Positions 1 through 64,000 of a stretch of 64,000 nucleotides of DNA are shown in pieces. The stretch lies in contig JBGSXW010000005.1 of the NCBI GenBank assembly GCA_041751215.1, forward strand, positions 3,664-67,663, written 5' to 3'. How positions within the stretch are numbered: the first letter of the stretch is position 1; the number at the start of each line of letters is the position of its first letter. The stretch is from Candidatus Saccharimonadales bacterium (lineage in GTDB: Bacteria; Patescibacteriota; Saccharimonadia; Saccharimonadales; JBGSXW01). A model generated the notes under the pieces. That model ran no database searches. It saw only the letters and a list, made by a program, of their open reading frames with translations, and was not told where the DNA came from. Made by a program: the position numbers and the translations under genes.

Positions 1-29
1 GGGACAACAAGCAAACCTCGTTACTATTT

Positions 30-422
30 ATGGGTATTCATGCAGTAGCATTGATCATATCAGAGGCATTTTTTAGCAAAAGTGGGCTCGATGGGTACAA
101 GTTATTCCTAGAAACATATGTAGACGGCGATGAAGATGATAAAAAATTTTCTAAAATAGCTACAACTATTCATGACTGGCGTAATATCTTAGCGCATCAA
201 TGGATAGGATCTACTGGGCATGATATAGGTTACGATTACGAAATGGATCTAGGTTGGCAAACTCGCAACGAGGTTACCTTTATAAACCCGAAAATTTATT
301 GTGAACAATACTTGTCCGTATTTCGTGCTGGCGGGAGAATGTGGAGCTATAAAGAACTTTTTTCTGAGGAACAGCTCGAAGAAATTAAATCGAGAATCAT
401 CGCCAAGTACGTAAAAAAATAA
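30..422 (+). CDS. hypothetical protein (frame stays open to the window edge, so possibly 5'-truncated)
   Basis: 130-aa ORF immediately upstream of the RM gene; no motif I recognise. Confidence 0.4.
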   Translation: MGIHAVALIISEAFFSKSGLDGYKLFLETYVDGDEDDKKFSKIATTIHDWRNILAHQWIGSTGHDIGYDYEMDLGWQTRNEVTFINPKIYCEQYLSVFRAGGRMWSYKELFSEEQLEEIKSRIIAKYVKK

Positions 423-499
423 CTATGCTGTGGGTATTTGGGTTACTTTTGTTTATAGCCTAACAACGTTAGAATATAGTTAAGGATGAGAAAAATATA

Positions 500-3400
500 A
501 TGGCAAACCTTTTTGGAAAAAACAAACTACGTGATAAAGCACTGCGATTAGACACTGAGAGCCTAGAAGACAAAATCGCAATTGTTAAAACATGGCATCA
601 CGACTACCACAACGGTAGCCTCAAAAAAGATAAGGAAACCTCTCGCGAACAAGCCTACAATTCAGACTTTTTCATCAAGATTCTCGGCTACAAAGAAAAA
701 CCATCTGTTCCATATAGCTTAGAACCAAAGGCAACCACTGAAAAAGGTCAGTTGCCTGATGCGGTCTTAGGTTTCACAGATGTTACGAAAGGCATTGTTA
801 ATATTGCCGCTGCAGTTGAGCTAAAAGGTGCATCCGTTGAACTTGACCGGCCACAACGCCGCGAGGGTAACATGAGCCCTGTCCAGCAAGGGTTCAAGTA
901 TAAGAGCCAGTATCGCAATTGTCCGTTTGTGATTGTGAGTAATTTCTGGGAGTTTCGTCTCTATCACGATAACCAACTAGACTACGAGCTTTGGACACTC
1001 GACGATCTGATTGACCCTAAAGATGACTACATTAAGTTCAAAACCTTCTACACCCTTATCCATAGCGATAATCTCACAAGTCCGAAGGGTTCTAGCAAAA
1101 CAGAGGACTTATTGAGTGATGTTCGTCTTGAGCAGGAAGAAATCGGTAGAAAATTCTATAAAGTATACGGTCAGGCACGTCATGAACTATTGCGTGATAT
1201 TTATAAGAAAAATGAGCATATAAAAACTGATATTGATACCGGCATCGAAAAGGCACAAAAAATTATTGACCGTATTGTTTTTGCTTGTTTTGCCGAAGAT
1301 CGAGGTTTACTTCCTGACGATACATTGCAGCGAGTTATTAAGGCAGCAGATACTTCTACGTTTGGCGGGTCTTTATGGTCTACCTTTAAGGCGTTCTTTG
1401 AAGCGATTGACGCAGGTAGCGAGAAACTTGATATCCCAGATGGTTACAATGGCGGCCTATTTGCACATGACTCAGTGTTAAATAGTCTCCAGATTAGCGA
1501 TGATGCTTTGCGTTCCGTCGCTAATATTAGTAACTACAATTTCGCCGAAAGCCTGAGTGTTACCATTCTTGGTCATATCTTTGAACAATCCATAAGCGAC
1601 CTAGAGGAAATAAAAAATAAGGTTAATGAAAGTCACAGTCTCAATACATTGCAGCAGTCTCGACGTAAGAAGGATGGCATATTTTATACTCCTGACTACA
1701 TAGTTCGTTACATCGTAGATAACTCACTAGGCACTTACTTGCGTGAATACGAGGAGCGATTCAAGCAAGAGTTTAGCCTCAAAGGTGATATCAACGACAA
1801 AAATTATGAGAAACGCGAGAAGCAGGCTTACAGCAAGTACCAAGAATTTCTGCAAAATGTGAAGGTTGTTGACCCTGCTTGTGGTTCTGGTGCGTTTCTT
1901 GTCTACGTGTTTGACTACTTGCTAGCGGAAAACAAGCGGGTTGCGAGCATACTTGGTAACAACCTTTTCTCGAGTGAAGACTATATAAAGTCAATTCTAC
2001 AAAACAACATTTATGGTGTTGACCTAAATGAGGAGTCAGTTGAGATTACTAAGCTTTCACTATGGCTTAAGACTGCTCAAAAAGGTAAGAAACTTACTGC
2101 TCTTGATGACAATATCAAATGCGGTAATAGCTTGATTGACGATCCTACTATAGCTGGTAGCAAAGCCTTCAATTGGCAAGAACAATTTGCGGATATTTTC
2201 AAAGATGGTGGGTTTGACATAGTTGTAGGCAACCCACCGTATGGTGTTAGTTTTAGTGCCGAAGAAAAAGCATACTTGTCCAAGTTTGATAATCTTGTGT
2301 CAGATTACGAAGCCTATATTTATTTCATATCACTTGTAAAGAAACTAGTAAAACCTGCTGGGATGCTATCCTACATATTCCCAAATACTTTCCTATCGAC
2401 ACTGTACGGTAAGAAGTACCGAGAGCAGCTTTTCTCAAATTATTCAGTTTTTGAAATGGTTGATTTATCGCGTGACCCAACATTTAGTGATGCTAGCGTT
2501 CGCACAGTAATCGTTAGCATTAAAAATTCTTCTAAAAACTATAGTTCACAGCTTAATGTCATAGACATAAGTAAAAATATTGTCTCATTTGCAAAGTATA
2601 GTAAGGATGACTTGTTGAAGAATAGTGAGAATCTACTAGTCCTCTTTACGCGGAGTGACGAAGCCAGTGCGTTAGTACAAAAAATACTAAGACAATCTAA
2701 GCCACTCAAGGACTACTTTTCAATCTCTCAGGGCTTAATACCCTACGATAAGTATCGCGGGCATGATGAGCATACGATTAAAAATCGTATCTGGCATTCT
2801 GATACTAAGAAAGATGAAACATATCGTCGAGAGCTTAAGGGCGGTGATATTACTCGATACTCACTCAACTGGAATGGTGGCTTATGGATTAGCTATGGTG
2901 ATTGGCTTGCAGCACCTCGTGAACCTAAGTTTTTTAGAGAGCCACGAATACTTGTCCGGGAAATCACCGATGATCAGCTTTACTGTGTATTTACAGATGA
3001 GGAATATTACAATACGCCATCATTAATTAATTGTGTAGGTAATAAGGGCGTTGATCAAATGTCAATCCTCGCAATTATGAATTCAAAACTCCTAGGATGG
3101 TATCATAACAACACTTCACCGAAGGCTAACAAGGGATTATTTCCAAAAATTCTCGTCAATGACGTTCGCAACCTACCAATAGTTACACCTACCAACAGTA
3201 AAGAGCTGTCCAGTAGGGCTGCAGTTATGCTGAATTTAAATAACAAGCTCGAAAGTAATTCTCAACACTTTCAAAACCTCCTATCCAGCGAATTCAAGTT
3301 AGATAAGTGGCCCACCAAACTATCAAAGTGGTGGAGACTTGAATTTACTGACCTTGTGACAGCATTAAAACTTAAGTTGTCTCTTCAGCAAAAAGATGAG

Positions 3401-3541
3401 CTGTTGCAGCTTTTTGAAAAGTATCGCCTTGAATGCTCGGAGCTTGACTTAAAAATTAATCAATTCGACCGTGAAATCGACCAGCTTGTCTACGAACTTT
3501 ATGACCTCACTAATGAAGAAACTAACCTTATAGAAAAATAA
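500..3541 (+). CDS. type IIG restriction endonuclease / N6-adenine DNA methyltransferase (MmeI-like fused enzyme)
   Basis: 1013 aa. N-terminal PD-ExK-like motif (PDAVLGF...AAAVELKG). SAM motif I VVDPACGSGAFLV. Catalytic motif IV VVGNPPYG. Long C-terminal specificity-like region. Confidence 0.85.
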   Translation: MANLFGKNKLRDKALRLDTESLEDKIAIVKTWHHDYHNGSLKKDKETSREQAYNSDFFIKILGYKEKPSVPYSLEPKATTEKGQLPDAVLGFTDVTKGIVNIAAAVELKGASVELDRPQRREGNMSPVQQGFKYKSQYRNCPFVIVSNFWEFRLYHDNQLDYELWTLDDLIDPKDDYIKFKTFYTLIHSDNLTSPKGSSKTEDLLSDVRLEQEEIGRKFYKVYGQARHELLRDIYKKNEHIKTDIDTGIEKAQKIIDRIVFACFAEDRGLLPDDTLQRVIKAADTSTFGGSLWSTFKAFFEAIDAGSEKLDIPDGYNGGLFAHDSVLNSLQISDDALRSVANISNYNFAESLSVTILGHIFEQSISDLEEIKNKVNESHSLNTLQQSRRKKDGIFYTPDYIVRYIVDNSLGTYLREYEERFKQEFSLKGDINDKNYEKREKQAYSKYQEFLQNVKVVDPACGSGAFLVYVFDYLLAENKRVASILGNNLFSSEDYIKSILQNNIYGVDLNEESVEITKLSLWLKTAQKGKKLTALDDNIKCGNSLIDDPTIAGSKAFNWQEQFADIFKDGGFDIVVGNPPYGVSFSAEEKAYLSKFDNLVSDYEAYIYFISLVKKLVKPAGMLSYIFPNTFLSTLYGKKYREQLFSNYSVFEMVDLSRDPTFSDASVRTVIVSIKNSSKNYSSQLNVIDISKNIVSFAKYSKDDLLKNSENLLVLFTRSDEASALVQKILRQSKPLKDYFSISQGLIPYDKYRGHDEHTIKNRIWHSDTKKDETYRRELKGGDITRYSLNWNGGLWISYGDWLAAPREPKFFREPRILVREITDDQLYCVFTDEEYYNTPSLINCVGNKGVDQMSILAIMNSKLLGWYHNNTSPKANKGLFPKILVNDVRNLPIVTPTNSKELSSRAAVMLNLNNKLESNSQHFQNLLSSEFKLDKWPTKLSKWWRLEFTDLVTALKLKLSLQQKDELLQLFEKYRLECSELDLKINQFDREIDQLVYELYDLTNEETNLIEK

Positions 3542-3546
3542 TAGAA

Positions 3547-4098
3547 ATGGGCAAATTAGAGATTTTAGATGTGTTATTAAGCAATATGGCTGTTTCTATC
3601 GGTAGAAACATACAGACGATTGAATCCATTGCGACAATCGCTGCTATTTGCGCTGGTCTTTGGTGGTTCTATAAAAGACGAGAAAAAGCTCCCAGGGCTA
3701 ATGTAGAACACCAAGTTAAGTTCATTGACCTAAAAAATGGAACTGTCTATGTGGGTGTTCATGTAAGCATTCAAAATACCGGCAATGTGATAATACGGCC
3801 AAAGGTCGAACAGAATCCCTCAAGCGTTGTAGTTGTTGAAGAACTTATGCCATACCTCAATAAGAAGCTTGAGTCACAGGAGCTATCGCCTGAGTATAAA
3901 ATGGGCTTTCTTGGGTCACGGACTTTTCCGCCAAAGATATGCATAGAGCCAGGAGAGAAGCAATCAATTCTATTCGAGTTTGTAATTCAGGGCAGTACTA
4001 AATCGATTAAAGTTTATTCACATATAGATAACAGCTATAATGGTGGTATAGGTTGGGACGCAACAACAATTCATGAGGTAAGATATGAGCGAGAATGA
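3547..4098 (+). CDS. hypothetical membrane protein
   Basis: 183-aa ORF 6 nt after the RM stop; one N-terminal hydrophobic helix (IATIAAICAGLWWFY). Confidence 0.5.
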   Translation: MGKLEILDVLLSNMAVSIGRNIQTIESIATIAAICAGLWWFYKRREKAPRANVEHQVKFIDLKNGTVYVGVHVSIQNTGNVIIRPKVEQNPSSVVVVEELMPYLNKKLESQELSPEYKMGFLGSRTFPPKICIEPGEKQSILFEFVIQGSTKSIKVYSHIDNSYNGGIGWDATTIHEVRYERE

Positions 4099-4288
4099 CC
4101 AGAAAAAGATAATCCAAGAGCAAGCTGAGGCAAATCAGAGAATTATTCAAGCTGTTGAGCAACAGCAAGAGGGCACATTTCAAGGTCAAGCACCTGTCAA
4201 TGAAAGAATAAAGCAAATGGGACCAAACGAGAGAATAGAAAATAAACCACAGCCTTCACCTCCAGAAGAAGACAGTAAACCAGAATAG
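4085..4288 (+). CDS. hypothetical small Q/E-rich protein
   Basis: 67-aa ORF overlapping the previous stop by 14 nt; low complexity. Confidence 0.3.
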   Translation: MSENDQKKIIQEQAEANQRIIQAVEQQQEGTFQGQAPVNERIKQMGPNERIENKPQPSPPEEDSKPE

Positions 4289-4357
4289 GTAGCTCCTAAG
4301 CACAAGAATGTGTTAGGCTAGTCCTACATGATGTAAGGGTATACTCTCCTCGCTTTA

Positions 4358-4424
4358 CTATAGCTTTTTTGCGTTTTTATAGTATAGTTAGCGCATCAAC
4401 GCATGAGTTTTGTGTGTTGGGAAC
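4358..4424 (+). promoter_or_regulatory. conserved 5' module of GC-rich cassette 1 (putative -10 TATAGT at 4383-4388, then leader GCGCATCAACGC...TTGGGAAC)
   Basis: Aligns with 5630-5698 (CTATAG..TTTTT..TATA(G/A)T..GCG(C/T)ATCAA(C/T)GC..TTGTG..GTTGGGAAC). Confidence 0.5.
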
Positions 4425-4471
4425 TTTTCGGTGATGTCAGAAGTAATTTCGACGATTAGAAAGGTGTTACG

Positions 4472-4678
4472 GTGACGAACATCGGTAGAACACATGATAT
4501 CGGGCTCGTCTACGACGGCCCCGCCAACATGCCCGCCCCTCGACCGATCGAGGCCGCGGAAAACCGCTTCCTCGACGCAGTCGCAGTCCTGATGGTGATC
4601 GCCATACCCTTTGTGATCGCCATACCCTTTGTGTTCGCCTACCGCAAGTTCCGCGAGTTGATCTTCCGCAAGTCCTAG
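4472..4678 (+). CDS. small hydrophobic protein, GC-rich cassette 1
   Basis: GTG start 5 nt after AAAGGTG; 68 aa; contains a duplicated VIAIPF segment in a predicted TM helix. Confidence 0.45.
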   Translation: MTNIGRTHDIGLVYDGPANMPAPRPIEAAENRFLDAVAVLMVIAIPFVIAIPFVFAYRKFRELIFRKS

Positions 4679-4709
4679 CAGACGGTTCGCCGTCAGAAAG
4701 GAGCGTCCA

Positions 4710-5096
4710 ATGGAGACGCTGCGCAGCAATCAGATCAAGCTGAAGCCGCTCAGAACAACGGGCGACTATGTGTTGGCCGATGAGCTTGGCAACAACTTCT
4801 TCGGCCTGGGGACGATCGAGCAGGCTCTGACCTTTCGGGGTCAGCGCTTCCTCTACCGGGGCTGCACGATCACCATCATCGAGCATGATGAGATGCCCGG
4901 TGCCGTCTTGCCGGTAGTGAGAGTCCACTCCGCCCCCTGCAAGCAGTGCCAGGCCAAGGTTTCGACCATCTGCCATCTCGAGACCTCGTGGACCCTCGTC
5001 CAGCTCAGGCTCAAATACGAGATGTGGCGCCATCGTTGCAACTACGACCGCCTGGTCGTCGACGTCCTGCCGCCCATCAACGTCAAGCCCACCTAG
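4710..5096 (+). CDS. small CxxC protein, paralog 1 (GC-rich cassette 1)
   Basis: ATG preceded by AAGGAG. Shares the pattern GQxF..G...(~25 aa)..CxxC...(8 aa)..W with ORFs 5124-5501 and 5826-6578. Confidence 0.55.
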   Translation: METLRSNQIKLKPLRTTGDYVLADELGNNFFGLGTIEQALTFRGQRFLYRGCTITIIEHDEMPGAVLPVVRVHSAPCKQCQAKVSTICHLETSWTLVQLRLKYEMWRHRCNYDRLVVDVLPPINVKPT

Positions 5097-5123
5097 GTCA
5101 CCTACCACAAGCGAGGCGGTTCA

Positions 5124-5501
5124 ATGCCAAGCAACATCCAACTCCAACCCATCCGCAATCGAAGGGACCGGCGTCGAGCAGCTCAGTACGGCAATTCCCT
5201 GTTCGGGCTCGGTCTCCTTCCGGAAGAAGGCCTCACAAGCGGACAGAAGTTCACCTTCTGCGGCTATCTGATCCAGTACTTCGATGGTCGATTGGTTTCG
5301 CCGTCGAGAGATGGTCAATCCAACTTCTACCGAAGCAAGGTCACGTGCTTCTGCCCGTGCTGTGGCGAGGAGATGAGCGAACTGTTCAACTTCGACACCG
5401 AATGGACCGAGGTTCATCAGCACATGTGCGGAGAGCGTGACGCCCACCAGTGTGACGCGCCCGAGCTGGCTGTACCGGATGCGAACTTCGCTTCCGTCTG
5501 A
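5124..5501 (+). CDS. small CxxC/zinc-ribbon-like protein, paralog 2 (GC-rich cassette 1)
   Basis: SD-like GAGGCGG upstream; motifs SGQKFTFCGY, CPCCGEEM, TEW, and a second Cys pair MCGERDAHQC. Confidence 0.55.
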   Translation: MPSNIQLQPIRNRRDRRRAAQYGNSLFGLGLLPEEGLTSGQKFTFCGYLIQYFDGRLVSPSRDGQSNFYRSKVTCFCPCCGEEMSELFNFDTEWTEVHQHMCGERDAHQCDAPELAVPDANFASV

Positions 5502-5558
5502 CATCATCCACCGTGCGCCGGCAGGAACCACTCTTTCCCAAGAGACTCCTGCCGGCGC
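5499..5558 (+). repeat. conserved 3' module of cassette 1 (TGA-CATCATCCACC + 40-nt nested hairpin CGGCAGGAACCACTCTTTCCCAAGAGACTCCTGCCGGCGC)
   Basis: The 40-nt core 5519-5558 is identical to 6599-6638. Confidence 0.8.
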
Positions 5559-5575
5559 CATCAACTTTGTTTAAG

Positions 5576-5597
5576 CCCTCAGATTGAGGGATTTTTT
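5576..5597 (+). terminator. intrinsic terminator candidate
   Basis: CCCTC-AGATT-GAGGG followed by ATTTTTT. Confidence 0.5.
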
Positions 5598-5629
5598 ATG
5601 CTCAAAATCAACAAAAGCACTACCGTAAA

Positions 5630-5698
5630 GCTATAGACTTTTTACTGTTAATCTTGTATAATCTGCGTATCAATGCGTCTTGTGACGGGTTGGGAACG
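5630..5698 (+). promoter_or_regulatory. conserved 5' module of GC-rich cassette 2 (extended -10 TGTATAAT at 5655-5662, then leader GCGTATCAATGCG...TTGGGAAC)
   Basis: Homologous to 4358-4424. Confidence 0.5.
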
Positions 5699-5825
5699 TT
5701 AAGATGATGGTCAATTCCCCTAAGTTTAATTCGAGTACTCGAATGTGGCTTTGAGGTTGCACTAAACATAGGCAGCTTCTGAGCCATATTCGAGCAACAC
5801 TCGTGACAACAAGGGAGATAACAAC

Positions 5826-6578
5826 ATGTTCAAGTTCATCAGCAAGCTGTTCAAGAAGAAGTCGGAGGAATCGGCCTACAAGATCTGGGGTCGCCACGAG
5901 CTGCCGCTCCCCAAGGGCCCAAACAGCACCTGGACGGACCGCCTGATCGGTCAGGAGTTCGTGATCGACGGCTACAACTTCGTGATCGTCGGGGAATCGA
6001 ACGCCCACGAGGGGATCTCGGCCCGTCTCGAACTTCCGTGCAAATCCTGTGGCCAGCCACATCGCTTGTGGCTCAGCGTCACCGCGACCTGGGATGATGT
6101 GCTGATGACGATCTTGAGCTTCGCCGAGAAGAGCTGCGACGACTGCAACCAGGTGCTCAACGGTGATATCGACCGCGTCGAAGAGGAGATGGCGAAGAAC
6201 GTCGAGGAGTGGAAAGGCATCGAGAAAGCTCTCGTGGCTTCCGGCCTCGACCTCGATTCCCTCGACCTCTTGGTCAACGACTCCGGCGAAGTCGACTGCG
6301 TCAGCCAGTTCCTCTGGCTCAAGTCTGGCTGGGTACCGCTCTGGCTGTACAGCCGTCGTGGTTTCCCAAGGGATCTGAGCAAGATAAACGAGCTCAAGCA
6401 CATGCTCGGCGTCAACGCCCACATCGAGGGAAACCTGATCTGCTTCTCGCCGATCCATGTGATGCGACCCAGTCGGATCGAAGAGTTCAACGAAGAGCTG
6501 GCAGAACTCCGCAAGCACCAGAACACCATGGAAGCCCACCGCCTCGCCCGCGCGTCGCGCAACACGAGCTCCATCTGA
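5826..6578 (+). CDS. CxxC/zinc-ribbon-like protein, paralog 3 with a C-terminal extension (GC-rich cassette 2)
   Basis: ATG preceded by AGGGAG; motifs IGQEFVIDGY, CKSCGQ, TATW, CDDC; 250 aa. Confidence 0.55.
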   Translation: MFKFISKLFKKKSEESAYKIWGRHELPLPKGPNSTWTDRLIGQEFVIDGYNFVIVGESNAHEGISARLELPCKSCGQPHRLWLSVTATWDDVLMTILSFAEKSCDDCNQVLNGDIDRVEEEMAKNVEEWKGIEKALVASGLDLDSLDLLVNDSGEVDCVSQFLWLKSGWVPLWLYSRRGFPRDLSKINELKHMLGVNAHIEGNLICFSPIHVMRPSRIEEFNEELAELRKHQNTMEAHRLARASRNTSSI

Positions 6579-6638
6579 CCATCATCCACCCCTTGCGTCG
6601 GCAGGAACCACTCTTTCCCAAGAGACTCCTGCCGGCGC
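6576..6638 (+). repeat. conserved 3' module of cassette 2
   Basis: TGACCATCATCCACC plus the same 40-nt hairpin as 5519-5558, followed by a T-run. Confidence 0.8.
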
Positions 6639-6664
6639 ATTTTTCTTTTCATCGCCCTTTTCCA

Positions 6665-6854
6665 CGCATCAGCTAAAACTCCTGAATTTGGGAGGGAGAA
6701 ACCCGGCGTAGCGAGGACTGTCCGCCAGCCGGCGGACGGGTTCCGCAGCCGCCCGAGTCCTTGGGTGAGCCAAGCTCATGAGAGTTTTTACAGCAGCGGG
6801 AAAGTTTTGAGCCACTTTTTAAAAAGTGGCGACCACCCCCGTCGTGGAAACGAC
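6665..6854 (-). repeat. element A, copy 1 (subfamily A1)
   Basis: Near-identical over long stretches to 47225-47395, and reverse-complement homologous to 19134-19311 and 55449-55636. Contains the palindrome GCCACTTTTTAAAAAGTGGC (6811-6830). Confidence 0.8.
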
Positions 6855-6879
6855 AAGCAAATTTAAGTTCTTAAAACGC

Positions 6880-7296
6880 CTAGCTAGCTAAGAGCCCAAA
6901 AACCAGGCCCATCATCGCATAACTTGTAACCACAAACAGCGCGTCAATAACTAGTAGTTTCTTGCGTCGCTTACCGAAGCCGTACATGGTAACTAGCGTT
7001 GTAACGGCGATACCCGAGCCGATAAAGGCTGCGTCAAACATCCCGTCAACCACTCCTTTAACGCCAATTAGTACTAACCCCAGAACTGTTGCACTAACAA
7101 ACGCCATCACCACCATTACGGCCATCATGGTCATGTTGGTTGACTCTAAGTCCTTCTTTTTTAAGCCAGAGGCTTTCATCCACTCGTTGCCGGCTACTGC
7201 TGGGCTATACCAAAGCATTCCCCAAAGAATGCTAACTACAGCTGCCACGACAACAGCCGACCAATTTAGGTTTTCTAGTGCTAATGAGAAGTCCAT
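6880..7296 (-). CDS. DUF1761-like membrane protein
   Basis: 138 aa, four hydrophobic helices; N-terminus NWSAVVVAAVVSILWGMLWYSP..W is paralogous to ORF 32005-32421. Confidence 0.55.
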   Translation of the reverse strand: MDFSLALENLNWSAVVVAAVVSILWGMLWYSPAVAGNEWMKASGLKKKDLESTNMTMMAVMVVMAFVSATVLGLVLIGVKGVVDGMFDAAFIGSGIAVTTLVTMYGFGKRRKKLLVIDALFVVTSYAMMGLVFGLLAS

Positions 7297-7465
7297 AGCT
7301 CCCCTCCTTTGTAATTACTTAAGCTTATTCTAACACTGGCGCAATTAAACCCCAATTGACTCTGTGGTTGCTTGTGCTATAACTGAACAGTTCGCTTTAG
7401 GGGTGAACGAGGTGTACCAGAGGCCTCAGAAGCAAATACTCTGGTAGTACGTTGAGGAGGAAATC

Positions 7466-7816
7466 TTGGGCGTCATAACGGGTAACCGGGTTGGCCGCGA
7501 GGAACGAACTGCAAGTAGTGCTCGGCGAATCGATGAGGGCATGCTACCTGACGGACACGCCGTGGTGCTGATCCTGGGCAGTACGACCTACATCTGCTCA
7601 CACTGCCGCTACGCAGTCGTCATCGGTGAGTACACCCACAAAACGTCACCGGCCGGTACAGACCTGCTCGCTTTCAAAGACGAAGCTGGTGAGCACGACG
7701 AGCGGATCTGCGGCAAGCATTTCACCATGTACGACGATCGCCGCGACCAGGCCAAGCGCGCGCCGCTACCACAGTGGTTCGACCGCCTCGGATCAGTGAT
7801 CTACGACGAAGACTGA
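7466..7816 (+). CDS. hypothetical GC-rich Cys-containing protein
   Basis: TTG start 5 nt after GAGGAGG; CSHC...CGKH motifs; GC-richer than the flanks. Confidence 0.45.
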   Translation: MGVITGNRVGREERTASSARRIDEGMLPDGHAVVLILGSTTYICSHCRYAVVIGEYTHKTSPAGTDLLAFKDEAGEHDERICGKHFTMYDDRRDQAKRAPLPQWFDRLGSVIYDED

Positions 7817-7906
7817 CGGCTTTGGGTCGGGTGCGAGCGTAAGCTCACAAAGCACCCGGCCCTAGCCAGTCAATCCGAATCTCCTCCTCAACTTTTTTTC
7901 TTGAAT

Positions 7907-9004
7907 TTAGAGCTGTATATAGTCTTTAACAGATGACTTTGCTAGTTCGCTAAGTAGATATTCATCCAAGTTAAAGTAGTTAAACTGGATGTGAGCAACG
8001 GTAATTTTATCGCCTTTTCTGCCCAGGTGCTTAACGATGTGTAAGCCGTACGGAACTTCGATTATCTCGGAGGCTTGACCCTGAGTTAAGTTAAATGCGG
8101 CCTCTATAAACGCAGCTGGATAGGCAGTGTCACTTCTGGCAATATCTCCAACCACCCCGTCTTTGGCCCGCGAAATTTGGTTATCAGAGAACTCTTTGGC
8201 TAGATCGCCAAAGTCTGCACCACTTTTAACCCGAGCTAACACCGTCTCGGCCTGTTCTCTGGTAGCTGTATCGAGCATTGGCAGCAGCTTTTGGCGAATG
8301 ATTTGCTGCTTAATAACTTTGCGTAGATCTGATTCATTCCAACCATAATAATTACTTAGAACCTGATTCAAACCAGTCTCGCCGCTCTCTTGAGTAGCAC
8401 CAGCTTGGATTTTAATTGGATCAATAGCAGCGCTAATCTCCTCTGAAGAAACCGTGATTCCTCGCTCGCGAGCTAACTGATTAGTGAGAGCCTGAAGTTT
8501 TACCTTTTGATAGGCCTGCCGTTTGCTCTCAGCTACGAGCACTTGGCCTTCTTTTGAGTCGATGTCGACTCCCTCTTGAGGGTGTGTTCGGTAGTAATGT
8601 AACAGATGTCGAATCTCAAAAAGGTAGTCTTCATAGGCTACAAAATTACCATTGATGCGCGCCACCGGAAACGGCACGATCTGGCTAATTCGGTAGGCGA
8701 AGTCGTTGGTGCTTTTAAAGCGATAGAGCATCAGGCCCGAAGCCACAAACAACATGGCAACTACGCCAATAATTAGGGCGCTCGATATAATAACAACTCG
8801 GTGTTTTGAGTGCTGCAGAGGATAAATAAAGCGCCGCGCAGCCCCCAGAACTTCTTCACGAACTTCTTCAACAGTCTGACTAGTAACTCGGTCTTGATTG
8901 GGCGCTGGTTCTTCGTTAAGACTTAACTTGTCTTTAACCGCAGTCTTTACCCCATCAATACTTGGTTTCTTAGCCCCACCACTCTTTTTACGTCTCAATT
9001 TCAT
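7907..9004 (-). CDS. membrane-anchored parvulin-type peptidyl-prolyl isomerase (PrsA/SurA-like)
   Basis: N-terminal TM helix; C-terminal PpiC-type block (VKSGADFGDLAKEFSDN...GLHIVKHLG). Confidence 0.7.
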   Translation of the reverse strand: MKLRRKKSGGAKKPSIDGVKTAVKDKLSLNEEPAPNQDRVTSQTVEEVREEVLGAARRFIYPLQHSKHRVVIISSALIIGVVAMLFVASGLMLYRFKSTNDFAYRISQIVPFPVARINGNFVAYEDYLFEIRHLLHYYRTHPQEGVDIDSKEGQVLVAESKRQAYQKVKLQALTNQLARERGITVSSEEISAAIDPIKIQAGATQESGETGLNQVLSNYYGWNESDLRKVIKQQIIRQKLLPMLDTATREQAETVLARVKSGADFGDLAKEFSDNQISRAKDGVVGDIARSDTAYPAAFIEAAFNLTQGQASEIIEVPYGLHIVKHLGRKGDKITVAHIQFNYFNLDEYLLSELAKSSVKDYIQL

Positions 9005-9065
9005 GTCGCCCCATTGTACCAGATTTAACAGGCATTAGCCTTAAAGAGAAGTTTCTCAAAAAGGC

Positions 9066-9620
9066 CTAGTTTTTAGGCGCCTTGAGGGCTTGCTCGGCAA
9101 AGTTTCCAACACCCAGCTCTTTAAGAGTCTTCACTAGTTTTTCTTGCATCCGATCAGGATGATGTACAAAATCGATCACCAAGTCTCCCACAAAAGTCTG
9201 AACCAAAACTGTGCCGTAGCCTAAGACCGTCTCTTGAAACCCCGATATCTGATAGTTGATGTTCTGGATCTTATCTAAACCAACGTCGACTACGGTTTTA
9301 TCCCATAGCCCCTTTTGCGTAATGCTTATTAGGCGCTGGTCGGTCATGATGATGTAAGTAAAATGCCAGTCGATCCAAGACCAAAACATAAAAACCAAAC
9401 CGACCAGCAGACCAAGTAACACAAACCACAAAAATTCTAAACGGGTTGGCCAGATCAGAGAAGGAATCATGCCGATCAGCAGACAAATTAGCACCAAGAT
9501 CAGCCCTTTGCGCATAACTAAAGGATGCTTATGAAAAGTCATTAACACTTCTTCGTCTGCGTGTTGACCGTCGAACTCAGGCTTAAAATCGTCTTTAGCT
9601 TTGCTAGCCTTTTTAAACAT
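9066..9620 (-). CDS. bacterial PH-domain (YdbS/YdbT-like) membrane protein
   Basis: Two TM helices followed by a ~90-aa beta-rich domain, the typical bPH_2 architecture. Confidence 0.5.
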   Translation of the reverse strand: MFKKASKAKDDFKPEFDGQHADEEVLMTFHKHPLVMRKGLILVLICLLIGMIPSLIWPTRLEFLWFVLLGLLVGLVFMFWSWIDWHFTYIIMTDQRLISITQKGLWDKTVVDVGLDKIQNINYQISGFQETVLGYGTVLVQTFVGDLVIDFVHHPDRMQEKLVKTLKELGVGNFAEQALKAPKN

Positions 9621-9641
9621 GAGTTCTATTATAGCGGATTA

Positions 9642-9807
9642 TGGCGTCCCGGGAGGGATTGACCTGACGGTCCGTTTCCTCACGTGCTCTCCGCCTAAGG
9701 CGGATGTGCGCGTTCGTCACGAACGAACCCGCCGCTACGCGGCACGGGGTTCTCATCATTTTCGAAAAGCCAAACGTTACAGTCCACCTACGGTGAACCG
9801 CAGCGTT
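9642..9807 (+). repeat. 147-nt GC-rich insert related to element A, plus a 19-nt duplicate of the tRNA-Arg 3' end
   Basis: TGGCGTCCCGGGAGGGATT occurs at 9642-9660 and again at 9808-9826 (inside the tRNA). The interior has GAGAACCCC..CGTAGCG..TCCGCC-TTAG-GCGGA, resembling the A1 core. Confidence 0.6.
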
Positions 9808-9884
9808 TGGCGTCCCGGGAGGGATTCGAACCCCCGACGCCCGCCTTAGGACGGCGGCGCTCTATCCAGCTGAGCTACCGAGAC
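9808..9884 (-). tRNA. tRNA-Arg (anticodon CCT), CCA encoded
   Basis: Hand-folded cloverleaf. Acceptor GTCTCGG/CCGGGAC. D-arm GCTCAGCTGGATAGAGC. Anticodon arm CCGCC-GTCCTAA-GGCGG. T-arm GGGGGTTCGAATCCCTC. Confidence 0.85.
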
Positions 9885-9903
9885 ACACTACAGTTAGTAT
9901 GCC

Positions 9904-11022
9904 TCAACTCTGTTGCTCCGCCAACTGCTCACCCTGATTAGATCCATCGGGCTCAACAATTACCAAGTGGCACCGTCCGTAGGCTTGAGTCCAACGCGTA
10001 GTAAAGTCCGGCTTACCATACTCCATCTCTCCCCTGTGTTTGGGGTCGTGGACATTAATGTGCCGCCCAGTAGCATCAAGTAAGATGTTATTGTGCCAAA
10101 CTCCTCCCGCTCGGGCTCCAAGGCCATTCGACACTAAAGACAGGACGCAGTAAATTCTAGCTTCGGGAATTCTTTCTTTAATTTTTTCGGTAATCTTATC
10201 GACAAAGCCAATGTCCGCTCCAAACATACTTAAAGTTTGAACTTCTATGCCGGTTTTTCTTCGTATGGCGTCAGATTGAAGCATTTTTAGATATGTCTCA
10301 TCTTCCATCAACCCCGTTCCATGGACGTTACTTAAGCCATCATAAAGGCCTTGGTAGGCGTCCTCGCTGATTAAGTCCTGTACTACCATGGCAAAAGCAC
10401 TTAAGGCGCAGTCCTGGTGTGCGCGCTGCTTTATAAACGGAGGTACTGTGAGTCGCCCCGCTGGCAGCTCTTGCTTGGCTGTTTCTTCGTAGCGCATAAA
10501 GGCTAAGTCTCTAAGAGCACTCAACTTGGCTTCTCGGATTTCGTAAATCTGCACGTAGTGATCCTTGCGGTCTTTAAATATCTGATTCATCGCCAGTCTT
10601 GCGCTTGGCGATCGGTATTCATCTGGCATTATGTACTCCGGCGTATAGGACGGGTCGAGTTCGAGGAGTCGGTCGCTAGTTTCCTCAAGAACGGCGGTTA
10701 TGTCAGCTGCCATCGGGCCAGCTAGAGTTCGAGGTGCTGGCTGGACGTGCTTGGCCTCAAAGAAAGCTTCAGTAAAAACCTTTGCCCACACTTGACGTGG
10801 TGTTCTCTCGGGCAGGTTAGCGGGAATAATCTCGCCGTTCTCATCGTGTGTAACCCGCAGCGTTACACCCACCGATGCCAGTAGATCTAGCTGCGCTTGC
10901 GAAACATCGGCATCGCCAAGTGATGGATCTATCTCCTCTAGTGTCTCGATTGGAGCCAGTTCACCTTCAATAACATCCGCTACTTCCCACCCTGAGTCTT
11001 CTCCAGGGAGAACTGACGACAT
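9904..11022 (-). CDS. hypothetical protein with a possible C-terminal papain/C39-like cysteine peptidase domain
   Basis: 372 aa; HQDCALSAFAMV (Q..C nucleophile-like) and a later VWHNNILLD..H..HD block; weak motif-level call. Confidence 0.35.
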   Translation of the reverse strand: MSSVLPGEDSGWEVADVIEGELAPIETLEEIDPSLGDADVSQAQLDLLASVGVTLRVTHDENGEIIPANLPERTPRQVWAKVFTEAFFEAKHVQPAPRTLAGPMAADITAVLEETSDRLLELDPSYTPEYIMPDEYRSPSARLAMNQIFKDRKDHYVQIYEIREAKLSALRDLAFMRYEETAKQELPAGRLTVPPFIKQRAHQDCALSAFAMVVQDLISEDAYQGLYDGLSNVHGTGLMEDETYLKMLQSDAIRRKTGIEVQTLSMFGADIGFVDKITEKIKERIPEARIYCVLSLVSNGLGARAGGVWHNNILLDATGRHINVHDPKHRGEMEYGKPDFTTRWTQAYGRCHLVIVEPDGSNQGEQLAEQQS

Positions 11023-11027
11023 AGCGA

Positions 11028-11492
11028 CTACTTGCGTTCGTAGGTCTCGTAAATGTGGATGTATTCAGACTTGTCGTACGAAAACAGCTCGTCCTTGCCA
11101 AAGAATCGGCTAACTTCTGACTGTCCGCTACTCTTGCTGTCTGAGGCGTGAATTAGATTGCGTCCGGTTCCGATAGAAAAGTCGCCGCGGATTGTGCCAG
11201 CATCGGCTTCGCGCGGATTGGTAGCACCAACTAAAACTCGTACCGAGTTGACGCACTCAAATCCCTCAACCGCCATAACAACTACTGGCGAGCTCTGCAT
11301 AAACTTAGCTAGATCTTCGTAAAAAGGCTTCTCTAGGTGCTCTGAATAGTGCTGAGAAAGCAGTTCGCTATCAAGGCTGAGCATCTTCATGCCGATTAAC
11401 TTAAGGCCCTTGCGCTCTAGTCTGGAGAGAATTTCTCCGACCAATCCACGCTGCACGGCATCTGGTTTAGCAATAATTAAAGTTCGTTCCAT
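11028..11492 (-). CDS. ndk: nucleoside diphosphate kinase
   Basis: ERTLIIAKPDAVQRGLVGEI...NLIHASDS active-site His context. Confidence 0.9.
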   Translation of the reverse strand: MERTLIIAKPDAVQRGLVGEILSRLERKGLKLIGMKMLSLDSELLSQHYSEHLEKPFYEDLAKFMQSSPVVVMAVEGFECVNSVRVLVGATNPREADAGTIRGDFSIGTGRNLIHASDSKSSGQSEVSRFFGKDELFSYDKSEYIHIYETYERK

Positions 11493-11510
11493 TTTAAATC
11501 CTGTTCGATC

Positions 11511-12314
11511 TTAGATATTTATCAGTAGTAATAGTACCAAAGCTAGAGCGATTCGGTAATACCCAAAGATCGCCAGACCATGTGACTTCAAATATTTAAG
11601 CAACCAATGGACCACACCAAGCCCCACAATTGCCGCCGTTAAGATGCCGACCACTGTAAGTGCTAGGTCATCTGTGACTGCTGCGCGGGCTTCATCATCG
11701 AGCAGTGTCTGAACCGAAGCTCCAAATATTACCGGCACGCCAATTAAAAACGAGTACTCCGCCGCATTTCTATTATCTAGACCCTGGCTGCGACCAGCTA
11801 AGATAGTAATTCCTGATCTGGAAGTTCCCGGAATTAACGCTGCAGCCTGAGCTACACCAACTATCAGGGCAGTTTTCTTTGAGATCTGAGAAAGCTTTAT
11901 TTCTTTTCCCTTTTTTTGCGGAAATTTGGGCGGAAAAAGCCGATCCGAAGCAATAAAGAGCAGACCAACTAGCACTAACATGACAATCACCACCTCAACG
12001 TGGCGCACATCCTCGCTAAAAAAGTCGTTAAACAAAAATCCGACAACCGCAGCTGGAATTGTTGAGATCACTAGCAGTGTAAACAGCTTATAGTCACGCC
12101 CGCTCAGCACATTTTTAGCTATTTCAAAGAGTTTAGGCCAAAAGTAGATTACTAAGGCCAGGAGCGTTCCGACGTGGAGCATAACGTCAATTGCCAGTGA
12201 ACTATCAATACCGGCAACTTCATCTAGCGCCAAGAGATGTCCGGAGCTAGAAACCGGCAAGAACTCGGTTAGCGCCTGAGTTACGGCTAGAATTAATATC
12301 TCAATTAAAATCAT
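11511..12314 (-). CDS. uppP: undecaprenyl-diphosphate phosphatase
   Basis: BacA motifs LPVSSSGHL and PGTSRSG; polytopic. Confidence 0.9.
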   Translation of the reverse strand: MILIEILILAVTQALTEFLPVSSSGHLLALDEVAGIDSSLAIDVMLHVGTLLALVIYFWPKLFEIAKNVLSGRDYKLFTLLVISTIPAAVVGFLFNDFFSEDVRHVEVVIVMLVLVGLLFIASDRLFPPKFPQKKGKEIKLSQISKKTALIVGVAQAAALIPGTSRSGITILAGRSQGLDNRNAAEYSFLIGVPVIFGASVQTLLDDEARAAVTDDLALTVVGILTAAIVGLGVVHWLLKYLKSHGLAIFGYYRIALALVLLLLINI

Positions 12315-12987
12315 TGCTGTTATTGTAACTCATCTAGCCCTTACTGCTGGAGCTAATTTCGCGTCCGTTTCCTTTGTTGAGCACAGTGTAATGCTCCCCA
12401 GTTGCTGGTATTTTTATGGTGACTACAAAAATTATACAGCCTAGTTGCGTCGTCAAACCGACTTGAAACGGCAAAAATATCGCGCGAGATTTACAATATT
12501 TCGTTGTTTATTCGTCAGCTAAAAGCGTGCAGTCTAATCTGTTCTTTGATCGCATCCGCTCTTACGGATTTAAAGGCACAATCTAACGTGCCGCCGTTTT
12601 TAGTACAAATTCCGTTGTTTTTTTATCTATGCCCTAAACAGGAATTTTGTTATGTTATGTTTTTACTCGAGTAGCCATGGTCTATTCATTCATTCTAAAG
12701 CCAGGTGCTGCCATGACTGAAACCACGCAAGGTGCTCGGACAATGTTTTTGTTGTAAATGCTATTGGTGTTTTTACAACAGGTAAGTCCCCCTGAGTGAC
12801 ATTTAGTGCTCCGAGTCAGCTCCGCTGGTTTAGATCTTAGCCCTCTTGAATTTTCTTGGCCGACCTAACGACAACACTGCCAACGTCAGAATTAGGCCAC
12901 CACATTAATTAACATGGCGGCGAAACTAAAGCTGAGTACTAGCATTACCTTTTTGGTATTGTGCGACACTAAGCGTAATATTGATTT

Positions 12988-13902
12988 ATGAACTTAAGTA
13001 ACGTTATCGTCGACTTTTTAGAGCATTTAGAAATCGAGCAAAATCGCTCGCAAATGACAATTGCCAATTACCACCACTACCTTATGCGTTTAGTTGAGTT
13101 TAGTGACGATGTTGATATAAGCAAGCTAGACGCCGAAGTAATACGTCGATGGCGCCTTTGGCTCAATCGATACAAAGATGCTCACGGGACGGAACTATCT
13201 AAGACTACTCAGAACTACCACTTAATTGCGCTGCGCAGTTTGCTTCGCTACTGCATGAAAAGAGATATCAAAACCCTCAGCCCAGATAAGATTGAGTTAG
13301 CCAAAGTCAGCCGAAAACAGGTTACATTCCTAAGTATCGAAGAAGTTGAACGACTGCTAGACCAGCCTGATCTTAGTAAGCTAACAGGGATGCGAGACCG
13401 TGCAATTTTAGAACTACTCTTCTGCGGGGGCCTCCGAGTGTCAGAACTTGTTAACCTAAATATCGATCACATTAACCTAAAACGATTAGAGTTTACGGTC
13501 CGCGGAAAAGGCCAAAAAGACCGCCCGATCTTTATTAGTGAACAAGCCGGTGAAGCAATTGGACGCTATCTTCAGGCCCGTCAAGATAACTTTCGACCCC
13601 TGTTTATCCACGCTGGCGGAACGCAAAGTGCGTTAGACGAAGGCGAATACACAAGGTTGAGTACAAGGAGTGTTCAAAGACTAGTTAGTCGCTACGCTAA
13701 GCTTGCTGGAATTACGAAAAAAGTCAGCCCACATACTTTGCGTCACTCGTTTGCCACCGACCTATTGATGAACGGGGCCGACCTGCGCAGCGTGCAGTCT
13801 TTGCTGGGACACAGCAATATTGGCACCACCCAGATTTACACTCACATTACCGACCCTCACCTGCGCGACGTGCACAAGAAATTCCATGGTAAAAGCCGAT
13901 AG
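12988..13902 (+). CDS. tyrosine site-specific recombinase XerC/XerD family
   Basis: C-terminal HTLRHSFATDLL..GADLRSVQSLLGHSNIGTTQIYTH. Confidence 0.85.
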   Translation: MNLSNVIVDFLEHLEIEQNRSQMTIANYHHYLMRLVEFSDDVDISKLDAEVIRRWRLWLNRYKDAHGTELSKTTQNYHLIALRSLLRYCMKRDIKTLSPDKIELAKVSRKQVTFLSIEEVERLLDQPDLSKLTGMRDRAILELLFCGGLRVSELVNLNIDHINLKRLEFTVRGKGQKDRPIFISEQAGEAIGRYLQARQDNFRPLFIHAGGTQSALDEGEYTRLSTRSVQRLVSRYAKLAGITKKVSPHTLRHSFATDLLMNGADLRSVQSLLGHSNIGTTQIYTHITDPHLRDVHKKFHGKSR

Positions 13903-13943
13903 TAGCCCCTGCTTTTTTTGTTAGAGCTTAGAAGTTTACTAAG

Positions 13944-15107
13944 TTAGAAGTCGCACCAGCTGGAAGCAAAGTTTTCAGCCGTGTTCCGAGTGGCAAAGGT
14001 CTTACAAAGCGAGTTGCCGCTGATGGTTATGTAGTTGGCGTCAGCTGGATCAATCCAGCCATCAACGGTGTCGTCTGGAATCTGCAACAGAGCCTTAAAG
14101 AAGATGCGATTAAGGTCTAGGGTTGCCTCTATGCGGCGAAATACGTCACCTGAGCGCCCAGTTACATCGGCAATTATCTGTCCTTGGTCCATCCCAACAT
14201 CTACTCGCTCACCGGTGTTGCCAGGCTCTGACCAGCGGGTGGCGGTGACCTTAACGGTGGCGCTACGGTAACGGGTACTGACCGCTACAGCAATGATGTC
14301 ACTATTGGTCGGCAGGTTGCGGATTTCGCGCACGCAAGCAAACTCACCGGGGAAGAATTCAACGGTAAGTACCTCGCAGTAGGTTGCGTGAATGCCGCCA
14401 TCAAAAGCACCGCTAAAGTTGCTAAATGGAGACTGGCTGTCTGAGAAAGGATACAAAAATACAGTTCTTTGCCTAAACTCAATTCCCTCTCGGTAAAAGA
14501 AGGTTACGCGGAGCAATGCTGGATATTGACGCTCATTCCAATCATCTTTGCGTAGAAGCTCTTTTTCTACATCGGTTGAAACATCAAAGTGGCCGTCGTT
14601 CGTTGGAGCTCCGGCTCCCTGCTCGGGTGTCTTGTGCCAAGCAATGTTGGCTCCGTCAGCTTGGCCGGGCAGAATTATGGTCTGCACATCGCCCTCACCA
14701 AGCTCGCCTGTCCATTCTGGGGCGGCACTGAGCTTAAGACAGGTATATTCCATGTCTAAATCGTCGGGTTCGGAGACCACGCTATCAAAACCAGTAGCTG
14801 TATTGCAGTTGCCGGCATTGTAGTTGGCGTTTAAATAGCTCTGAAAGTTTCCACTATAGCCCTCTGCCACCTCAACAATATAGGCGTTGGCCGCGTTTTT
14901 AAGCATAACTCGAGCGTCTGATAAGCCTGCCTCGGCGGCGTAGTAAGCTCTGGCGGATAAATCGTCATCGATTGCTTGACGCTGTTCGTTAATGCTTAGT
15001 CGTAAGAAGCCAAGCGTTAGGATCGATAACACAATCACCAGCAGCAGAACCGTGATGATGGCTACAGCACCTTGTTCGTTATGTTTAATTGATTGACTAA
15101 AACGCAT
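13944..15107 (-). CDS. PilX-N-like pilus-associated protein
   Basis: N-terminus EQGAVAIITVLLLVIVLSILTLGFLRL..E..Q; last gene of the pilin cluster. Confidence 0.5.
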   Translation of the reverse strand: MRFSQSIKHNEQGAVAIITVLLLVIVLSILTLGFLRLSINEQRQAIDDDLSARAYYAAEAGLSDARVMLKNAANAYIVEVAEGYSGNFQSYLNANYNAGNCNTATGFDSVVSEPDDLDMEYTCLKLSAAPEWTGELGEGDVQTIILPGQADGANIAWHKTPEQGAGAPTNDGHFDVSTDVEKELLRKDDWNERQYPALLRVTFFYREGIEFRQRTVFLYPFSDSQSPFSNFSGAFDGGIHATYCEVLTVEFFPGEFACVREIRNLPTNSDIIAVAVSTRYRSATVKVTATRWSEPGNTGERVDVGMDQGQIIADVTGRSGDVFRRIEATLDLNRIFFKALLQIPDDTVDGWIDPADANYITISGNSLCKTFATRNTAENFASSWCDF

Positions 15108-15115
15108 ATGCTCTC

Positions 15116-15742
15116 CTACTGCCTTGAGGTTATCACACTTGTTAAGTCCACGACATCACAGTAAGCGGAGGCTGGTCCAGACACAACTGCACATCTAGGC
15201 AGACCGGTATCAGTATCAACGGTCAGTCGCTCACCGGTTGCCACCATTGCCACCATCAATCTGTAGGTTTCATCCGCCCCAGGAACAGGGGTAACGTTAA
15301 TGTCCCAGACCGAAACTTGATCAGGCAACAACGGTTCTCTATCGCTCCACCCAGAAAGACAGCCCTGCCCTGTCCAGAGCCGAGCATTAACCCCGGCTGC
15401 AGCCTCATCGGCATCGGGTTCCTGCCAGTAATAGGTTTGTCCGTTCTCAAGACAAAGCATGCGCTCAATCTCCGGCGGTAATAGCGAAGCACAAGTTGCA
15501 GTTCCTTCATCGCACTTAGCATAAAGGGCGGTGTCGATGCGATTATGTCGAAGGTTGCGGGCCAAATCTTCAATCATTATACGAGCGTTATTGTGGACTT
15601 CTCGGACCACCACACCCTTGGTGTATTGCCGATTTATAAAGATGAACCCAGTGGTCATAAACACTAAAATAAAAGCAAAGAAGGTCATAGCCAGTAAAAG
15701 CTCGATGATCGTAAATCCGCGCTGGTTGTTTGGTCGGCTCAT
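15116..15742 (-). CDS. minor pilin (prepilin-type N-terminal cleavage/methylation domain)
   Basis: NQRGFTIIELLLAMTFFAFIL. Confidence 0.7.
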   Translation of the reverse strand: MSRPNNQRGFTIIELLLAMTFFAFILVFMTTGFIFINRQYTKGVVVREVHNNARIMIEDLARNLRHNRIDTALYAKCDEGTATCASLLPPEIERMLCLENGQTYYWQEPDADEAAAGVNARLWTGQGCLSGWSDREPLLPDQVSVWDINVTPVPGADETYRLMVAMVATGERLTVDTDTGLPRCAVVSGPASAYCDVVDLTSVITSRQ

Positions 15743-16242
15743 GTTCGTGGCACCCTCAACACTAGTCCGGTTTCTTGAGCCGGGCTATCACCTATGCCTT
15801 CCCAGCACGCCCGAATAGTAAAGTCGACGGTCTCACTGGTGGGAGATAAAGCGGGTGGTCGCTCTACCCAAATATAATAAAACTCACCCACTAAAAGCGG
15901 CTCTGGCTGATATACCAAGCCTGATTCGGTAGTGTCAATGCTAAATCCAGGACCGGTCGGAGCAGAATCACAAAAGCCAGGCGTTACAGCAGTGATATCG
16001 CCCTGTGTCGTTGTCAGCGGCGTTCCGATGTCCATACCGCGCTTTACGAGTTCGGCTTGACCCCTTAACAGATTAGAGACTTCGGTTTTTTCTAGTGCCG
16101 ACTGATTAATGCGGGTCGCTCGGTTAGAAATAGTAAACGAGCCAGCTAAAACCATCGAAAGCACCACGGTTGCTAGCAAAACCTCTACTAACGTATCCCC
16201 CCGCTGGTTGAGTCTATTCTTAAAACTCATTACATCGCTCAT
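15739..16242 (-). CDS. minor pilin (prepilin-type N-terminus)
   Basis: QRGDTLVEVLLATVVLSMVLAG. Confidence 0.6.
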   Translation of the reverse strand: MSDVMSFKNRLNQRGDTLVEVLLATVVLSMVLAGSFTISNRATRINQSALEKTEVSNLLRGQAELVKRGMDIGTPLTTTQGDITAVTPGFCDSAPTGPGFSIDTTESGLVYQPEPLLVGEFYYIWVERPPALSPTSETVDFTIRACWEGIGDSPAQETGLVLRVPRT

Positions 16243-16987
16243 CGTTAAACGTTAACTGACTAACATTGTTGGTGGTCTGGGCAGAAACTTCTATACTAAC
16301 GCGCTCGTTGTTAGCACCTCTAAAGCAATAGATTGAGTCTCTCATGTCGGTACCTCCGACCATAACCATCTGTGGAAACTGCATGCCTTCGGTGATGTCA
16401 TCCTCTGCTCGATAAGAAATTGCTACCACACCCGAGCTTCTGGGCAGCCTAATGAAGCCGATGTTATTGTTGGCAATTCGCGGATCATCAGTGGTTGCTA
16501 GGTCTACTACATTTCCACCCAAGAACACGGTGCCCCATTCGATTAAGTATCTCGACTGAGCAACCGAGCGAATGTTTGCTCGGAATAACTGTGTGTTTAA
16601 GCTGTTGGCACTATCGACTTCAGCCTGCGTTAAGTTTTCGCCAATCATAGTGTGAATAGTAACTTCACCGTTTGGCTTAGCCGGATTCCCGGCATAATGG
16701 AACTCCATCACGTAGCCCATCAAGATGCAGTCATCTGCCTTGCCCGGAAGTCTTACCTCAGAGGAATTACAGAAATTATTGGCCTCACGAGTGTTAACGC
16801 CTGTATAAACATCGCTAAATACGTCTTTAACCTGAGCATTAAGCGACTGCATTGAGTCAGTTAACTGAACGCTTCGAGTTCTAGCGCTAATACCAAAAAA
16901 GCCAATTATAAATAGCAACCCGCTAATAGCTAAGAAAAGCGTGACTTCTATAATCGTAAAACCGGACTGATTGGACCGCCCGCTCAT
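16220..16987 (-). CDS. minor pilin (prepilin-type N-terminus)
   Basis: NQSGFTIIEVTLFLAISGLLFI. Confidence 0.7.
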   Translation of the reverse strand: MSGRSNQSGFTIIEVTLFLAISGLLFIIGFFGISARTRSVQLTDSMQSLNAQVKDVFSDVYTGVNTREANNFCNSSEVRLPGKADDCILMGYVMEFHYAGNPAKPNGEVTIHTMIGENLTQAEVDSANSLNTQLFRANIRSVAQSRYLIEWGTVFLGGNVVDLATTDDPRIANNNIGFIRLPRSSGVVAISYRAEDDITEGMQFPQMVMVGGTDMRDSIYCFRGANNERVSIEVSAQTTNNVSQLTFNDERCNEF

Positions 16988-17032
16988 ATCTGTTGAATTA
17001 TATCATAAGCGTAATCAGAATGATTGCTGATT

Positions 17033-17851
17033 TTAGCCAGTGAGCAGAATGCTTGCACTATACCAATCAACTAGAGATTGGCCCCAAAGCACGGCAATAA
17101 AGAAGCCGAGGATTAAGTATGGACCAAATGGCACTTGTTGGTTACGGCTAAGTTTATGGGTACTCATCAACACAATCGATACAAAAGAACCAAGTAAGCT
17201 AGCCGTAAAGATCGCAAGCAATGCTAGTTGAGGTCCGAGCATAAGGCCCATCAAAATACCAAGCTTAACGTCGCCGCCGCCGATCCACCGACCCTTAGAC
17301 GCAGCAAACAATGCCCAAAAGATTCCAGCACCGCACAGCAGCCCTAAGGCAACGTGTCTTAGCTGATCTTGCAGTCCTCCATATAGCAGTACTTCTAGGC
17401 CAAGATAGCCCGCTGCTAAGGCAATTAACGGGAAGAGAATCCGATTTGGCAGAATCATCCACTTCAAGTCATAGACGAACAGAGCGACTAAGCCCACTAA
17501 AATAACCTCCCAAACTACGAAGCGCAGCAAACCAGCATCTACAAAGCCGTCTGGCCACCAAACATACGAAATCACCAAGCACAGCGCTGTAGCGGCCTCA
17601 ACTAAGGGGTACTGAGCGCTTATTGGCTTCTTGCAGTAACGACAGCGCCCTTTAAGGCTTAGCCAGCTTAAAACTGGCACTAGGTCTTTAGTCTCTAGTT
17701 GATGTTTGCAGCTAGGACACATGGAGCGCCCGCGTACAACCGAGAACTTCTTTGACTTAGGCTTGAGCTCCTGCTGTCGCAGTCGCCAAACCAGGGCATT
17801 TACAAAGCTTCCCAGCGCAAGCCCAAATACAGCTATAGCAAAAATTATCAT
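17033..17851 (-). CDS. pilD: prepilin peptidase (A24 family)
   Basis: N-terminal CPSC...CRYC zinc motif; polytopic; GGGDVKL aspartyl site. Confidence 0.85.
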   Translation of the reverse strand: MIIFAIAVFGLALGSFVNALVWRLRQQELKPKSKKFSVVRGRSMCPSCKHQLETKDLVPVLSWLSLKGRCRYCKKPISAQYPLVEAATALCLVISYVWWPDGFVDAGLLRFVVWEVILVGLVALFVYDLKWMILPNRILFPLIALAAGYLGLEVLLYGGLQDQLRHVALGLLCGAGIFWALFAASKGRWIGGGDVKLGILMGLMLGPQLALLAIFTASLLGSFVSIVLMSTHKLSRNQQVPFGPYLILGFFIAVLWGQSLVDWYSASILLTG

Positions 17852-17861
17852 TGTCCTTATG

Positions 17862-17898
17862 CTAGCAAAGAAATAACCCGGCGCAAGTCCGGGTTATT
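17862..17898 (-). terminator. intrinsic terminator candidate after the pilin genes
   Basis: AATAACCCGG-N7-CCGGGTTATT stem, followed on the minus strand by TTCTTTG. Confidence 0.45.
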
Positions 17899-17925
17899 TA
17901 ATCGGTGCTAGATTATCTAAGTAAA

Positions 17926-18414
17926 CTAAGCGTTGTCCTCGCAGTAGCTACCGCCACCCTCAAGCATAATAACAACAGCTACGTTTCTTGCGCCGCCTGA
18001 GGCCAAGCCAGCAAGAGCTGATCCGGACTGACATACAAGTCCCGATCCAACCACGATGTCGCCTGGTTCAGGGTCATAGGTGCCACCAGCGTATGCAGCA
18101 AGATAAACAGTTACGTTTTCCACCTGGTAGTTATTGCCAGTAGTAGGATCGGTTATTCCCTCTGGCAAATAATCTTCCATTATTGGATCAAACGTTGCAT
18201 TGTTAAGAATAGCGGGGTACTGTCCGTTATTGTTGCCGGCATAAGTTTCAAGTGCGCCCAGTATCCTAGCGGCGTCCTTCTTTCGCTGCGTATCACGACG
18301 TGATTTTTGCAGTTGTGGCAAGGCCAAGAAGACTATCAGAAAGATCAATCCTGCGATTGCAAGGACGAGCACGACCTCGATGATCGTGAAGCCGCGCTCG
18401 TTTTTCTTCAACAT
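17926..18414 (-). CDS. type IV pilin (paralog 1)
   Basis: ERGFTIIEVVLVLAIAGLIFLIVFLALPQ; C-terminal Cys pair. Confidence 0.8.
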   Translation of the reverse strand: MLKKNERGFTIIEVVLVLAIAGLIFLIVFLALPQLQKSRRDTQRKKDAARILGALETYAGNNNGQYPAILNNATFDPIMEDYLPEGITDPTTGNNYQVENVTVYLAAYAGGTYDPEPGDIVVGSGLVCQSGSALAGLASGGARNVAVVIMLEGGGSYCEDNA

Positions 18415-18434
18415 ATTATGTTGCCCTTAGTTGC

Positions 18435-18938
18435 TTATTGGTTATCCTGGCAGTAAGAACCAGTTTCTAATCGCATCACTATAGCGATATCTCGGCTACC
18501 AGAACCAGTTGCAATGGCTTCGCCAGAACAGACACCGTTAGTAGCATATCGGAAGTTACCTGGTGTGGTCCCTGCGCTACCTACTCCAAAAGTTGAAGTA
18601 GTTGGTGTTGTGCCAGTTGATGGTGGGTTAACACCATAACCAAGACCGCTGGTTGGGTCTAAGTAGTTGTCCGATAGGTACGTTGTTGCAAAGCTGGTGA
18701 AGCTGTTTGCTCCACTGGCAGCAGCAGCTGGATATACTCCGCTGTTGTTACCGGCATAGCTCTCAAGTGATGAAAGCATACGGCCAACGTCATTCTTGCG
18801 CTGTGTGTCGCGTCGTGAACGTTGTAATTGTGGCAAGGCTAGGAAGACGATCAAAAAGATCAATCCTGCGATTGCCAGTACTAATACGACTTCGATGATG
18901 GTGAAGCCTGATTCTTTACGATTGGTTGTTTTTTGCAT
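18435..18938 (-). CDS. type IV pilin (paralog 2)
   Basis: ESGFTIIEVVLVLAIAGLIFLIVFLALPQ; ATG at 18938 chosen because AGGAGGG lies 8 nt upstream (the track ORF extends to 18965). Confidence 0.8.
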   Translation of the reverse strand: MQKTTNRKESGFTIIEVVLVLAIAGLIFLIVFLALPQLQRSRRDTQRKNDVGRMLSSLESYAGNNSGVYPAAAASGANSFTSFATTYLSDNYLDPTSGLGYGVNPPSTGTTPTTSTFGVGSAGTTPGNFRYATNGVCSGEAIATGSGSRDIAIVMRLETGSYCQDNQ

Positions 18939-18988
18939 GTTTGCCACCCTCCTGTTAGTTGGCATTACATATAAATGCTCATGCCCTG

Positions 18989-19016
18989 ATTGTACTAAAG
19001 CTTAACCGTATTGCAA
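18989..19016 (-). promoter_or_regulatory. sigma70-like promoter candidate for the pilin genes
   Basis: Minus-strand TTGCAA-16 nt-TACAAT about 50 nt upstream of the pilin ATG. Confidence 0.4.
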
Positions 19017-19072
19017 TAGATAAAATCAGATGGATGCAATAACTATCCACAGGGTGCCTGCAAGGCGGCTAT

Positions 19073-19126
19073 GACACCTTTTAAAAAAGGTGCCCCAAAA
19101 CCTTCCCGTTGCTACCAAAACATAGT
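19073..19126 (+). repeat. partial element A head (palindrome GACACCTTTTAAAAAAGGTGCC + CCAAAACCTTCCCGTTGCTACCAAAACA)
   Basis: Reverse-complement match to 47341-47393. Confidence 0.7.
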
Positions 19127-19133
19127 TTCTTTT

Positions 19134-19311
19134 GTCGCTTGCCAGCGACGTGGCATTGCCACTTTTTAAAAAGTGGCTCAAAACTACCCCGCTGCTACTA
19201 AAACACTCATGAACTTGTTTCGCACAGAACTTGGGTTACTGCGGAGTACGTATGAACAGTCCTCGTCACGCCATGTTCTGTCCTTACAAGTTCAGAGATT
19301 TTAGTAGATGC
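19134..19311 (+). repeat. element A, copy 3 (subfamily A2)
   Basis: Hairpin GTCGCT-TGCC-AGCGAC; palindrome 19158-19177; closing helix CTACTAAAA../..TTTTAGTAG; core GCGGAGTACG..ACAGTCCTCGTCACGCC. Confidence 0.8.
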
Positions 19312-19350
19312 GGGTTTATCCGAACATCTGACCCTATTTTCAGGGATGAA

Positions 19351-19430
19351 GCACAAGGAAGTTGTGAGTAGTGGAAGGGTTGCTGTGCGTATAGCACTGC
19401 GCCCTGAGCAAGGGAACAACTAACGCAGAG
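19351..19430 (+). repeat. element B, copy i (intergenic, divergent)
   Basis: GCACAAGGAAG....GTGC-GTATA-GCAC hairpin....AACGCAGAG; aligns with 55728-55802. Confidence 0.6.
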
Positions 19431-19490
19431 CTCGTGGTGCGAGCTGCTCCGCAGCTCGGCAGACGAGCGGTGATTCGCCCTGAAAAGAGG

Positions 19491-20708
19491 TCAGACGGCT
19501 ATGGATTGGCCAACTAGGCCGTAAACTGGTAGCAAAATCGCCGCCACCAACAGTCCCGCCACCAAGGCCAAAACAATCATTAACACTGGTTCAATGGTCG
19601 AGGAAATCGCTTTAATTTCGTCATCAAGTTCTCGCTCGTAGTAAAGGGCGGTCTTTTCAAGCATCTTGTCTAAGCTGCCAGACTGCTCACCAATTCGGAT
19701 CATCTGCGGAACCAATGGCAAAAAGTTCTGATCGTCTTTTAGAGACTCAGACAGCGCCGTACCAGACTTAACTCTCTCGGACGCATGCATAACTGATTCT
19801 TTAATATGTACGTTATTTACAGCGTCTCCGGTAATGCGAAGCATTTCTAGCATCGGCACTCCACTGGCAGTTAGCGTTGTAGCGGTTCTAGCAAACCGAG
19901 CCATGTACATCTTCATAAACAAACGACCAAATATCGGAGCTGTCATCTTTAGCCTGTCACCGGCTCTACTGCCGCTACTGGACCTAAAGTATTTGGCGAT
20001 CATGTAGCCAACAATTCCAAAAAGAACGATTAGCGCATACCAGAACTTGATAATAAACTTAGCGATTGCCAGCATAAAAGCTGTAATAAATGGCAGTGAT
20101 TGTCTCAAGTCAACGTAAAGCTGCTCAACCTGGGGCAAGACAGTGGTTAACATGAAGATCACAACGCCACAAATAACCACCAACACAATGATTGGATAGA
20201 TCATGGCTCCACGAACTTTGGCAATAACTTCGGCGTCTTTTTCTTGCTGATCAGCGATGCGCTCCAGGGCTTTATCGAGCGTACCCGACGCCTCACCGGC
20301 TGCCACCAAGCTAACAAAAACTGTGTTAAATACCTTAGGGTGTTTTGCCAGCGAGCTAGCAAAAGTGCCACCGGCTTCAACATCTGTAATAACCTCGCTG
20401 ATTATCACCTGTAGAGGCTTGCTATCAGTTTGCTCTGACACGGTTCTAAGCGACTGCACCAGCGGAAGACCAGAGTTAATCATGGTCGAAAGCTGACGAG
20501 AAAACAGAACTTTATCTTTAGACTTAATGCGGTTTCCAAACCGACCCTTCAGACTGGTGTCTTTGGCGTCTTTGAGCTTGATTTCAATTGGCGCCAAACC
20601 CTCTTTGCTGAGTTGCTTGGCAGCTGCCCGCTCGTTATCAGCCTGCATCAGTGCGGTGATTTTTTCACCGGTCTTGGAATCTCTGGCTGTATATTCAAAA
20701 GTTAACAT
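19491..20708 (-). CDS. pilC: type IV pilus assembly platform protein (GspF family)
   Basis: 405 aa, two GspF-type repeats, three TM segments. Confidence 0.85.
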   Translation of the reverse strand: MLTFEYTARDSKTGEKITALMQADNERAAAKQLSKEGLAPIEIKLKDAKDTSLKGRFGNRIKSKDKVLFSRQLSTMINSGLPLVQSLRTVSEQTDSKPLQVIISEVITDVEAGGTFASSLAKHPKVFNTVFVSLVAAGEASGTLDKALERIADQQEKDAEVIAKVRGAMIYPIIVLVVICGVVIFMLTTVLPQVEQLYVDLRQSLPFITAFMLAIAKFIIKFWYALIVLFGIVGYMIAKYFRSSSGSRAGDRLKMTAPIFGRLFMKMYMARFARTATTLTASGVPMLEMLRITGDAVNNVHIKESVMHASERVKSGTALSESLKDDQNFLPLVPQMIRIGEQSGSLDKMLEKTALYYERELDDEIKAISSTIEPVLMIVLALVAGLLVAAILLPVYGLVGQSIAV

Positions 20709-20714
20709 GGTTGT

Positions 20715-21782
20715 TTAGCCGCGCATTAGGCGGTCAAGCTCCTCGATATCAACCGCAAAGTTGCGGGCTTCTTCGTAAGTTATGGTTCCGGCGTGAATTA
20801 GCGATACTAGTGTCTTGTCCATCGATTGCATGCCGTGCTCAGCACCGGTTTGAATTACGGCATCAAGCTGGTGAGATTTGCCTTCACGGATGATGTTACG
20901 AACAGCTGGCGTAGCTACCATGATTTCAGCCGCCACCATTCGCCCACCGCCGATAGCCGGAACTAGACGCTGCGACACAATGGCCTGCAACATGGCGGAG
21001 AGCTGAGCCCGAATCTGTGGCTGCTGGTGTGGCGGGAAAACGTCAATCATACGGTCAATCGACTGAGCAGCCGAGTTGGTGTGAAGGGTTGCAAACACCA
21101 AGTGGCCAGTTTCGGCAATGGTTATGGCTGCAGCAATAGTTTCGAGGTCGCGCATCTCACCGATCAGCACAACGTCGGGGTCTTGGCGCAAGCTTGAACG
21201 CAAAGCTGCCGAGAATGAATAGGTGTCGTAGTGAACTTCTCGTTGCACTACTACAGACTTCTTGGATTTGTGCGTAAACTCAATTGGATCTTCGATGGTA
21301 ACAATGTGCTCAGCACGCTCGGTGTTAATCTTGTCGATAATTGCAGCCAGCGTTGTTGACTTACCTGAACCGGTTGGACCGGTTACAAGAACTAGGCCAC
21401 GTGGATACTCGGCAAATGAGCTAACTACTTGAGGCAGACTCAGCTCGTCGATGGTTTTAATCTCATTAGGAATAAGGCGAAGTGCTGCCGCCATGTTTCC
21501 TCGCTCATGAAAAGCGTTAACACGGAAGCGACCAAGATCGCCAAAGGCAAACGAAAAGTCGAACTCTTTATCTTTAATAAGTATCTGCTTTTGGTCCTCG
21601 TCTAAAATTGCAAAGACTAGAGATTCTACTTGTTCTTCATTAAGATTTTCGGCACCGCTAACGGCTTTAAGTGAGCCATCAACACGGAGCATTGGCGGTA
21701 AGCCAACTTGCAAGTGAAGGTCAGAAGCTTTTTGCTTGATGACTTCTTCTAGTAGTAGTTCGATTCTTAGATTATTCGCCAT
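20715..21782 (-). CDS. pilT: twitching-motility retraction ATPase
   Basis: Walker A GPTGSGKST; TIEDPIE; Walker B/Asp box DPDVVLIGEMRD; His box ATLHTNSA; ~355 aa. Confidence 0.85.
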   Translation of the reverse strand: MANNLRIELLLEEVIKQKASDLHLQVGLPPMLRVDGSLKAVSGAENLNEEQVESLVFAILDEDQKQILIKDKEFDFSFAFGDLGRFRVNAFHERGNMAAALRLIPNEIKTIDELSLPQVVSSFAEYPRGLVLVTGPTGSGKSTTLAAIIDKINTERAEHIVTIEDPIEFTHKSKKSVVVQREVHYDTYSFSAALRSSLRQDPDVVLIGEMRDLETIAAAITIAETGHLVFATLHTNSAAQSIDRMIDVFPPHQQPQIRAQLSAMLQAIVSQRLVPAIGGGRMVAAEIMVATPAVRNIIREGKSHQLDAVIQTGAEHGMQSMDKTLVSLIHAGTITYEEARNFAVDIEELDRLMRG

Positions 21783-21805
21783 TTGTGTGTCCCCTCCCCG
21801 GAGTA

Positions 21806-23617
21806 TTAGGCGCTGTCAATGGCAGCGACGCGATTAACTTCCTCGAGCGTTGTCATCCCAGCCAGAGCCTTCAGGTAGCCGTCCTCGCGCATGGTAATCA
21901 TACCTTGCGCTTGCGCTGCTCGTTGAATCTCACTACTGGTTGAATGATTAAGGATTAACTCCTCAATGTGCTCGTCGATCTCGAATACCTCATAGAGGCC
22001 GAGACGACCTTTATAGCCGCCCGGGGCAGATCGCGTGTCTTTGCCCTTATATAAAGTATAAGCATTTTGGTTAGCCAAGGGCAAGCTCTCGTATCCGAGG
22101 TCCTTGGCAACCGCCGACATCTCTTCCTGGTTTTTGGGCAAAATGTGACCGATAGTTTCATTGATAGCCTGAGTCTCAACCTTGCTAGACTGATAGACCT
22201 CAGGCTCGCCGCCGATTCGTCTAACCAATCGTTGACCGATAACAGTATTAACCGTCGACGCAATCAAAAATGGCTCGATTTGCATGTCGAGAAGTCGAGG
22301 CAAGATGCCGGCAGCCGAGTTGGTGTGAAGCGTAGAGAAAACCAAGTGACCAGTCAAAGCTGCCTGAGTTGCCAGCTCGGCGGTTTCTTTGTCGCGGATC
22401 TCTCCGACCATCACTACGTCTGGGTCTTGGCGCAAGATTGAGCGCAAACCAGTAGCAAAAGTTAGACCAACTCCAGGGTTAATCTGAATCTGGTTAACGC
22501 CGCTAATTTTGTACTCTACCGGATCCTCGAGCGTCACAATGTTGATTTGCTCGTTCTTAATTTCCTTGATCATGGCGTACATCGAGGTCGACTTACCAGA
22601 ACCAGTTGGGCCGCTGGTTAGAACCATGCCGTTAGGACTAAGCAGGCCTTTTTTAATGGTTCGTAGTGCTCGGCCGGTGTAGCCCATGTCCGCCAAATCC
22701 ATGCTAGTGCCGGTTTTATCCAGCAAACGAATTACTATCTGCTCGCCCCAAACGGTTGGCGAAATCGCAATACGCAGGTCGATCTCTTTTTGCTTCACTT
22801 TAAGAGTAAACTGTCCGTCCTGAGGAACTCGGTGTTCATCAATCTTTAAGTTTGAGAGAATCTTTACTCGAGACACCAGCGCGGCTTCGGTGCTTTTGGG
22901 CAGATGCATGACTTCGCGCAGCACGCCGTCGACTCGAACTCGAATTTTGACTTCTTTTTCGGTTGGCTCGATGTGAACATCGGAAGCTTCGCTATCGGCA
23001 GCAAATTCCAAAATTGTAGTTAGCGCGCGGCTAATCGGCGAATCTTGTGAAACCGTAACAACTTCTTTATCACGGCCCAGCTCGGTGGTGGCGTCCGCTA
23101 GTTCTTTGGTATCGATACCTTTTATGCCTCCGCCGGTGGCTTGTCCTAAGGCGTCTGTAACTCCCCGCTTTATATCAGTGCCATACTGGCTAATAACATG
23201 CTTAATTCCCTCCTCGGAGGCCATATAGACCTTAAGGGGGCGTCCAATCTTCTGACTTAGGTAGTCGGCTGCCTGAACGTTATCGGCATCTAGCATGGCA
23301 ACTACTAGCCGATTCTGCATTTCTCCTAGCGGAACCGCCATAAAACGCTCAGCCGCATCTTGTGGCAGTAGATTTAAGATATCTGGGCTAACAGTTGCTT
23401 TGCTTAAATCAACGTATGGCAGATTTAAAACTTTTGCCGTTGCTTTGGTTAGTTGTTCCTCGCTAACTTTGTGGTTCTTAATAAGGTACGTTAGCAGCGG
23501 CTCGCGCAGCTGGCTGGCCGTTTTTTTGGCATCATCTAGTTGGGGCTTGGTCATTGCCCCTTGGGTTACAAGCAGATCGTAGACCTGCTGCTGATTGGTT
23601 TCAGATAGAACGCTCAA
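21806..23617 (-). CDS. pilB: type IV pilus assembly ATPase (GspE family)
   Basis: N-terminal MshEN/GSPII-like repeats; GPTGSGKST; LEDPVE; DPDVVMVGEIRD; STLHTNSA. Confidence 0.85.
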   Translation of the reverse strand: MSVLSETNQQQVYDLLVTQGAMTKPQLDDAKKTASQLREPLLTYLIKNHKVSEEQLTKATAKVLNLPYVDLSKATVSPDILNLLPQDAAERFMAVPLGEMQNRLVVAMLDADNVQAADYLSQKIGRPLKVYMASEEGIKHVISQYGTDIKRGVTDALGQATGGGIKGIDTKELADATTELGRDKEVVTVSQDSPISRALTTILEFAADSEASDVHIEPTEKEVKIRVRVDGVLREVMHLPKSTEAALVSRVKILSNLKIDEHRVPQDGQFTLKVKQKEIDLRIAISPTVWGEQIVIRLLDKTGTSMDLADMGYTGRALRTIKKGLLSPNGMVLTSGPTGSGKSTSMYAMIKEIKNEQINIVTLEDPVEYKISGVNQIQINPGVGLTFATGLRSILRQDPDVVMVGEIRDKETAELATQAALTGHLVFSTLHTNSAAGILPRLLDMQIEPFLIASTVNTVIGQRLVRRIGGEPEVYQSSKVETQAINETIGHILPKNQEEMSAVAKDLGYESLPLANQNAYTLYKGKDTRSAPGGYKGRLGLYEVFEIDEHIEELILNHSTSSEIQRAAQAQGMITMREDGYLKALAGMTTLEEVNRVAAIDSA

Positions 23618-23629
23618 AGCTAACTACTC

Positions 23630-23869
23630 CTACTGAAAGGGGTTGTTGCTGTTGGACTCACCGATGCGTATAAGTTCGGTTGGGTTGAGGTAACCCTCCG
23701 CAAAAATCTTGGTGTCCGGTTGCGGAAAGTCAGCATCGATTGGAGCTACAATTTCGACTTCCGTGCTACGACTAGCCTCGGTATTGATCAGCATGTCAAA
23801 GACAAACCATGAAACCATTAAGCTGACCCCGACTACTAGAATCAGTGCTGCTATATCTTTTTGTTTCAT
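23630..23869 (-). CDS. small single-TM protein in the pilMNO block
   Basis: 79 aa, N-terminal TM, translationally coupled (4-nt overlap) to the upstream gene. Confidence 0.45.
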   Translation of the reverse strand: MKQKDIAALILVVGVSLMVSWFVFDMLINTEASRSTEVEIVAPIDADFPQPDTKIFAEGYLNPTELIRIGESNSNNPFQ

Positions 23870-24498
23870 TGGATTACTCCTTTGCTAATGTCGAGGTTGG
23901 TAGAAGGCTGGTAGAAGGTGCTGATCTGTAAGTCGGCGGTCATGACATTATCGCTACCACTCATGCGCATGCTGTCGATTCTAAATGGTCGTATTGAGCG
24001 TTCTAGTGATCTCACAAACGACTGGACATCACCATATGTTCCCTCAATAGAAACGCTAAACGGAATCTCTACTGGTTCTGGTGTAGCGCTGGTTCCTACC
24101 GCATCAGTTGATGCGTCGGTTCCGGCAAACGAAGCTAGGCTCCCACCGGTTCCGGTAACGATTTTCTCGACTGATGTCGCAACGGCTGGAAAGTCATATT
24201 TGCTTGGCAGCGCATCAAGTATCAACTGTGAGTCAATGTCCGAAGCCTCAAGCGCCACAAACGAGTTTTGGAGTTCTTCGGCGTTAGTGAGGTTAGTGTC
24301 TAGCTGGTTGCGCGCTGTTTCTTGCGCTGCAATGACCCTACTCTGATAACCTCGCTGATCCCACAAAATCTTACCAATGACCAAAGAGGCCGATACGATA
24401 ATTGAACTCACAACGAGAGTAATAAAGATATGCGCGTTGGCCTGCTGAATTAGGACTCGCTTGTCGTACGATTTTTTGATTGGTTTCATGCCAAGCAT
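23866..24498 (-). CDS. pilO: PilO-like pilus assembly protein
   Basis: TM + coiled-coil + C-terminal ferredoxin-like segment; position after pilN. Confidence 0.55.
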   Translation of the reverse strand: MLGMKPIKKSYDKRVLIQQANAHIFITLVVSSIIVSASLVIGKILWDQRGYQSRVIAAQETARNQLDTNLTNAEELQNSFVALEASDIDSQLILDALPSKYDFPAVATSVEKIVTGTGGSLASFAGTDASTDAVGTSATPEPVEIPFSVSIEGTYGDVQSFVRSLERSIRPFRIDSMRMSGSDNVMTADLQISTFYQPSTNLDISKGVIQ

Positions 24499-25197
24499 TT
24501 AGTTACCCTCCGAAAAGACTGATGGTTTTTCTTTACTAGACACCGTGCTGGCGATAGATGGAATCGACATAGTAACTACTTTGTCCGAAGCAAAGATTGC
24601 TGGATCAAACTGCATCGATAAAACAAAGCCAGTTGCAAACCGAGACTCAGCCTGCGGGTCGCGGCCAATGCTGGTTAGAACTACATTTGGAAAGGCCGGT
24701 AGCGACACGTCTTTTAGGTCAGCCGTTACGTATGAGGCGTTTTTGATGGTGTCGACATAGCGGTTTACGGCTTTAAAGTTAGTGGATCGTCCGGTCAGTT
24801 GGATCTGTTGAACTGCCCCTTCAACTGAGCCACCGAGACTCATCTCGCTGGCATCAAGCACGACATCAGCGGGTGTAATCTGCGACAAATATCTAAAGAA
24901 TCGACTTATCTCGGGCGCCTGAGCATGAAGTCCGGGCAAAGCCTTAAGTTGAGACTGAACAGTTAGAATCTCTGGCAGTTCTGGAATTGCCTGAAGCTCG
25001 CTGGCCTTGCTAGAAATATCGGTCTCTAAGTTAGCAATGTGACGCTTTTGCACCACGTATACACTTAGCGTCAAAATAACGACGATCGCTAAGAAGAAGC
25101 CACCTATTCCGAGTGCGGTGAGCACGATAATCCGCTTTGCTCGCTGAGCCTTTAGGAATTCTTGCTTAACATTTGGTACCAGGTTTAGTTGTATCAT
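24499..25197 (-). CDS. pilN: PilN-like pilus assembly protein
   Basis: N-terminal IQLNLVPN motif, then a TM helix. Confidence 0.6.
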   Translation of the reverse strand: MIQLNLVPNVKQEFLKAQRAKRIIVLTALGIGGFFLAIVVILTLSVYVVQKRHIANLETDISSKASELQAIPELPEILTVQSQLKALPGLHAQAPEISRFFRYLSQITPADVVLDASEMSLGGSVEGAVQQIQLTGRSTNFKAVNRYVDTIKNASYVTADLKDVSLPAFPNVVLTSIGRDPQAESRFATGFVLSMQFDPAIFASDKVVTMSIPSIASTVSSKEKPSVFSEGN

Positions 25198-25198
25198 A

Positions 25199-26236
25199 TT
25201 ATTCCACCCTCAATGCTAGTCCGGTAGCCACGCCAAACTGGCTGGATACGGCAATTAATTCGTTGTAACGATCCCTCGGGTAGCTCACGTTTGTCCAAGT
25301 ATTACCGATCTCGACCGGTATGTGGGTTTGATTAGCTAGGTAAAGTGGAAATTCTGGCAAAGTTGAAGCGCCGCCGGTTACGACAATCTTTTCTAAATCT
25401 TGGTTGTAGCGAGTTTTAAAGAACTTAACAGACTTATCGACTTCGCTAACTAGGCTGTCTACGGTGTGCTGCAGGGCTCGGAATACTTGGCCTTCGAGCT
25501 TATCTTGGCTCAGTCCAAACTTGTAGACGAACTGTTTTGCCTGGGCTTCGTCGACATTCAAGTTTTGCATGGCAGCTTTAATGAATGATGATCCGCCAGT
25601 TGGAATCGAGCGCACCAGTTTTGGATTGGCAGCGGCGCTAATTACTAAGTCTGTAGCGTGGTTGCCGATATCTAAAATCATTTGCGGGGTTGAGGTGGCT
25701 GGCGGCGTCAAAGAACGCACCAGCGCCAAGGCTTCAGGCTCTAAGGCAATGACGTTAAAACCTGCACCCTCTAGGCTGTTGAGCCGAGATTCAGCAAAGT
25801 CGTTTGGAACAGATGCGAATAGAACTTCTACTTTTCCGCGATCGGCTGGAGAATCTCCCAGTAGTGACCAGTCAAGCTTAACTTCGTTTAGTGGCTGTGG
25901 AATAAAACTTTCTGCCTGGTAGGCGACCGTTTTGCGCAGCTCAGCTTCTTCTAGCTTTGGAATATCGGCTACGGTCACAAAGCTTCGGTTGGCGGGTACG
26001 CCAACAGCGACATTGCGAGTTGTGATGCCAGTTTCGTTAACTAGAGCAACAATGGCGTCGATTAAACGCTTTTGATCTGCCGGAGCATCACTTTGTGCAG
26101 TTTTAACGTCTACTGCCTTTTGGCCGTAGCGCATTAGCACGCTTTGTCTTCCGGAGGTTTTTATCTGGACCACCCGTATCGCCGAGCTTCCGATATCCAA
26201 ACCGAAGAAATCGCCGATACCGCTTAAGATTCCCAT
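25199..26236 (-). CDS. pilM: PilM, actin-like ATPase of the pilus alignment complex
   Basis: GLDIGSSAIRVV phosphate-1 motif; ...VVTGGAS. Confidence 0.8.
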   Translation of the reverse strand: MGILSGIGDFFGLDIGSSAIRVVQIKTSGRQSVLMRYGQKAVDVKTAQSDAPADQKRLIDAIVALVNETGITTRNVAVGVPANRSFVTVADIPKLEEAELRKTVAYQAESFIPQPLNEVKLDWSLLGDSPADRGKVEVLFASVPNDFAESRLNSLEGAGFNVIALEPEALALVRSLTPPATSTPQMILDIGNHATDLVISAAANPKLVRSIPTGGSSFIKAAMQNLNVDEAQAKQFVYKFGLSQDKLEGQVFRALQHTVDSLVSEVDKSVKFFKTRYNQDLEKIVVTGGASTLPEFPLYLANQTHIPVEIGNTWTNVSYPRDRYNELIAVSSQFGVATGLALRVE

Positions 26237-26327
26237 GGCGTCATTCTAGCATAAGCGTAATGTTGCTGCGATGGTTTTTCGTACTCTGTTGTGTATTCGG
26301 ACTTGCCCACCCTATGCTCCTCTTCTT

Positions 26328-29072
26328 TTAATATATTGGCGGTAACTCTTTTATCAACGAAATGTTCGGTAAATCTGCATCCTCACTGTCACCGTCGAGC
26401 TGGCCACCTTGCGCTCCAAGAGGCGCTAGCAATAGCTCGCCGGGGTCAAAGCTGATAACTTCGCTGGCCCACAGTAACTGCTGGGCTGGAGTCGCGCTGT
26501 CACCGATCCTAAACAGGCCATTGGTAGTACCGCCGGTTCGCATCAAGAACAGCGACTTTGCGAAAATCTGCCCTTCCATCACTAAGCTTATTGGGCAAAT
26601 CGTAGTAGACAGATTAAACCGTGGCGTATACGGCGCAGCGGTTGTGGCACAGGTGTAAATATTTCCGCCGTTGCCGGGTTCGTTAGGCAAAGCAATTAGC
26701 CGAGCATCGACTCGATCAACAGTTTCGGTTACCTTAATATCTCCGCCTCTGGTAATGATGCTGATCTGAGGAAAGAACAGCTGACCGCCCGATTCGTAAA
26801 TCTCGTTGTTTAAGATGTTGTTCCTGATTATCACGTCTTGCTCAGTAATAATGGTGATCCTCCGAGGGTTGGAGTATGAGCCTGGAGCCGGCCGGGTGAT
26901 CACAAGCGGTCCGCTGCCGGTGTGCTTATACAGTCTGTGTCCGTGTCCGCCAGGAGGCGTAGCTAGCACGAAGCTGTTGGTGTTAAACACGTGCGTTTCG
27001 CTGGGACTAAAGTAGGCTTCGGCGGCTTTGTAGTAGTCGTCAATACAGCGTGGTGTCGAAATAACCGAGTGTTGGGTTTTATCTTGGCCATCACTGTAGT
27101 AGTAGCCACGGTGGATAAGATTTCCGCCGCCTAGCAAGAAGCCTTCGCCTGGGACAGAGTTGGCAAACATTAAGCCGATTGCGTTAAGCAGGTTGTAGGG
27201 TGGATTCAGCCCAAGATCCATTTGCCTGGTGTTGGCGGAGGCAATTCTAGTGTTGCCGAGCCCATAAATTCCGTACTCTCCAGATGAACCTTGAGTGTTG
27301 GGAAGATTATTGCCATAAATGTGTCCGTCGTTGGTTGGGTCGCCGTCACTCAGGTTTCCGTAAGTCACCCCTGACATAGCCGAAGCGTCACAGCGCCCTA
27401 GAGCATCTGACCCATGTTGACTGGCAAAAACAGCCCCAGCCCATAGATCAGCACCTTGAACTTTAAAGTAAGGGCGATTGACTACAATGAAACAACGCCG
27501 TGTGCCAGAATTTGTTACCGAACTTGCACCGGTAGATGGCGGGCCTGTGTTGCCAGTATGCGGAGCCACGATTGCTCTAAAGCAGTATTCTTCCCCCGGG
27601 ATAACATTATTAGGGACGTCGTATGAGACCTCTATCCAGCCACGACCCGAACCATACCCCCCGGTGCCCGGTGAGTCCGTACCATTACAGTTGCTTGCGG
27701 TACCAGATCCCGCCCCTGGAACACCAGCTGGGTGTCTAATTTCCCATCTTGAATGGCCAGCATGGTCCGGGTTTGGACTGTTGGCCACAATAATATTGTC
27801 GTTTGGCGTAGATGGATTACCTTCATAGCTGTTATAGGTTGAATTTATGCGCGTAAATCGACGACTGTTATCAAGCGTGCCATCTCCGTTAACTATAGAT
27901 GGCGCTTCGATCCTAATTGCTAACGGATTAGCCGCCGATGCATGGTAAATGCCGTCGCCAATGTTACATACACTGGCCCTAACAGTAACGACATCTCCCG
28001 GTCCTACCTCTGTTGGCTGCCCATCCGGTACACCGTGCTTAACGACATGGTCGTATTCTGGCGGATCGCCTACACACTCGGTGTAAAAGTTTGTTCCGTG
28101 ATAGCCGTTTGGCAGGTAAAACTGCACTCCATTGTTGCCGTCCACGTCGTACCAGATCCACTCGTATTTATGGTTTGCTTGGGGCGTAAAGTTAAATTGG
28201 CCCTCGGCATCATTGCCACCCATCGGCGCATCTCCTGGAACTGTAGCAAGCCTAGTGTTGGTAGTTCGATTCCAGAGCTCAAACCTAATGTTCAAGTCTT
28301 GAGGAATGCCTGCAGCTCCCCGGTCGGCATCATACCAACGAAGGGTTGTCGAGCTCCCAACAGAGCAGGGCGCGCCGAAACGTATATGAAAGTTATCTTC
28401 GCCGGAGGGATTAACTCTGTTCTGCATAGCCACACGGTTAGCATTTGAAGTAGCTCCAGTACCAGCAAAGCCTACATACCCCCCAGGAGCATGCACCTTA
28501 AATCCGTTGTTGCGCCCTCCCCACTCGCCCGAAGCATTTGCATACGTAACACGTAGTAGCGTACTTGAACTATTCGTGGTTGGATCATAAGTAAACCTAG
28601 CAGCCCCCACGGTAACGGTGCGCCATAACATGTGCCAATCCTTTCCTGCAGTGTCGGTGGTAGCTGGATTGCTGCCGTTTAATCGAGAAAAGGTGTAGTT
28701 GACCACATTTCTGGCATGGCCGCTTCTGCACTGTGTATTATTGTCTTGTTCGAACCAACCCAGAATAGGGTTTGCAGCAAAGGTGTCTACTGCGCCAGCT
28801 TTTGCCCTACAGAGAGCGCCATCAAATATCTCAACGTCTCTGCTTCCGCTAGTTATCTCTCCTGGGAAGGTGACGATAACACTGGCGGATGGCGCATCAA
28901 TATTCGTCCCTGGAGGGTCGTGTATGTAGGTTGCGAGGTAAATCTGACTGCTGTGCAGGTCGCTATCGGGCAGCAGGCTGGGTGTTTGGGCTGAGGCGTC
29001 TTGGGCCAAGATTACACTAGAAGCCACGAGTAGAAAGGTGATTGCCAATAATCGATGGGCTTTTCTTTTCAT
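26328..29072 (-). CDS. large secreted protein of unknown function (signal peptide)
   Basis: 914 aa; N-terminus KRKAHRLLAITFLLVASSVILAQDASAQ; G/N/T/S-rich; directly upstream of pilM on the same strand. Confidence 0.6.
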   Translation of the reverse strand: MKRKAHRLLAITFLLVASSVILAQDASAQTPSLLPDSDLHSSQIYLATYIHDPPGTNIDAPSASVIVTFPGEITSGSRDVEIFDGALCRAKAGAVDTFAANPILGWFEQDNNTQCRSGHARNVVNYTFSRLNGSNPATTDTAGKDWHMLWRTVTVGAARFTYDPTTNSSSTLLRVTYANASGEWGGRNNGFKVHAPGGYVGFAGTGATSNANRVAMQNRVNPSGEDNFHIRFGAPCSVGSSTTLRWYDADRGAAGIPQDLNIRFELWNRTTNTRLATVPGDAPMGGNDAEGQFNFTPQANHKYEWIWYDVDGNNGVQFYLPNGYHGTNFYTECVGDPPEYDHVVKHGVPDGQPTEVGPGDVVTVRASVCNIGDGIYHASAANPLAIRIEAPSIVNGDGTLDNSRRFTRINSTYNSYEGNPSTPNDNIIVANSPNPDHAGHSRWEIRHPAGVPGAGSGTASNCNGTDSPGTGGYGSGRGWIEVSYDVPNNVIPGEEYCFRAIVAPHTGNTGPPSTGASSVTNSGTRRCFIVVNRPYFKVQGADLWAGAVFASQHGSDALGRCDASAMSGVTYGNLSDGDPTNDGHIYGNNLPNTQGSSGEYGIYGLGNTRIASANTRQMDLGLNPPYNLLNAIGLMFANSVPGEGFLLGGGNLIHRGYYYSDGQDKTQHSVISTPRCIDDYYKAAEAYFSPSETHVFNTNSFVLATPPGGHGHRLYKHTGSGPLVITRPAPGSYSNPRRITIITEQDVIIRNNILNNEIYESGGQLFFPQISIITRGGDIKVTETVDRVDARLIALPNEPGNGGNIYTCATTAAPYTPRFNLSTTICPISLVMEGQIFAKSLFLMRTGGTTNGLFRIGDSATPAQQLLWASEVISFDPGELLLAPLGAQGGQLDGDSEDADLPNISLIKELPPIY

Positions 29073-29641
29073 TGACCCAACCTCTGTATCGAAAGCTTAA
29101 TTAGCTGAACGGCTTCGACTGCCTCGTCACCTTGTTGCTCTGCTGTTTTTAAGGCCTTGTTGTACCAAGACAAAGCTAACTGATCTTGATTCAACTGCTC
29201 GTACAGCTGAGCCAGATGAAATTCTCCATGCAGCGTAAGGTCTTGATCGTTTGGCATTGAACCGAGAGCTGTCTCTAAGCACTCGGTGTCCTTAGCCTCT
29301 ACGCAGACGGTTATCTTTGCCCGCACTGCAGGTATCTTCTCTTCGTCTGCTGACTGCTGGTAAATAGCCTCCAGCTGAGAAATTGCTTCATCGGTAGATA
29401 GCTCTTTACTTTTATGGGCAGCTACAACGTCCGTAATAGGATGAGCTATGGTAACAGGCCCACCTTCTACCAATTCTATGGATTCATTTAAACTCTCGGT
29501 ATTAGAGTCTGTTCTAGTTATTAGCCAAACAACAAAAACCACACCCAACACCAGCAACCCCAATATCAATAGGGTGCTTCTTTTGTTGCTAAGCAAGGCT
29601 ATAGTTTTAATCTTCATTTCCCTCAAAAAGCTTATGCCCAA
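29069..29641 (-). CDS. membrane-anchored TPR-like protein
   Basis: N-terminal TM; C-terminal helical repeat (HLAQLYEQLNQDQLALSWYNKALKTAE); 4-nt overlap with the downstream gene. Confidence 0.45.
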   Translation of the reverse strand: MGISFLREMKIKTIALLSNKRSTLLILGLLVLGVVFVVWLITRTDSNTESLNESIELVEGGPVTIAHPITDVVAAHKSKELSTDEAISQLEAIYQQSADEEKIPAVRAKITVCVEAKDTECLETALGSMPNDQDLTLHGEFHLAQLYEQLNQDQLALSWYNKALKTAEQQGDEAVEAVQLIKLSIQRLGQ

Positions 29642-29689
29642 ATTGTAGATGTCCTCTAGGGTAAAAGCAAATTAAAGTGCTTATGTGTA

Positions 29690-29718
29690 TTGACATTTTA
29701 AGCATTAGAGTGTATAGT
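29690..29718 (+). promoter_or_regulatory. sigma70-like promoter (TTGACA-17 nt-TATAGT)
   Basis: Consensus -35 at 29690-29695 and -10 at 29713-29718, about 175 nt upstream of the GC-rich surface-protein gene. Confidence 0.6.
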
Positions 29719-29892
29719 GTTGCTCACTGTGATTTTGAGGTGGAAATCTCGTTAATCGCGGCACTTTTACAAACTGGGCTATCCAGGGAACAATGACTGC
29801 AAGATCAAGATTGTGGCCATCGTCCCCTGGATAACCATGGGAAAAACCGGCGCCTAACCAAGCGCCCCGAACCTCAGAAAGAGGTGATTTTG

Positions 29893-30594
29893 ATGAAGCA
29901 TCCCCGCTTCCTCATCGGAGCGCTCGCCATCATGGCGCTGTCGCTCTTCGCAACCCCGGCCTTCGCGGCCACCGCAACCATCAGCCCCGCCATGGGGCCG
30001 GCTGGCACCATCGTCAACATCAGCGGTGGCGAGTGCCTGCCGACGGAGGAGTTCCCGGTCCATCCTCGGGTCGGTTTCCTCGTCCGCGACGACGACGGCA
30101 ACGAGATCCACTTCGACCTCAACGTCGATGTCGACGAAGAAGGCATGTGGAGCTTCAGCTACGAGATCCCTCTGGTGGATACGGAGTACCTGGAGTTCCT
30201 CGCGTTCTGCAGCGGTGGAAACGGTACGGATCCGGCTCAACTCGTCGACTACGACAGCCTGATCTTCACCTACGCCGAGATCGGCCCGCCTCCGACCACG
30301 GAACCCGAGCCGACCACGACCACCACCGAGGCACCGCCGACGACCGAGCAGCCGACCACCACGGTCGAGCAGCCCGAACCCACGACGGCCCCGACGGTCG
30401 CACCCACGGTCATCACCAACCCCGAGTTCACCTCGCCTCCCGGCGGCGGTGTCCAGACGGACGGTGGTGTCCCTGATGAGGCTGCGCACGAGCAGAACAA
30501 CGCGCTCGTGTTCGGGATCATGGCCGGGTTCTTCGCCCTCATGCTGTTCCTGACCAGGAACAAGAAGGCCAAGAAGGTCAACAGCACGGAGTAG
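29893..30594 (+). CDS. GC-rich secreted surface protein: signal peptide, Pro/Thr-rich linker, C-terminal hydrophobic helix + basic tail
   Basis: ATG after AGAGGTG; signal peptide MKHPRFLIGALAIMALSLFATPAFA; PTTEPEPTTTTTEAPPTTEQPTTT; C-terminus ALVFGIMAGFFALMLFLTRNKKAKK. Confidence 0.7.
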   Translation: MKHPRFLIGALAIMALSLFATPAFAATATISPAMGPAGTIVNISGGECLPTEEFPVHPRVGFLVRDDDGNEIHFDLNVDVDEEGMWSFSYEIPLVDTEYLEFLAFCSGGNGTDPAQLVDYDSLIFTYAEIGPPPTTEPEPTTTTTEAPPTTEQPTTTVEQPEPTTAPTVAPTVITNPEFTSPPGGGVQTDGGVPDEAAHEQNNALVFGIMAGFFALMLFLTRNKKAKKVNSTE

Positions 30595-30804
30595 TTCTTC
30601 CCAGCAATGCCCAGCAAGCGAGCGGTCCGGGTGGGTCATTTGATTACAGACTCAACATCTGAACATCATCTGATCCACCCGGCCCTCGCAACACACTTTT
30701 CTAGGATAGATACAGATCTCACATCTGATTAACAGATGAGAAACCTATACCTGAACTAGAAACAACAGAGGTGACACTTTATTTCCACCCCTGTTATAAT
30801 GGTA

Positions 30805-30833
30805 TTGCTTTTTATTGACTAATTTGGTATAAT
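30805..30833 (+). promoter_or_regulatory. promoter candidate (TTGCTT-17 nt-TATAAT with TG extension)
   Basis: AT-rich block upstream of a ~250-nt leader preceding the sortase gene. Confidence 0.45.
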
Positions 30834-31091
30834 ATACAAGTTCAGTTGGGAGACTCTTAACTGATGAAGGATCAACATAATGATCCGACCTTACCAAGCT
30901 TTGGCAGCAAATTGTCTAGGGATTCTTACCCGGAACTACACCCCGCCCTCCCTGGGAGCACACCATCCAATCTATTCCATCGTACTCCTCATTCGCTTAA
31001 ATAATCGTGAGAATCATCTGAGAACTTTCCGCGTAGGACTCCCTAGACAAGGGACATTCGTCATCTGGCGAATTACAACAAAGGAGCAACA

Positions 31092-31835
31092 ATGCGCTTC
31101 CCCAAGCACATCCTGTTTCTGGTCTGGTTGACACTCGTGTTTTCCCTGACCAGCGGGTCGGTGCAGCAGGAGCGCTTCATGCTCCCTCCGCAACCCACCC
31201 AGGCGGCCGCAGAAGCACCTGCGACCACCACAAGCACCACCGAAAGGCGGGATCGTGTACCAACGTCCCAGGCGTCGACCAGACCCAGCAACCCGGCAAC
31301 AACAGCTCCAGCGCAGCCGACAACGACAGCGCCGGAAACCACGCCGGAACCCGCGGGAATCCCCCGCGTGGTGGTCGAATCGATTGGGGTGGATGAACCG
31401 CTCGTCGTAGGCAACTACTTCGACGAGAACGGCAACATCTCCCCGCCGTGGCAGACAGCCAACCTCTACGGGGGCGGCTCCATGCCTGGACAGGTTGGCA
31501 CGAGCCTCATCGCAGGCCACGTTTCGTCATCGACCTATGGACCCGATGTGTTCTACAACCTCGGGAACATCCAGATCGGCGACATCGTACAGGTCAGCGA
31601 TGGCACCACCAACTTCACCTATCAGGTGACGCTCATCCGCGTTCAGGACAAGCGCCTGCTCGCAACCAGCGAAGCCCCTGGTGAAGATCCCGACGCCGTC
31701 ATTCAGTGGTCTGACATGGAACGCGTGACCGATTGGTCCGTGCTCTACCTGATCACCTGTGGTGGCGAGTTCGGAAATGTCCGCCCGGGTAGTTTCGATT
31801 CGAACATCATCGTTCGAGCCGAGATCGTCCCCTGA
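31092..31835 (+). CDS. sortase family transpeptidase (class F-like), GC-rich
   Basis: AAGGAG SD; N-terminal TM; catalytic His context LIAGHVS; catalytic Cys motif LYLITCGG; conserved Arg near the C-terminus (IIVRAE). Confidence 0.8.
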   Translation: MRFPKHILFLVWLTLVFSLTSGSVQQERFMLPPQPTQAAAEAPATTTSTTERRDRVPTSQASTRPSNPATTAPAQPTTTAPETTPEPAGIPRVVVESIGVDEPLVVGNYFDENGNISPPWQTANLYGGGSMPGQVGTSLIAGHVSSSTYGPDVFYNLGNIQIGDIVQVSDGTTNFTYQVTLIRVQDKRLLATSEAPGEDPDAVIQWSDMERVTDWSVLYLITCGGEFGNVRPGSFDSNIIVRAEIVP

Positions 31836-32004
31836 CCCCGCTCAGCCAGAGCAAAACCAGGGCTGGAGGCCGCATGAGGAGAAGGTTGATCGTACTTAAC
31901 GATCCCCTTTACACTCCCTTGCGCGCCTCCAGTCCTAATCACACCCTTTGATTATTCGAACAGTTGGCCTAGCAAGGCTTAAGCCAAGAGTTCGAGAAAT
32001 TAAG

Positions 32005-32421
32005 CTAGTTTAACCAGCCGACAACGGCTCCCATTACTAACAGAGTTATGAGCTCGTTAGCTACCGTCATTAAAGTAAGTAGTCGCGGTCGTTGCTCAAA
32101 TAGGTCGTGTACGGAGACTCTGGTTAGCACAATTCCCAACCACAACCAAAAAGCCGTCATAACACCGGCTTCGATCTGAGAGACCTCAAAATAGGCCTCA
32201 GACACCTCCATAAACAGCACGAGCACGTAGGCTGTCACAAGCGATAGTAAAAAGGCCAAGCCCATTGCTGCGGGAGCACCGCGTTGCATGTCTTTATCGG
32301 TTAGTTTGACTAGTTTTTGCCACTTTGCACCCACCATCGGCTTGGAGTACCACCAGGCACCGACCAACATACTAGAGGCCGCACCGGCTAGCACAGCCCA
32401 CAAATTTACATGTACGTCCAT
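32005..32421 (-). CDS. DUF1761-like membrane protein (paralog of 6880-7296)
   Basis: NLWAVLAGAASSMLVGAWWYSKPMVGAKW. Confidence 0.55.
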   Translation of the reverse strand: MDVHVNLWAVLAGAASSMLVGAWWYSKPMVGAKWQKLVKLTDKDMQRGAPAAMGLAFLLSLVTAYVLVLFMEVSEAYFEVSQIEAGVMTAFWLWLGIVLTRVSVHDLFEQRPRLLTLMTVANELITLLVMGAVVGWLN

Positions 32422-32472
32422 AATTATTCCTCCTGTGTTTATAGAGGAATTATACTCCCACCTGGCAAGGTT

Positions 32473-32559
32473 CTAGTCCTTTAGCAAGTCGTCGATCCAG
32501 TTTGGATCTAGATCGTTCGAGTCGAGAATAGTTGTGATGGTTTCTGGTTGTTTTTGCAT
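32473..32559 (-). CDS. candidate 28-aa acidic micro-protein
   Basis: MQKQPETITTILDSNDLDPNWIDDLLKD; sits behind a copy of the duplicated promoter box; below the ORF-track cutoff. Confidence 0.25.
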   Translation of the reverse strand: MQKQPETITTILDSNDLDPNWIDDLLKD

Positions 32560-32583
32560 TTTTGTTTTAACTTTAGTTTTTAT

Positions 32584-32612
32584 ATACTAGCATACTTCTT
32601 GTGTTTTGGCAA
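32584..32612 (-). promoter_or_regulatory. promoter candidate TTGCCA-17 nt-TAGTAT within a 26-nt repeat
   Basis: 26 nt TAGCATACTTCTTGTGTTTTGGCAAG at 32588-32613, identical to 33176-33201. Confidence 0.45.
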
Positions 32613-32659
32613 GAGCCTGCTAGCGACTCTTAAGCCACGGCTCAGAGCGCAGGAATAGT

Positions 32660-33133
32660 TTACTGCTCTTCTGTTGGCTCTTCGGGCTCTTGGTTGCTCT
32701 CTAGCAGCTTAGCGTCTTGCTCAGGGATAGTTAGAGAATTAGGGTCCTGAGCGTAGTGCATCCTTAAGCGCTCTTGCTCCGATGGCGTTGTAGCCTTTGC
32801 CGAGAGATACTTAAAGGCCGCGCGTTTTTTGGGATCAATGGATGAATAGGCGTCGGCATTGTAGTTAGCGTAGCGCTCAGCCTGATCACCAACCGTATCA
32901 GACAAGCCAGCTTCAAGAGATTTTACAAAGTTACCGCTCAAATCATTTTCTGCCAGAAACTGTTCGGCTTCGTCGGCTAATTGTGAACCTTGTGCATCGG
33001 CTTGAGTAGTTAAGTGTGCATCCGCCACAAGAAGCCTTGCTAGATCCTCAACGACTGGCTCAGTAGCCTCGCGAACTGCTTCGGCTGCGTTTTCTAGGTA
33101 GGCTTGTTCACGTTCTGGCGGGATCTGATTCAT
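32660..33133 (-). CDS. hypothetical acidic protein
   Basis: ATG at 33133 (MNQIPPERE...) chosen; the track ORF extends to 33181 through the promoter box. Confidence 0.5.
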   Translation of the reverse strand: MNQIPPEREQAYLENAAEAVREATEPVVEDLARLLVADAHLTTQADAQGSQLADEAEQFLAENDLSGNFVKSLEAGLSDTVGDQAERYANYNADAYSSIDPKKRAAFKYLSAKATTPSEQERLRMHYAQDPNSLTIPEQDAKLLESNQEPEEPTEEQ

Positions 33134-33171
33134 TGTTGTTGAGCTTGTTTGTATCTTATATTTACAAACAT

Positions 33172-33200
33172 ACATTAGCATACTTCTTGTGTTTTGGCAA
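33172..33200 (-). promoter_or_regulatory. promoter candidate TTGCCA-17 nt-TAATGT within a 26-nt repeat
   Basis: Second copy of the box described at 32584-32612. Confidence 0.45.
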
Positions 33201-33220
33201 GGTTGGTAGTTTAGTGGTGA

Positions 33221-34027
33221 CTAAAATCTGCTGCGCGCTTCTCTTAGCTCTTCTTTGACCAACTGCATACGCTCTTTTGAACCTCTAAATGTGCCTTCTG
33301 CTATCAAACGCTCTACCAATCTAATCTGACCCCTAGTTTCAATCGTCGGTAGTTCAGAGTGAGGCTTGCTGTCTAAAAATCTTTGCAGCTCGCTTGTAAG
33401 CTCGTCGAATTCACTAGTCCGACCAGAGTGCCCATTATTTTTTCGGTGTTCGGTATTGCGCCGAATCATCGCCAGCCGCGAGGACGTAGAAATAACTTCC
33501 GGCTTAGGGACTATGGTCTTTGCTGGTTGAGAGGGCTCCGGCTTAGCTATCGGCTCTACAACTTCTGCCTCTTGAGTTATCGCTTCAGGCTCATTCTCTT
33601 CGTCTTCAAACATAGCGGCCACCAGACCTCTCAGCTCTTCATCGCTCTTGCCAATTGCTATGTCTATGATGATGCTTACATCCTGGGCTAGATCTGAGTC
33701 TGCGTCGGGCTCGTCCTCCAACGCTATCCTGATGAAATCATTGCAAAAAATTATCATGTCGGCGTAGCGCCGATCAAGAATCTGGTTGCCAATAAGGCGA
33801 CCGTCTACGTCTTGAGCAATCGCCAGCAGAGCTTTTGGATACTCGCCGAGCTCCCCGCTAGCAGGCTGCTTCTGCGCAAATTCCTTAACCACACCAAGAT
33901 AAGCCTCGGGGTTGGTGGCTAGCACTCGGATTAGATGCTCGTCGACTTCATCCGCATCATTTGCTGCCACTAGGCTCTCGACTTCACTCGAAACTAGCTG
34001 CTCATCGCTCACAGAACTGCTGCTCAT
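33221..34027 (-). CDS. hypothetical acidic protein
   Basis: ATG at 34027 preceded by GGAGGGG; the track ORF extends to 34111. Confidence 0.5.
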   Translation of the reverse strand: MSSSSVSDEQLVSSEVESLVAANDADEVDEHLIRVLATNPEAYLGVVKEFAQKQPASGELGEYPKALLAIAQDVDGRLIGNQILDRRYADMIIFCNDFIRIALEDEPDADSDLAQDVSIIIDIAIGKSDEELRGLVAAMFEDEENEPEAITQEAEVVEPIAKPEPSQPAKTIVPKPEVISTSSRLAMIRRNTEHRKNNGHSGRTSEFDELTSELQRFLDSKPHSELPTIETRGQIRLVERLIAEGTFRGSKERMQLVKEELREARSRF

Positions 34028-34119
34028 CGCCCCTCCGGTTTGTAAATTTATGTCCTGATTTTGGTTGATGACACAAGAAACGGCAAGCATGAGCGTAATC
34101 AACTGATACACTAGGCGCT

Positions 34120-35202
34120 ATGAGTTTATCTATCGGAATCGTCGGCTTGCCTAATGTTGGTAAGTCCACCCTATTTAACGCCCTGACCAAGAACAATGTT
34201 CTGGCAGCTAACTATCCTTTTGCCACAATCGAGCCCAATACCGGCGTGGTTCCGGTTCCGGACGAGCGTTTACCAAAACTCGCCGAGCTTTTTAGCTCGC
34301 AAAAGACTATTCCGGCGACTGTAACTTTTATTGATATCGCTGGCATTGTAGCTGGAGCTCACAAGGGCGAGGGTATGGGCAACGCCTTCCTATCTCACAT
34401 TCGTGAAACCGATGCTATTGCCCAAGTTGTGCGAGCTTTTGATGACGGTGATGTCCAGCACGTTAGCAACGAAGTTAATCCCAAGAACGATATCGAAACA
34501 ATTAATACAGAGCTGATTTTGGCCGACCTACAAACAATCGAAAACCACCTGCCAAAAGTTGCTCGCCTGGCTAAAAGTGACCCAAAACTTAAGGGCCAAG
34601 TTGAGCTACTTGAGCAAATAAAGCACGTGCTAGAGCAAGGCAAGTTAGTGATTGAGCTCGAGTTTAGCGAGGATCAGCAAGCAGCCTTAAAGCAGATTCA
34701 TTTACTTACAAACAAGCCTTTTATCTACGTTTTTAACGTCGATGAGGCGACGCTTGCCGACAAAGCCAAGCAAGAAGAACTAAAATCTCTCGCCCCAACT
34801 GAACACGTTGTCTTTGTGAACGCCAAGCTAGAATCTGAGCTAAGCGAACTTGACGACGCTGATGCCAAAGAACTGATGGCCGAATACGGCATTAACGAGC
34901 CAGGACTAGACCTTTTAGCTAGGGTTGGCTACGAAACACTCGGCCTGCAAAGCTACTTAACGGCGGGCGAAAAAGAAGTTCGCGCCTGGACGATCAAGAC
35001 TGGCTATACTGCCCCGCAAGCTGCTGGAGTGATTCACGGTGACTTTGAGCGCGGCTTTATTGCCGCTGATGTAATTGATTATGACGATCTAATCACCGCT
35101 GGCTCCTGGAGCGCCGCTCGCACCGCCGGCAAAGTGCGCATGGAGGGTAAAACCTACGTGATGCGCCCTAGCGACGTCGTTGAGTTTAAGTTTAACGTCT
35201 AG
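34120..35202 (+). CDS. ychF: ribosome-binding ATPase YchF
   Basis: [18 protein letters not shown]; NxxD-type G4; C-terminal TGS domain. Confidence 0.9.
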
Positions 35203-35204
35203 AG

Positions 35205-35912
35205 TTACGTACTAAGAATCCACTCGATAACTTGTTTTTTGAGCTTGTAATACTGCTCTTCTTCCATCTGGATGTTGGCTATGCAAAACCTCTTCCCTCT
35301 GGTGTGTGAACAAAACATACATTCGTACATATCTCCTGCATCACTAATAAATAAGCTGTTTGTAATGTTCGCAGACCAAGAAACCGAAAAGCTATTACTA
35401 CAGTTTGTGGAGTCCTCTACCCGAGCGGAGTAGGCTAGGTTGTTAGATCTCTGTGAACCGACAACAAACTCGCTGTTTTTTGCGCCATCACTAAACAAAA
35501 TGTTCTTGGAGTAATGTACATCCAACGATCGATAGACCATCTCCGACTCGTAGATATTGTCGCTTTCAAAAACATTTAGCGAGTCTAAGTACCGCTCGGT
35601 GGTCGTGTAGTTAATTTCATTCCAGGCAGCTAAAACATCTTCGAGACTGTTCATCTCCCTCGGAGGCGGTGTAAAGTCCTGAAACGGCACCACACCACTC
35701 TCGTTCTGAGAGTTTTTCATCGTGATGAACTTGACCGGATTGGCAGACTGAGCCCAAGTTGACTCGCCAGTGATTGAGTCGTTTACTTCGACTGGCAAAC
35801 GCACATCGAACAAAAACTTCTGCTGAAATTGTTCCAATGTGTAGGGGTTCTTGTAGCCAAATATTTGAGCCACAATTTTATCCAAAATCTCTTGGGCGAC
35901 CTTCTCGTTCAC
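35205..35912 (-). CDS. hypothetical protein (downstream partner of the split ATPase)
   Basis: 235 aa; start abuts the stop of the ATPase gene; C-terminal CMFCSH..C motif. Confidence 0.5.
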   Translation of the reverse strand: MNEKVAQEILDKIVAQIFGYKNPYTLEQFQQKFLFDVRLPVEVNDSITGESTWAQSANPVKFITMKNSQNESGVVPFQDFTPPPREMNSLEDVLAAWNEINYTTTERYLDSLNVFESDNIYESEMVYRSLDVHYSKNILFSDGAKNSEFVVGSQRSNNLAYSARVEDSTNCSNSFSVSWSANITNSLFISDAGDMYECMFCSHTRGKRFCIANIQMEEEQYYKLKKQVIEWILST

Positions 35913-37883
35913 TATTGATCCTTCTTTCTGCGGTTAACCTTGAATCTACTAGACGAATGTTCGGACAAAATTGTACTTAGGTTAAGAAACTCTTCCTCGG
36001 GCTTTGGTTCTTCGGACACCTGCCCTTCAGTCTTTTGCTCTGTTTCTGAGGCTCTCTCAACAAACTTTGTTGGTACGGCTTTCTGCTCAACTGGAATCAG
36101 GTCGGCCGTACCATGTTGAAGCGGCGTAGCTAAGAAGTTTGCGTCAACGGTTCTAGCTTTTACGCACGGTATGATTTGACCATTAGCCGCTAATCTAACC
36201 AAGCATTCGCGTGGATTAAGCTCGGTTAAGATCTTAACGCGAATATCACTTTCTTTGAGCCCGCGGTCTTTCTCGGACTCAACTAGGGCTTTTGGTAGGT
36301 TAATCGATAAGTTTCCCTCAAGTGCGCGCGCATCTTCCTGAGAAACCTTGAACACATAGTAGTTGTAAACGTTGGCAAAAATTGCCGCCTGCAAATCGCG
36401 CTCAATCTGGCCAAAGTACTGCTGGCTCAAGATAACTGACAGATTAAACTTACGCGCCTCGGCCAAGACTTGAGCCAACGCGGGCGTCTGCACCACTGAT
36501 ACCTCATCAATAATTAAGATAATCTTTTCGTTAAAAGCTCTTGCCTGAGCCAGCAAGAAAATCTGTTGAATCAGCAAGCCAGCCACCGTCTTAACAACCT
36601 TCTCGCCCATGCTGACTTTGTTGAGCGAGAAGATGGTCAAGAAATTGCCCTTAACAACACTGGCCAGCGAGATATCGCTCTCTGCCCCCAAAGATGGTTG
36701 TAGTTGCATCTCCTCCACCAACGAAGTGATTGGCTGAATAGCCTCAGCGTAGTGTTGAGTGCGCATTTCGTTAAAGTCAGAGCCAAAAAAGTGCACAATG
36801 TTAGTCGGCACGTAGCCTTTAACATGCGCTAGTATCTGATTCCTAAACTCCAGATCAGTTAGCAGACGCTTCAGAGAGTCTAGCGACATGTTTTGAGCAG
36901 TAAATAGAACATATAGACTGAATCTTAAGGTTCGCTCCAGCCGTGGGTTAAACTGCTCACCAATCAGCGACCTAAACAGCACGGTTGTAAGTTCGGTTGC
37001 GGCTTGAATATCTTGGGCGCCCTCTGTAAACAGTTGGGTGCCTTCGTCGTGCGTGAAGTTGATGTTTTTACTAGATGGAATGTGCTTTAGGTCCTCGGCT
37101 AGTGCAGCGTGGGGGGTCAACAACGATAACTCGGTAGTTGTTGCGTTGCTCCGAGGCAGCCAAACGATCAATCATCAGACTTATGAGCTTAGATTTTCCG
37201 CTGCCGGTTGCTCCAACTAAAAACGAATGCTTATCAAACTCGTATTGAGGCAAGCCGATGAAGTACTGCTGGTTAAAGTAAGGAAAGCCATCAACACTAA
37301 AGAGCGCTCCGTGTTCGTCGCTGCTAAATAGAGGTGTAGCTTTTTCGATATCAAGATATTTAGAAATCGTCTTTTTGGTGTAACGACCGTTGTTGCCGGA
37401 AAAGTCGGCAGCAAGCAGGTTGGTTGGCAAAAATGTAAACATCTTGGGCGCTACAGAGTAAGTCCCAGCGGCGGTTTTAAAGTAGAACCGCCCTTTAACC
37501 ACGGCTTTGTCTTTATTGACGGCTCTGACGTTTAGAACAGCGTATTCCAGATCCTCGCCACTTTTTACAGCATACTTTTCTTTAAAGTCTAGTAAGTTAC
37601 CGCCGGCAACAAATTGCAGCATCCGCTTCTTTTTTCTGGTTTCAGGGATGTGGAACGCGTTTTTTGCAACTGGGCGCAAAAGCAATCCATCTAGGTTATT
37701 GGCAACCGCTCCAAGATCTTGATCGCTAAGCAAAAAATATCTAACGATGTTGTCTTTGATGCTGGTTACAATCTGAAACTTTGGCAAAACACCACTATAG
37801 GCATTTACCGCGTCATAGAGTTTTTGCCACTGTTTTCTCTCAACAGAATCAGTGAGCACATAAATTTCAAAGCAGTGTTTCAA
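35912..37883 (-). pseudogene. P-loop ATPase (HerA/VirD4/TraD-like) split by a +1 frameshift in a C6 tract
   Basis: ORF 37071-37883 carries Walker A (GATGSGKS) and ends ..[15 protein letters not shown] 35912-37171 continues ..[10 protein letters not shown].. and carries Walker B (IILIIDEVS). Removing one C of the run at 37111-37116 joins them as [14 protein letters not shown]. Confidence 0.65.
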
Positions 37884-37930
37884 GTTTGTTAATCCTTCTC
37901 AAGGATAGATTATATCAGGAAGTAAAGTGT

Positions 37931-38560
37931 TTAGGCTTTTCGGGCGGTAATTGCAAAACTATCGGACTCAAGATAGTCGGCTTGGCCGGCTTTAATGTAC
38001 TCGGCTTTAAAGTCTTTATCGTGGCGTTTGTGGTAGGCAATCCCCTTAAAACCCAAACCCTCAAGTAACTCCCTTGCCTTGTCGGGATCATAAAAGTCGC
38101 CAGCGTAACTTGGCGAAATTGTTTCGATAATTGTTAGTTCAGCACCTGGCCTCATGAGTTCGCGAGCATGCAAAAGCGTTTCGATCTTTGAGTCAAACTT
38201 CGACACCCGAGGCTGAATAGAGGCTGAGGTTTCTGGTTCTCCGAAAACGTTAGCCACTAAGACCCGACTTACTTTTTCTTCCGGTATAAGTTCGTGAATT
38301 AAATCTCTATCATGTAAGGCCGTGTAAACCGCGTAGCGGCTAGGTCCGATGTGCTTTTCGTTCATATGCCGGTGAGATCTGGGATCGATGTTCCAAGCCA
38401 CGTAAACGTTGTCTTCATCAAAATTATTCACCGAATCAGTCATGAGCATCGGGCGGCCTAAACCAGTGCCAACTTCTAAGGTCACTTCTTCGGCGGCTTC
38501 AATAGCCTCCTGAAACCTGGTGACCTCAGCGGCAAATGGATCTTCTAGGGTCTCAGTCAT
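37931..38560 (-). CDS. putative class I SAM-dependent methyltransferase-fold protein (paralog a)
   Basis: LEVGTGLG (motif I-like), WNID, ANVFGE, RPGAELTIIE; paralogous to 38777-39487. Confidence 0.4.
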   Translation of the reverse strand: MTETLEDPFAAEVTRFQEAIEAAEEVTLEVGTGLGRPMLMTDSVNNFDEDNVYVAWNIDPRSHRHMNEKHIGPSRYAVYTALHDRDLIHELIPEEKVSRVLVANVFGEPETSASIQPRVSKFDSKIETLLHARELMRPGAELTIIETISPSYAGDFYDPDKARELLEGLGFKGIAYHKRHDKDFKAEYIKAGQADYLESDSFAITARKA

Positions 38561-38566
38561 GATTAA

Positions 38567-38704
38567 TTAGCTTAGGTGGCTAAAACTACCGTCGGGCTGT
38601 TGGCCAAACAATTCACCTTCGTCGTCGGTAAATTGTAAGATATTGCCAACTTTTTGGTAAGCAATGGCTTGTTCGGGTGGTTCGAGTGTTAGTAGCTCGC
38701 TCAT
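38567..38704 (-). CDS. candidate 45-aa protein between the two paralogs
   Basis: MSELLTLEPPEQAIAYQKVGNILQFTDDEGELFGQQPDGSFSHLS; stop lies 6 nt before the next ATG; below the ORF-track cutoff. Confidence 0.3.
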   Translation of the reverse strand: MSELLTLEPPEQAIAYQKVGNILQFTDDEGELFGQQPDGSFSHLS

Positions 38705-38776
38705 GATTTTGCCTTTTGGATTTTGCTTTTGTTTTAGTTAAGTACAAAGCTACTGTAACAAAACTTAAGCGTTTTG

Positions 38777-39487
38777 TCAATTTTGTGATGTTGCGGGCTT
38801 TTCCCCCACCACCAGGTAGCTAAACGACGACATCCCGTAAGCAACACTGTACTTCATTAGCGCAGTGCGAAAGCGAATAGGAGTTTCATCGCCAGTCGTA
38901 ACAATGTTAACAAATCCCGCCTCCTCAAGAAGACGCTCAGGCCCTAGCCTACTATCATCGCCTGCTAATAGGCGCGACGAATGCTGTGAGCCATTCCATG
39001 GAGTGTAAGTTTCAATCAGTACTATTTGGCCTCCAGGCTTAATCAGCTCCCTTGCGAGCCTAAGGCTTTCGAACTTTTGAGTAAGCGGCGTTGCGCCTAG
39101 GTATTTGGGAAGCTGGCCAGTACTAGGGTTAATCTTGGTACCAAGATAGTGCTCGAGCCCAGGTCTCTCCCCGAGCACGTTAATTGCTACCGCCTCATCT
39201 ACGCTGTTGGACGGGACAATATCAAGCAGTCGTTCGGACTCTTCTATTGGCACGTGCACCGCTAGGCACCCATTGCCCATAAGTCTTTCCGTGTAGTAAC
39301 GATGTTGCCGCGAATCTATGTTCCAGCCAACGTAGACATTGCCTTCGTCAAAGTGATGCGGCCCCAGATTGCGTGGCAACGGATTAAGTCCAGTGCCAAT
39401 CTCAAAAGTGACGTGCTGAGCGCCTAAAATTGCATCTTGAAACTGATTGATTTCCGCTTGCCACGGATCGGTCATAACTTCTGTCAT
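38777..39487 (-). CDS. putative class I SAM-dependent methyltransferase-fold protein (paralog b)
   Basis: FEIGTGLN, WNID, INVLGE, KPGGQIVLIE. Confidence 0.4.
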   Translation of the reverse strand: MTEVMTDPWQAEINQFQDAILGAQHVTFEIGTGLNPLPRNLGPHHFDEGNVYVGWNIDSRQHRYYTERLMGNGCLAVHVPIEESERLLDIVPSNSVDEAVAINVLGERPGLEHYLGTKINPSTGQLPKYLGATPLTQKFESLRLARELIKPGGQIVLIETYTPWNGSQHSSRLLAGDDSRLGPERLLEEAGFVNIVTTGDETPIRFRTALMKYSVAYGMSSFSYLVVGEKPATSQN

Positions 39488-39552
39488 CGGCGCGACTATA
39501 ACAGATTAAAACTAAGTAAACAAAAGCGCTTAGCGCCTACTCGTGAGCTGAG

Positions 39553-40296
39553 CTATCGGCCAACGCTGCTAACAGACTTAAGCAAGTAAAACCGTTCGCG
39601 GTTTCCTTTGGCACCTGATACTGCCGAATCGGCTTTGCCCAGGACTAAAAACTCTCGGTTAAGCCACTCTTCAAAGTTCTTGATGATACGACGACGCAAG
39701 GTGTCGTTTTTAATGACTCCGTTGTGCTTCTCGCGGTCTCCAGCCTCAAACTGGGGCTTTAGCATAGCTACAATTCGAGTTCTGGTGCCAGCTAGCTGCT
39801 TAACAGTTGGCAAAACTCCGCGCAATGAAATAAACGAGACGTCTATGAGAATAATGTCAGGAGGTGTAGAGAGTTTGCCAATTAAACGAATGTCGGTTTT
39901 TTCGTGCAGCTCAATTCTTTTGTCGCCGTGCAAGCTTTTGTGCAACTGATCTGTACCAACATCTACAGCGATCACCTTTTTAGCTCCGTGCTGCAACGCA
40001 AAGTCTGTAAAGCCGCCCGTTGATGAGCCGACATCGAGCACTACTTTGTCTTTAAAGTTCAGCTTAAAATCACCAGCAACCGAGGCTAGTTTGTATCCAG
40101 CGCGGGAAACATACTGTTCGTCACTGCCTAAAGTAACTTCGGTTTCTGCAGTTACTAGCTTTGCTGGCTTGGTGACAACAACTCCGGCTACCTTAACTTT
40201 GCCTAGCTGAATAAGAGTCTCCGCGTGAGATCTGGTGTCTGCGAGCTTGCGATCAACCATGGCTTGATCTAGTCTGATTTTTTCCGATGAACTCAT
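39553..40296 (-). CDS. tlyA: TlyA-family rRNA 2'-O-ribose methyltransferase
   Basis: N-terminal S4 domain (RLDQAMVDRKLADTRSHAETLI..G.V.V); YVSRAGYKL; LDVGSSTGGFTD. Confidence 0.85.
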   Translation of the reverse strand: MSSSEKIRLDQAMVDRKLADTRSHAETLIQLGKVKVAGVVVTKPAKLVTAETEVTLGSDEQYVSRAGYKLASVAGDFKLNFKDKVVLDVGSSTGGFTDFALQHGAKKVIAVDVGTDQLHKSLHGDKRIELHEKTDIRLIGKLSTPPDIILIDVSFISLRGVLPTVKQLAGTRTRIVAMLKPQFEAGDREKHNGVIKNDTLRRRIIKNFEEWLNREFLVLGKADSAVSGAKGNRERFYLLKSVSSVGR

Positions 40297-40856
40297 GTTT
40301 TTTGCCGTTCTACGTAAGATCCGTCTCTTGAATCAACTAAAATCACGTCGCCAGTTTTAATAAAGATCGGAACCTGAACTTCTGCGCCAGTCTCTAGTTT
40401 GGCGACTTTCATAACCGTAGACTGGGTGTCACCCTTTACTACGTCTGGCGCTTCGGTAACTTTGAGCGGGACTTTAATTGGCAGCTCTACATTAATGACC
40501 CGGCCATCAAAAAGCTGAGCAGTAGCAGTTGCTCCATCCTTTAAAAGCTTGGCGCTCTCGCCCATAGAGTCGGACGAGACCTCGAACTGATCGTAGGTTT
40601 GCTCGTTCATAAAGAAAAGCTTGCCGCCGTCTTCGTATAAAAATTGAACTTTTTGCAGACTGACGTCGGCTTCTTCGACTTTGTCGGCACCCTTAAAGGT
40701 TTTGGGGATCACACTGCCATCGAGCAGGTTCTTAAGACGAGTATTCACAATTGAACCACCGCGACCCATCTGTTTTTGGTTGTATTCAACAACTTTATAC
40801 GGGACCCCATCCATTTGGATAATGGTGTCTTTTTTTAGGTCGGTTATTGAGTACAT
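40293..40856 (-). CDS. efp: elongation factor P
   Basis: 187 aa; typical N-terminus SITDLKKDTIIQMDGVPYKVVEY.....GRGGS. Confidence 0.9.
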   Translation of the reverse strand: MYSITDLKKDTIIQMDGVPYKVVEYNQKQMGRGGSIVNTRLKNLLDGSVIPKTFKGADKVEEADVSLQKVQFLYEDGGKLFFMNEQTYDQFEVSSDSMGESAKLLKDGATATAQLFDGRVINVELPIKVPLKVTEAPDVVKGDTQSTVMKVAKLETGAEVQVPIFIKTGDVILVDSRDGSYVERQKT

Positions 40857-40858
40857 GA

Positions 40859-41260
40859 TTAGAACTCTCTTTTGTGCTTAGCGTAAAATGCGCCAAAAAC
40901 CATGGAGCCAAAGATAACTGAGTTGGCGATAAAGGCAAGGGCCGAGTAACTATCGGCTTCTAGGTTGCAGCTTGGAATTTCTTGGTGGGTTTTCCAAGAG
41001 AACGGCAGCCCGTAGTTAGTCTCCTGAATAATTACCCCTTTGCCGTCAGCAGTTAGGCCAAATACTTCGGATACGAATACGGATCCTCCGTCTGAGCCAT
41101 CAACACCTTCACCCGAGTTAGTAGACTGGCATTGCATATAGTCTATGCTCCGATTCGGTGAAAATAAGCCGGTTACGAAGATCTTGGGAGCTGGAACTAA
41201 GCCCAACAGCAAAGAGATAAACATCCCTGAAAGTAACGATAACGCGATGGCCTTTTGCAT
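40859..41260 (-). CDS. hypothetical membrane protein
   Basis: 133 aa with N- and C-terminal hydrophobic helices. Confidence 0.45.
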   Translation of the reverse strand: MQKAIALSLLSGMFISLLLGLVPAPKIFVTGLFSPNRSIDYMQCQSTNSGEGVDGSDGGSVFVSEVFGLTADGKGVIIQETNYGLPFSWKTHQEIPSCNLEADSYSALAFIANSVIFGSMVFGAFYAKHKREF

Positions 41261-41262
41261 TA

Positions 41263-41466
41263 CTACCTAACTACGAAAGGTAGTAATGCGAGGTGTCGGG
41301 CGCGCTTGATGGCAGTCGCTAGTTCACGTTGCTGTTTTGCGCTAAGTCCACTGCGGCGGCGTGATTCGATCTGCCCGTAAGCATTCACGTAACGTTGCAG
41401 GGTCTTGTAGTCTTTGTAGTCAAAGAATTCGACTTCTGGTTTCTTCATTCGTTGGGTATAACTCAT
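41263..41466 (-). CDS. rpsR: 30S ribosomal protein S18
   Basis: [43 protein letters not shown]. Confidence 0.9.
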
Positions 41467-41566
41467 ATCTTCTTATTCCTGTTTACTTATATTGTAACTG
41501 ATTGTTCTGGATTCTCGATCAGGTCGAGAATGACGTTTGCTAGGTTTTAACGATTTTGGTGAATCA

Positions 41567-41650
41567 GATGCACGGAAGATGCGAGTCGCGGAGTCCAGTT
41601 GTACATCAGCGTACCACTGGCGAGCAACGGAGCACCTGACACAGCAGATG
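41567..41650 (+). repeat. element B, copy vii (inside the ssb-rpsR spacer, antisense to the operon)
   Basis: GCACGGAAGATGCGAGTCGCGGAGTCCAGTTGTACATCAGCGTACCACTGGCGAGCAACGGAGCACCTGACACAGCAG aligns with 55728-55802. Confidence 0.75.
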
Positions 41651-41664
41651 GCCACCATAAATTG

Positions 41665-42144
41665 TTAAAAGGGGATTTCGGAGAGATCAACTGGCTCATC
41701 ATCAATATCTTCGATGACAACATCTTCGTCTTTCTTTTTGCTATCAACTTTTGGTGCTGACGACTCGGTGTTAGAAGACTTAAAGCTCCCACCGCCAGAG
41801 CCACCGCCCTCACCTTGACCGCCAATAAAGTTAAAGTCTTCTACTACGACCTCAACCTTTGAGCGCTTTTGGCCATCTTGTTCCCAAGATCGACTCGATA
41901 AACGACCAGAAACTAGTAGTGGTCGGCCTTTTTGGACGTACTGATTAATAATCTCGCCAGCTTTGCCCCAAGCGACGCAGTCAAAAAAGTCGACGGCTTC
42001 TTGAGTTTCGCCGGCTTGATTCTTCCAGCTACGATTAACAGCCAGCGCAAACGAACAAACATTTTGCCCGTTTGGAGTAGTTCTTAGCTCTGGATCCCTG
42101 GTTAGGTTGCCAAGTAGTGTAACTTTGTTAAAACCTTTAGCCAT
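41665..42144 (-). CDS. ssb: single-stranded DNA-binding protein
   Basis: OB-fold N-terminus (NKVTLLGNLTRDPELR); Gly-rich linker; acidic tip DLSEIPF. Confidence 0.9.
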   Translation of the reverse strand: MAKGFNKVTLLGNLTRDPELRTTPNGQNVCSFALAVNRSWKNQAGETQEAVDFFDCVAWGKAGEIINQYVQKGRPLLVSGRLSSRSWEQDGQKRSKVEVVVEDFNFIGGQGEGGGSGGGSFKSSNTESSAPKVDSKKKDEDVVIEDIDDEPVDLSEIPF

Positions 42145-42146
42145 AT

Positions 42147-42542
42147 TTACGCTTCCTTATCTTCCTTAGGTTTCGGAGCCTGTTCGCCTGCTGGCGAATT
42201 AGCTTCTGAATCTTCATCGGTTTTGGTGTCTGCTTGCGTTGATTCAACTGCTGTCGGCACGGGTCCAGGCTTAGCAATAAGATATCGCAAAACTTCGTCG
42301 GTAATATTAAGAGTTGATTCAATCTTAGCAATTGACTCAGCTGGTAGCTCTACTTCGTAGTAAACGTAAACTGCGTTGTCCTGTTTTTTAATCGGATACG
42401 CAAGCTTGCGCTTGCCCCAGTTGTCGGTCTTGTTGATCTTGCCACCGTTGGCGCTTAGGATCTTCTCGACCTTTTGCATTGGTTTTTCCAGATCAATCTC
42501 TAGATCCGGGTGGTAGAGTGCGACAAATTCGTACTCATTCAT
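42147..42542 (-). CDS. rpsF: 30S ribosomal protein S6 (with an acidic C-terminal tail)
   Basis: YEFVALYHPDLE...; rpsF-ssb-rpsR synteny. Confidence 0.85.
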   Translation of the reverse strand: MNEYEFVALYHPDLEIDLEKPMQKVEKILSANGGKINKTDNWGKRKLAYPIKKQDNAVYVYYEVELPAESIAKIESTLNITDEVLRYLIAKPGPVPTAVESTQADTKTDEDSEANSPAGEQAPKPKEDKEA

Positions 42543-42698
42543 GTAAAAACTCCTTTGGACCCTATCGAATAGATAGGGGCTCGCTCTTAAACGAGCAGGT
42601 TAAATTGTTATACCCAAACTATATCTGTTTTACCCCTGTTAGTCAAGCGGCTGAACCGAAGTTCTAAGTAAGTTCTAATAAAGCTCGGTGTTACAATT

Positions 42699-43538
42699 AT
42701 GCCCATGAACGTACCAAAACTCGCTCTCGGCACCTACGGTTTCGGCGGCGCAAAAGAACGAGACCCAAACAACGACGACAGCAAAGATGTAGAGGTCGTA
42801 AAGCTAGCAATACACAACGGTGTCAGCCTCATTGACACTGCTCAGGTTTACGCAGAGGGTAAAAGTGAGGAATTGATCGGACAAGCCACCAAAGACCTTG
42901 CTCGCTCTTCCTACATGGTTGAGACCAAGCAATTGCCCGGAAGCATTAGCTACACCGACACAATGTTGGGGGTGGAAGCCAGCTTAAAGCGCCTTGGTGT
43001 GGACTACATAGATATATTTCTCTGTCATTCTCCAGATGCCAGCACAGACCTACGCGAGTTCTTTAAGGCTACCAATGAGCTTCATGAATTGGGCAAGATT
43101 AAACACGTTGGGGTCAGTAATTTTGGCCCTAAAATGCTCAAAATTGCCATGGAGACTTCTGACACTCCGATTGTCCTAAATCAGGTTAACGTTTCGCCTA
43201 GTTTTGATGACGTATTTGCGAGCGGAACATACGATTTTTGTAGAGAAAACGGAATTGAGGTCCAAGCCTACAGTGTCTTACGACGACTTCGTGAGAATGA
43301 AAAAACCGTCAAAGTCTTAGAAAGCATAGCCAAGCATAGAGATAAGACAATAGAACAACTGGCAATCGCCTTCGTAAACTCGTTGGGTGTGAAGATGGTC
43401 ATCAAGGCAAGCTCTCAAGAACACTGGGATCAAGTTAAAGAAGCGCTGGATATATCACTTACCGATCAAGAAATACTAAAGATAAAAGACGCTCAGAAAG
43501 CGAATAGCAGTAAGTTTGGACATCTACTCGAGCTCTGA
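42699..43538 (+). CDS. aldo/keto reductase
   Basis: LGTYGFGG, IDTAQVY, HVGVSNF. Confidence 0.8.
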   Translation: MPMNVPKLALGTYGFGGAKERDPNNDDSKDVEVVKLAIHNGVSLIDTAQVYAEGKSEELIGQATKDLARSSYMVETKQLPGSISYTDTMLGVEASLKRLGVDYIDIFLCHSPDASTDLREFFKATNELHELGKIKHVGVSNFGPKMLKIAMETSDTPIVLNQVNVSPSFDDVFASGTYDFCRENGIEVQAYSVLRRLRENEKTVKVLESIAKHRDKTIEQLAIAFVNSLGVKMVIKASSQEHWDQVKEALDISLTDQEILKIKDAQKANSSKFGHLLEL

Positions 43539-44195
43539 TTGATAGTAAATCGTGCGCTGAATTGTAGTTTGGCGCGAAAAGTTGTTAATCGCGCTGACCT
43601 CTAGGCTGTTGCGTCCTTCTTGAAGATAAATCGTAACCGCAAACTCTCCGTCCTCGCTTAACACCACCGGATCGCCGTTTACTAAGACACTGGTGTCGGC
43701 ACCAGCTCGGCCTCTTACCTCGTAGTCAGATTGGGTTGCCACAGTATCGCTGGCTGGCTCAGTTACAGTTAGCCTGGGGTTCGAGGTTAGTCCGTATATT
43801 TGGAACAGCGCGTAGCCAGCAACCACCGCTGCTGCTACTCCAACCGCGGCAATAGACGTTAAACGAGACAATACAATCGGCGATCGGGACTTTCGTTGGC
43901 GGCGTCTTTGCAAACCGCTAGCCTGAGTTTTGTCGGGATCGGCTAGCATCGACTCGATATCCCCATCGGCCAAGCCCAGGTGTTGGGCGTAGCGCCGGGC
44001 GAGGCCTGGAAGATGGCTTGCAGGAATGGTTGTGTCGCTACTGTTCTCTAGATCTTTGAGCGTAGATTCTGGGATCTTTAGCTCTTTGCTTAACTTGCCG
44101 ATACTTAGTTTGCGGTCTAACCTAGTCTGCTTTAACTGGTTAGCGATCCGCTCACGCGTCGAGTGGTTGGTCGTCATCGCTGCTGTCGTCGGCAA
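43524..44195 (-). CDS. RodZ-like HTH + TM + beta-domain protein
   Basis: HTH (LKQTRLDRKLSIGKLSKELKIP), central TM, C-terminal DUF4115-like segment; start uncertain (alternative M at 44177). Confidence 0.55.
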   Translation of the reverse strand: MPTTAAMTTNHSTRERIANQLKQTRLDRKLSIGKLSKELKIPESTLKDLENSSDTTIPASHLPGLARRYAQHLGLADGDIESMLADPDKTQASGLQRRRQRKSRSPIVLSRLTSIAAVGVAAAVVAGYALFQIYGLTSNPRLTVTEPASDTVATQSDYEVRGRAGADTSVLVNGDPVVLSEDGEFAVTIYLQEGRNSLEVSAINNFSRQTTIQRTIYYQSELE

Positions 44196-46326
44196 ATTGA
44201 TCGACGCTTGAAATCAAGACGTCGCGTGGTCTTGCGCCATCGGCCTGGCCAACGATTCCTTGTTCTTCCATGGTTTCTATCAAGCGCGCGGCTCTGGCAT
44301 AGCCAACTCTTAGTCGGCGTTGCAGAAGCGACGCAGAGGCTTTGCCGCTCTCTACAACCACCTTTACGGCTTCTTGGTAGAGACTGTCGTCAGCTGAGTC
44401 CATGCTGCCACTCATGCCGCCCTTGGCTAACTGAACTGGTTGAGCAGTAACTTCATCGTCATACTCTGGAGCTCGCTCGTCACGGAGGAAGTCTGCAACC
44501 GAACCAACCTCTTTGTCGTCTACTAATGCGCCTTGGATACGACGAGGTTTAGCGATGTCTGGCGTGGTGTAGAGCATGTCTCCTTGGCCTAATAGCTTTT
44601 CGGCGCCCATCCCATCTAAGATGGTGCGTGAATCAACCTGGCTGGTGACAGTAAAGGCAATACGAGCTGGAACGTTAGCCTTGATTAGGCCGGTAATAAC
44701 GTCTACGGATGGACGCTGAGTGGCTAACACCAAGTGAATTCCAACTGCTCGAGCTTTTTGCGCTAAGCGTACAATCAGAGCCTCGACGTCTCGGGCCGCG
44801 AGCATCATCAAGTCGGCCAACTCATCAATTACGATCACGATGTAAGGCATGCCCTCTTCTTTTTTAAGCTCGTTGTATTCAGCAATGTTGCGCTTTTTAG
44901 CTTCAGACAAAGCATGATAGCGACGATCCATCTCCGCCACCGCCCATTTGAGCGCTGAGATACACTTTTCTGGATCGGTAATAACTGGGGTGAGCAGGTG
45001 TGGAATCTCGTTGTACGGCGTAAGTTCAACGTGCTTTGGATCAACCATAATTAGCTTCATATCGGCCGGTGAATTGCGATAAAGCAAGCTAAGCAAGAAG
45101 CTGTTGATCATGACTGATTTACCAGAACCCGTAGCTCCAGCGATCAACAAGTGAGGCATTTTAGTTAAGTCCGCCACCACAGGTTGGCCAGAAATATCTT
45201 TACCGACAACAAAAGCTAATTGAGTCTTAAGGCCAGTCCAGTCGTTAGACTTAAAGATGTCATGCAAGCGAACTGTTGCCGCCTTTTGGTTAGGTACTTC
45301 GATACCAACTGCGCGCTTACCCGGAATTGGAGCCTCAATACGAATGGAGTGAGCTGCTAGGTTTAAGGCCAAGTTGTTCTCTAGAGCCGTAATCTTTGTT
45401 AGGCGCACGCCACTAGGTGGAGTAAGTGTAAACTGAGTCACTCGCGGACCAACATTTGCGCCCTGCATCTCGACATTAATACCAAAGTCCTCAAGGGTTT
45501 CTTTGATGATTTTGGCGTTACCTTCGATGTCTCCAGCGTCAGCAGTATCTTGTTTCTTGTTTAGTAAGTCCAGTCCCGGAAACTTCCAATTAGGGTCGCT
45601 GGTAGTAACTAGCGCCACTCCGGACTCGCTTTCCATCGCCCGCTCGGCTGTGTCTTTAAGAGATCGCAAGCCGCGCGATCGCTGAACCGGTACGCCCTCG
45701 TTTAGAGTAAACTCTGGTTTTTTCTCTTCTTCCTGCTCGGATTCGTCCTCTTCTTCGCCCTCGGCCCGTTCTCGGCGCATGATGCCAACCGCGCGCATGA
45801 AAGTAGTTAGCGGAATGCTAAGTACGTAGTGCAAAGAAATTACGATCGCAACTATCAATAAGAGTCCGGCCGTAAAGGTATTAAGGATTGTTAATAGACC
45901 GCTAGCTGCGACGTGTCCGGCAATTCCGCCGCCCTGCCCGTTATCTACCGCTGCCAGCGACTCGGCGCTATCTATAAATAAGTGCAAAAATCCGCAAACC
46001 GAAGCCAAGAAAACAAACAACCCAATCATGGTTGAGCGTGGCAGCCGAGTAGTTTCTGAGCGCAATCTAACTACCGCTACAAAAACTAGAACCAGAGGTA
46101 AAACAAACGAGAACGAACCAGACGCAAACCGCGCCCAATCGTGAAGTTTAAGTGCTAAAGGGCCGCCAGTGTTTAAGCTACCGATGAACATCAATGCCGC
46201 AACTAAAATCAGAATCAGGGAAAAGGCCTGACTCCAAAAGTTCTCGGGCAAGCTAGAAGCTGCTGCCTTGCTCTTTGCCCCTTTTTTGCTAGTTGTTTTC
46301 TTGCTTTGTTTACGTTTCTTGGCCAT
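44152..46326 (-). CDS. ftsK: DNA translocase FtsK/SpoIIIE
   Basis: N-terminal TM block; Walker A GATGSGKS; Walker B VIVIDELADL; C-terminal gamma (winged-helix) domain. ATG at 46326 (MAKKRKQ) preferred over 46380. Confidence 0.9.
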   Translation of the reverse strand: MAKKRKQSKKTTSKKGAKSKAAASSLPENFWSQAFSLILILVAALMFIGSLNTGGPLALKLHDWARFASGSFSFVLPLVLVFVAVVRLRSETTRLPRSTMIGLFVFLASVCGFLHLFIDSAESLAAVDNGQGGGIAGHVAASGLLTILNTFTAGLLLIVAIVISLHYVLSIPLTTFMRAVGIMRRERAEGEEEDESEQEEEKKPEFTLNEGVPVQRSRGLRSLKDTAERAMESESGVALVTTSDPNWKFPGLDLLNKKQDTADAGDIEGNAKIIKETLEDFGINVEMQGANVGPRVTQFTLTPPSGVRLTKITALENNLALNLAAHSIRIEAPIPGKRAVGIEVPNQKAATVRLHDIFKSNDWTGLKTQLAFVVGKDISGQPVVADLTKMPHLLIAGATGSGKSVMINSFLLSLLYRNSPADMKLIMVDPKHVELTPYNEIPHLLTPVITDPEKCISALKWAVAEMDRRYHALSEAKKRNIAEYNELKKEEGMPYIVIVIDELADLMMLAARDVEALIVRLAQKARAVGIHLVLATQRPSVDVITGLIKANVPARIAFTVTSQVDSRTILDGMGAEKLLGQGDMLYTTPDIAKPRRIQGALVDDKEVGSVADFLRDERAPEYDDEVTAQPVQLAKGGMSGSMDSADDSLYQEAVKVVVESGKASASLLQRRLRVGYARAARLIETMEEQGIVGQADGARPRDVLISSVDQFADDSSDDDQPLDA

Positions 46327-46399
46327 CCGTAACAGTATAGCGCTAGAGACTAGATGTAGAAAGTCGAAAGATTGTGACAATAACTGGTATCCTCACAGT

Positions 46400-47173
46400 A
46401 TGAAAATAGAGTTCACAAAAATGAACGGGCTGAAAAACGACTTTGTGGTTATTAAGGGACCTCAGTCGCTCGATACCGATCAAATTCAGCAACTATGCGA
46501 TCGAAAGTCTGGCATTGGCGCTGATGGCTTGTTAATTGTTACGCCGGTGGACGACTCGCACGTGCAAATGAAGTACTACAACGCAGACGGATCGGTGGCG
46601 GAAATGTGCGGCAATGGGCTGCGCTGTGTCGCGCGCTTTGCAGTTGAGAATAAACTTGTTAAGTCTGGTGACTTTATCGTGAATACCGATGCTGGTCCAC
46701 TAAGAGTTACTTGCAACGAATCAGACTTCAAACAGATTGAAGTACAGGTCGGAAGGCTGGTTATTGAAGCTGGATCGCTTAATTTACTCGGCTTTGATTT
46801 CATTCAAGTTAACGTAGGTAATCCGCACGTCGTAGTGTTTGTTGACGATGTGTCCACTGCCCCGGTCAAAGAAATCGGACCAAAAGTTGAAGTAGATAAA
46901 CACTTCCCAAACAAAACTAATGTCGAGTTCGTAGAATCAATTAGCGAACATGAAATTAGGATGAGAGTTTGGGAGAGGGGCGTTGGTGAAACTCAAGCTT
47001 GCGCGACTGGAATGGTTGTGGCGGCAGGAGCTGCAGTGAAGTCTAAAAAAGCGAGCTACCCTGTTAGGGTTACGGTGCCCGGCGGTTCTGCGAAGGTTTG
47101 GCTCGATGATGACAGTTTTGTCAGAATGATCGGCCCAGCAGAAATCGAGTTCAAAGATTCTCTAGAGTTCTAG
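46400..47173 (+). CDS. dapF: diaminopimelate epimerase
   Basis: MKIEFTKMNGLKNDFVV; catalytic Cys contexts EMCGNGLRC and TQACATG. ATG at 46400 chosen; the track ORF starts at 46268 inside ftsK. Confidence 0.85.
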   Translation: MKIEFTKMNGLKNDFVVIKGPQSLDTDQIQQLCDRKSGIGADGLLIVTPVDDSHVQMKYYNADGSVAEMCGNGLRCVARFAVENKLVKSGDFIVNTDAGPLRVTCNESDFKQIEVQVGRLVIEAGSLNLLGFDFIQVNVGNPHVVVFVDDVSTAPVKEIGPKVEVDKHFPNKTNVEFVESISEHEIRMRVWERGVGETQACATGMVVAAGAAVKSKKASYPVRVTVPGGSAKVWLDDDSFVRMIGPAEIEFKDSLEF

Positions 47174-47224
47174 ATTCCTGCTTTCGCAGGAATGACCTGC
47201 CTAGCGGCAGGCAGGCTGGAGCCG

Positions 47225-47395
47225 CGCATCAGCTAAAACTCCTGAATTTGTGAGGGAGAAACCCGGCGTAGCGAGGACTGTCCGCCAGTTGGCGGACGGA
47301 CTCCGCAGCTACCCGAGTTTTGACTGAGCAAATTCAAGGATTGTTTTAGCTGCAGCGTGAAAGGTTTTGGGGCACCTTTTTTAAAAAGGTGTCGT
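47225..47395 (-). repeat. element A, copy 2 (subfamily A1)
   Basis: CGCATCAGCTAAAACTCCTGAATTTG.GAGGGAGAAACCCGGCGTAGCGAGGACTGTCCGCCAG..GGCGGACGG matches 6665-6740 almost base for base; palindrome at 47371-47393. Confidence 0.85.
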
Positions 47396-47399
47396 TACG

Positions 47400-49370
47400 T
47401 TAGCCTTGACCGCGAAGCTCGGCTCTCTTAGCCGCCTGCTCATTAAGCTCACCCTTGCTCCCCACGACATTAACAACCGGAATCACGATTGGTGATCGTT
47501 GGGTATGTTCGTAGAGGAAGTAAGTGATGTGATCTTTGAGCTCGGCTTTAAATCGCTCGAGATCCACGCGCTTAAAGCGCTGCAGAACTGTTCGTCTTAG
47601 TTCGGCGCGGAAGGTGTTCATCAGCTCCTCGTTATCACGCATGTAAATAAATCCGCGCGAGATAATATCTGGGCTGGTCATTAGTTGTCCGCTCTTGCGG
47701 TCAACTGTCAGCAGCACTACAACTAAGCCTTCTTCGGCTAGCATCAAACGGTCTTTAACAACTACGCCGGATACCAGCGCACCAGTGTTATCAACTAGCA
47801 TTGTGCCGTGCGGAACAGTGCCGCCAAGGGTAGCTTTTTCTTTTGTTAGCTCAATAACCTCGCCTGGCTCAGCGTTGATGCAGTCTTTTCGGGTCATGCC
47901 GTGGTTGATGGCAATGTCGATGTGTCGCTTCTTAGCATGGTAACTACCGTAAATTGGCACAAAAAACTTTGGTTTGGTCATGTCGATCATTGCGCCGTAT
48001 TCCTCGATAGCCGAGTGGCCAGAAACGTGCAGCGGGCCCATGCCGTCGAGTTCTTGGGTAACGTGCTGAAAGACGTGCACTCCCATTCTCATCAACTTAT
48101 CTACCATACGGGTGATGTGAGCGTCGTTGCCAGTCTCCGGAATTGGAGTAGAGCTGAGGATGACCGTGTCTTGTTCGGCCATCTTGACGTGCCTGTGCTC
48201 ACCGGCTGCCATACGCTGCAGGGCGGCATTTGGTTCGCCCTGTGAGCCAGTACAGACAACTATTAAGTCTTTGCCCTTCATATTGGCTGCAGCAGCAATT
48301 GGTACGAATGTCCCCTTAGGGATCTTGATCATGCCCAAACGTACGGCGGTTTCTAGAGTCGACATCATTGATCGGCCGTCCATGGCAATCTTACGACCAT
48401 GTTTAGCGGCTGAGTTTACAATCATCTGAATGCGGTTAATGTTGGTAGAGAAACAAGCCACAAAAACTCGGCCTTCTGCGCGCGAGATAATCTCGTGAAA
48501 AGCCGGTTCGATGACATGTTCGGTTGGAGTTCGGCCAAGTCTCATGGTGTTTGTACACTCAGAAAGCAAGGCTAATACGCCTTCTCGTCCGAGCTCTTCG
48601 AGTCGGGCAGTGTCGGTTGGCTTTTGGTCTAGCGGATCAGGGTCAATTTTAAAGTCGCCGGTGTTAATAATCGTTCCGACTGGAGTTCTGACCACAATGG
48701 CCGTGCTATCAGGAATTGAGTGCGTTACGCGAACGAATTCGATGCCGAATGATTCACCAATTTGTAATCGTTCGTGATTGTCCTGGTTCATGACAACGGT
48801 TTTAAGCTCAAAGCCATCTACTTGATGGTCGCTGCCCTTAACAATTTGCTCGACCATACCAATGGTAAAGCGCGAGCCATAAACTGGTGCCGGAAACTTA
48901 GGCACGATGTATGGCAGTCCACCGATGTGATCTAGGTGGCCGTGAGTAATTACGTAGGCTTTGATTTTATGCTTAATGCTTTCTAGGTAACTAGTGTCGG
49001 GGATGCCGAAGTTTACTCCTGGCAAATCAACTCCGAGGTCGTTGCCGCAGTCCATGATGATGGCGTCGTTTTGGTACTCGACCACGATCATGTTTTTAGA
49101 GCCGGTGGCATCCATGCCGCCTAGGCCGATTATTTTCAGCCTTGGGCTGTCATCGATCTGATTAGCGCGCCGATGGGTGTTCTTAACCGATGAAGCGTCT
49201 TGATATAGGTTGACTACGCGGTGAGCGTCGTCAGAGTTGCGCCGGCTGGCGCGAATAGCTTGTCCTCGACTCGATCCTCTTGCCCCGCGGGGTTTAGAAG
49301 AAGGTCGATTAGACTTTTGGCCTTGGCCTTGGGGCCTTGGTCTGTTGTTGTTATTTGGTTGGTTTGACAT
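47400..49370 (-). CDS. rnj: ribonuclease J (metallo-beta-lactamase/beta-CASP) with an R/G/N-rich N-terminal extension
   Basis: ITHGHLDHIGG; beta-CASP region; 656 aa. Confidence 0.85.
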   Translation of the reverse strand: MSNQPNNNNRPRPQGQGQKSNRPSSKPRGARGSSRGQAIRASRRNSDDAHRVVNLYQDASSVKNTHRRANQIDDSPRLKIIGLGGMDATGSKNMIVVEYQNDAIIMDCGNDLGVDLPGVNFGIPDTSYLESIKHKIKAYVITHGHLDHIGGLPYIVPKFPAPVYGSRFTIGMVEQIVKGSDHQVDGFELKTVVMNQDNHERLQIGESFGIEFVRVTHSIPDSTAIVVRTPVGTIINTGDFKIDPDPLDQKPTDTARLEELGREGVLALLSECTNTMRLGRTPTEHVIEPAFHEIISRAEGRVFVACFSTNINRIQMIVNSAAKHGRKIAMDGRSMMSTLETAVRLGMIKIPKGTFVPIAAAANMKGKDLIVVCTGSQGEPNAALQRMAAGEHRHVKMAEQDTVILSSTPIPETGNDAHITRMVDKLMRMGVHVFQHVTQELDGMGPLHVSGHSAIEEYGAMIDMTKPKFFVPIYGSYHAKKRHIDIAINHGMTRKDCINAEPGEVIELTKEKATLGGTVPHGTMLVDNTGALVSGVVVKDRLMLAEEGLVVVLLTVDRKSGQLMTSPDIISRGFIYMRDNEELMNTFRAELRRTVLQRFKRVDLERFKAELKDHITYFLYEHTQRSPIVIPVVNVVGSKGELNEQAAKRAELRGQG

Positions 49371-49389
49371 TTAAGTCCTTTCTTAATTT

Positions 49390-50145
49390 CTAGGCTTTTG
49401 CCTTATCTTTTTCTATAAGTTCCAAAATTTTAGGTATACGGGCGAAGTCTTCTAGTAGCACTGTTCTCATTCCCCCGTTGTAGAGTGCTGCGGCCGGGTG
49501 GTACAGGGGCAGGATGACGAACGCCAGCTGGGACTGCTTACTGACTCCGTCAGTAACTCCTCCCAGCTTCGCGGCGATCTGCTGCGTTGACGCCTCCAGT
49601 GCTCCGTCTTCGGATGCTCGATCCGTGTCTGTCCGCGCTTCGGCGTCGCCTTGCAGCTCATCCGCGCGCTCGCCCCCTGGAGTCTTTTCGATATTAAAGC
49701 GCTTCCTCTTTGGCTGCCCATGCGCCTCGCCGATGCGAACATCAGGCAGGAATGCATTGGTCGAGTGGCGCCCGAGCGTGACAATCAAATCTGGTTTAAT
49801 TGCCTCGATCTGGCGCGTTAGAAACGGCATAAACTGAGCTTTTTCCTCTGGCAGAGGGTCTCGGTTAGCCGGAGGTCGATACTTAACAATGTTGGTAATG
49901 TACACGTCTTCTCGATTGAGATTAATGCTTTGCAGCATTTTGTTTAGAAACTTCCCAGCGGCTCCAACAAACGGCTTGCCCTGCTTGTCTTCCTGAGCGC
50001 CAGGAGCCTCGCCGATAAACATAAGTTTAGCATCGAGACTGCCATCGCCCATTACCAGTTGAGTGGCTCCAGCGGCCAGCTCCGAGCAAATGTTTTGATT
50101 TTTAATGTCCTGTTCGATGCGATCTAGCTGCTGTTGCTTGCTCAT
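49390..50145 (-). CDS. family-4 uracil-DNA glycosylase carrying an in-frame element B insert
   Basis: Motif A FIGEAPG; motif B LYHPAAALYN; about 50 extra residues before motif B. Confidence 0.8.
   Translation of the reverse strand: MSKQQQLDRIEQDIKNQNICSELAAGATQLVMGDGSLDAKLMFIGEAPGAQEDKQGKPFVGAAGKFLNKMLQSINLNREDVYITNIVKYRPPANRDPLPEEKAQFMPFLTRQIEAIKPDLIVTLGRHSTNAFLPDVRIGEAHGQPKRKRFNIEKTPGGERADELQGDAEARTDTDRASEDGALEASTQQIAAKLGGVTDGVSKQSQLAFVILPLYHPAAALYNGGMRTVLLEDFARIPKILELIEKDKAKA
49531..49689 (-). repeat. element B, copy ii (in-frame within the UDG gene; boundaries approximate)
   Basis: Coding strand GATGAGCTGCAAGGCGACGCCGAAGCGCGGACA..CGGAT-CGAGC-ATCCG..GGAGCACTGGAGGCGTCAACGCAGCAG. Confidence 0.75.
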
Positions 50146-50208
50146 GGTTGTATCTCGTATTTAGTATCCTGCGGCTAGATACTAAATACTAGCCGCTAGA
50201 TACGACGT

Positions 50209-52323
50209 TTAATCGGCTTGCTTCATCGAAAGCACTAGTCGTCCGCGATCATCAATGGCTACTAGTTTGGCGCGAACCGCCTGGCCTTCTTCAACTAGGT
50301 CGCTTGGGTGTTCGACGCGCTTGTCATCCATTTCAGATACGTGCACAAGGCCTTCTTTGCCTGGCATGATCTCGACAAAGGCACCAAATTCCATGATCTT
50401 AACTACCTTGGCGTCGTAGGTCTTACCAACTTCTGGATCAACTGTTAGGTTGGTAATCCATTCTTTGGCAGCATCTATCGCCTTTTTGTCTGGAGCCGAT
50501 ACCATGACTAATCCACCGTCACGAATATCAATTTCGGCACCGGTTTCATCAATTATCTTGTTGATGGTCTCTCCGCCCTTACCGATGATGTCCCGAACTC
50601 TATCGGGGTTAACCATGATTGATTCAACCTGAGGAGCAAATGGTGAAAGTTCATCTCGTGGCTTAGCGATGGTTTCAATCATGTGCTCAAGAATTTTAGC
50701 GCGACCAGCCTTAGCTTGCTCAATAGCCTGAGCTAAGATGTCGATGCTTAAACCGTGAACCTTCATGTCCATCTGCAAAGCGGTAATTCCTTCGGATGTT
50801 CCGGCTACCTTAAAGTCCATGTCGCCAGCAAAGTCCTCGGCATCGGCAATGTCGCTAAAGACAATTGGGCGATCGCCGTCGAGCATCAAGCCCATCGCAA
50901 TACCAGATACTGGAGCCTTGATCGGCACACCAGCGTCCATTAGAGCCATACAGCTCGAGCAGGTTGCAGCCATGCTTGATGATCCGTGTTGGCTCATAGT
51001 TTCGGTAACGCTGCGAATAGCGTACGGGAAGTCTTCTTCGCTAGGAATAACTGGTAACAAAGCTCGTTCAGCTAAAGCGCTGTGGCCGATTTCGCGCCGA
51101 CCTGGGCTACCCAGACGCTTAATCTCACCGACTGTATAGCCAGGGGCGTTGTAGTGGTGCATATAGCGCTTTTCTTGGTCTTTTTCCATCGTATCGATGA
51201 CCTGGGTGTAGCTTAGTGGTGCTAGGGTTACGATGTTTAGCCCTTGAGTGATTCCTCGGGTAAACAGGCTTGAGCCGTGAGTTCGTGGTAAAACGCCGAC
51301 TTCGCTTGATAGCGGACGAATCTCGTCCATGGCTCGCCCATCAGGACGGACATTTTCTTCAATGATGCCTTTACGAACATCTTTGTTAGCCGCTGCAGCA
51401 AATGCGTCTTCGTAATCGCGTTTCACAGCTTCCCATTCGTCTCCGAGCTTTTCTTCAAAGTGAGCTAGTACGCCTTCGCGCAGTTCATGCATCTTTTCGT
51501 GTCGCTCAGGATAAGGCAAGCGGATGCTTTTACCCATTTTTCCATCAAGCCAAGCATCAACTTCTTTTTGAATGTCTTCGCTAGGCAAAATAAGTTCGTA
51601 TTCCTGCGCTTCTACACCGACCTTTTTTACCAACTCTTCTTGCAGTTCGATAGCTGGACGCATCTGTTCTTGAGCAAATTTTAGTCCGGCAATGACTTGA
51701 TCTTCTGAAACTTCGTTAGCACCAGCTTCAACCATCATGATGGCATCTTTAGTCCCGGCTACAATTAGATCAAGTTTGCCTTGATCGAGCTTTTCCATAG
51801 GCAAGAAAGCCGCTAGTTTGTCGCCGTCTAGGCCAATTCGTAGACCGGCCACCGGTCCATCAAATGGTGCTCCGGTAAGCATAAAGGCAGCACTCAAAGC
51901 GATCATCGCAATCATATCTGGGCGAAACTCTGGGTCCATGCTCAAAACTGTTGCTACGCCTTGAACTTCGTGGCGATAGCCTTTTGGCCACAATGGACGA
52001 ATTGGACGATCGATCAAACGACCGATTAAAATTGCATCCTCTGAAGGACGGCCTTCGCGCTTAATAAAGCGGCTGCCGCTGATTTTTCCAGCTGCGTACA
52101 TCTTCTCTTCGTAATCGATACTTAGAGGAAAGTAATCAAAGCCCTTCATTGTCTTTGGGCTGACCATTGCCGTGCCGAGCACAACCGTGTCGCCGTAACG
52201 CGCTGTAACTGAGGCGGTGGTTCTAAAGCCAAGGCGATTAACCTCTAGGCTTAGCGTTCGACCGCAAAACTCAGTCTCTACTTTAATAATGTCTTTACCG
52301 AATGGGTTAATGGTTTGTCCCAT
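50209..52323 (-). CDS. pnp: polyribonucleotide nucleotidyltransferase (PNPase)
   Basis: Two RNase PH domains + KH + S1. ATG at 52323 preceded by AAGGAG (the track ORF extends to 52347). Confidence 0.9.
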   Translation of the reverse strand: MGQTINPFGKDIIKVETEFCGRTLSLEVNRLGFRTTASVTARYGDTVVLGTAMVSPKTMKGFDYFPLSIDYEEKMYAAGKISGSRFIKREGRPSEDAILIGRLIDRPIRPLWPKGYRHEVQGVATVLSMDPEFRPDMIAMIALSAAFMLTGAPFDGPVAGLRIGLDGDKLAAFLPMEKLDQGKLDLIVAGTKDAIMMVEAGANEVSEDQVIAGLKFAQEQMRPAIELQEELVKKVGVEAQEYELILPSEDIQKEVDAWLDGKMGKSIRLPYPERHEKMHELREGVLAHFEEKLGDEWEAVKRDYEDAFAAAANKDVRKGIIEENVRPDGRAMDEIRPLSSEVGVLPRTHGSSLFTRGITQGLNIVTLAPLSYTQVIDTMEKDQEKRYMHHYNAPGYTVGEIKRLGSPGRREIGHSALAERALLPVIPSEEDFPYAIRSVTETMSQHGSSSMAATCSSCMALMDAGVPIKAPVSGIAMGLMLDGDRPIVFSDIADAEDFAGDMDFKVAGTSEGITALQMDMKVHGLSIDILAQAIEQAKAGRAKILEHMIETIAKPRDELSPFAPQVESIMVNPDRVRDIIGKGGETINKIIDETGAEIDIRDGGLVMVSAPDKKAIDAAKEWITNLTVDPEVGKTYDAKVVKIMEFGAFVEIMPGKEGLVHVSEMDDKRVEHPSDLVEEGQAVRAKLVAIDDRGRLVLSMKQAD

Positions 52324-52509
52324 GGTTCTCCTTTTCTTAAGACCCAAGCACGTCGTGCCTGTGTAACAAAGTCCAAAGCATTCTTACGCTCTCAACTCTG
52401 TCACACACATGTAACACGCGGGGGTCTGTTGATTAATGATGGTACGACGACCTCTAGGTCTGTCTAAAAGCCGTTCCCAGAGTGGCAAAAGCCCGCCTAG
52501 GAATAACTT

Positions 52510-52776
52510 CTATACTCGAATGCCAAACTTTTTAGCAATGTCAGCGTGAGCTTGAGCGTCTTGGCGCTTTAGGTAAGCTAGCAATCGCTTACGTTTACCA
52601 ACTAGCTGCAGCAGGCCGCGGCGTGAATGAAAGTCATGCTTGTGAATCTGAACGTGACCAGTTAATTCCTTGATCCGCTCAGACATAATAGCAATCTGGA
52701 CCTCTGGCGAACCAGTGTCTACTTTGCTCTTTTGGTTATCTACAACCAACTTGGTTTTTTTCTCACTACTAATCAT
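52510..52776 (-). CDS. rpsO: 30S ribosomal protein S15
   Basis: DTGSPEVQIA..S.RI..LT.H...HKHDFHSRRGLL.LVGKRKRLL.YL. The 88-aa form from ATG 52776 matches canonical length; upstream alternative starts exist. Confidence 0.8.
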   Translation of the reverse strand: MISSEKKTKLVVDNQKSKVDTGSPEVQIAIMSERIKELTGHVQIHKHDFHSRRGLLQLVGKRKRLLAYLKRQDAQAHADIAKKFGIRV

Positions 52777-52807
52777 TCGAGTCCGTATATTACCAGATGT
52801 CGTCATC

Positions 52808-53659
52808 TTATTCAAGAGGAATTACTGATGAAATTATTTTCTCGGCATCAGCTTCCGGAGATACCGCTTCATCTACCCTGTAGCTGGCAATGGTAGTTCG
52901 TCTCAGATCTGTTAGGTAGGCGCCGGTGTTTAGCCCCTTACCGATGTCCTCTGCCAAGCTACGAATGTAGGTTCCGCTAGAAACTTTGGTCCTGCATTTA
53001 AGTTTTGGGTACTCATAAGAAACAACTTCAAGCGAATGAATAACAACTGTGCGCGACTTTAACTCAATTGGCTGACCTTTGCGGGCCTGTTTATAGGCTG
53101 GCTGACCGTTTACTTTAATCGCCGAATAGCTGTGTGGGCGTTGCATAATCTCGCCCGTAAATTGCTTAATGACCTCTGTTATTTGCGATTCTGTGGGCGC
53201 CTTGGCATTTGGCCATGGTTCAGGTTCGCCTTCGGCATCACCGGTGACTGTAGTTGCTCCGAGTTGAGCCGTGAAGTCATATGACTTATCAAGCTTTAAA
53301 AGCCTGTCGGCTTGCTTGGTGGCCGATCCAATAAGCAAAATCATCAGTCCAGAAGCTAGAGGATCTAATGTTCCGGCATGCCCAACGCGAAGCTTCCGCA
53401 CCGCGTCGCCCTGTTGTCCGGCTACGCCGGCCATGCCGGCGAGCTTGTGGCGCAGCGCTGTGTCAGCTGGCGTCTGTCGCTCGCTCACCGTGTCATTTAC
53501 ACGACGCGCTCGCTCCTCCTGGCTTCCTTGCGCTGCATCCACATGCGAAAGTCGCGCACTTTCCGCCAGTTGAGCTCTTCGCAGAGTTCCGCGGACCTTC
53601 GCCACTACGTCAAAAGACGACCAGCCTTTTGGTTTATCTACTAGCAAAATGCCGTTCAT
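52808..53659 (-). CDS. truB: tRNA pseudouridine-55 synthase carrying an in-frame element B insert
   Basis: GILLVDKPKGWSSFDVV...VGHAGTLDPLASGL, with about 59 extra residues between the two conserved blocks. Confidence 0.8.
   Translation of the reverse strand: MNGILLVDKPKGWSSFDVVAKVRGTLRRAQLAESARLSHVDAAQGSQEERARRVNDTVSERQTPADTALRHKLAGMAGVAGQQGDAVRKLRVGHAGTLDPLASGLMILLIGSATKQADRLLKLDKSYDFTAQLGATTVTGDAEGEPEPWPNAKAPTESQITEVIKQFTGEIMQRPHSYSAIKVNGQPAYKQARKGQPIELKSRTVVIHSLEVVSYEYPKLKCRTKVSSGTYIRSLAEDIGKGLNTGAYLTDLRRTTIASYRVDEAVSPEADAEKIISSVIPLE
53399..53575 (-). repeat. element B, copy iii (in-frame within truB; boundaries approximate)
   Basis: Coding strand GTGGATGCAGCGCAAGGAAGCCAGGAGGAGCGA..CGTGT-AAATG-ACACG..GACGCCAGCTGACACAGCG. 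Confidence 0.7.
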
Positions 53660-53692
53660 TGCCTAATTGTATAACTTTTTAGAGCTAAGAAC

Positions 53693-55345
53693 TTAAGACT
53701 GTGGCTGCGGCGGAATCGGTGGTGGCGATCCGGGCAGGTTTGGAATCACAAAATCATTGCTCGATGGCGGCGGTGGTGGTGCTTGAGGAGGAGACTGCAT
53801 GGCTTCTGGTTGAGTTTGCGGTGCTTGAGGTGGAGTTGGGACCGGGCTTAAGCCTGGGGGCGGAAATGGAGGGGGCATGTCTGGTGGCATATCAGTTGGA
53901 GCGCTTGGCATCGGCGCCGGAACTGTTGCTGGTGGTGGCGAGAATGTATCTAGAACCGGTGCCTGATCTAAAACTGGCATGTCTGGCAGCGGCTGCGAGC
54001 CTACCCCCTGCTTGGGGTTGTTGTCAGGAAAGAAATCTCCGCCGGAAATTGCGTTTTCAACCGCAGCTCGAGCTTCATCTACACCAACCTTTGGTGCTTG
54101 AACTGGATTGGTTGGCTCAGGTGCCGAAGTTGCTGGCTGACTAAAGTCTAGCTGCCCTGTGGGCTCAACAGGATGGGCTAAAATCTCGTTATTGAGCTTC
54201 TCTTTTTTAGCTGCAGCCTCTTCTTGCGCGTAAGACGAGGTGGCGTTAAATGTTCCTCCAAGCGTTGGATTCTCGGAAGCATCTTGCTCTTTTGGTCCGG
54301 ATCCGCGTGCAGGGCTTATAAACGGCGCTTTGTTGTCTATAAGTGAACTATCTAAAGGCTTGACCTCTGGAATTGCTGGTTCGGGGGCCTTTTCGGGAGT
54401 GTCGATGATCGCCGGAGTTGGTTCGTTGATTGGCTCGGGAAGTTTTATTTCTTCGGTTGGCTTAGATTCCTCGGATTTTTCGGTAGGCTTTGGTACTTCC
54501 GGTAGGTCTTCGTCATCGTGCGAAACCTTGGCACTGGCCTCAGTTGGAGCGCCCTCTTCATTAATGTTTAGCTCGGTGCTGCTTTTGACTGGCTTGCCGT
54601 CCTCTCCTAGATTCTGAGCAATTAACTGCTGGTTTGCACCGGCTGCCATAAGCTGAGCTGACATTGTCATAACCTTAGGACTGGTGCGCTCGTTACTAAA
54701 GCGATCGGTGGCTGCTACAATTCCGGTTAAGAAAGCGGTGGCCATCTGGGCATCTATAATGTTGCCCTCTAGTGATTCGCTGATGCTAACAAGCATCTCG
54801 CTTAGACTGCCCGCGCTTGGTTCGTGCCAGTCGATTGAACCAATATTACTGGTAGTCTCACCGGTGTTAACGCCAATAACTGATGCGTCGTGCAAGATTC
54901 GGCCGTGTGCAGCAATTGCTGCATCGATGTCGTCACGATTGGTAACGCCTAGGGCAACTACGGCATCAACATTAAAGTCCCCTTGCTCAAATCGGATATC
55001 ATCTTTGCCAATCTTAGTTCTATAAGGAGTAATAAAGATTTTTACTACATCGCCATCAACTTTGTAGCGAAGCTTGTCGGCTTTGTCTTTATCGAGCGAA
55101 ATAATGAAGTCCCGAAGCGAATCAACTGTAGTTTCGATAGTTTTTTGAGGCTCCAAAAACTCCATGGTGTCGGGCACTTTGCCGCTAAATACACAGGTGG
55201 TGTGCTTGCCGAGTTTGTTGAGCATCAAAGTCAATCCAACTGCCGATGCTAACTGATCGACGCTTGGATTTTTGCTTACCGTCACCAAGACGTTATTGGC
55301 TTGGCGAAGCTTTTCGGCAACTTGCTGTTTCGCGGTTTGTTCCAT
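53693..55345 (-). CDS. DHH/NrnA-like N-terminal domain protein with a long Pro-rich C-terminal tail
   Basis: The N-terminal ~300 aa resemble the degenerate DHH-DHHA1 architecture. The last ~250 aa are P/A/E/Q-rich low complexity. ATG at 55345 (MEQTAKQ) preferred. Confidence 0.45.
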   Translation of the reverse strand: MEQTAKQQVAEKLRQANNVLVTVSKNPSVDQLASAVGLTLMLNKLGKHTTCVFSGKVPDTMEFLEPQKTIETTVDSLRDFIISLDKDKADKLRYKVDGDVVKIFITPYRTKIGKDDIRFEQGDFNVDAVVALGVTNRDDIDAAIAAHGRILHDASVIGVNTGETTSNIGSIDWHEPSAGSLSEMLVSISESLEGNIIDAQMATAFLTGIVAATDRFSNERTSPKVMTMSAQLMAAGANQQLIAQNLGEDGKPVKSSTELNINEEGAPTEASAKVSHDDEDLPEVPKPTEKSEESKPTEEIKLPEPINEPTPAIIDTPEKAPEPAIPEVKPLDSSLIDNKAPFISPARGSGPKEQDASENPTLGGTFNATSSYAQEEAAAKKEKLNNEILAHPVEPTGQLDFSQPATSAPEPTNPVQAPKVGVDEARAAVENAISGGDFFPDNNPKQGVGSQPLPDMPVLDQAPVLDTFSPPPATVPAPMPSAPTDMPPDMPPPFPPPGLSPVPTPPQAPQTQPEAMQSPPQAPPPPPSSNDFVIPNLPGSPPPIPPQPQS

Positions 55346-55448
55346 GTAGTTAATCTTTTTTGTTTTTTGCAATAAGCTATCAGGGGTAGAGTAGCATAAC
55401 CACATTGCTAGGTCAACCGGGACGCATTACAGAGCAAGGATCTGCATT

Positions 55449-55636
55449 GTCGCTCCCGCGACGGGGCAATGCCACTTTTTATAAAGTGGCGTTGGAACTC
55501 TCCCGCTAACTACCAAAACAAAACTCATTAGTCTATGGGGCCAAAGAACTCGGGCAACTTGCGGAGTCCGTCTGAACAGTCCTCGTTGCGCCGGGTCTTT
55601 GGCCGCACAGCCTTAAAGAGGTTTTGGTAGAGACGG
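55449..55636 (+). repeat. element A, copy 4 (subfamily A2)
   Basis: Hairpin GTCGC-TCCC-GCGAC; palindrome GCCACTTTTTATAAAGTGGC (55471-55490); helix CTACCAAAAC../..GTTTTGGTAG; core GCGGAGTCCGTCTGAACAGTCCTCGTTGCGCC. Confidence 0.8.
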
Positions 55637-55727
55637 AAAGTTACAGGAAGGGCTTTACATCTCACCTCTGTTAGTGTATATTCATCCCCTGAAACTAAAT
55701 TAAGTACGGGTTTCGTACTTAGGTGTA

Positions 55728-55802
55728 GTGCAAGGAAGAAGCGAAGCGCGGAGCCTAGTTGTACAGTCGTACTGCTAGCGAGCACTAGAGCGTCTGACGC
55801 AG
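55728..55802 (+). repeat. element B, copy iv (intergenic, upstream of rpsT)
   Basis: GTGCAAGGAAGAAGCGAAGCGCGGAGC-CTAGTTGTAC-AGTC-GTACTGCTAG-CGAGCACTAGAGCGTCTGACGCAG. Confidence 0.8.
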
Positions 55803-55878
55803 TAATACACTAAGAACCTTGACGGGTGGCCAGTTCAACTGGACAGCAGGTCAAGGTGATACGAAAGCCAGAGGTCAT

Positions 55879-56265
55879 ATGCCAATTATTCAATCAGCCA
55901 AGAAAAGAGCACGACAAGAAGTTATACGCCGTGAGCGCAATGTTAAGACTAAGCGCGACATGAAGTCGGCTCTTAAGAGTCTTGAGGCCGCAGTTGCTAA
56001 AAACTCCCCTGCTGACGTTGCAAAAGCTATGTCACAAGTTCAAAGTAGCCTTGATAAAGCCGTAAAGAAGAATCTAATTCACAAGAACAAAGCTGCACGA
56101 AAAAAGGTTCAGGCCAGTAATCTTGCCAAGACCGTGCTTAAGACCAAAGACATCAAGCCAAGTGCTAAAAAAACTGCAGCCAAGCCTGCTGCTAAGAAGG
56201 CGGCTCCTGCTAAAAAGCCAGCAGCCAAAAAAGCTCCAGCCAAAAAGCCTGCTGCTAAGAAGTAG
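55879..56265 (+). CDS. rpsT: 30S ribosomal protein S20 with a Lys/Ala-rich C-terminal tail
   Basis: MPIIQSAKKRARQEVIRRERN...; ATG at 55879 after AGAGGT; tail KPAAKKAAPAKKPAAKKAPAKKPAAKK. Confidence 0.85.
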   Translation: MPIIQSAKKRARQEVIRRERNVKTKRDMKSALKSLEAAVAKNSPADVAKAMSQVQSSLDKAVKKNLIHKNKAARKKVQASNLAKTVLKTKDIKPSAKKTAAKPAAKKAAPAKKPAAKKAPAKKPAAKK

Positions 56266-57187
56266 TCAGCACTCCCACTCTTAGTAAGTACTGCTCTAAA
56301 CAGTCGTCGGGTTCGGCGCCGTTTTTTAGTTCTAGATCGGCATTAAGTGTTAGTTCAACCAGTTCTCGCAGCCGTTGCTTGCTCAGATTTCGAGTTACGC
56401 CGGTTAGTTTCTTGGCAACATAAGGAGAAATCCCGGCCGAACGCGCAATCTGATCTGGATCGCTCATCTTTGAGCTACCAACCACGGCAATGTTATTAAT
56501 CTGCCAAGCCAACATGCTCATAATGTAGCCGGTCTCGAGCCGAGCGTTGCGCAAGGCACGGTAAGTCGCGATCGCCTGCTTGCTATTACCCTGGGTTGCC
56601 TGATCTAGCAGCTGAAAGATGTTGTCTTTAGGTGCAAGCTGAACTAATTCATCGATAGCCTGGCGACTAATTTTGGGCTCGTACGCCACCAATTTATCTA
56701 GCTCGTTAGATAGACGCCACTGGTCATTACCGCATCTATCAATCAGATAGCTGGCGTCGCCTTGACTAAGCTCGCCGCCTCGCTCTTTAGCCTCATCGAC
56801 CAGCCACTTAGACAGCTGGTAAGGCTCTAGGTTCTTGTACTCAATGACTTCGGCGGATTTTTTAAGATCTTTATAAAAAGTTTGTCGCTTGTCTATGCTT
56901 GGTTCGTGCAGAATCAATGTACTATCGGGGTCTTTAGCCTTAGCGCGCTCAATGATCAACTCGTGCAAAGCCTTGTTGCCGCTGGCGCCATCAACAATTG
57001 TTAGCACTGTGGGCGCAAACAACGAACCTCCTGAAGTTGCCTCGGCTAGCTGGTTGGCAGTTAGGTCCTCGGCCTCCATGCGCTGAACACTTAAGTCGCC
57101 GTGATCGGCCTTAAAATCAGCAATTCTTCGTCCTAATTCCTGACGACGAAGATAAGCATTTTCCCCTGTTATAAGAACTACTGACAT
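56255..57187 (-). CDS. holA: DNA polymerase III delta subunit
   Basis: 310 aa; N-terminal ..LITGENAYL...; helical C-terminal domain; call based on overall pattern and length. Confidence 0.65.
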   Translation of the reverse strand: MSVVLITGENAYLRRQELGRRIADFKADHGDLSVQRMEAEDLTANQLAEATSGGSLFAPTVLTIVDGASGNKALHELIIERAKAKDPDSTLILHEPSIDKRQTFYKDLKKSAEVIEYKNLEPYQLSKWLVDEAKERGGELSQGDASYLIDRCGNDQWRLSNELDKLVAYEPKISRQAIDELVQLAPKDNIFQLLDQATQGNSKQAIATYRALRNARLETGYIMSMLAWQINNIAVVGSSKMSDPDQIARSAGISPYVAKKLTGVTRNLSKQRLRELVELTLNADLELKNGAEPDDCLEQYLLRVGVLTTS

Positions 57188-57367
57188 AATTTGCTCTTGG
57201 TCATAAGGTCAGACTTTTCGAGCGAAAAGAATGAAGAGCGAGGAGGCATATCCGTAGGACTATGGTGACGAACTATGAGTTCTTTGCAGCCGAAAAAGAT
57301 GACTTTAGGACGAGATGAAATTATATAAGTAGTTCTATCCACTACACTCATGGTCTATATCATAGCA

Positions 57368-58402
57368 CTACTTAGGGGCTAAGAAGCACTCCTCGGGTAC
57401 TAATCTCAGCATCTCTAGCGTGCGATTAGCAGTGCCGGGAAATACTTGGTCGCCACCATCGAACAAATGTTCAAGATGCATGGCTTGGCTGCGCTGACGA
57501 TAAGACATGAGTGACGCAACCGACCAGTCTTCTAGCTCCTCTTCGCTCAGCGGAGGCGTAATGTGATGTCGAACGGTGTTGTAGCCCTGACCGGGTAGCC
57601 TAATTATTTCGAACTGGTCGGCAAGGCCCGAGGATGTGTCTTCTACATAAACAAAGGCAGACTCACGGTTAAAGTCGCTGTGCATTCTAATAAAGCCTCG
57701 GCTGGATCCTTCATCATCCTCGTGTGCAAAACACGTAACAGCAACGCCCCCATGCATGAGCTGAGAAACCGGAATATTCGGATTGGATACAATGTCTTTT
57801 ATTGCACCGAAGAATTGGCTGCCGATTTCAGATTCGGCAACAATTTCTTCGCTGGTTCGATAATCACGAACTACCATCCAGCTGTCCCGCGCTCTAGCTT
57901 CATATAACGTAGTTTCTAACCTATTGCCAGGTGTGGTCTCTAGCACCGCTCGGTAGATGCGTTCGGGCATTGCGCCCAAGTGCCCTCGGTATCTATCGGT
58001 GAATTTTTCTCTAATTTTTGCTCCAAGACTGCCCGCCACCAACTCAAGATATCCGTAATTTAGATCAATTTGTTGGTCAGATTCATTAACTACTAGCCTG
58101 GCGATTGCATGTCGCTGCGCACGACCTGGCTGGTCACGATCATCGGGACTCAGTGCTCGAGGCAGCCTATCGACAACATTAATGATAAATGGATTGTCCC
58201 CTCTGGCGGCAGCGCCAATCAATGGACGACTCGGTATTCGACCTGGCCGCTCAACAAAGAGCATTGACTCAGAGGTCTTAAAATCAGCAAAGTTGCTGCC
58301 AACTGCCTTGCGTGGCACTAGTATGCCAAGTCGATCGATTACATCTTGTTTGGCTAAAATCGGGTCATGGAGACGTTCGTTGGGGAATTTATCACCGCTC
58401 AT
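57368..58402 (-). CDS. hypothetical protein
   Basis: 344-aa ORF, no recognisable motif. Confidence 0.5.
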   Translation of the reverse strand: MSGDKFPNERLHDPILAKQDVIDRLGILVPRKAVGSNFADFKTSESMLFVERPGRIPSRPLIGAAARGDNPFIINVVDRLPRALSPDDRDQPGRAQRHAIARLVVNESDQQIDLNYGYLELVAGSLGAKIREKFTDRYRGHLGAMPERIYRAVLETTPGNRLETTLYEARARDSWMVVRDYRTSEEIVAESEIGSQFFGAIKDIVSNPNIPVSQLMHGGVAVTCFAHEDDEGSSRGFIRMHSDFNRESAFVYVEDTSSGLADQFEIIRLPGQGYNTVRHHITPPLSEEELEDWSVASLMSYRQRSQAMHLEHLFDGGDQVFPGTANRTLEMLRLVPEECFLAPK

Positions 58403-58509
58403 ATCCCTATAGCTATACCACTTTTTAAGCAGTTGTTGCTACTTATGCTTCCCTGAACTCTTTTCACTACCAATCACCGTTCACCTGCCTAGCTGCAAAG
58501 CAGCTAGCA

Positions 58510-58595
58510 CTGCGAACTCTTTGTCAGACACTCCGCTGCTCGCAAGTAGTACGCAATGTACAACTTGGCTGCGCTGCTCACGTCTTCCGCGTGCT
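58510..58595 (-). repeat. element B, copy v (immediately 3' of mutM)
   Basis: Minus strand CACGCGGAAGACGTGAGCAGCGCAGC-CAAGTTGTAC-ATTGC-GTACTACTTG-CGAGCAGCGGAGTGTCTGACAAAG. Confidence 0.7.
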
Positions 58596-58612
58596 TGGTT
58601 AGTGCAACGAGC

Positions 58613-59650
58613 TCAAGGTTTTTGGCACCGCGGACAATAGTGCGTACCCCGGCCAGCAACTCTCGTCTTTAAAATCTCCGACCCACAAACTCGGCAAGCC
58701 AAGCCCTCGCGCTTAAACACTCGAGCGTGCTCTAAATAATCGCCTCTCGTTCCCAAAACATTTACATAATTAGTAAAGCTCGTGCCGCCACGTTCAATGC
58801 CATCGTGCAGAGTTGATTTGACTGCCTCGTACAAAGTTTCAATCTGTTTATCGCTAAGTTTAGAAGACTTTATAGCTGGGTGAATTTTGGCTAAGTGAAG
58901 TGATTCGTCGGCATAAATGTTGCCGATTCCAGCCACGGTAGTCTGATCTAAAAGTACGGCTTTGATTGGAGCGTTTCGTTTCTTAACGACACCCTTAAAG
59001 TGCGCCAGCGTAAACTCCTTGCCGTGCGGTTCTGGGCCAACTTTGAGCAAAAATGGATCCTCATCCACGCTCTGCGTGCGCACTAACTTTACCCAGCCAA
59101 ACTTGCGTTGGTCGTTAAAGTAAACTATAGAACCACTTGCAAAGTGAAAGATCAGGCGAGTGCTGCTGTCAGGAAGCGAATTCTTGAGATCCATACTGGT
59201 ACTTGGATGGCCGCCCGCAAATCTTTCAAAACTCATAGATTGTGAGCTGCGAGGCGCCTGCCGTCTAGTAGCACTAGCCGCACCGCGCCTCTCTGCGTCA
59301 GTGGCTCCGGTACTCTCGCCCAGTACGCTGTTGTACTGATTGGTCCGTTCCTCGTCACTTCCTTGCAGCTCATCGGCCTGATGAGCTTTGAACCCAACTT
59401 GATTATCTACAATAACTTGGCCGGTCATCTTGAGGTGAAACATCAAAGAGTAGCCAGATGCCAAGTCGATGATCAAAACTTTGGCACGTCGGCGAACGGC
59501 CGTAACTTTGCTTCCAATCGCATTGAGGTAATCATCCTGCTCAAATAATGCAGTCTTAGGTGTTAATACATCGATGCTAGTTAGTGTGTCGCCAACAATC
59601 CGCGGCTCCAAGCCACGTTTTATTGTCTCGACCTCAGGTAATTCAGGCAT
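58613..59650 (-). CDS. mutM: formamidopyrimidine-DNA glycosylase carrying an in-frame element B insert
   Basis: MPELPEVET N-terminus; H2TH; C-terminal zinc finger CRVCGSEI....GRGTHYCPRCQ; 345 aa versus the usual ~270-290. Confidence 0.85.
   Translation of the reverse strand: MPELPEVETIKRGLEPRIVGDTLTSIDVLTPKTALFEQDDYLNAIGSKVTAVRRRAKVLIIDLASGYSLMFHLKMTGQVIVDNQVGFKAHQADELQGSDEERTNQYNSVLGESTGATDAERRGAASATRRQAPRSSQSMSFERFAGGHPSTSMDLKNSLPDSSTRLIFHFASGSIVYFNDQRKFGWVKLVRTQSVDEDPFLLKVGPEPHGKEFTLAHFKGVVKKRNAPIKAVLLDQTTVAGIGNIYADESLHLAKIHPAIKSSKLSDKQIETLYEAVKSTLHDGIERGGTSFTNYVNVLGTRGDYLEHARVFKREGLACRVCGSEILKTRVAGRGTHYCPRCQKP
59231..59389 (-). repeat. element B, copy vi (in-frame within mutM; boundaries approximate)
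   Basis: Coding strand GCCGATGAGCTGCAAGGAAGTGACGAGGAACGGACCAAT-CAGTAC-AACAGC-GTACTG-GGCGAGAGTACCGGAGCCACTGACGCAGAG. Confidence 0.8.
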
Positions 59651-59780
59651 AGTTCAATAGTAACAGAACGTGTATTCAAACATTGTTGCCTTTTTTGCAA
59701 ATAGTTGTAGTATTAACTCAAGTGTACGGTTGGTGCCGTGGACTTGTACCTATACATTCTAGTGATGCAGGAGGTGCATC

Positions 59781-60374
59781 GTGTTTGATGATAGAGGTTC
59801 AACGACAGGCACCGCAGCCGGTGTCTTTGTGGGTGCAGTTGGCCTGTACTCCATCGTGCAGTTCTTTCTGCTGTTCATGGCAGCAGCTGCCATGGGAGTG
59901 GGCATCCTGGTGTTTCTGGCGGTTCTTTGTGTGTACGGAGTGATCAAGTTCCTCATTCGAGCTGCAGAGTTCGATGAAGAGTGGTACCGCAATGTCGGCC
60001 TCGCTCTGTTCTGCACCGGTGTTGCCGCAGCCGCGGGATACTTCATCGGTGTCGAGCTGGGCTTTTCTCAGGTTCTGGCCGACTTCATCGTGAACGGCGA
60101 GGAAGCGAGCGAGATGCGCAGCAACTCGATCATCTACCCGCTGATCACTCTCTTCTTCGGCATCCTGCTCGCGGGCTCGTACTTCTTGGGTCTCCCGATC
60201 ACGCTGTGGATCTTCGCGACGGACGATTTCGATGAGTGGTGGGAGATGGCTTGGTTCCCGAGCCTCAACTTCTTCATCCTGATCGTCCTCATGGAGGCTG
60301 CTCGTCTCGATCTGGGACCCCTCCAGGACGAGATGCCGACCCTGTGGGAGGCGTTCACGCAACCCTTCGGTTGA
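59781..60374 (+). CDS. polytopic membrane protein, tandem paralog 1 (GC-rich)
   Basis: GTG start after GGAGGTG; N-terminus VFDDRGSTTGTAAGVFVG; C-terminus TLWEAFTQPFG; 4-5 TM helices. Confidence 0.6.
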   Translation: MFDDRGSTTGTAAGVFVGAVGLYSIVQFFLLFMAAAAMGVGILVFLAVLCVYGVIKFLIRAAEFDEEWYRNVGLALFCTGVAAAAGYFIGVELGFSQVLADFIVNGEEASEMRSNSIIYPLITLFFGILLAGSYFLGLPITLWIFATDDFDEWWEMAWFPSLNFFILIVLMEAARLDLGPLQDEMPTLWEAFTQPFG

Positions 60375-60402
60375 CCCCTAGTTACTTCGGAAAGGAGTAA
60401 TC

Positions 60403-61092
60403 GTGTTTGATGACCGTGGTTCCAGCAGCGCTGGAACGGCCGTAGGTGTATTCCTCGGTATGGCCGGTATGTACTGGCTTGCTGTGCTCTGCACCTATGT
60501 GCTCTTCGCGTCCATAGTGGGTGCCCTGGTGGGTATCATCCTGGTCGTGGTTTACATCAGCTTCGTTATCTTTGCGGTTGGCAAGGTCCTGATGTCGATT
60601 TCTAAAGCAGGAACTGCTGGCTTCAGGATTATCGGAGTAGCCCTTGGCTTTGGAGCTGTGGCTGGAGTAATAGCTAGCTTCGCGTCTGGTTTCGGTGTAG
60701 CCGAGTGGATTGATGTAACGCTCGCTAGCTTCGGGAGCTACAACGAGGAGAGCCTGCCAGAAGTGCCTGCTTGGCGCACATATATCGTTGCTCCAATACT
60801 CGGCCTGCTCACTGTCGGCGCATACTTCGGTGGCATTCCATACGTCCTGGTCACATTGAGCTTCACTCTGGATGAAATTTTGGAGGATGAAGACGACTCG
60901 ATAGCCAAAACACCAGAAGGGTCGTTTGACCCGGACTACATCCTCATCGGAGGAAGCCTGGTGGGGTTCCATCTTGCGATAGTGACCTTCATCATGGTCA
61001 TGTTCATCGAGTCCGAAAGAGCGCACATGCTGCGACTCGGCGAGGACGTTCCATCACTACTCGAGGCCTTTTTCCAACCTTGGATAATGTAA
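60403..61092 (+). CDS. polytopic membrane protein, tandem paralog 2
   Basis: GTG start after AAGGAG; N-terminus VFDDRGSSSAGTAVGVFLG; C-terminus SLLEAFFQPWIM. Confidence 0.6.
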   Translation: MFDDRGSSSAGTAVGVFLGMAGMYWLAVLCTYVLFASIVGALVGIILVVVYISFVIFAVGKVLMSISKAGTAGFRIIGVALGFGAVAGVIASFASGFGVAEWIDVTLASFGSYNEESLPEVPAWRTYIVAPILGLLTVGAYFGGIPYVLVTLSFTLDEILEDEDDSIAKTPEGSFDPDYILIGGSLVGFHLAIVTFIMVMFIESERAHMLRLGEDVPSLLEAFFQPWIM

Positions 61093-61253
61093 GGTCTCGC
61101 AACGGACAACATAGCCTCATCTGCCTTTGGTGGATGGTCCGTGTACAAGTCTGCTTCCCGCACCGGAAGATCAACAGACTTGTATGTTAGGCGCCCTACA
61201 CGCTTAGCGTCTGATGAGACCTGGGAAGTTCAGGTCGAATAGGGCAACACTCG

Positions 61254-61272
61254 GCTACTTTTATAAAGTAGC
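61254..61272. repeat. stand-alone palindrome GCTACTTTTATAAAGTAGC (same type as the element A palindrome)
   Basis: Compare GCCACTTTTTATAAAGTGGC at 55471-55490. Confidence 0.55.
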
Positions 61273-61276
61273 GTGG

Positions 61277-61855
61277 TTAAGAAAGAAGATCGTCGATTTG
61301 CTGTTTGGCATTGATAACATCTATGTACCTAATCGCATTCAATCCAGCCTCGCTGGCCCCTACAACATGCCTGGGGCTGTCATCGAGCATGAGAGCTTCT
61401 TCGGGCTTAACTCCAGGTGCAACCAACTCCAAAGCTTTTAAAAATGCCTCTGGTGCTGGCTTATATGTGCCTAGCTGTGAGGAAACAATGATCTCATCAA
61501 AAACATCACCGTAACCGCCTTGCTCAACCAGCTCTATTACATCCTGACGATACCCGTTAGAAAACAAGCCAATCCTGACCGAGCCATGCAAACTTCGCAG
61601 ATATTCTAGCAGCGCACGGTTGATGGTAGGACGCGCATAAACAGCGGGCTGATCAGGATGTTTGCTGTCTTCTGCCAGGATCGATATGGCCTGCTGAAAA
61701 GTTTCGTTATCGATTAAGCCTTGGTTGATCTGCCGAATAATTCCCTGCAGTTGTTCAGACTTTTCGGGATCGCTGTGTACGCGCTCGTAAATCACCTGCC
61801 AATCGAAGTTGTCATAAACCACGCCGTAAAAGTCGGTGAGAATTACTTTGATCAA
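61277..61855 (-). CDS. HAD-superfamily hydrolase
   Basis: N-terminal VILTDFYGVV (degenerate DxD), LFSNG, MLDDSPRHV. Confidence 0.6.
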   Translation of the reverse strand: MIKVILTDFYGVVYDNFDWQVIYERVHSDPEKSEQLQGIIRQINQGLIDNETFQQAISILAEDSKHPDQPAVYARPTINRALLEYLRSLHGSVRIGLFSNGYRQDVIELVEQGGYGDVFDEIIVSSQLGTYKPAPEAFLKALELVAPGVKPEEALMLDDSPRHVVGASEAGLNAIRYIDVINAKQQIDDLLS

Positions 61856-62247
61856 CTAGAAACTCTCTCGACCTTAACTTTATTACGAAAAGTCTGAACC
61901 AACTCCTCGCTGGAAAGTTTAGACATGTAAAATTCCTCTGGGGCACCTTCTTTAGGGATATCAAAGTAAACTTCTTTGATACCAGCCCAGGCCGCACTTG
62001 ATAAACACATAATGCAAGGTTCGTGTGAAGCCCATAATACACAGTCAGACAAATCCGGATTGTTTAAAGCTTTGGCAGCGTTTCTGATAGCATCAACTTC
62101 CGCATGACAAGATGGGTCACGCGTTTCGGCTACCCTAGCCCTTCCGCTTGCAACTAAATTTCCGTCTTTGGTAATTGCAGCGCCAAATTGGTATGGAGCT
62201 GGGCATTTTTTGGCTTCTTTCCAAGCAATCTCTATAAACTCATTCAT
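61852..62247 (-). CDS. CMP/dCMP-type zinc deaminase (tRNA-adenosine/guanine deaminase-like)
   Basis: CHAEVDAI and PCIMC zinc motifs; ATG at 62247 follows AAGGAG (the track ORF extends to 62292). Confidence 0.75.
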   Translation of the reverse strand: MNEFIEIAWKEAKKCPAPYQFGAAITKDGNLVASGRARVAETRDPSCHAEVDAIRNAAKALNNPDLSDCVLWASHEPCIMCLSSAAWAGIKEVYFDIPKEGAPEEFYMSKLSSEELVQTFRNKVKVERVSS

Positions 62248-62680
62248 CTTTGGCTCCTTTAAGTTTCCGTTGCTTACAATATACTTCAACACCAGCTGCC
62301 AAGTTATCTATGAGCATTTCGCGGGCTTGCTTTGGCTCAGCCCAAAGGTATTCGCCGTGCTCATCATCGAGCTCAATTGGATCTGGTAGGTCGGCTTTAA
62401 CGTGATAAAACAAAAAGACTAAGCTCACACCGTCATCTGTAATGTCGTTATGAACGCGTTTGGCAAACACCAAATCGCCAACTTCAATATTCTTAATGCC
62501 GGGTAGCTCTTCTGCTAGTTCGCGGTGCAGCGTGTCTTCGATCGACTCATCGCCGTCGATGCGACCACCGGGAATCTTCCAGAAAGAATTATCGCCCGCA
62601 CCTTTGAGGATCAGGATCTTGCCGTCTTGCTCGAAGATAGCTTTGACGCCGACGTTAAAGACTTTCATGCTACTTCCCAT
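62240..62680 (-). CDS. NUDIX hydrolase
   Basis: Nudix box GGRIDGDESIEDTLHRELAEELPG. Confidence 0.8.
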   Translation of the reverse strand: MGSSMKVFNVGVKAIFEQDGKILILKGAGDNSFWKIPGGRIDGDESIEDTLHRELAEELPGIKNIEVGDLVFAKRVHNDITDDGVSLVFLFYHVKADLPDPIELDDEHGEYLWAEPKQAREMLIDNLAAGVEVYCKQRKLKGAKDE

Positions 62681-62722
62681 TCACCAACTCCAGTGCTCGA
62701 TCCAGTGCCTCGCTATCTGGAG

Positions 62723-63112
62723 TCATAACATCATAATTTGCACGATCTTCGATTCCCCGATCCAAGCATATTTGTCGTGTTCTGGACTTAGTTTTACCGC
62801 GCCCTTTTTAACAGTGCACAAAGTAAAGATAGCGATAATCTGTAGCTGCTGACCTTTGATTGTTGGGTGCCACTCGCCCAGATAAACAGGTGTTTTAATA
62901 AAATCAACTTCTAGGCCTGTTTCCTCCTTAGCTTCTCGTTTTAAGCCGTCTTCGTAGGCTTCTCCTTCATCTAAGCGCCCACCAGGAAATTGATACTGGC
63001 CGGCTTTGCTGCGCTCTTCGTCATCTGCCGACTCACGCAGCATCAAGATGCGACCTTTGTCGTCGGTTATGACGGCTTTTGCAGAGACTTTAAGTTGCAT
63101 GCTATTTGACAT
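62723..63112 (-). CDS. NUDIX hydrolase
   Basis: Nudix box GGRLDEGEAYEDGLKREAKEETGL. Confidence 0.8.
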   Translation of the reverse strand: MSNSMQLKVSAKAVITDDKGRILMLRESADDEERSKAGQYQFPGGRLDEGEAYEDGLKREAKEETGLEVDFIKTPVYLGEWHPTIKGQQLQIIAIFTLCTVKKGAVKLSPEHDKYAWIGESKIVQIMML

Positions 63113-63914
63113 CTGACGGATCCCAGCAAGTTCTTAGGTTGCTATCGAGCTTCTTGATTTTAGCTAGATCAGATTTGTCGAGTTCAAAGTCAAAGATATC
63201 GAGGTTCTCGGCTTGGCGCTCAGCATTGTTCGACTTAGGAATCGTGACAAAGCCCTGCTCGATGCACCAGCGCAGCATAACTTGAGCAGCGGTTTTTTTG
63301 TACTTGGCTCCAATCGTTTGCAGCACTTCGTTGTCCAGTCCGTGATTGTGGGCTAGCGGCGAGTACGCCTCCAGCACAATTCCGTTGTCCTGACAGAACT
63401 TGACCAGCTCCGGTTGTTGCAAATACACATGCAGCTCAACTTGGTTGACGGCCGGAATAACCTCAGCATGCTTGAGGAGTTCTTTGAGATGCTTAACGGT
63501 GTAGTTGCTGACCCCGATCGAGTTAGCGCGACCAGAATGATAGATTTCCTCAAGCTGCTTCCAGGCCTCAGCCCGGGTCTCTGTGACCGGAAAGTGAATT
63601 AGCAACATATCTACATAGTCGGTTCTGAGCTTACGCAGCGAGTTCTCAAAACTAGGCATCAGCTTGTCTTTAGCCTGGTTGCCATTCCAGATTTTGGTGG
63701 TAACAAAGATTTGCTCGCGCGGAATCCCGCTCTCGGCAATTGCCGCCCCCACTTGCCCCTGATTTAGGTAAATCTGGGCCGTATCAATGTGGCGATAACC
63801 AATTTTAAGTGCCGATAAAACCGCTGGCTTGGCGGGATGGTTAAGCTTCATCTTCCAGGTGCCAAGACCTAGTTGTGGGATTTCACGATCGTTGTTGAGT
63901 TTTATATTCTTCAT
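63102..63914 (-). CDS. aldo/keto reductase (2,5-diketo-D-gluconate reductase-like)
   Basis: LGTWK, HIDTAQIY, IGVSNY, LEAYSPL. Confidence 0.85.
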   Translation of the reverse strand: MKNIKLNNDREIPQLGLGTWKMKLNHPAKPAVLSALKIGYRHIDTAQIYLNQGQVGAAIAESGIPREQIFVTTKIWNGNQAKDKLMPSFENSLRKLRTDYVDMLLIHFPVTETRAEAWKQLEEIYHSGRANSIGVSNYTVKHLKELLKHAEVIPAVNQVELHVYLQQPELVKFCQDNGIVLEAYSPLAHNHGLDNEVLQTIGAKYKKTAAQVMLRWCIEQGFVTIPKSNNAERQAENLDIFDFELDKSDLAKIKKLDSNLRTCWDPSDVK

Positions 63915-64000
63915 AGCTACATCCTAACAAATTATTGATATGGAGGTCGTTTGCCGATATCGGTTCTAAATATTGCCGGCTGGCCATCGTAGCGAATTTT

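Follow-up and report, generated by a model that had tools for sequence, protein, structure and literature searches.

An apparent lineage-specific insertion of hairpin-forming repeat DNA between pilC and the pilin genes of a Saccharimonadales bacterium

Saccharimonadales depend on pili for epibiotic life. The question raised by this locus is why, in the type IV pilus cluster of one of these bacteria, the gene for the platform protein PilC is separated from the pilin genes by an unusually long spacer, and what that spacer is made of. The window, meaning the whole 64-kb stretch of DNA that was analysed, is a chromosomal segment of Candidatus Saccharimonadales bacterium, and the best homologues of its PilC are labelled Saccharimonadales or Saccharibacteria. 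Its pilus genes lie on the minus strand in the order pilB (21806–23617), pilT (20715–21782), pilC (19491–20708), the long spacer, two pilin genes (18435–18938 and 17926–18414) and a prepilin peptidase gene (17033–17851), as assigned from the list of ORFs and from Pfam (T2SSF for PilC, N_methyl for the first pilin). The start of the first pilin gene (MQKTTNRKESGFTIIE...) was placed at 18938 by homology with a close relative (locus L120), and an alternative upstream ATG at 18965 falls within the conserved pilin 5' UTR. Given this homology-supported start, the spacer covers 18939–19490 and measures 552 nt, a correction of the 525 nt in the original prediction.

A promoter scan of the minus strand recovered the sigma70-like pilin promoter that had been proposed at 18989–19016 (TTGCAA, a spacer of 16–17 nt and TACAAT), and this promoter is conserved in relatives. 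It is followed by a 5' UTR (18939–18988) with a small hairpin and an AGGAGGG Shine–Dalgarno sequence, also conserved in relatives as read from the sequences. The hairpin, GGCAT..ATGCC (18945–18985, minus strand), lies just upstream of the Shine–Dalgarno sequence, and its GCAT..ATGCC arms are kept in the two closest relatives, L120 (5270–5300) and L121. The second pilin gene is a paralogue of the first, recognised as a direct repeat of it; the two are 75% identical over 183 nt, whereas the three nearest relatives have only one pilin gene at this position, and the conserved promoter and 5' UTR are present for the first gene and missing from the second.

For comparison, the pil region was examined in the three closest relatives available, whose PilC proteins are 80, 70 and 69% identical to that of the window. 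Gene order is identical to that of the window in all three, and their pilC–pilin spacers measure 98, 89 and 117 nt, respectively, versus 552 nt in the window. The relatives' short spacer is itself conserved in the window, from 18939 to approximately 19025, as TTGCA(A/T), 16–17 nt, TACAAT, the UTR hairpin, AGGAGGG and ATG, and what differs is the distance between the pilC stop and the −35 box, about 20 nt in the relatives versus about 470 nt in the window. The repeat that makes up much of the extra DNA (element A, described below) has no copy anywhere in the relatives' 7–9 kb pil loci. Since a spacer of 89–117 nt with the same promoter and Shine–Dalgarno sequence is found in these relatives, the additional ~460 nt (roughly 19031–19490) constitute an insertion. 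The spacer thus appears to owe its length to non-coding repeat DNA, prone to form hairpins, that this lineage gained between the end of pilC and the −35 box of the pilin promoter, in agreement with the earlier proposal of a repeat block inserted at this place; the long spacer is absent from all three relatives and is not a conserved unique sequence, the outcome that would have spoken against that proposal.

The insert leaves both flanking genes in order. The stop codon of pilC abuts it, the PilC C-terminus is intact and unchanged in the alignment with its homologues, and the pilC reading frame and the conserved pilin promoter, which begins immediately downstream, are untouched. The pilin genes are thus physically separated from the assembly genes, as had been claimed, by ~460 nt able to form two hairpins of −60 to −74 kcal/mol, which lie between pilC and an intact pilin promoter.

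The inserted DNA that is repeated elsewhere in the window belongs to element A, which is present in the 64 kb as four full copies of ~200 nt and one 66-nt fragment, in both orientations and always between genes. The full copy in the pilC–pilin spacer (19128–19329; nhmmer E 4.7e-59) is accompanied by a plus-oriented copy between a minus-strand gene for a 570-aa protein and the plus-strand rpsT (55443–55645) and by two reverse copies, one between the convergent dapF and rnj (47208–47412) and one adjoining a DUF1761 gene (6648–6861), whose giant hairpin is partly decayed. The segment 19125–19345 aligns over its full length with 55441–55665 and with the reverse complements of 6630–6870 and 47195–47410. 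An nhmmer profile built from the four copies recovered exactly these in the window, with E values of 1e-51 to 1e-59, together with the fragment at 19057–19122 (E 1.6e-9), and nothing else except opposite-strand palindromic echoes of the same copies. The core pattern TGCGGARYNCGT-N2-20-ACAGTCCTCG had four matches in the window versus none in 100 shuffles. The copies are 62–76% identical to one another.

The expectation that a partial and a full A fill part of the spacer was thereby borne out. Of the parts of A, the truncated copy retains the AT-rich hairpin, the AAAAC..CCCG block and a single arm of the outer stem, and no more; it represents the subtype of the 47-kb copy, being identical to its tail at 26 of 26 positions (47361–47386), while the adjacent full copy has the other hairpin subtype. 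This difference points to separate events or recombination and not to one composite insertion; two A elements of different subtype thus came to lie side by side, and either one was truncated afterwards or the two recombined. An independent Logan short-read contig (L119) is identical across pilC, the neighbouring palindromic unit B and the first 68 nt of A, and ends inside A. Short-read assemblies typically break at repeats.

Read on the plus strand, the 19-kb copy of A begins with a small hairpin (19134–19149), the stem of which changes compensatorily between copies, followed by an AT-rich perfect palindromic hairpin (GCCACTTTTTAAAAAGTGGC, 19158–19177), a conserved block AAAAC..CCCGCT and a giant imperfect hairpin (19188–19314). 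At the apex of the latter sits the motif TGCGGA..CGT-(hairpin)-ACAGTCCTCG, here as TGCGGAGTACGTATGAACAGTCCTCG on the plus strand (19240–19265), a shortened variant of a motif shared across phyla. The predicted fold of this copy has an energy of −73.5 kcal/mol (z −6.8), and RNAalifold predicted 35 pairs for the four window copies, seven of them with double changes. Signs of a conventional transposition unit were sought at the ends of these copies. The terminal 30 nt matched the reverse complement of the other end no better than shuffles in three of the four copies, with p = 0.02 in the fourth, and the four junction pairs had no consistent target-site duplication. An integron attC site was considered and rejected, since the stem base, CTAC(T/C)AAAAC ... 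G/ATTTT(A/G)GTAG, fits neither the R'' (RYYYAAC) nor the R' (GTTRRRY) box.

The remainder of the insert, next to pilC, is B, a palindromic multi-stem unit of 158 nt (19333–19490) closed by an imperfect inverted repeat of ~22 bp (CCCTATTTTCAGGGATGAAGCAC / GGTGATTCGCCCTGAAAAGAGG), in which 19333–19355 pairs with 19469–19490. Its predicted folds have −71 and −61 kcal/mol on the two strands, with z-scores of −4.6 (plus) and −4.8 (minus), and it has no Rfam match. The hairpin CCCT-ATTTTC-AGGG, which the original prediction had listed as an extra region, turned out to be the 5' half of this long closing stem, pairing with CCCTGAAAAGAGG at 19478–19490.

Element A is one member of a much wider family. 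When the core pattern was scanned in one genome per species, at least 118 stretches matched; approximately seven of those listed are chance matches in coding regions, and the rest are the same kind of element. Hosts among the matches listed include Saccharibacteria, Parcubacteria, Gracilibacteria, Peribacteria, Rhodocyclaceae, Methylophilaceae, several gammaproteobacterial groups, Lachnospiraceae, Bacteroidota, Elusimicrobia and Myxococcota, and some genomes carry many copies (at least 13 stretches in one Rhodocyclaceae MAG and more than 20 in one gammaproteobacterial MAG). A member of the family is a long imperfect palindrome of ~35 base pairs, followed in many lineages by a short U/A-rich hairpin. 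Its general core is TGCGGAACTCGT-(variable hairpin)-(A/C)CTCARACAGTCCTCG, the complement of which reads CGAGGACUGUYUGAG-hairpin-ACGAGUUCCGCA; the window copies have a shortened variant, and this window subtype of the core was found nowhere else, a metagenome scan giving only four chance matches in coding DNA. On either side of the core lie long arms, complementary to each other, that differ completely in sequence from one lineage to the next, while the apical motif (26–42 nt, non-palindromic) is almost invariant, with a central stretch of ~35 bases nearly invariant across many phyla. Of 82 diverse copies, 66 have a long hairpin across the core; the mean number of pairs was 35, versus 14.7 when the flanks were shuffled.

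The family appears to be undescribed as such and is absent from Rfam. In Rfam 15, no family was found for A, either in the window (at gathering thresholds and at E <= 1–10) or at 23 loci from other phyla; the output consisted of tRNAs and spurious miRNA-type matches, of which MIR7533 and mir-4520 merely detect long hairpins. Strings of the core sequence matched only primer coincidences in the literature, and keyword searching yielded no description of the family. A viral origin found no support in 2.9 million viral contigs, which contained no core match. In the plasmid collection PLSDB, two records matched, one of them a 2.5-Mb Variovorax replicon, and they did so only to the small AT-rich hairpin module seen in the betaproteobacterial version, which is unannotated in them. 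No recurrent neighbouring protein was detected in the ORFs within 1.5 kb of the 118 listed loci, where the clusters obtained were spurious ORFs over the repeat itself and unrelated LysR regulators, and the copies in gut bacteria sit among housekeeping genes.

Several lineages have arrangements of their own. In an uncultured gammaproteobacterium (CAXBFG01; loci L034, L042, L076, L110 and others, e.g. L034:~3300–3820), a repeat of ~350 nt occurs in more than 20 copies, and A forms one module of it, next to a second conserved structured module, with inverted ends beginning GGTAGTG in some copies. The second module has a closing stem of 20 bp that covaries between copies, a core of GACCGTCTGACGACAGG..GTCGTCAGCCGAGCCTGTACANGGAYGTACG with AYGGAY-like loops and no Rfam match; a sub-threshold match to TwoAYGGAY lies elsewhere in L034 and is not part of the window element. 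In Rhodocyclaceae and Uliginosibacterium (L007:1760–2500; L027, L041, L067), convergent inverted pairs ~430 nt apart form super-palindromes of ~740 bp, and the outer AT-rich hairpin module of these elements (AACTTTCTTGTC..GACAAGAAAGT) occurs alone in Variovorax and Comamonas replicons. Two near-identical elements in the same purC context (L064 and L100) come from MAGs labelled Treponemataceae and Bacteroidaceae, a likeness more likely due to inconsistent binning or taxonomy than to cross-phylum transfer.

The reading that we favour, to which we assign a probability of roughly 60%, is that the insert is ~460 nt of lineage-specific, non-coding hairpin repeat DNA, composed of a full A, a 66-nt remnant of another A and the unrelated B, and that A is a foldback repeat comparable to REP and ERIC elements and mobilised in trans. 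A occurs in several copies, between genes, in both orientations, with a bias towards gene 3' ends and a patchy distribution; it is unlinked to any gene, absent from the orthologous sites of relatives and arranged in mosaics with other hairpins, which together form the signature of REP/BIME-, ERIC- or Correia-like repeats. A Pfam survey of the ~69 ORFs of the window found no transposase and, by way of recombinases, a Xer-type enzyme only (12988–13902). Since no mobilising enzyme, target duplication or high-identity pair of empty and filled sites was found, we infer mobility from the distribution only, and the mode of mobilisation and any insulating effect are likewise inferred.

By this reading, A elements would be non-autonomous and behave like REP/BIME, ERIC or Correia repeats. 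An enzyme whose gene lies elsewhere would place new copies between genes, with a preference for the 3' ends of genes, and the feature that it recognises is probably the apex of the hairpin, folded on single-stranded DNA, much as RAYTs recognise REPs; after insertion, the copies would decay. At the pilus locus, the two very stable hairpins after pilC may hinder read-through and 3'-to-5' decay, with the pilin expressed from its own promoter. By analogy with REP/BIME, the insert could plausibly make read-through out of pilC less frequent or the pilBTC message more stable. Its local meaning is modest: the oversized spacer of a type IV pilus cluster is accounted for, and the pilin keeps its ancestral promoter.

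The likeness to known repeats is partial in each case. The ERIC (IRU) elements of Enterobacteriaceae and Vibrio are imperfect palindromes of ~127 bp that are best conserved centrally, vary by internal indels and have no linked gene. A resembles them as a non-coding, intergenic, multi-copy long imperfect palindrome with the same central conservation, internal indels and lack of a linked gene, but no sequence similarity was seen, and A has a non-palindromic invariant apex and extra small hairpins. ERIC is also confined to a few gammaproteobacterial families, whereas A is spread over distant phyla, including Patescibacteria. REP/BIME elements, whose RAYT (TnpA-REP) is an HUH Y1 enzyme, stabilise upstream mRNA and attenuate read-through, and the REPs themselves are 20–40 nt long with a GTAG head. 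A shares with them the extragenic, multi-copy palindromes set in hairpin mosaics, each copy lying beside other hairpins, the enrichment at gene 3' ends, the lack of terminal repeats and target duplications and the presumed folding of single-stranded DNA. It differs in its length of ~200 nt, in having its conserved part at the hairpin tip and in the ends of the window copies, which lack a conserved GTAG (a GGTAGTG start was seen only in the gammaproteobacterial composite); in addition, no RAYT gene was found among the ~69 ORFs of the window scanned with Pfam, and REP sequences are lineage-specific, while A is shared across phyla. Correia (NEMIS) elements, which can change transcription and RNA processing of their neighbours, and other bacterial MITEs are, like A, foldback elements of 100–250 bp between genes, and the gammaproteobacterial relatives of A sit in a unit with inverted ends in some copies. 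Unlike them, the window copies have neither terminal inverted repeats nor a target-site duplication, and the conserved part of A is the apex, while in MITEs it is the ends, bound by the transposase.

This last difference weighs against a purely selfish repeat: ordinary MITEs and REPs are conserved at their ends, but what A shares across phyla is its apex, and a selfish repeat offers no explanation for that. A occurs at four sites in 64 kb of a reduced genome, and repeats from far-removed phyla have the same, almost invariant core. We consider, tentatively and with well under even odds, that the apical motif TGCGGAACTCGT-hairpin-CTCARACAGTCCTCG might be the active part of an undescribed, structured mobile element of cross-phylum distribution, either as a small ribozyme or processing signal or as the recognition hairpin of a trans-acting enzyme on folded single strands. 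If so, this would explain why the same 27 nucleotides recur in Patescibacteria, Proteobacteria, Firmicutes and Bacteroidota despite changing surroundings. A core that is a catalytic RNA or the handle of a mobilising enzyme would define a new class of elements and provide a marker for horizontal transfer into Patescibacteria; a core that is neither would make A one more family of selfish intergenic palindromes.

A related explanation, clearly less probable than the foldback repeat, is that A encodes a structured RNA, with the invariant apical internal loop functioning as a self-processing ribozyme or as the binding site of a conserved protein, and that it spread as an RNA-based or RNA-dependent element. 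The ~27 core nucleotides that are invariant from Patescibacteria to Proteobacteria include an asymmetric internal loop of 4 x 8 nt, which goes far beyond the needs of a hairpin tip. The closing stem, five variable pairs beside the core, covaries: 84% of cells are paired versus 72% in shuffles, and the covariation score is 0.312 versus 0.114 when shuffled, a value reached in none of 500 shuffles and much lower in slid-register controls. The low fold z-score of the 19-kb copy given above is in line with a structured RNA as well. In 65 of 79 copies, the whole element also has its more stable fold on the complement of the pattern strand, where G·A takes the place of a conserved C·U mismatch and tandem G·A pairs arise in one type of hairpin. 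The difference between the strands stems mainly from the constant core and not from the variable stems, and an assignment of the strand by folding energy was abandoned on that account, although a core that folds better on one strand with G·A pairs leaves room for a role at the RNA level.

The stems tell a different story. Selection on an RNA helix leaves a strong excess of G·U on one strand, whereas isolated mismatches in the variable stems (two Watson–Crick pairs on each side) numbered 29 G·T, 30 A·C, 30 C·T and 19 T·T, without any such preference, and a looser count gave 163 against 210. Strand-symmetric mismatches of this kind are the pattern expected of a DNA inverted repeat and not of an RNA helix. 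The sites of the family comprise 27 convergent, 35 tandem and 12 divergent intergenic regions, and the tandem sites are split into 17 co-oriented and 18 anti-oriented copies, so that no orientation bias relative to the flanking genes is apparent. Nor was a conserved promoter seen for the family, and the missing Rfam match and linked protein gene also count against an RNA. The core does not appear to fit the hammerhead or the hairpin ribozyme core when compared by eye; the same kind of comparison with known ribozyme cores, the K-turn, the sarcin–ricin loop, attC, dif and ssoA CS-6 gave no convincing fit. Taken together, these observations leave a structured RNA unlikely next to the foldback DNA repeat.

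It is less probable still that the block is a locally evolved terminator or mRNA stabiliser of the pilus operon, acting in cis on pilC and the pilin genes and not mobile. The block does follow the pilC stop directly, its giant hairpin ends on the gene strand with GCGGGG followed by TAGTTTTGAG, weak terminator-like matches were found within 18700–19800, and convergent and tandem sites are over-represented in the family. Across the family, at least four T in the 8 nt after the giant hairpin were counted in 26 of 81 copies, versus 15 for the A-count control; with a U-tract in only about one-third of the members, a terminator role is not general. In addition, none of the three nearest relatives has the block in its pilC–pilin spacer, and A occurs at three unrelated loci of the window, in both orientations and including a divergent promoter region.

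The original prediction had further described B as a divergent repeat element and held that the order A-then-B recurs at 55449–55802, so that A and B could be built or travel as one composite of ~370 nt. Only A aligns between the two loci, and the colinearity was not borne out: a local alignment of 19326–19490 with 55646–55878 scored 17, at the level of shuffles (16.3 ± 2.0; p ~0.39), so that the flanks of the two plus-strand copies are unrelated. Neither the window nor any other locus retrieved contained a paralogue of B, apart from the identical contig L119. The motif CTCCGCAGC at 19439–19447 had raised the idea that B is a degenerate inverted A, but nhmmer picked up nothing resembling A on either strand of B. 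The most fitting description of B is a palindromic unit of its own, present once, and not a repeat. A single mobile unit of A and B is therefore very improbable: the same side of A leads into further hairpin-rich sequence in all four window copies, and the gammaproteobacterial MAG does have a conserved second module after its A module within one repeat unit, but the four A-adjacent regions of the window are mutually unrelated, B lacks a second copy, and the A fragment next door belongs to another subtype.

Two of the sequences adjoining A in the window are small palindromes in their own right. One copy is flanked by a GC-rich hairpin of 48 nt (GCGCCGGCAGGAGTCTCTTGGGAAAGAGTGGTTCCTGCCGGCGC, minus strand), which is present twice (5511–5558 and 6591–6638; 96% identical), each time 10–13 nt after the stop of a plus-strand ORF (5124–5501 and 5826–6578), with the similarity of the two sites extending over the stop codons (..TCAGAYGGA..). 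Both hairpins lie in an island of higher GC (~4.3–6.7 kb; 0.52–0.54) with ORFs that have no Pfam match. The 47-kb copy is flanked by two short perfect hairpins (~47175–47214), and the hairpin ATTCCTGCGAAAGCAGGAATCTA located there matches at 23 of 23 positions in a Porticoccaceae MAG (L055:3544–3566) and at 21 of 23 in a gammaproteobacterium (L074), and may be a second small palindromic repeat of cross-phylum distribution.

Other parts of the window also stand out in composition or repetition. The first 4,100 nt have a low GC content (0.39–0.40 versus ~0.48 elsewhere), encode a 1013-aa type IIG restriction-modification enzyme similar to MmeI/Eco57I (500–3541) and were likely acquired horizontally. 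A direct repeat of 32 nt, 94% identical, at 32582–32613 and 33170–33201 lies just beyond the upstream ends of two adjacent minus-strand ORFs (32660–33181 and 33221–34111; no Pfam match) and may be a duplicated promoter or leader. The stretch with the highest GC content of the window (0.57; 29850–31850) has overlapping ORFs on both strands, a single one of which, a sortase (31092–31835), has a Pfam match.

Follow-up and report, generated by a model that had tools for sequence, protein, structure and literature searches.

A GC-rich gene for a putative surface protein in the chromosome of a Candidatus Saccharimonadales bacterium (TM7, Patescibacteria) raises two questions: how its product, which ends in a hydrophobic helix and a basic tail, is attached to the cell, and what the structured leader in front of the gene does. 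The gene (29893-30594, + strand) is followed 497 nt downstream by a sortase gene (31092-31835, + strand), and this two-gene module is flanked by p190, p914 and type IV pilus genes and by ychF, within a window (the whole 64-kb stretch of DNA that was analysed) that also codes for RNase J and PNPase. Taking the evidence together, we think it probable that the module is an Actinomycetota-derived system for surface display, with a sortase-anchored protein and two transcripts that each have their own promoter and stabilising hairpins at their ends.

The features reported in a preliminary description of the surface-protein gene are real and correctly located. We note that it did not include the adjacent sortase gene, the 5'-terminal hairpin H1 or the divergent promoter. 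The module is found in only one other genome, that of a sister Saccharimonadales (loci L003 and L002), where it lies in the same place. All of the conservation statements below rest on these two sequences, and the covariation that we describe is therefore anecdotal; a further assembly, L001, is identical to the window and adds nothing. An assembly chimera was rejected because the junctions are identical in L001, an independent Logan assembly (100% identical to the window), an NCBI contig also carries the L001 sortase sequence, and the sister locus is present in both ENA and NCBI assemblies. The minus-strand open reading frame at 29854-30639 was treated as a shadow of the GC-rich gene.

A predicted surface protein and its candidate sorting signal

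The coding features of the module are as follows.

29893-30594, + strand: surface-protein coding sequence, 233 aa, with ATG at 29893, predicted to be sortase anchored (translation)
29893-29967, + strand: signal peptide MKHPRFLIGALAIMALSLFATPAFA, then A (by inspection)
29974-30273, + strand: Ig-like beta-sandwich, residues 28-127 (AlphaFold2 model, Foldseek)
30286-30417, + strand: Pro/Thr-rich stalk, residues 132-175 (sequence; low pLDDT, no secondary structure)
30436-30474, + strand: candidate sorting motif PPGGGVQTDGGVP (conserved block against P0003)
30502-30576, + strand: hydrophobic helix ALVFGIMAGFFALMLFLT, then basic tail RNKKAKK (sequence; helix 201-230 in the model)
31092-31835, + strand: class-F-like sortase, 247 aa (PF04203, 58.6 bits)

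Translation and the AlphaFold2 model bear out the signal peptide, the PT-rich stalk, and the C-terminal helix with its basic tail, as originally described. By inspection the signal peptide has a basic n-region, a hydrophobic core and an AFA-A cleavage site; residues 5-18 are helical in the model, and the equivalent region is conserved across 17 homologues. The Ig-like domain is of the disulfide type, with Cys48 and Cys106 invariant in the family, and is modeled by AlphaFold2 as eight strands with block-mean pLDDT mostly of 85-95 and one block at 82; Foldseek matches it to macroglobulin and Ig domains.

The neighboring gene product matches Pfam PF04203 (6.6e-16, with a bit-score cutoff of 26.6), and the triad of His143, Cys223 and Arg242 (IAGH143, TC223 and VR242) is invariant in the alignment with P0023. 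Its best NCBIfam class is class_F_sortase (NF033748), at 70.2 bits and below the cutoff of 166, with class E at 31.5 bits. It resembles the class F sortases (Cutibacterium acnes SrtF, and SrtF1-4 of Streptomyces and Actinoplanes) in its best-scoring class, its N-terminal membrane anchor and Pro/Thr linker, and its triad, but it is distant from them, with no more than 37% identity to any sortase outside the Saccharimonadales; the solved sortases 4d70 and 5go5/5go6 are weak matches. LPXTG is the motif reported for C. acnes SrtF (PMC8225981), and published work still describes what class F enzymes do physiologically as unknown (PMC13251363).

A regular-expression scan of the surface protein finds no LPXTG, LAXTG, NPXTG, SPXTG or LPXTA, and its C-terminus does not match the LPXTG_anchor model TIGR01167 even at an E of 10, in keeping with the initial remark that there is no canonical LPXTG and that VQTDGG comes nearest. 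Comparison with the single full-length homologue places VQTDGG at the conserved center of PPGGG[VI]QTDGG[VL]P, and no other block of the C-terminal half is conserved against P0003. Cleavage is predicted after Thr189 (VQT-D), and in the two Saccharimonadales proteins Thr is followed by Asp instead of Gly.

Several features are shared with the GVDTG-CTERM proteins (NF058571) encoded beside class F sortases in Actinomycetota, namely the pattern P-x-G-G-[VI]-[QDG]-T-x-G-G followed by a helix and a basic tail, a gene directly beside a class-F-type sortase gene, and a Pro/Thr-rich spacer before the signal. The window protein differs in having Asp after Thr and a longer spacer before the helix, in being from Saccharimonadales rather than an actinomycete, and in escaping the HMM: NF058571 (cutoff, 29 bits) matches neither it nor P0003, at full length or at the C-terminus, and misses the window C-terminus even at an E of 10. 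The same model gives 16-34 bits with the partner proteins of related sortases, one of which is above the cutoff (33.6 versus 29). At six of six distinct outgroup loci (L013 and L014 carry the same protein), the gene beside the related sortase ends in [VI][QDG]TG, a helix and a basic tail, with the signals IDTGEG (L013), IDTGGG (L015), IQTGGGG (L016), GGVGTG (L017, Kitasatospora), GGVQTGFG (L018, Acidimicrobiales) and GGVQTGYG (L019, Ilumatobacteraceae). We infer from these loci that the NF058571 signal is tied to class F sortases. PPGGGVQTDGG fits the G-[VI]-x-T-G core except for the Asp that replaces Gly after Thr, and hhalign of the motif against the six partner C-termini with their [VI][QD]TG signals gives a probability of 68% (E = 5e-5, 22 columns); the window VQT-D looks like a divergent variant of the GVDTG_CTERM signal that the model misses.

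The sortase-substrate-like architecture that was first proposed is strengthened by the adjacent sortase gene and by the alignment of the motif with these signals. Sec would export the protein, its C-terminal helix would keep it in the membrane, the neighboring sortase would cut after Thr189 and join it to peptidoglycan, and the Ig-like domain would then be displayed on the Pro/Thr stalk. It is also possible, if doubtful, that the protein is not a sortase substrate and is anchored in the membrane by its helix, with PPGGGVQTDGG acting as a hinge or glycosylation site and the sortase acting on other proteins. The missing LPXTG and sorting-signal HMM matches, the Asp where Gly is expected, and the 14 residues, a rather long spacer, that separate Thr189 from the helix are consistent with such a membrane protein; however, the gene pair is kept together in the sister genome, the pairing with [VI][QD]TG signals recurs at all of the outgroup loci, the motif is the sole conserved block of an otherwise divergent C-terminal half, and no other sorting-signal architecture was found among the window proteins.

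A dedicated sortase-substrate pair with a non-LPXTG motif has a precedent in SrtB and IsdC (NPQTN) of Staphylococcus aureus, in which the residue after Thr need not be Gly. For Clostridioides difficile CbpA, NVQTG was proposed as the sorting motif, but purified C. difficile SrtB failed to cleave it, and NVQTG is itself thus unproven (PMC4155245). Both pairs resemble the Saccharimonadales module in having one sortase gene with one or few substrates and a motif of the form x-[PV]-Q-T-x, but their sortases are of class B and from Firmicutes, whereas the window enzyme is class-F-like.

Promoters, leader and end hairpins

Upstream of and between the two genes, and beyond the sortase gene, lie the following predicted elements.

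29642-29670, - strand: divergent promoter of the p190/p914 genes (read from sequence)
29690-29718, + strand: promoter P1, TTGACA-17-TATAGT (11/12 consensus match)
29725-29892, + strand: predicted 5' untranslated region of about 168 nt (start inferred from the -10 element)
29727-29761, + strand: 5'-proximal hairpin H1 (-14.6 kcal/mol, z = -3.6)
29762-29779, + strand: linker (GCGG)CACUUUnACAAnCUGGG between H1 and H2 (13/16 aligned positions identical)
29780-29833, + strand: long hairpin H2 (base UAUCCAGGGAAC / CGUCCCCUGGAUA invariant in L003)
29849-29866, + strand: hairpin H3, GGCGC-N8-GCGCC (stem invariant in L003, where the loop is 7 nt)
29871-29885, + strand: hairpin H4, anti-SD/SD, ACCUC-AGAAA-GAGGU (-5.3 kcal/mol; SD at 29881-29886)
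30618-30689, + strand: long hairpin after the surface-protein stop (-43.9 kcal/mol, z = -7.06)
30805-30833, + strand: promoter P2 of the sortase gene, TTGCTT-17-TATAAT (read from sequence)
30842-30864, + strand: hairpin near the predicted 5' end of the sortase leader, with GGGAG (predicted fold)
31859-31936, + strand: long hairpin after the sortase stop (-52.7 kcal/mol, z = -8.2)

These elements suggest that the two genes are independent transcription units, each read from its own sigma-70-type promoter. P1, the consensus promoter of the preliminary description, is present, and its hexamers are identical to those of L003 at 12/12 positions with 8/17 spacer positions changed; the P2 hexamers are likewise identical, and the spacer is not. 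Only two sites of at least 11/12 were found on both strands of the window, upstream of the two GC-rich genes, although this count is not significant alone because shuffled sequence gives an expectation of 1.0; the 11/12 site at 30771-30800 does not keep its -35 element in the sister. The divergent promoter (-35 TTGCTT at 29670-29665, 17-nt spacer, -10 TACAAT at 29647-29642) has both hexamers identical in L003 and a different spacer, and therefore explains the conservation upstream of the P1 -35 element.

The leader (29725-29900) has a predicted fold of -62.2 kcal/mol (z = -3.96), and none of 200 shuffled sequences was as stable; its counterpart in L003 folds at z = -4.82. The two leaders are identical at 106 of 164 aligned positions, versus 41% at YchF four-fold sites, and conservation is by blocks. 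All three of the structures named at the outset (the 9-bp helix, the GGCGC hairpin and ACCTC-AGAAA-GAGGT) are present and can form in L003 as well. H1, whose 5' arm is the invariant SD-like UGAGGUGGAA, also forms there, with two double-compensatory and three one-sided changes. The H2 helix (TATCCAGGG at 29780-29788 with CCCTGGATA at 29825-29833, enclosing ACAAT...ATTGT) ranks second in length among all inverted repeats of the window. The H2 interior is too different from that of L003 to align, yet it is paired in both. H1, H2 and the 3' hairpins all keep their pairing despite sequence change. The H3 structure is neither supported nor contradicted because it has no covariation. The L003 counterpart of H4 is CCACCU-UGG-AGGUGG (-7.1 kcal/mol), and the stem of the sortase-leader hairpin is CAGUU/AACUG in the window and GAUUG/CAAUC in L003. 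A leader peptide was discounted because the small open reading frames of the two leaders are not conserved, as was a role for H3 as a minus-strand terminator, given that the T-run is missing in L003 and there is no gene upstream on that strand.

The Rfam check that had been suggested for the leader matched no RNA family. A gathering-score scan of the whole window with Rfam 15 returned a single match, to a tRNA, and a permissive scan of 29500-31200 (E up to 10) gave as its best match a miRNA model at 26.7 bits versus a cutoff of 93.

The long hairpin after the surface-protein stop codon was likewise described correctly; its outer stem is invariant, and its inner stem differs in L003 yet is paired. 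The L002 counterpart of the hairpin after the sortase gene has z = -6.2. When the 30618-30689 hairpin was examined as an intrinsic terminator, no adjoining U-tract was found, the nearest UUUU starting 8 nt past the stem, and a terminator scan flagged the inner sub-hairpin alone. It is probably a transcript 3' end or a stabiliser.

H1 and the 3' hairpins most likely serve to protect the mRNA. At the front of each message would be a 5'-proximal hairpin with an SD-like sequence, and at its end a very stable hairpin; these structures would protect it from RNase J and PNPase. We propose this role by analogy with Bacillus, in which stem-loops at the 5' end and STAB-SD sequences are mRNA stabilisers. 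The resemblance to such Gram-positive elements, including the STAB-SD of B. thuringiensis cryIIIA, lies in a hairpin no more than 3 nt from the predicted 5' end, in the SD-like GAGGUGG that the window H1 carries far from the start codon, and in the RNase J encoded in this genome. The leader also shares with SD-occluding leaders a second hairpin (H4) that pairs the true SD. It differs from both groups in its long hairpin with an invariant base and in its invariant linker, which have no counterpart there, and in belonging to no Rfam family.

The proposal that the leader can sequester its SD holds in part: the hairpin that pairs the SD is present, but it is weak at -5.3 kcal/mol and such pairing is common in the window, where predicted occlusion is at least 0.9 at 8 of 47 SD-bearing starts. 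A weak anti-SD hairpin of this kind would merely damp translation initiation. An RNA thermometer is unlikely because SD pairing barely changes with temperature, the predicted probability that the SD core of the window leader is paired being 0.94-1.0 from 20 to 45 C in silico.

The invariant base of H2 and the invariant linker are more sequence specific than simple stabilisers need, which counts against the protective role and points to a binding partner outside that account. We regard it as unlikely, albeit worth stating, that the leader is a riboregulator in which the 5' SD-like arm (UGAGGUGG) and the true SD compete for the anti-SD (ACCUC/CCACCU), with a factor bound to the invariant H2 base or linker setting the balance and switching translation of the surface protein. 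RNAalifold pairs the 5' arm with the anti-SD in a long-range helix that has two double-compensatory pairs, but these column changes are also compatible with H1 as a local hairpin; for L003 the long-range fold differs little in energy from the local one (-85.4 versus -84.3 kcal/mol), but in the window the local fold is favored by 6 kcal/mol. Sequence-invariant blocks next to freely varying ones would suit a regulator, set against the lack of an Rfam family and of a conserved upstream open reading frame, a ligand or protein partner that is hypothetical, SD pairing that for a thermometer is near constant at 20-45 C, and a comparison of two sequences only.

It is very unlikely that the hairpins act as DNA with no RNA role, either with H2 as an operator palindrome or with H2 and the 3' hairpins as remnants of mobile or recombining elements. 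The perfect 9-bp H2 arms with their invariant sequence, the variability of the interval between ychF and the pilus genes among relatives, and the tyrosine recombinase gene at 12988-13902 would agree with a DNA-level role. However, the H2 arms are 36 nt apart in one genome and 44 nt in the other with the interior pairing kept, which suits a folded single strand better than a site bound by a dimer. Neither the window nor the loci nor three public collections contain a further copy, attC core sites (GTTRRRY or RYYYAAC) are absent, and 17 kb separate the recombinase gene from the module. An integron attC cassette was excluded on similar grounds, since neither core lies beside the hairpin, there is no integron integrase, the window codes for a single tyrosine recombinase, of Xer-like type, and the surface-protein gene carries a promoter of its own. 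That the gene was captured recently as a cassette like the GC-rich open reading frames at 4.4-7.8 kb, with a 3' module in common, is extremely unlikely: those frames have the same layout (AT-rich promoter, leader, GC3-rich frame and hairpin), but the leaders have no sequence in common, the module shows synteny with the sister and saturation at synonymous sites and is thus old, and the likeness once seen to the 3' modules at 5499 and 6576 comes down to a 14/15-nt match at chance level (E = 6.1).

Distribution and origin of the module

Among 1.84 billion representative proteins, only 21 are related to the surface protein. PilM has its closest relatives in five Saccharimonadales metagenome-assembled genomes, all of which have PilM and most of which have p914 and YchF, and neither the module nor the leader was found in these five; relatives differ in the stretch that separates ychF from the pilus genes. 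Further copies were sought by word-index protein searches, which returned only the window's own protein and P0023; by a C-terminal profile search, which was empty; by sortase-clade scans of public genome, metagenome and viral contig collections and H2 pattern scans of metagenome and viral contig collections, neither of which gave a match; and by blastn for the leader or module in the window and loci, which found none beyond the sister.

The body of the gene is indeed far more GC-rich than its leader and promoter, rising from 0.31-0.43 at the promoter to 0.60-0.74 in the surface-protein gene. The GC3 of this gene is 0.86, and the two module values of 0.86 and 0.74 compare with 0.43-0.55 in host genes; the outgroup Actinomycetota loci are 64-75% GC. 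The counter-evidence that the preliminary description had itself specified was borne out by half: the closest full-length homologue is from the same lineage and locus and is equally GC-rich, and the GC contrast is therefore no marker of recent transfer into this genome. The more distant homologues and the codon composition of the module are Actinomycetota-like. Recent transfer into this genome was also ruled out by synteny with the sister genome and by saturated synonymous sites, four-fold sites between the two modules being about as saturated as in YchF. The pattern fits an old acquisition from high-GC Actinomycetota, with the donor judged from composition and weak homology alone. A single acquisition, from a high-GC actinomycete that may belong to the class Acidimicrobiia, would have brought the module into the common ancestor of the two genomes, after which it would have diverged fast, like the neighboring surface proteins. 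We note, against this account, that a GC3 of 0.86 is high for a gene with saturated synonymous sites.

Saccharibacteria are described as acquiring genes, such as those of the arginine deiminase system (PMC8764695), and transfer between CPR bacteria and their hosts is described in activated sludge (PMC10031880). The module is similar in being lineage restricted and of foreign composition in a reduced epibiont genome, with its nearest outside relatives in the phylum that supplies the known hosts; it differs in that the cargo is for cell-surface anchoring and in that its acquisition is old and common to two divergent genomes.

Implications for probable surface display in Saccharimonadales

Saccharibacteria live attached to Actinomycetota, and to our knowledge little has been established about this attachment beyond type IV pili. 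The locus suggests that an actinobacterial-type surface-display module has long been kept in one Saccharimonadales lineage, and because it adjoins pilus genes in a fast-evolving surface-protein locus it is a concrete candidate for host interaction. It also shows class F-type sortases paired with neighbors bearing [VI][QD]TG signals, and contributes a T-D variant that escapes current HMMs; one published screen for class F substrates used LPXTG-like patterns only and would miss [VI][QD]TG signals. We know of almost no cis-regulatory RNA described in this phylum, and with two sequences only the conserved structured 5' untranslated region is a lead and not a result.

A bolder reading, which we hold to be distinctly unlikely, joins these strands: an epibiotic lineage of Saccharimonadales would have taken a sortase/substrate pair from Actinomycetota, the phylum of its likely hosts, as a module for host contact or adhesion, with a leader RNA that gates translation and an enzyme that recognizes a new T-D variant of GVxTG. 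If true, the 5' SD mimic would compete with the SD for the anti-SD, the invariant H2 base and linker would be the sensor, and the leader would be a new and lineage-specific cis-regulatory RNA.

The gene pair and its candidate sorting signal

On our reading, this locus holds the substrate gene of a two-gene sortase module, class-F-like and derived from Actinomycetota, that has long been fixed in one Saccharimonadales lineage; its promoters are of native type and its structured leader is conserved. The window is bacterial chromosome, coding for a type IV pilus operon, FtsK, RNase J, PNPase, Fpg, YchF, and an MmeI-like restriction-modification enzyme, and its nearest PilM relatives among species-representative genomes are in five Candidatus Saccharimonadales or Saccharibacteria MAGs (53 to 66% identity). 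The restriction-modification gene (500-3541, plus strand) codes for an MmeI/Eco57I-like type IIG enzyme of 1013 aa, with a GC content (0.40) below that of the rest of the window. The substrate gene lies between ychF and the divergently transcribed p190, p914, and pilM.

Features of the module region
29670-29642, minus strand: promoter of the surface-type gene p190, TTGCTT-17-TACAAT
29690-29718, plus strand: P1, promoter of the substrate gene, TTGACA-17-TATAGT (11/12 match)
29727-29761: leader hairpin H1, starting 3 nt from the predicted 5' end
29780-29788 / 29825-29833: leader helix TATCCAGGG / CCCTGGATA, enclosing ACAAT...ATTGT
29849-29866: leader hairpin H3, GGCGC-N8-GCGCC
29871-29885: leader hairpin H4, ACCTC-AGAAA-GAGGT, 7 nt ahead of the ATG at 29893
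29893-30594, plus strand: substrate gene
30618-30689: post-stop hairpin, z = -7.06
30805-30833: sortase promoter, TTGCTT-17-TATAAT, conserved in the sister genome
31092-31835: sortase gene

Translation and a structure model divide the 233-aa substrate into six parts: a signal peptide (cleavage predicted between AFA and A), an Ig-like beta-sandwich modelled with confidence (residues 28 to 127), a disordered Pro/Thr stalk, the conserved-motif block PPGGGVQTDGGVP, a hydrophobic helix, and the C-terminal basic tail RNKKAKK. The protein has no match in Pfam or NCBIfam, and Foldseek returns only generic macroglobulin and Ig domains. The preliminary description recognized a sortase-substrate architecture but overlooked the second GC-rich gene (GC3 0.74), which starts 497 nt downstream and encodes a sortase (Pfam PF04203, 6.6e-16) with His143, Cys223, and Arg242; among NCBIfam classes, F scores highest, its 70 bits falling short of the 166-bit cutoff. 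The sortase-substrate reading thus rests on a gene pair and is strengthened, and the earlier interpretation, its observations confirmed, was largely right but incomplete. Physiological roles of class F sortases are still reported as unknown in recent papers (PMC13251363).

A word-index search of 5.8 billion protein clusters returned nothing beyond the window's own protein for the substrate and, for the sortase, one homologue at 42% (P0023), all others being at 37% or below. Exhaustive HMMER searching of 1.84 billion representatives gave 21 relatives of the surface protein, among which P0003 (36 to 39% identity) is the only one with the full substrate architecture, its C-terminus having PPGGGIQTDGGLP, then a helix and a charged tail. 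P0003 and P0023 adjoin on contigs L003 and L002, which overlap at 99.9% and make one 5-kb locus with the order p914-like, p194, leader, substrate, hairpin, promoter, sortase, hairpin, one small gene, and ychF. The YchF encoded there matches the window's copy at 84% identity for the protein and 76% for the DNA, and on this ground we regard the locus as part of a sister genome.

We checked the neighbor genes at six distinct, more distant sortase relatives (a seventh place, L014, has the protein of L013), and all six carry a related C-terminal signal followed by a helix and basic tail: PNRIDTGEG (L013), PNRIDTGGG (L015), SLIQTGGGG (L016), PPVGGVGTGVGG (L017, Kitasatospora), PAGGVQTGFGG (L018, Acidimicrobiales), and PAGGVQTGYG (L019, a DUF4397 protein of Ilumatobacteraceae). 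This signal is already curated as NCBIfam NF058571 (GVDTG_CTERM), which scores the Kitasatospora C-terminus at 33.6 bits, over its cutoff of 29, and the other neighbors at 16 to 26 bits; it does not detect the window protein or P0003 at all. GVDTG is not mentioned as a sorting signal in the literature searched. In a profile-profile comparison, PPGGG[VI]QTDGG aligns with the [VI][QD]TG core (probability 68%, E = 5e-5), and the early guess that VQTDGG is the sorting motif was right. The motif appears to be a divergent form of this known and recently curated signal, T-D having taken the place of T-G, and we infer that the substrate would be cleaved after Thr189.

In the actinomycete-like loci L013 (315-2955) and L015 (1972-4585), the pair of substrate and class-F-like sortase genes, which overlap by 4 nt, directly follows a gene for a ~470-aa protein with a sigma-70 region 2 domain, a gene order that may mean that class F sortase modules have a regulatory link of ECF type. 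The Acidimicrobiia-type Ig-like homologues (P0002, P0007, P0009-P0012, P0014, P0015, and P0017-P0019; e.g., L009 5001-5504 and L011 5001-5546) are ~165-aa proteins with signal peptide, domain, and Pro/Thr linker that end at P-x-[FYM]-T-G and then the stop codon, so that a sortase-like motif sits at the very C-terminus. They have no hydrophobic helix, the stop is genuine on the DNA with nothing helix-like in frame beyond, and no adjoining sortase gene was found.

Promoters, leader, and end hairpins

P1 and the p190 promoter stand back to back in the intergenic DNA. L003 has the same four hexamers with different spacers (8 of 17 positions changed in that of P1). The window has only two promoter-like sites matching at least 11/12 positions, both before the two GC-rich genes, a count that taken alone proves nothing because shuffles give 1.0. 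The listed p190 start, TTG at 29641 (29069-29641, minus strand), overlaps that gene's own predicted -10 element, and ATG at 29617, preceded by GAGGG, is more likely; TACAAT lies 24 nt from this ATG in both the window and L003.

The promoter, all three leader structures, and the long post-stop hairpin are present as first described. The predicted leader fold (-62.2 kcal/mol, z = -3.96) is better than 200/200 shuffles, and inverted-repeat ranking over the whole 64-kb window places the leader's second and the post-stop hairpin's sixth. Sequestration of the Shine-Dalgarno (SD) sequence stands in part: H4 does pair it, but weakly (-5.3 kcal/mol), and such pairing is not rare, with a predicted probability of at least 0.9 at 8 of the 47 SD-bearing starts in the window. 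In silico, the SD stays paired when the temperature is raised from 20 to 45 C. No upstream open reading frame (ORF) in the leader is conserved, and the proposed Rfam search, when run, found no matching family.

The leader itself is conserved between the two sequences compared, the window and the sister locus, at 65% identity over its transcribed part (106/164 aligned positions) versus 41% at YchF four-fold sites, in a blocky pattern. The SD-like 5' arm of H1, UGAGGUGGAA, is invariant, and H1 pairing is kept in L003 through two double and three one-sided changes. The linker CACUUUnACAAnCUGGG is nearly invariant and the base of H2, UAUCCAGGGAAC / CGUCCCCUGGAUA, fully so; the H2 interior is unalignable yet paired in both (~20 bp in the window, ~25 bp in L003). 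The H3 stem is invariant in L003 and therefore uninformative on structure; its minus-strand terminator-like reading was rejected, not being conserved. The H4 anti-SD is kept in a shifted register (ACCUC/GAGGU in the window, CCACCU/AGGUGG in L003). RNAalifold also predicts a long-range helix of the 5' SD-like arm with the anti-SD, isoenergetic with the local fold in L003, whereas the local fold is favored by 6 kcal/mol in the window.

Beyond the substrate stop codon, L003 keeps the outer stem GCGAG.GGUC / GNCC.CUCGC and has the inner stem swapped for a different paired sequence; no U-tract adjoins this hairpin. A hairpin whose stem covaries lies near the 5' end of the sortase leader, and the sortase gene has a long 3' hairpin (z = -8.2 in the window, -6.2 in L002). 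Given the sortase's own promoter, the 5'-proximal hairpins, and the long 3' hairpins, we read the two genes as separate units with hairpins capping both ends. Bacillus messages have 5' stem-loop and STAB-SD stabilizers, RNase J and PNPase are encoded in this genome, and by analogy message protection is the most likely role of the end hairpins, which would shield the substrate and sortase messages while H4 would act as a mild brake on initiation. That the leader is instead a riboregulator is improbable, but the idea keeps some weight because the constancy of the H2 base and of the linker points to a possible binding partner. Kinship of the post-stop hairpin with the 3' modules at 5499 and 6576, proposed in the preliminary description, was rejected (14/15 nt, E = 6.1), as was an integron cassette (attC cores and integron integrase both absent).

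At 30870-31060, the window's sortase leader is ~170 nt longer than its sister counterpart. An imperfect inverted repeat of 24 nt (30912-30935 / 31027-31050, 87.5% complementarity) bounds the additional DNA, which has no further copies in the window and could represent a small insertion of the MITE type. Two distant sites (6710-6745 and 47271-47306) share a similar GC-rich hairpin, GCGAGGACTGTCCGCCA...GGCGGACGG, which may be a small repeated element.

Origin of the module and its variable surroundings

GC content rises from 0.31 to 0.43 in the promoter to 0.60 to 0.74 in the substrate gene, whose GC3 of 0.86 compares with 0.43 to 0.55 in the pilus, FtsK, RNase J, PNPase, and YchF genes, bearing out the contrast first noticed. 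However, the closest homologue, P0003, is of the same lineage and equally GC-rich, which tells in part against the earlier reading, and the contrast is thus not a sign of recent transfer. Other Ig-like-domain relatives are ~165-aa proteins on contigs of 71 to 73% GC, one annotated Acidimicrobiales, and the named sortase relatives are from Acidimicrobiales, Ilumatobacteraceae, and Kitasatospora. Four-fold-site identity between the window and sister is 0.35 for the substrate (chance 0.33), 0.48 for the sortase (0.29), and 0.41 for YchF (0.26), saturation in the module being about equal to that in YchF. For the two module genes of the sister genome, GC3 is 0.72 and 0.68. An assembly chimera is ruled out, the junctions being identical in independent assemblies. 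The simplest history is one ancestral acquisition followed by vertical descent: the common ancestor of both genomes would have gained the module once from a very GC-rich actinomycete, with subsequent fast protein evolution and incomplete amelioration, although the substrate GC3 in the window is somewhat high for a gene so old.

Identity between window and sister is 39% for the substrate and 47% for the sortase. In the five PilM-related MAGs, PilM is present and p914 and YchF are in most, and neither module nor leader was found. The neighboring p914 and p190 (window 26328-29641, minus strand; L003 2-1800) are 31% and 23% identical, versus 84% for YchF, pointing to very fast evolution of surface proteins here. 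In the sister genome (L002 1773-1903), ychF directly follows a promoter-like block, TTTGTTTnAACTTTAGTTTTTATATAnTAGCATACTT..., that occurs twice in the window (32491-32615 and 33170-33201), where p173 and p296 intervene before ychF; p173, p296, and DUF1761 were not found in L002. Gene content between the pilus operon and ychF varies among all relatives examined, and this looks like a variable surface-protein locus.

More GC3-rich ORFs lie at 4300-7830 (4710-5096, 5124-5501, and 5826-6578, with GC3 of 0.69 to 0.85, and about 7466-7817), without Pfam or NCBIfam matches. Each group has AT-rich promoter-like DNA and a leader before it and a hairpin after it, and there is near identity between the 3' module at about 5499-5560 and that at 6576-6640; the layout suggests that this genome has repeatedly accommodated foreign-looking genes in a similar way.

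Read from the genes alone, and in two sequences only, the locus is of interest for its T-D sorting variant, for an epibiont module that would stem from the host phylum, and for a structured leader that is conserved and uncatalogued in Rfam.

Follow-up and report, generated by a model that had tools for sequence, protein, structure and literature searches.

The closest described systems to the locus analysed here are the class F sortases of Actinomycetota (NF033748; InterPro IPR042001), among them SrtF of Cutibacterium acnes, those of Streptomyces coelicolor and SrtF1-4 of Actinoplanes missouriensis. Anchored at the N-terminus, they continue through a stalk rich in Pro, Thr and Ala into a catalytic domain (about 155 aa) with GHV and LITCGG motifs and an Asn at the position numbered 238 below, and their genes often follow directly on one whose small secreted product ends in a dedicated signal. 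The only class F sortase studied biochemically is the C. acnes enzyme, which uses LPXTG (PMC8225981), while the roles of the others are given as unknown (PMC13251363). The signal type found beside such genes carries the NCBIfam name GVDTG_CTERM (NF058571).

A gene pair of this kind is present in a stretch of 64,000 nucleotides from a Candidatus Saccharimonadales contig (JBGSXW010000005.1), hereafter called the window (Table 1). The order of anchor, stalk and catalytic domain, both motifs, Asn238 and the position just downstream of a gene for a small secreted protein are as in class F, whereas a low score against the class F model, an identity of at most 38%, Arg242 instead of Phe or Tyr, a 14-aa insertion and the Saccharibacterium host set the window sortase apart. 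The neighbouring protein, which adjoins a class-F-type sortase as GVDTG proteins do, shares with that signal the residues Pro (-6), Gly-Gly (-4/-3), Val (-2), Thr (0) and Gly (+3) and, behind them, the succession of spacer, TM helix and basic tail, but differs by Asp at +1 in place of a Gly that is invariant in the tails compared, by a TM helix rich in Phe/Leu/Met rather than Ala/Gly and a tail rich in Lys rather than Arg, by a passenger domain with no detectable homologue and by a native tail that does not match the GVDTG_CTERM model. Another comparison is offered by the class-F-like sortases with xPxTG substrates of Saccharibacteria and Chloroflexota, of which one, in a metagenome-assembled genome labelled Saccharibacteria (SRP200132_co2_25, locus L021), resembles the window pair in phylum, gene order and Arg at 242. 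This group differs in forming a separate clade of 12 sequences with Arg238, in its LPXTG-like signal APNTG (TIGR01167, 14.7 bits), in a GC of 0.43-0.45 with no compositional anomaly and in being only 31-34% identical to the window sortase. With the classical LPXTG/sortase A system the pair shares the predicted chemistry, the tripartite signal and the sortase beta-barrel fold, and it departs from it in the motif GVQTD, the sortase class and a spacer of about 12 residues between motif and TM helix. Judged from these and the following comparisons, the pair looks like an old, domesticated acquisition and not a recent gift from the host.

Table 1. Features of the sortase locus, with positions counted in the window
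Feature	Position	Strand	Basis
Variable slot between pilus-operon/TPR gene and ychF	29642..34119	.	Comparison with relatives' loci
Putative promoter before the substrate gene, sigma70-like (TTGACA-17-TATAGT)	29690..29718	+	Consensus scan, 11/12
Leader hairpin of the substrate gene, 26-nt arms	29777..29836	+	Inverted repeat
Candidate sortase substrate, 233 aa	29893..30594	+	ORF and translation
Putative sorting motif PPGGGVQTDGG, residues 182-192	30436..30468	+	Pattern and L002 conservation
Native sorting-signal peptide of the candidate substrate, PPGGGVQTDGGVP
3' hairpin of the substrate gene, no U-tract	30618..30689	+	Fold
Inverted repeat AACAGAGGTG-N12-CACCCCTGTT, overlapping the upstream promoter of the sortase gene	30764..30795	+	Conservation
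Tandem pair of sigma70-like promoters for the sortase gene	30771..30833	+	Scan (first), reading (second)
Leader segment of ~140 nt closed by 24-nt imperfect inverted repeats	30912..31050	+	Self-BLAST, fold
Class-F-like sortase, 247 aa	31092..31835	+	ORF, Pfam, NCBIfam, AF2, Foldseek
3' hairpin of the sortase gene, CTGGAGGC..GCCTCCAG enclosing GATCGT-ACTTA-ACGATC	31859..31936	+	Fold

The sortase

The initial annotation had described a class-F-like sortase with the motifs LIAGHVS and LYLITCGG, an N-terminal TM helix and a PT-rich linker, and each of these was recovered. The protein matches the Pfam sortase family (PF04203) over residues 94-245 (E=6.6e-16, 58.6 bits, cut-off 26.6), and His143 in LIAGHVS and Cys223 in LYLITCGG are conserved in 266/266 and 265/266 aligned homologues, respectively. 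The hydrophobic helix that forms the membrane anchor spans residues 6-17, the Pro/Thr-rich stalk about residues 35-88 and the catalytic domain residues 89-247, which include His143, Cys223, Asn238 and Arg242. In the AF2 model, pLDDT averages 78 and exceeds 90 across most of the catalytic domain, and the top 50 Foldseek matches in the PDB are all sortases (E from 3.8e-9, TM-score to target 0.49-0.74). By sequence and model, the product is a membrane-anchored sortase with the eight-stranded beta-barrel typical of the family.

Among the NCBIfam classes, class_F_sortase scores best with 70.2 bits, followed by class E with 31.5 bits, yet the class F model requires 166 bits, far more than this, and P0002, the ortholog from a second Saccharibacterium, stays below that threshold as well with 93.8 bits. 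On these scores, the wording "class-F-like" is the right one for the window sortase. The closing R listed among the motifs by the initial annotation corresponds to Arg242 in NIIVRAE, which is present and kept in the ortholog but found in only 16/266 family members, 212/266 homologues having Phe or Tyr there; this being a minority state, Arg242 is only a candidate third catalytic residue. Asn238 is shared with 249/266 homologues, and the same position is Arg in the 12-member Chloroflexota/Saccharibacteria clade. The 14-aa insertion (about residues 188-210) lies before the TCGG strand and is absent from homologues.

The candidate substrate and its sorting signal

The surface protein encoded upstream, which the initial annotation took for the probable substrate, consists of a signal peptide (..PAFA/A), a beta-rich domain, a Pro/Thr-rich stalk, a sorting signal, a TM helix and the tail RNKKAKK. 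Its passenger domain of about 90 aa is acidic and beta-rich and contains two Cys and no Lys. An AF2 model of the protein made without an alignment (pLDDT 57) was not good enough for fold searching; it shows, besides a disordered linker, beta strands at 39-129 and a helix at 196-229. A search of 5.8e9 proteins returned only the self match, Pfam and NCBIfam gave nothing significant, and every BLASTP match among proteins encoded beside actinobacterial sortases had an E value above 1. LPXTG is absent, with PF00746 at 12.9 bits against a cut-off of 20, through TM helix and tail only, and no match to TIGR01167. Assembly of this protein into a pilus by the sortase was considered and ruled out, because the mature protein has no Lys before its C-terminal tail.

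Among 80 class F sortase loci of GTDB genomes, 45 have a same-strand ORF near the sortase whose C-terminus carries, in this order, P-x-G-G-[VA]-x-T-G-x-G, a TM helix and a tail rich in Arg; these loci are mostly of Actinomycetota, and the +1 residue of this actinobacterial consensus is Gly in 45/45 tails. Measured against the GVDTG-type consensus P-x-G-G-[VAI]-x-T-G-x-G, the sole mismatch in the window motif is Asp190 at +1. PGGGVQTDGG sits 51 aa from the C-terminus of the window protein, and in the ortholog (PPGGGIQTDGG) the counterpart PGGGIQTDGG sits 53 aa from it, both inside the range of about 35-65 residues allowed for the motif; Thr189 is 44 residues from the C-terminus, the range in Actinomycetota being 37-53. 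The strict pattern matched 27 times in 815,130 residues, 24 times at sortase-adjacent C-termini and 3 times off-target, and within the window its only match is the substrate.

The native window and L002 tails have no match to GVDTG_CTERM at E up to 10, whereas the actinobacterial neighbour proteins score 16-47 bits (cut-off 29), and an in-silico D190G version of the tail reaches 14.9 bits (E=0.025), under the same cut-off. A home-made HMM of actinobacterial tails run on all window ORFs gave the substrate 4.6 bits (E about 0.9), and a motif-only HMM gave it 4.0 bits, near the top rank and not significant. With HMM scores being non-significant, the position-specific pattern count was relied on for the signal. 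Asp at +1 after the Thr was seen in none of the 45 GVDTG-type tails compared, and Asp is not known to follow the scissile Thr in other sortase signals, so that cleavage after Thr189 is only a prediction. Based on the variant GVDTG-type signal, on an adjacency like that in 45/80 class F loci and on conservation in the ortholog, the upstream orphan gene is very likely to encode the sortase's substrate. The arrangement with an adjacent upstream GVDTG-type gene, in its variant form, is found in the window and in L002 alike.

Putative transcription units and structured noncoding DNA

From the stop of the substrate gene to the ATG of the sortase gene the gap is 497 nt, in agreement with the approximately 500 nt initially annotated. 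An AT-rich promoter of native style and a leader of about 250 nt had likewise been proposed for the sortase gene and are present: GC falls to 0.35-0.37 across 30701-30900, and this region contains GTGACA-18-TATAAT (30771-30800, found by consensus scan) and TTGCTT-17-TGgTATAAT (30805-30833, read from the sequence and conserved in L002). The block with the inverted repeat is near-identical in L002 despite the saturation of synonymous sites, and as RNA the 76-nt stretch around it has a fold z of -0.4 in the window and -3.07 in L002; the repeat is a possible operator. The arms of the leader segment further downstream (30912-35 and 31027-50) match at 87.5% and are closed in the centroid fold, and the segment falls in about 190 nt of the sortase leader that are absent from L002. 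Further copies of the leader or intergenic segments, which a repeated mobile element would have left, were not found within the window by self-BLAST.

The leader of the substrate gene (29725-29900) is also structured (z = -3.96), and its 3' hairpin has a dG of -43.9 kcal/mol (z = -6.07) against -49.5 (z = -8.13) for the L002 counterpart, with a conserved basal stem that includes 2 compensatory pairs; it may act as a terminator or stabiliser. The structured 3' region noted for the sortase gene is real, since at -47.5 kcal/mol (z = -8.35) none of 200 shuffles was as stable, and the L002 counterpart reaches -46.0 (z = -5.98). This hairpin contains about 30 stacked pairs per genome, of which roughly half differ on both sides between window and L002 when the MFE stems are compared pair by pair, a comparison in which the register is ambiguous; RNAalifold on the MAFFT alignment of the two was uninformative because that alignment is not structural. 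No Rfam family scored above threshold in the leaders or the 3' region. The only hit, itself under the threshold, was of a plant miRNA to the opposite strand of the hairpin. The arrangement suggests that the two genes are transcribed separately, each from an AT-rich promoter of sigma70 type through a structured leader to a long 3' hairpin lacking a U-tract, the promoter and terminator functions being assigned from sequence features.

Genomic setting and age of the pair

The relatives of the window ychF that carry names are Ca. Saccharimonadales/Saccharibacteria with 68-69% identity, which bears out the earlier supposition of a Saccharibacterium; judged by this gene, the source organism is a Saccharimonadia bacterium, and its genome has a GC of about 48%. 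The variable slot lies between a type IV pilus operon and ychF and holds the sortase-substrate pair, a DUF1761 gene and two acidic hypothetical genes. Presence and absence in related genomes were compared, as suggested with the initial annotation. The pair is missing from the ychF-adjacent slot in three relatives (L083, L084 and L086; ychF identity 73-74%), in one of which, L086, a TPR-like gene abuts ychF without an insert while L084 and L083 hold different cargo, and the remaining slot genes have no homologues in these three loci. It is present in L002, a syntenic ortholog on a 2.4-kb contig of a second Saccharibacterium (GCA_964349695.1). Occurrence at this syntenic site is thus patchy among close relatives, as expected of horizontal acquisition.

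Compared with L002, the window sortase is 42% identical overall and 52% identical in the catalytic domain (sortase range about 42-50%) with a pS of 0.61, and ychF has 84% protein identity with a pS of 0.77 and saturated synonymous sites. Noncoding blocks are nevertheless about 85-90% conserved, with the promoter block and the hairpin architecture kept. Members of the window/L002 clade were found in these two genomes only, among 5.8e9 proteins, 1.84e9 cluster representatives and metagenome contigs. The single protein below 1e-30 among the representatives is P0002; metagenome scans, both of DNA with the conserved promoter block and of proteins with a pattern, yielded no further member, plasmids gave no clade match and IMG/VR only relatives at 28-34%. 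Since the pair and its noncoding DNA are shared with a genome at saturated synonymous distance, the cassette would be old within Saccharibacteria.

The contrast in third-position GC (GC3) between the two genes and the core, claimed initially from inspection, is strong when calculated. GC3 is 0.863 in the substrate gene and 0.738 in the sortase gene against a mean of 0.485 (sd 0.042, maximum 0.587) in 52 core ORFs, giving z values of +8.9 and +6.0, and C and G prevail at third codon positions, as they do in Actinobacteria of high GC. This deviation, a usual mark of acquisition, is seen in the window but not in L002 relative to its ychF, where GC3 is 0.71 in ychF, 0.69-0.80 in the pair and 0.69 in the sortase gene. 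As the GC3 of the L002 pair matches its ychF, the proximate source could equally well have been a Saccharibacterium of high GC.

Origin of the pair

The 80 best genomic relatives of the sortase are nearly all from Actinomycetota, the best actinobacterial identity being 30-38%, and no homologue above 38% identity was found outside Saccharibacteria. In an NJ tree, window and P0002 sequences group with a bootstrap of 100 inside the Asn238-type radiation, and beyond the ortholog no sister is supported (P0195+P0232 at 42%, deeper nodes at or below 5%); the profile preference for the actinobacterial set is slight (94 vs 87 bits). The sortase neither nests with support within a donor group nor has a close donor homologue among the sequences searched. 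The phylogeny proposed in the initial annotation was thus run, and it places the gene in no identifiable lineage. Of the two outcomes named there as speaking against transfer, a GC3 like that of the genome is contradicted by the data, while on placement within the recipient lineage the tree does not decide. The suggested acquisition from the host retains the variable slot, the actinobacterial-type module and the GC3 in its favour, but no donor is resolved by the tree. A recent or direct derivation from the host is not supported, given an actinobacterial identity of at most 38% and an ortholog at 42-50% whose accompanying ychF is saturated. By sequence features, an Asn238-type class F sortase with a GVDTG-type signal is a module characteristic of Actinomycetota, the known host phylum, and as this module type is dominant there, cross-phylum transfer is its most likely origin.

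The high GC3, the C/G-dominated third positions, the module type and the variable slot could be read as a recent direct acquisition from an actinobacterial host, un-ameliorated in its genes and driven by native promoters. This is very improbable, considering that the best actinobacterial identity is 30-38%, that the sole representative below 1e-30 is a Saccharibacteria ortholog at the same locus beside a saturated ychF, and that the two genomes have both hairpins and the AT-rich promoter block in common. It is possible, though rather unlikely, that the pair came by intra-phylum transfer from a GC-richer Saccharibacterium related to L002, any actinobacterial step being earlier, with homologous recombination via the conserved pilus-operon and ychF flanks as a possible route. 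Such a transfer would explain why the L002 pair is compositionally at home, why noncoding blocks are conserved where synonymous sites are saturated, and why the chromosomal neighbourhood is the same in a slot that is recombinationally variable in relatives. However, L002 itself is not the donor because its sortase is only 42-50% identical with a pS of 0.61, its GC is known from that short contig alone, and noncoding conservation may equally mean purifying selection on regulatory elements.

A native, vertically inherited CPR sortase module with a gene-specific GC3 bias or selection would draw on the finding that over half of all CPR genomes contain sortases (PMC6744442), on the class-F-like sortase that lies beside its substrate at native GC in the labelled Saccharibacteria MAG, on P0195 and P0232, the weakly supported nearest relatives, which are GC-richer than their contigs of 45-48% GC, and on a GC3 that is high despite saturated synonymous sites. 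It is nonetheless improbable, as the pair is absent in three relatives and known from two carriers, the L021 sortase lies in the other clade with Arg238 and an xPxTG signal, and both Asn238 and the GVDTG-type signal are found in the window pair as in Actinomycetota. Moreover, no mechanism is known to keep a single small gene at a GC3 of 0.86. The local GC richness of P0195 and P0232 would agree with a gene pool outside Actinobacteria or with a GC bias intrinsic to the gene. An assembly chimera with mis-joined actinobacterial reads, suggested by the abrupt GC change confined to two genes, has a next to negligible chance and was rejected, as the identical locus was recovered in an independent Logan contig, another genome shows the same synteny, the two GC-rich genes are separated by conserved AT-rich DNA, and identity to actinobacterial sequences does not go beyond 38%. 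An ancient actinobacterial-type module of cross-phylum origin, serving wall display, transferred before the two lineages split and changed from Gly to Asp, is the reading that we regard as reasonably probable.

Proposed function and significance

Under this ancient-module reading, the two genes would form a cell-surface display unit composed of an acidic Lys-free beta-domain protein and a membrane-anchored sortase. The substrate would be exported by Sec and held by its C-terminal helix, the Cys223/His143 centre of the sortase would cleave after Thr189 and form a thioacyl intermediate, and transfer to the amine of a peptidoglycan precursor would leave the domain covalently attached to the wall. 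Enzyme-substrate pairing, cleavage site and wall anchoring are all put forward here as predictions. We infer that an old cross-phylum transfer from an actinobacterium-like donor preceded the split of the two Saccharibacteria lineages, and that regulatory DNA was since acquired or kept, with fast divergence and a change from Gly to Asp after the scissile Thr. It is a long shot that Asp190, together with the co-varying Arg242 and the 14-aa insertion beside the active-site strand, may define a new specificity by which the episymbiont displays an adhesin tuned to its actinobacterial host or, at its boldest, links its stalked protein covalently, by means of a host-type transpeptidase, to peptidoglycan precursors of the host where the two cells touch.

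The locus also carries a caution for the dating of transfers, since GC3 deviates very strongly here (z = 6-9) despite the evidence for long residence, and an age judged by composition only would have been wrong. For the enzyme family, class F sortases emerge as systematically paired with an adjacent GVDTG-type substrate (45/80 loci), and the lineage-specific Gly to Asp change could extend the known sortase specificities. Saccharibacteria live attached to Actinomycetota, and this binding is only partly understood. Type IV pili are implicated in host binding (PMC11623550). A wall-anchoring module of the host-phylum type that adjoins a pilus operon is hence a candidate surface factor to test.

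Sortase and candidate substrate

The sortase and its candidate substrate are encoded on the same strand, separated by 497 nt, in agreement with the spacing of about 500 nt given in the initial annotation. The sortase matches Pfam Sortase with 58.6 bits (cut-off 26.6), and its best NCBIfam model is that of class F with 70.2 bits, far under the 166-bit cut-off, followed by class E with 31.5 bits. An N-terminal hydrophobic helix and a stalk of some 55 aa, rich in Pro and Thr, precede the catalytic domain, most of which was modelled by AlphaFold with pLDDT >90 (40 homologues as input), and a structural search with this model returned solved sortases without exception as best matches. His143 is conserved in all of 266 aligned homologues, Cys223 in nearly all and Asn at position 238 in 249. 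Thus, the proposed class-F-like sortase with an N-terminal helix and a PT-rich linker was validated, while the Arg of the proposed motif is present as Arg242 but represents a minority state (16/266). In the candidate substrate, the signal peptide is followed by an acidic, Lys-free beta-rich domain that contains two Cys, then by a Pro/Thr stalk, a hydrophobic helix and finally a tail rich in Lys; no homologue was found among 5.8 billion proteins.

Coordinates of features in the window and, where a contig is named, in other loci
Feature	Position	Strand	Remarks
Sortase	31092-31835	+	247 aa; Pfam Sortase match
Candidate substrate	29893-30594	+	233 aa; signal peptide, predicted sorting signal, TM helix, tail
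Variable slot	29642-34119		Pair, DUF1761 gene, two acidic hypothetical genes
Leader segment	30912-31050		~140 nt; 24-nt imperfect inverted repeats at ends
Low-GC islet	1-4100		GC 0.38-0.40
MmeI/Eco57I-like type IIG/IIL restriction-modification enzyme	500-3541		1013 aa
Second GC-rich islet	4400-7900		GC 0.50-0.57
Islet ORF	4710-5096	+	GC3 0.85
Islet ORF	5124-5501	+	GC3 0.69
Islet ORF	5826-6578	+	GC3 0.84
Islet ORF	7466-7816	+	GC3 0.69
DUF1761 paralog	6880-7296	-	138 aa
DUF1761 paralog	32005-32421	-	138 aa
Third GC3-rich islet	59781-61092		Tandem multi-TM genes
Second lineage-specific insertion	35205-39500
Coupling-protein-like gene	35912-37171		419 aa
Other intergenic hairpins	5716-5805, 7786-7875, 47236-47325, 52336-52425		-41 to -43 kcal/mol per 90 nt
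Sortase and surface protein, Saccharibacteria MAG	L021 2182-4546		Native GC
P0195/P0232 loci	L087 1-1192; L088 6001-6717; L089

Predicted sorting signal

Neighbouring genes were extracted around 80 class F sortase genes from GTDB species representatives. A GVDTG-type gene was found to systematically precede the sortase gene in Actinomycetota, since in 45 of the 80 loci an adjoining same-strand ORF carries the C-terminal motif P-x-G-G-[V/A]-x-T-G-x-G-[G/S]-T, separated by roughly 20 residues from a TM helix that leads into an Arg-rich tail, and this ORF lies upstream in every locus whose tail was listed. Passenger domains are mutually unrelated (DUF4397, weakly CHRD-like, Asp-rich, small two-Cys), and one tail on such varied domains is as expected for a sorting signal. 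This tail is already modelled in NCBIfam as GVDTG_CTERM (NF058571), of which no mention was found in the literature searched; roles and substrates of class F sortases are described as unclear or unknown (PMC13251363; PMC8225981).

The candidate substrate contains S-P-P-G-G-G-V-Q-T-D-G-G-V-P, with Thr (position 0) located 44 residues before the C-terminus, and matches the consensus at Pro-6, Gly-4, Gly-3, Val-2, Thr0 and Gly+3 but differs at +1, which is Asp here and Gly in each of the 45 actinobacterial tails. Across six-frame ORFs totalling 815,130 residues, the strict pattern yielded only 27 matches, 24 of them 35-65 residues from the C-terminus, and the substrate gene is its sole match among 437 window ORFs. 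Membership in the GVDTG family was not assigned, as the native tail did not reach the NCBIfam model and its score with a home-made tail HMM was not significant; an in-silico change of Asp190 to Gly gave a 14.9-bit GVDTG_CTERM match. The functional analogy of this tail to the GVDTG signal is strong, and on this analogy the upstream gene is retained as the very probable substrate of the sortase, given the neighbour pattern of class F loci and the Thr-Asp variant shared with a second genome. The pair is a divergent form of a known type, a class F sortase with a GVDTG-type substrate, in an unexpected phylum.

Second carrier and putative regulatory DNA

The sole close relative of the sortase among 5.8e9 proteins and 1.84e9 cluster representatives is P0002 (42% identity overall, 52% across the catalytic domain), encoded on the 2.4-kb contig L002 of GCA_964349695.1, and the pair is known from two genomes only. 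The order in L002 is that of the window, namely substrate C-terminus, promoter region, sortase, hairpin, small reverse gene and ychF, and an assembly artefact is ruled out by this synteny and by an independent assembly of the window locus. The substrate fragment has PPPGGGIQTDGGLP near its C-terminus, ahead of a TM helix with a basic tail, hence the Thr-Asp variant is common to both genomes. YchF proteins of the two organisms are 84% identical and ychF synonymous sites are saturated (pS 0.77), so they are old relatives. Despite this saturation, roughly 110 nt around the predicted sortase promoter have been conserved, including the inverted repeat AACAGAGGTG..CACCCCTGTT and TTGCTT-17-TATAAT. 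In both genomes, a very stable hairpin with some 30 base pairs follows each of the two genes (free energies from -44 to -50 kcal/mol; z between -6 and -8.4); its architecture is maintained with many paired positions differing. Long stable hairpins also occur at other intergenic sites and seem to characterise the window genome in general, and those of the pair therefore look native in style. The structured 3' region, the native-style regulatory DNA and the AT-rich promoter region (intergenic GC 0.35-0.37) of the initial annotation were all upheld. Relative to L002, the window has some 190 nt of additional sortase leader; a segment within this stretch resembles a small palindromic insertion, with no further copies in the window.

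Genomic slot and composition

YchF is 68-69% identical to that of named relatives in Ca. Saccharimonadales/Saccharibacteria (best others 74%), which confirmed the organism as a Saccharibacterium. Among ychF-bearing loci of relatives, L086 has pilM, a large-protein gene and a TPR-like gene directly followed by ychF, L084 encodes an SLH-like protein and an M14 peptidase at the same position and L083 differs again. The pair is missing from this position in all three, and the slot genes have no homologues in these loci; the pair is therefore accessory, in a variable slot adjoining the type IV pilus operon. Beyond ychF, a second lineage-specific insertion in the window precedes FtsJ/EF-P/SSB; in relatives, FtsJ immediately follows ychF. 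The insertion includes a gene whose product weakly matches the TrwB/VirD4 coupling-protein DNA-binding domain, and may be a conjugative-element remnant.

GC3 is 0.863 in the substrate and 0.738 in the sortase, in folded domains and linkers alike, as compared to 0.485 ± 0.042 in 52 core ORFs (z = +8.9 and +6.0). Thus, the suggested compositional anomaly holds within the window but not in L002, where the sortase (0.69) and the substrate fragment (0.80) are similar to ychF (0.71).

Other regions of the window also deviate in composition. In the second GC-rich islet, the small ORFs on the plus strand have very high GC3 and reach no Pfam family above threshold, the first two being apparently paralogous as judged by eye, and long ORFs on the opposite strand look spurious. 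Two divergent DUF1761 paralogs each adjoin a GC-rich islet, convergent with a GC-rich gene, which may reflect coincidence or a shared insertion context. The third islet within these 64 kb, flanked by fpg and a HAD-like gene, encodes two paralogous proteins with an MFDDRGS start and without a Pfam or NCBIfam family (GC3 0.73 and 0.60; z = +5.8 and +2.6). The low-GC islet holds two small ORFs besides the restriction-modification gene.

Origin of the pair

Of the best 80 genomic matches to the sortase, almost all come from Actinomycetota, at 30-38% identity, with a few from Chloroflexota and one from a Saccharibacteria MAG (locus L021). The latter and the Chloroflexota sortases belong to a distinct clade of 12 sequences (including those of loci L013 and L053) in which position 238 is Arg, and the L021 sortase is preceded by a 570-aa surface protein with an APNTG end. 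In contrast, the window clade has Asn238 and a GVDTG-type signal in common with the Actinomycetota-dominated radiation. In the NJ tree, the sole supported grouping is that of the window sortase with P0002 (bootstrap 100), whereas the putative sisters P0195 and P0232 reach 42%, and profile scores favour the actinobacterial set only slightly (94 vs 87 bits). The phylogeny fixes the pairing with P0002 but not the donor. In L087, a contig of these weak sisters, the upstream gene (GC3 0.77) encodes a Pro/Thr-rich protein with a TM helix, a basic tail and another motif (GPSGLPGGP). Class-F-like sortases with 28-34% identity also occur on 19 viral-classed IMG/VR contigs, probably prophage or mis-binned actinobacterial regions.

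A native origin with a gene-specific GC bias would find a parallel in P0195 and P0232, which are likewise locally GC-rich (GC 0.55-0.57, GC3 0.62-0.66) on contigs of about 0.45-0.48, but is unlikely, as Asn238 and the signal type align the window clade with Actinomycetota and not with L021. The host-derived acquisition put forward initially is consistent with the actinobacterial type of the module, its accessory slot and its GC3 deviation; however, a recent host-to-epibiont transfer is highly improbable at the observed distance from the nearest actinobacterial sortases. The initial observation is thus confirmed and its interpretation holds in part only: we favour an old transfer in which a Saccharibacteria lineage received a module of actinobacterial type, and the module may later have moved between Saccharibacteria.

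By analogy with the established sortase mechanism, the substrate would be exported via Sec and held by its C-terminal helix, Cys223 would attack after Thr189, the predicted cleavage site, and the cleaved substrate would be transferred to a peptidoglycan precursor as putative acceptor. Pilus polymerisation is disfavoured, since the mature substrate lacks Lys. The end state would be an acidic domain displayed on a Pro/Thr stalk and attached to the wall.
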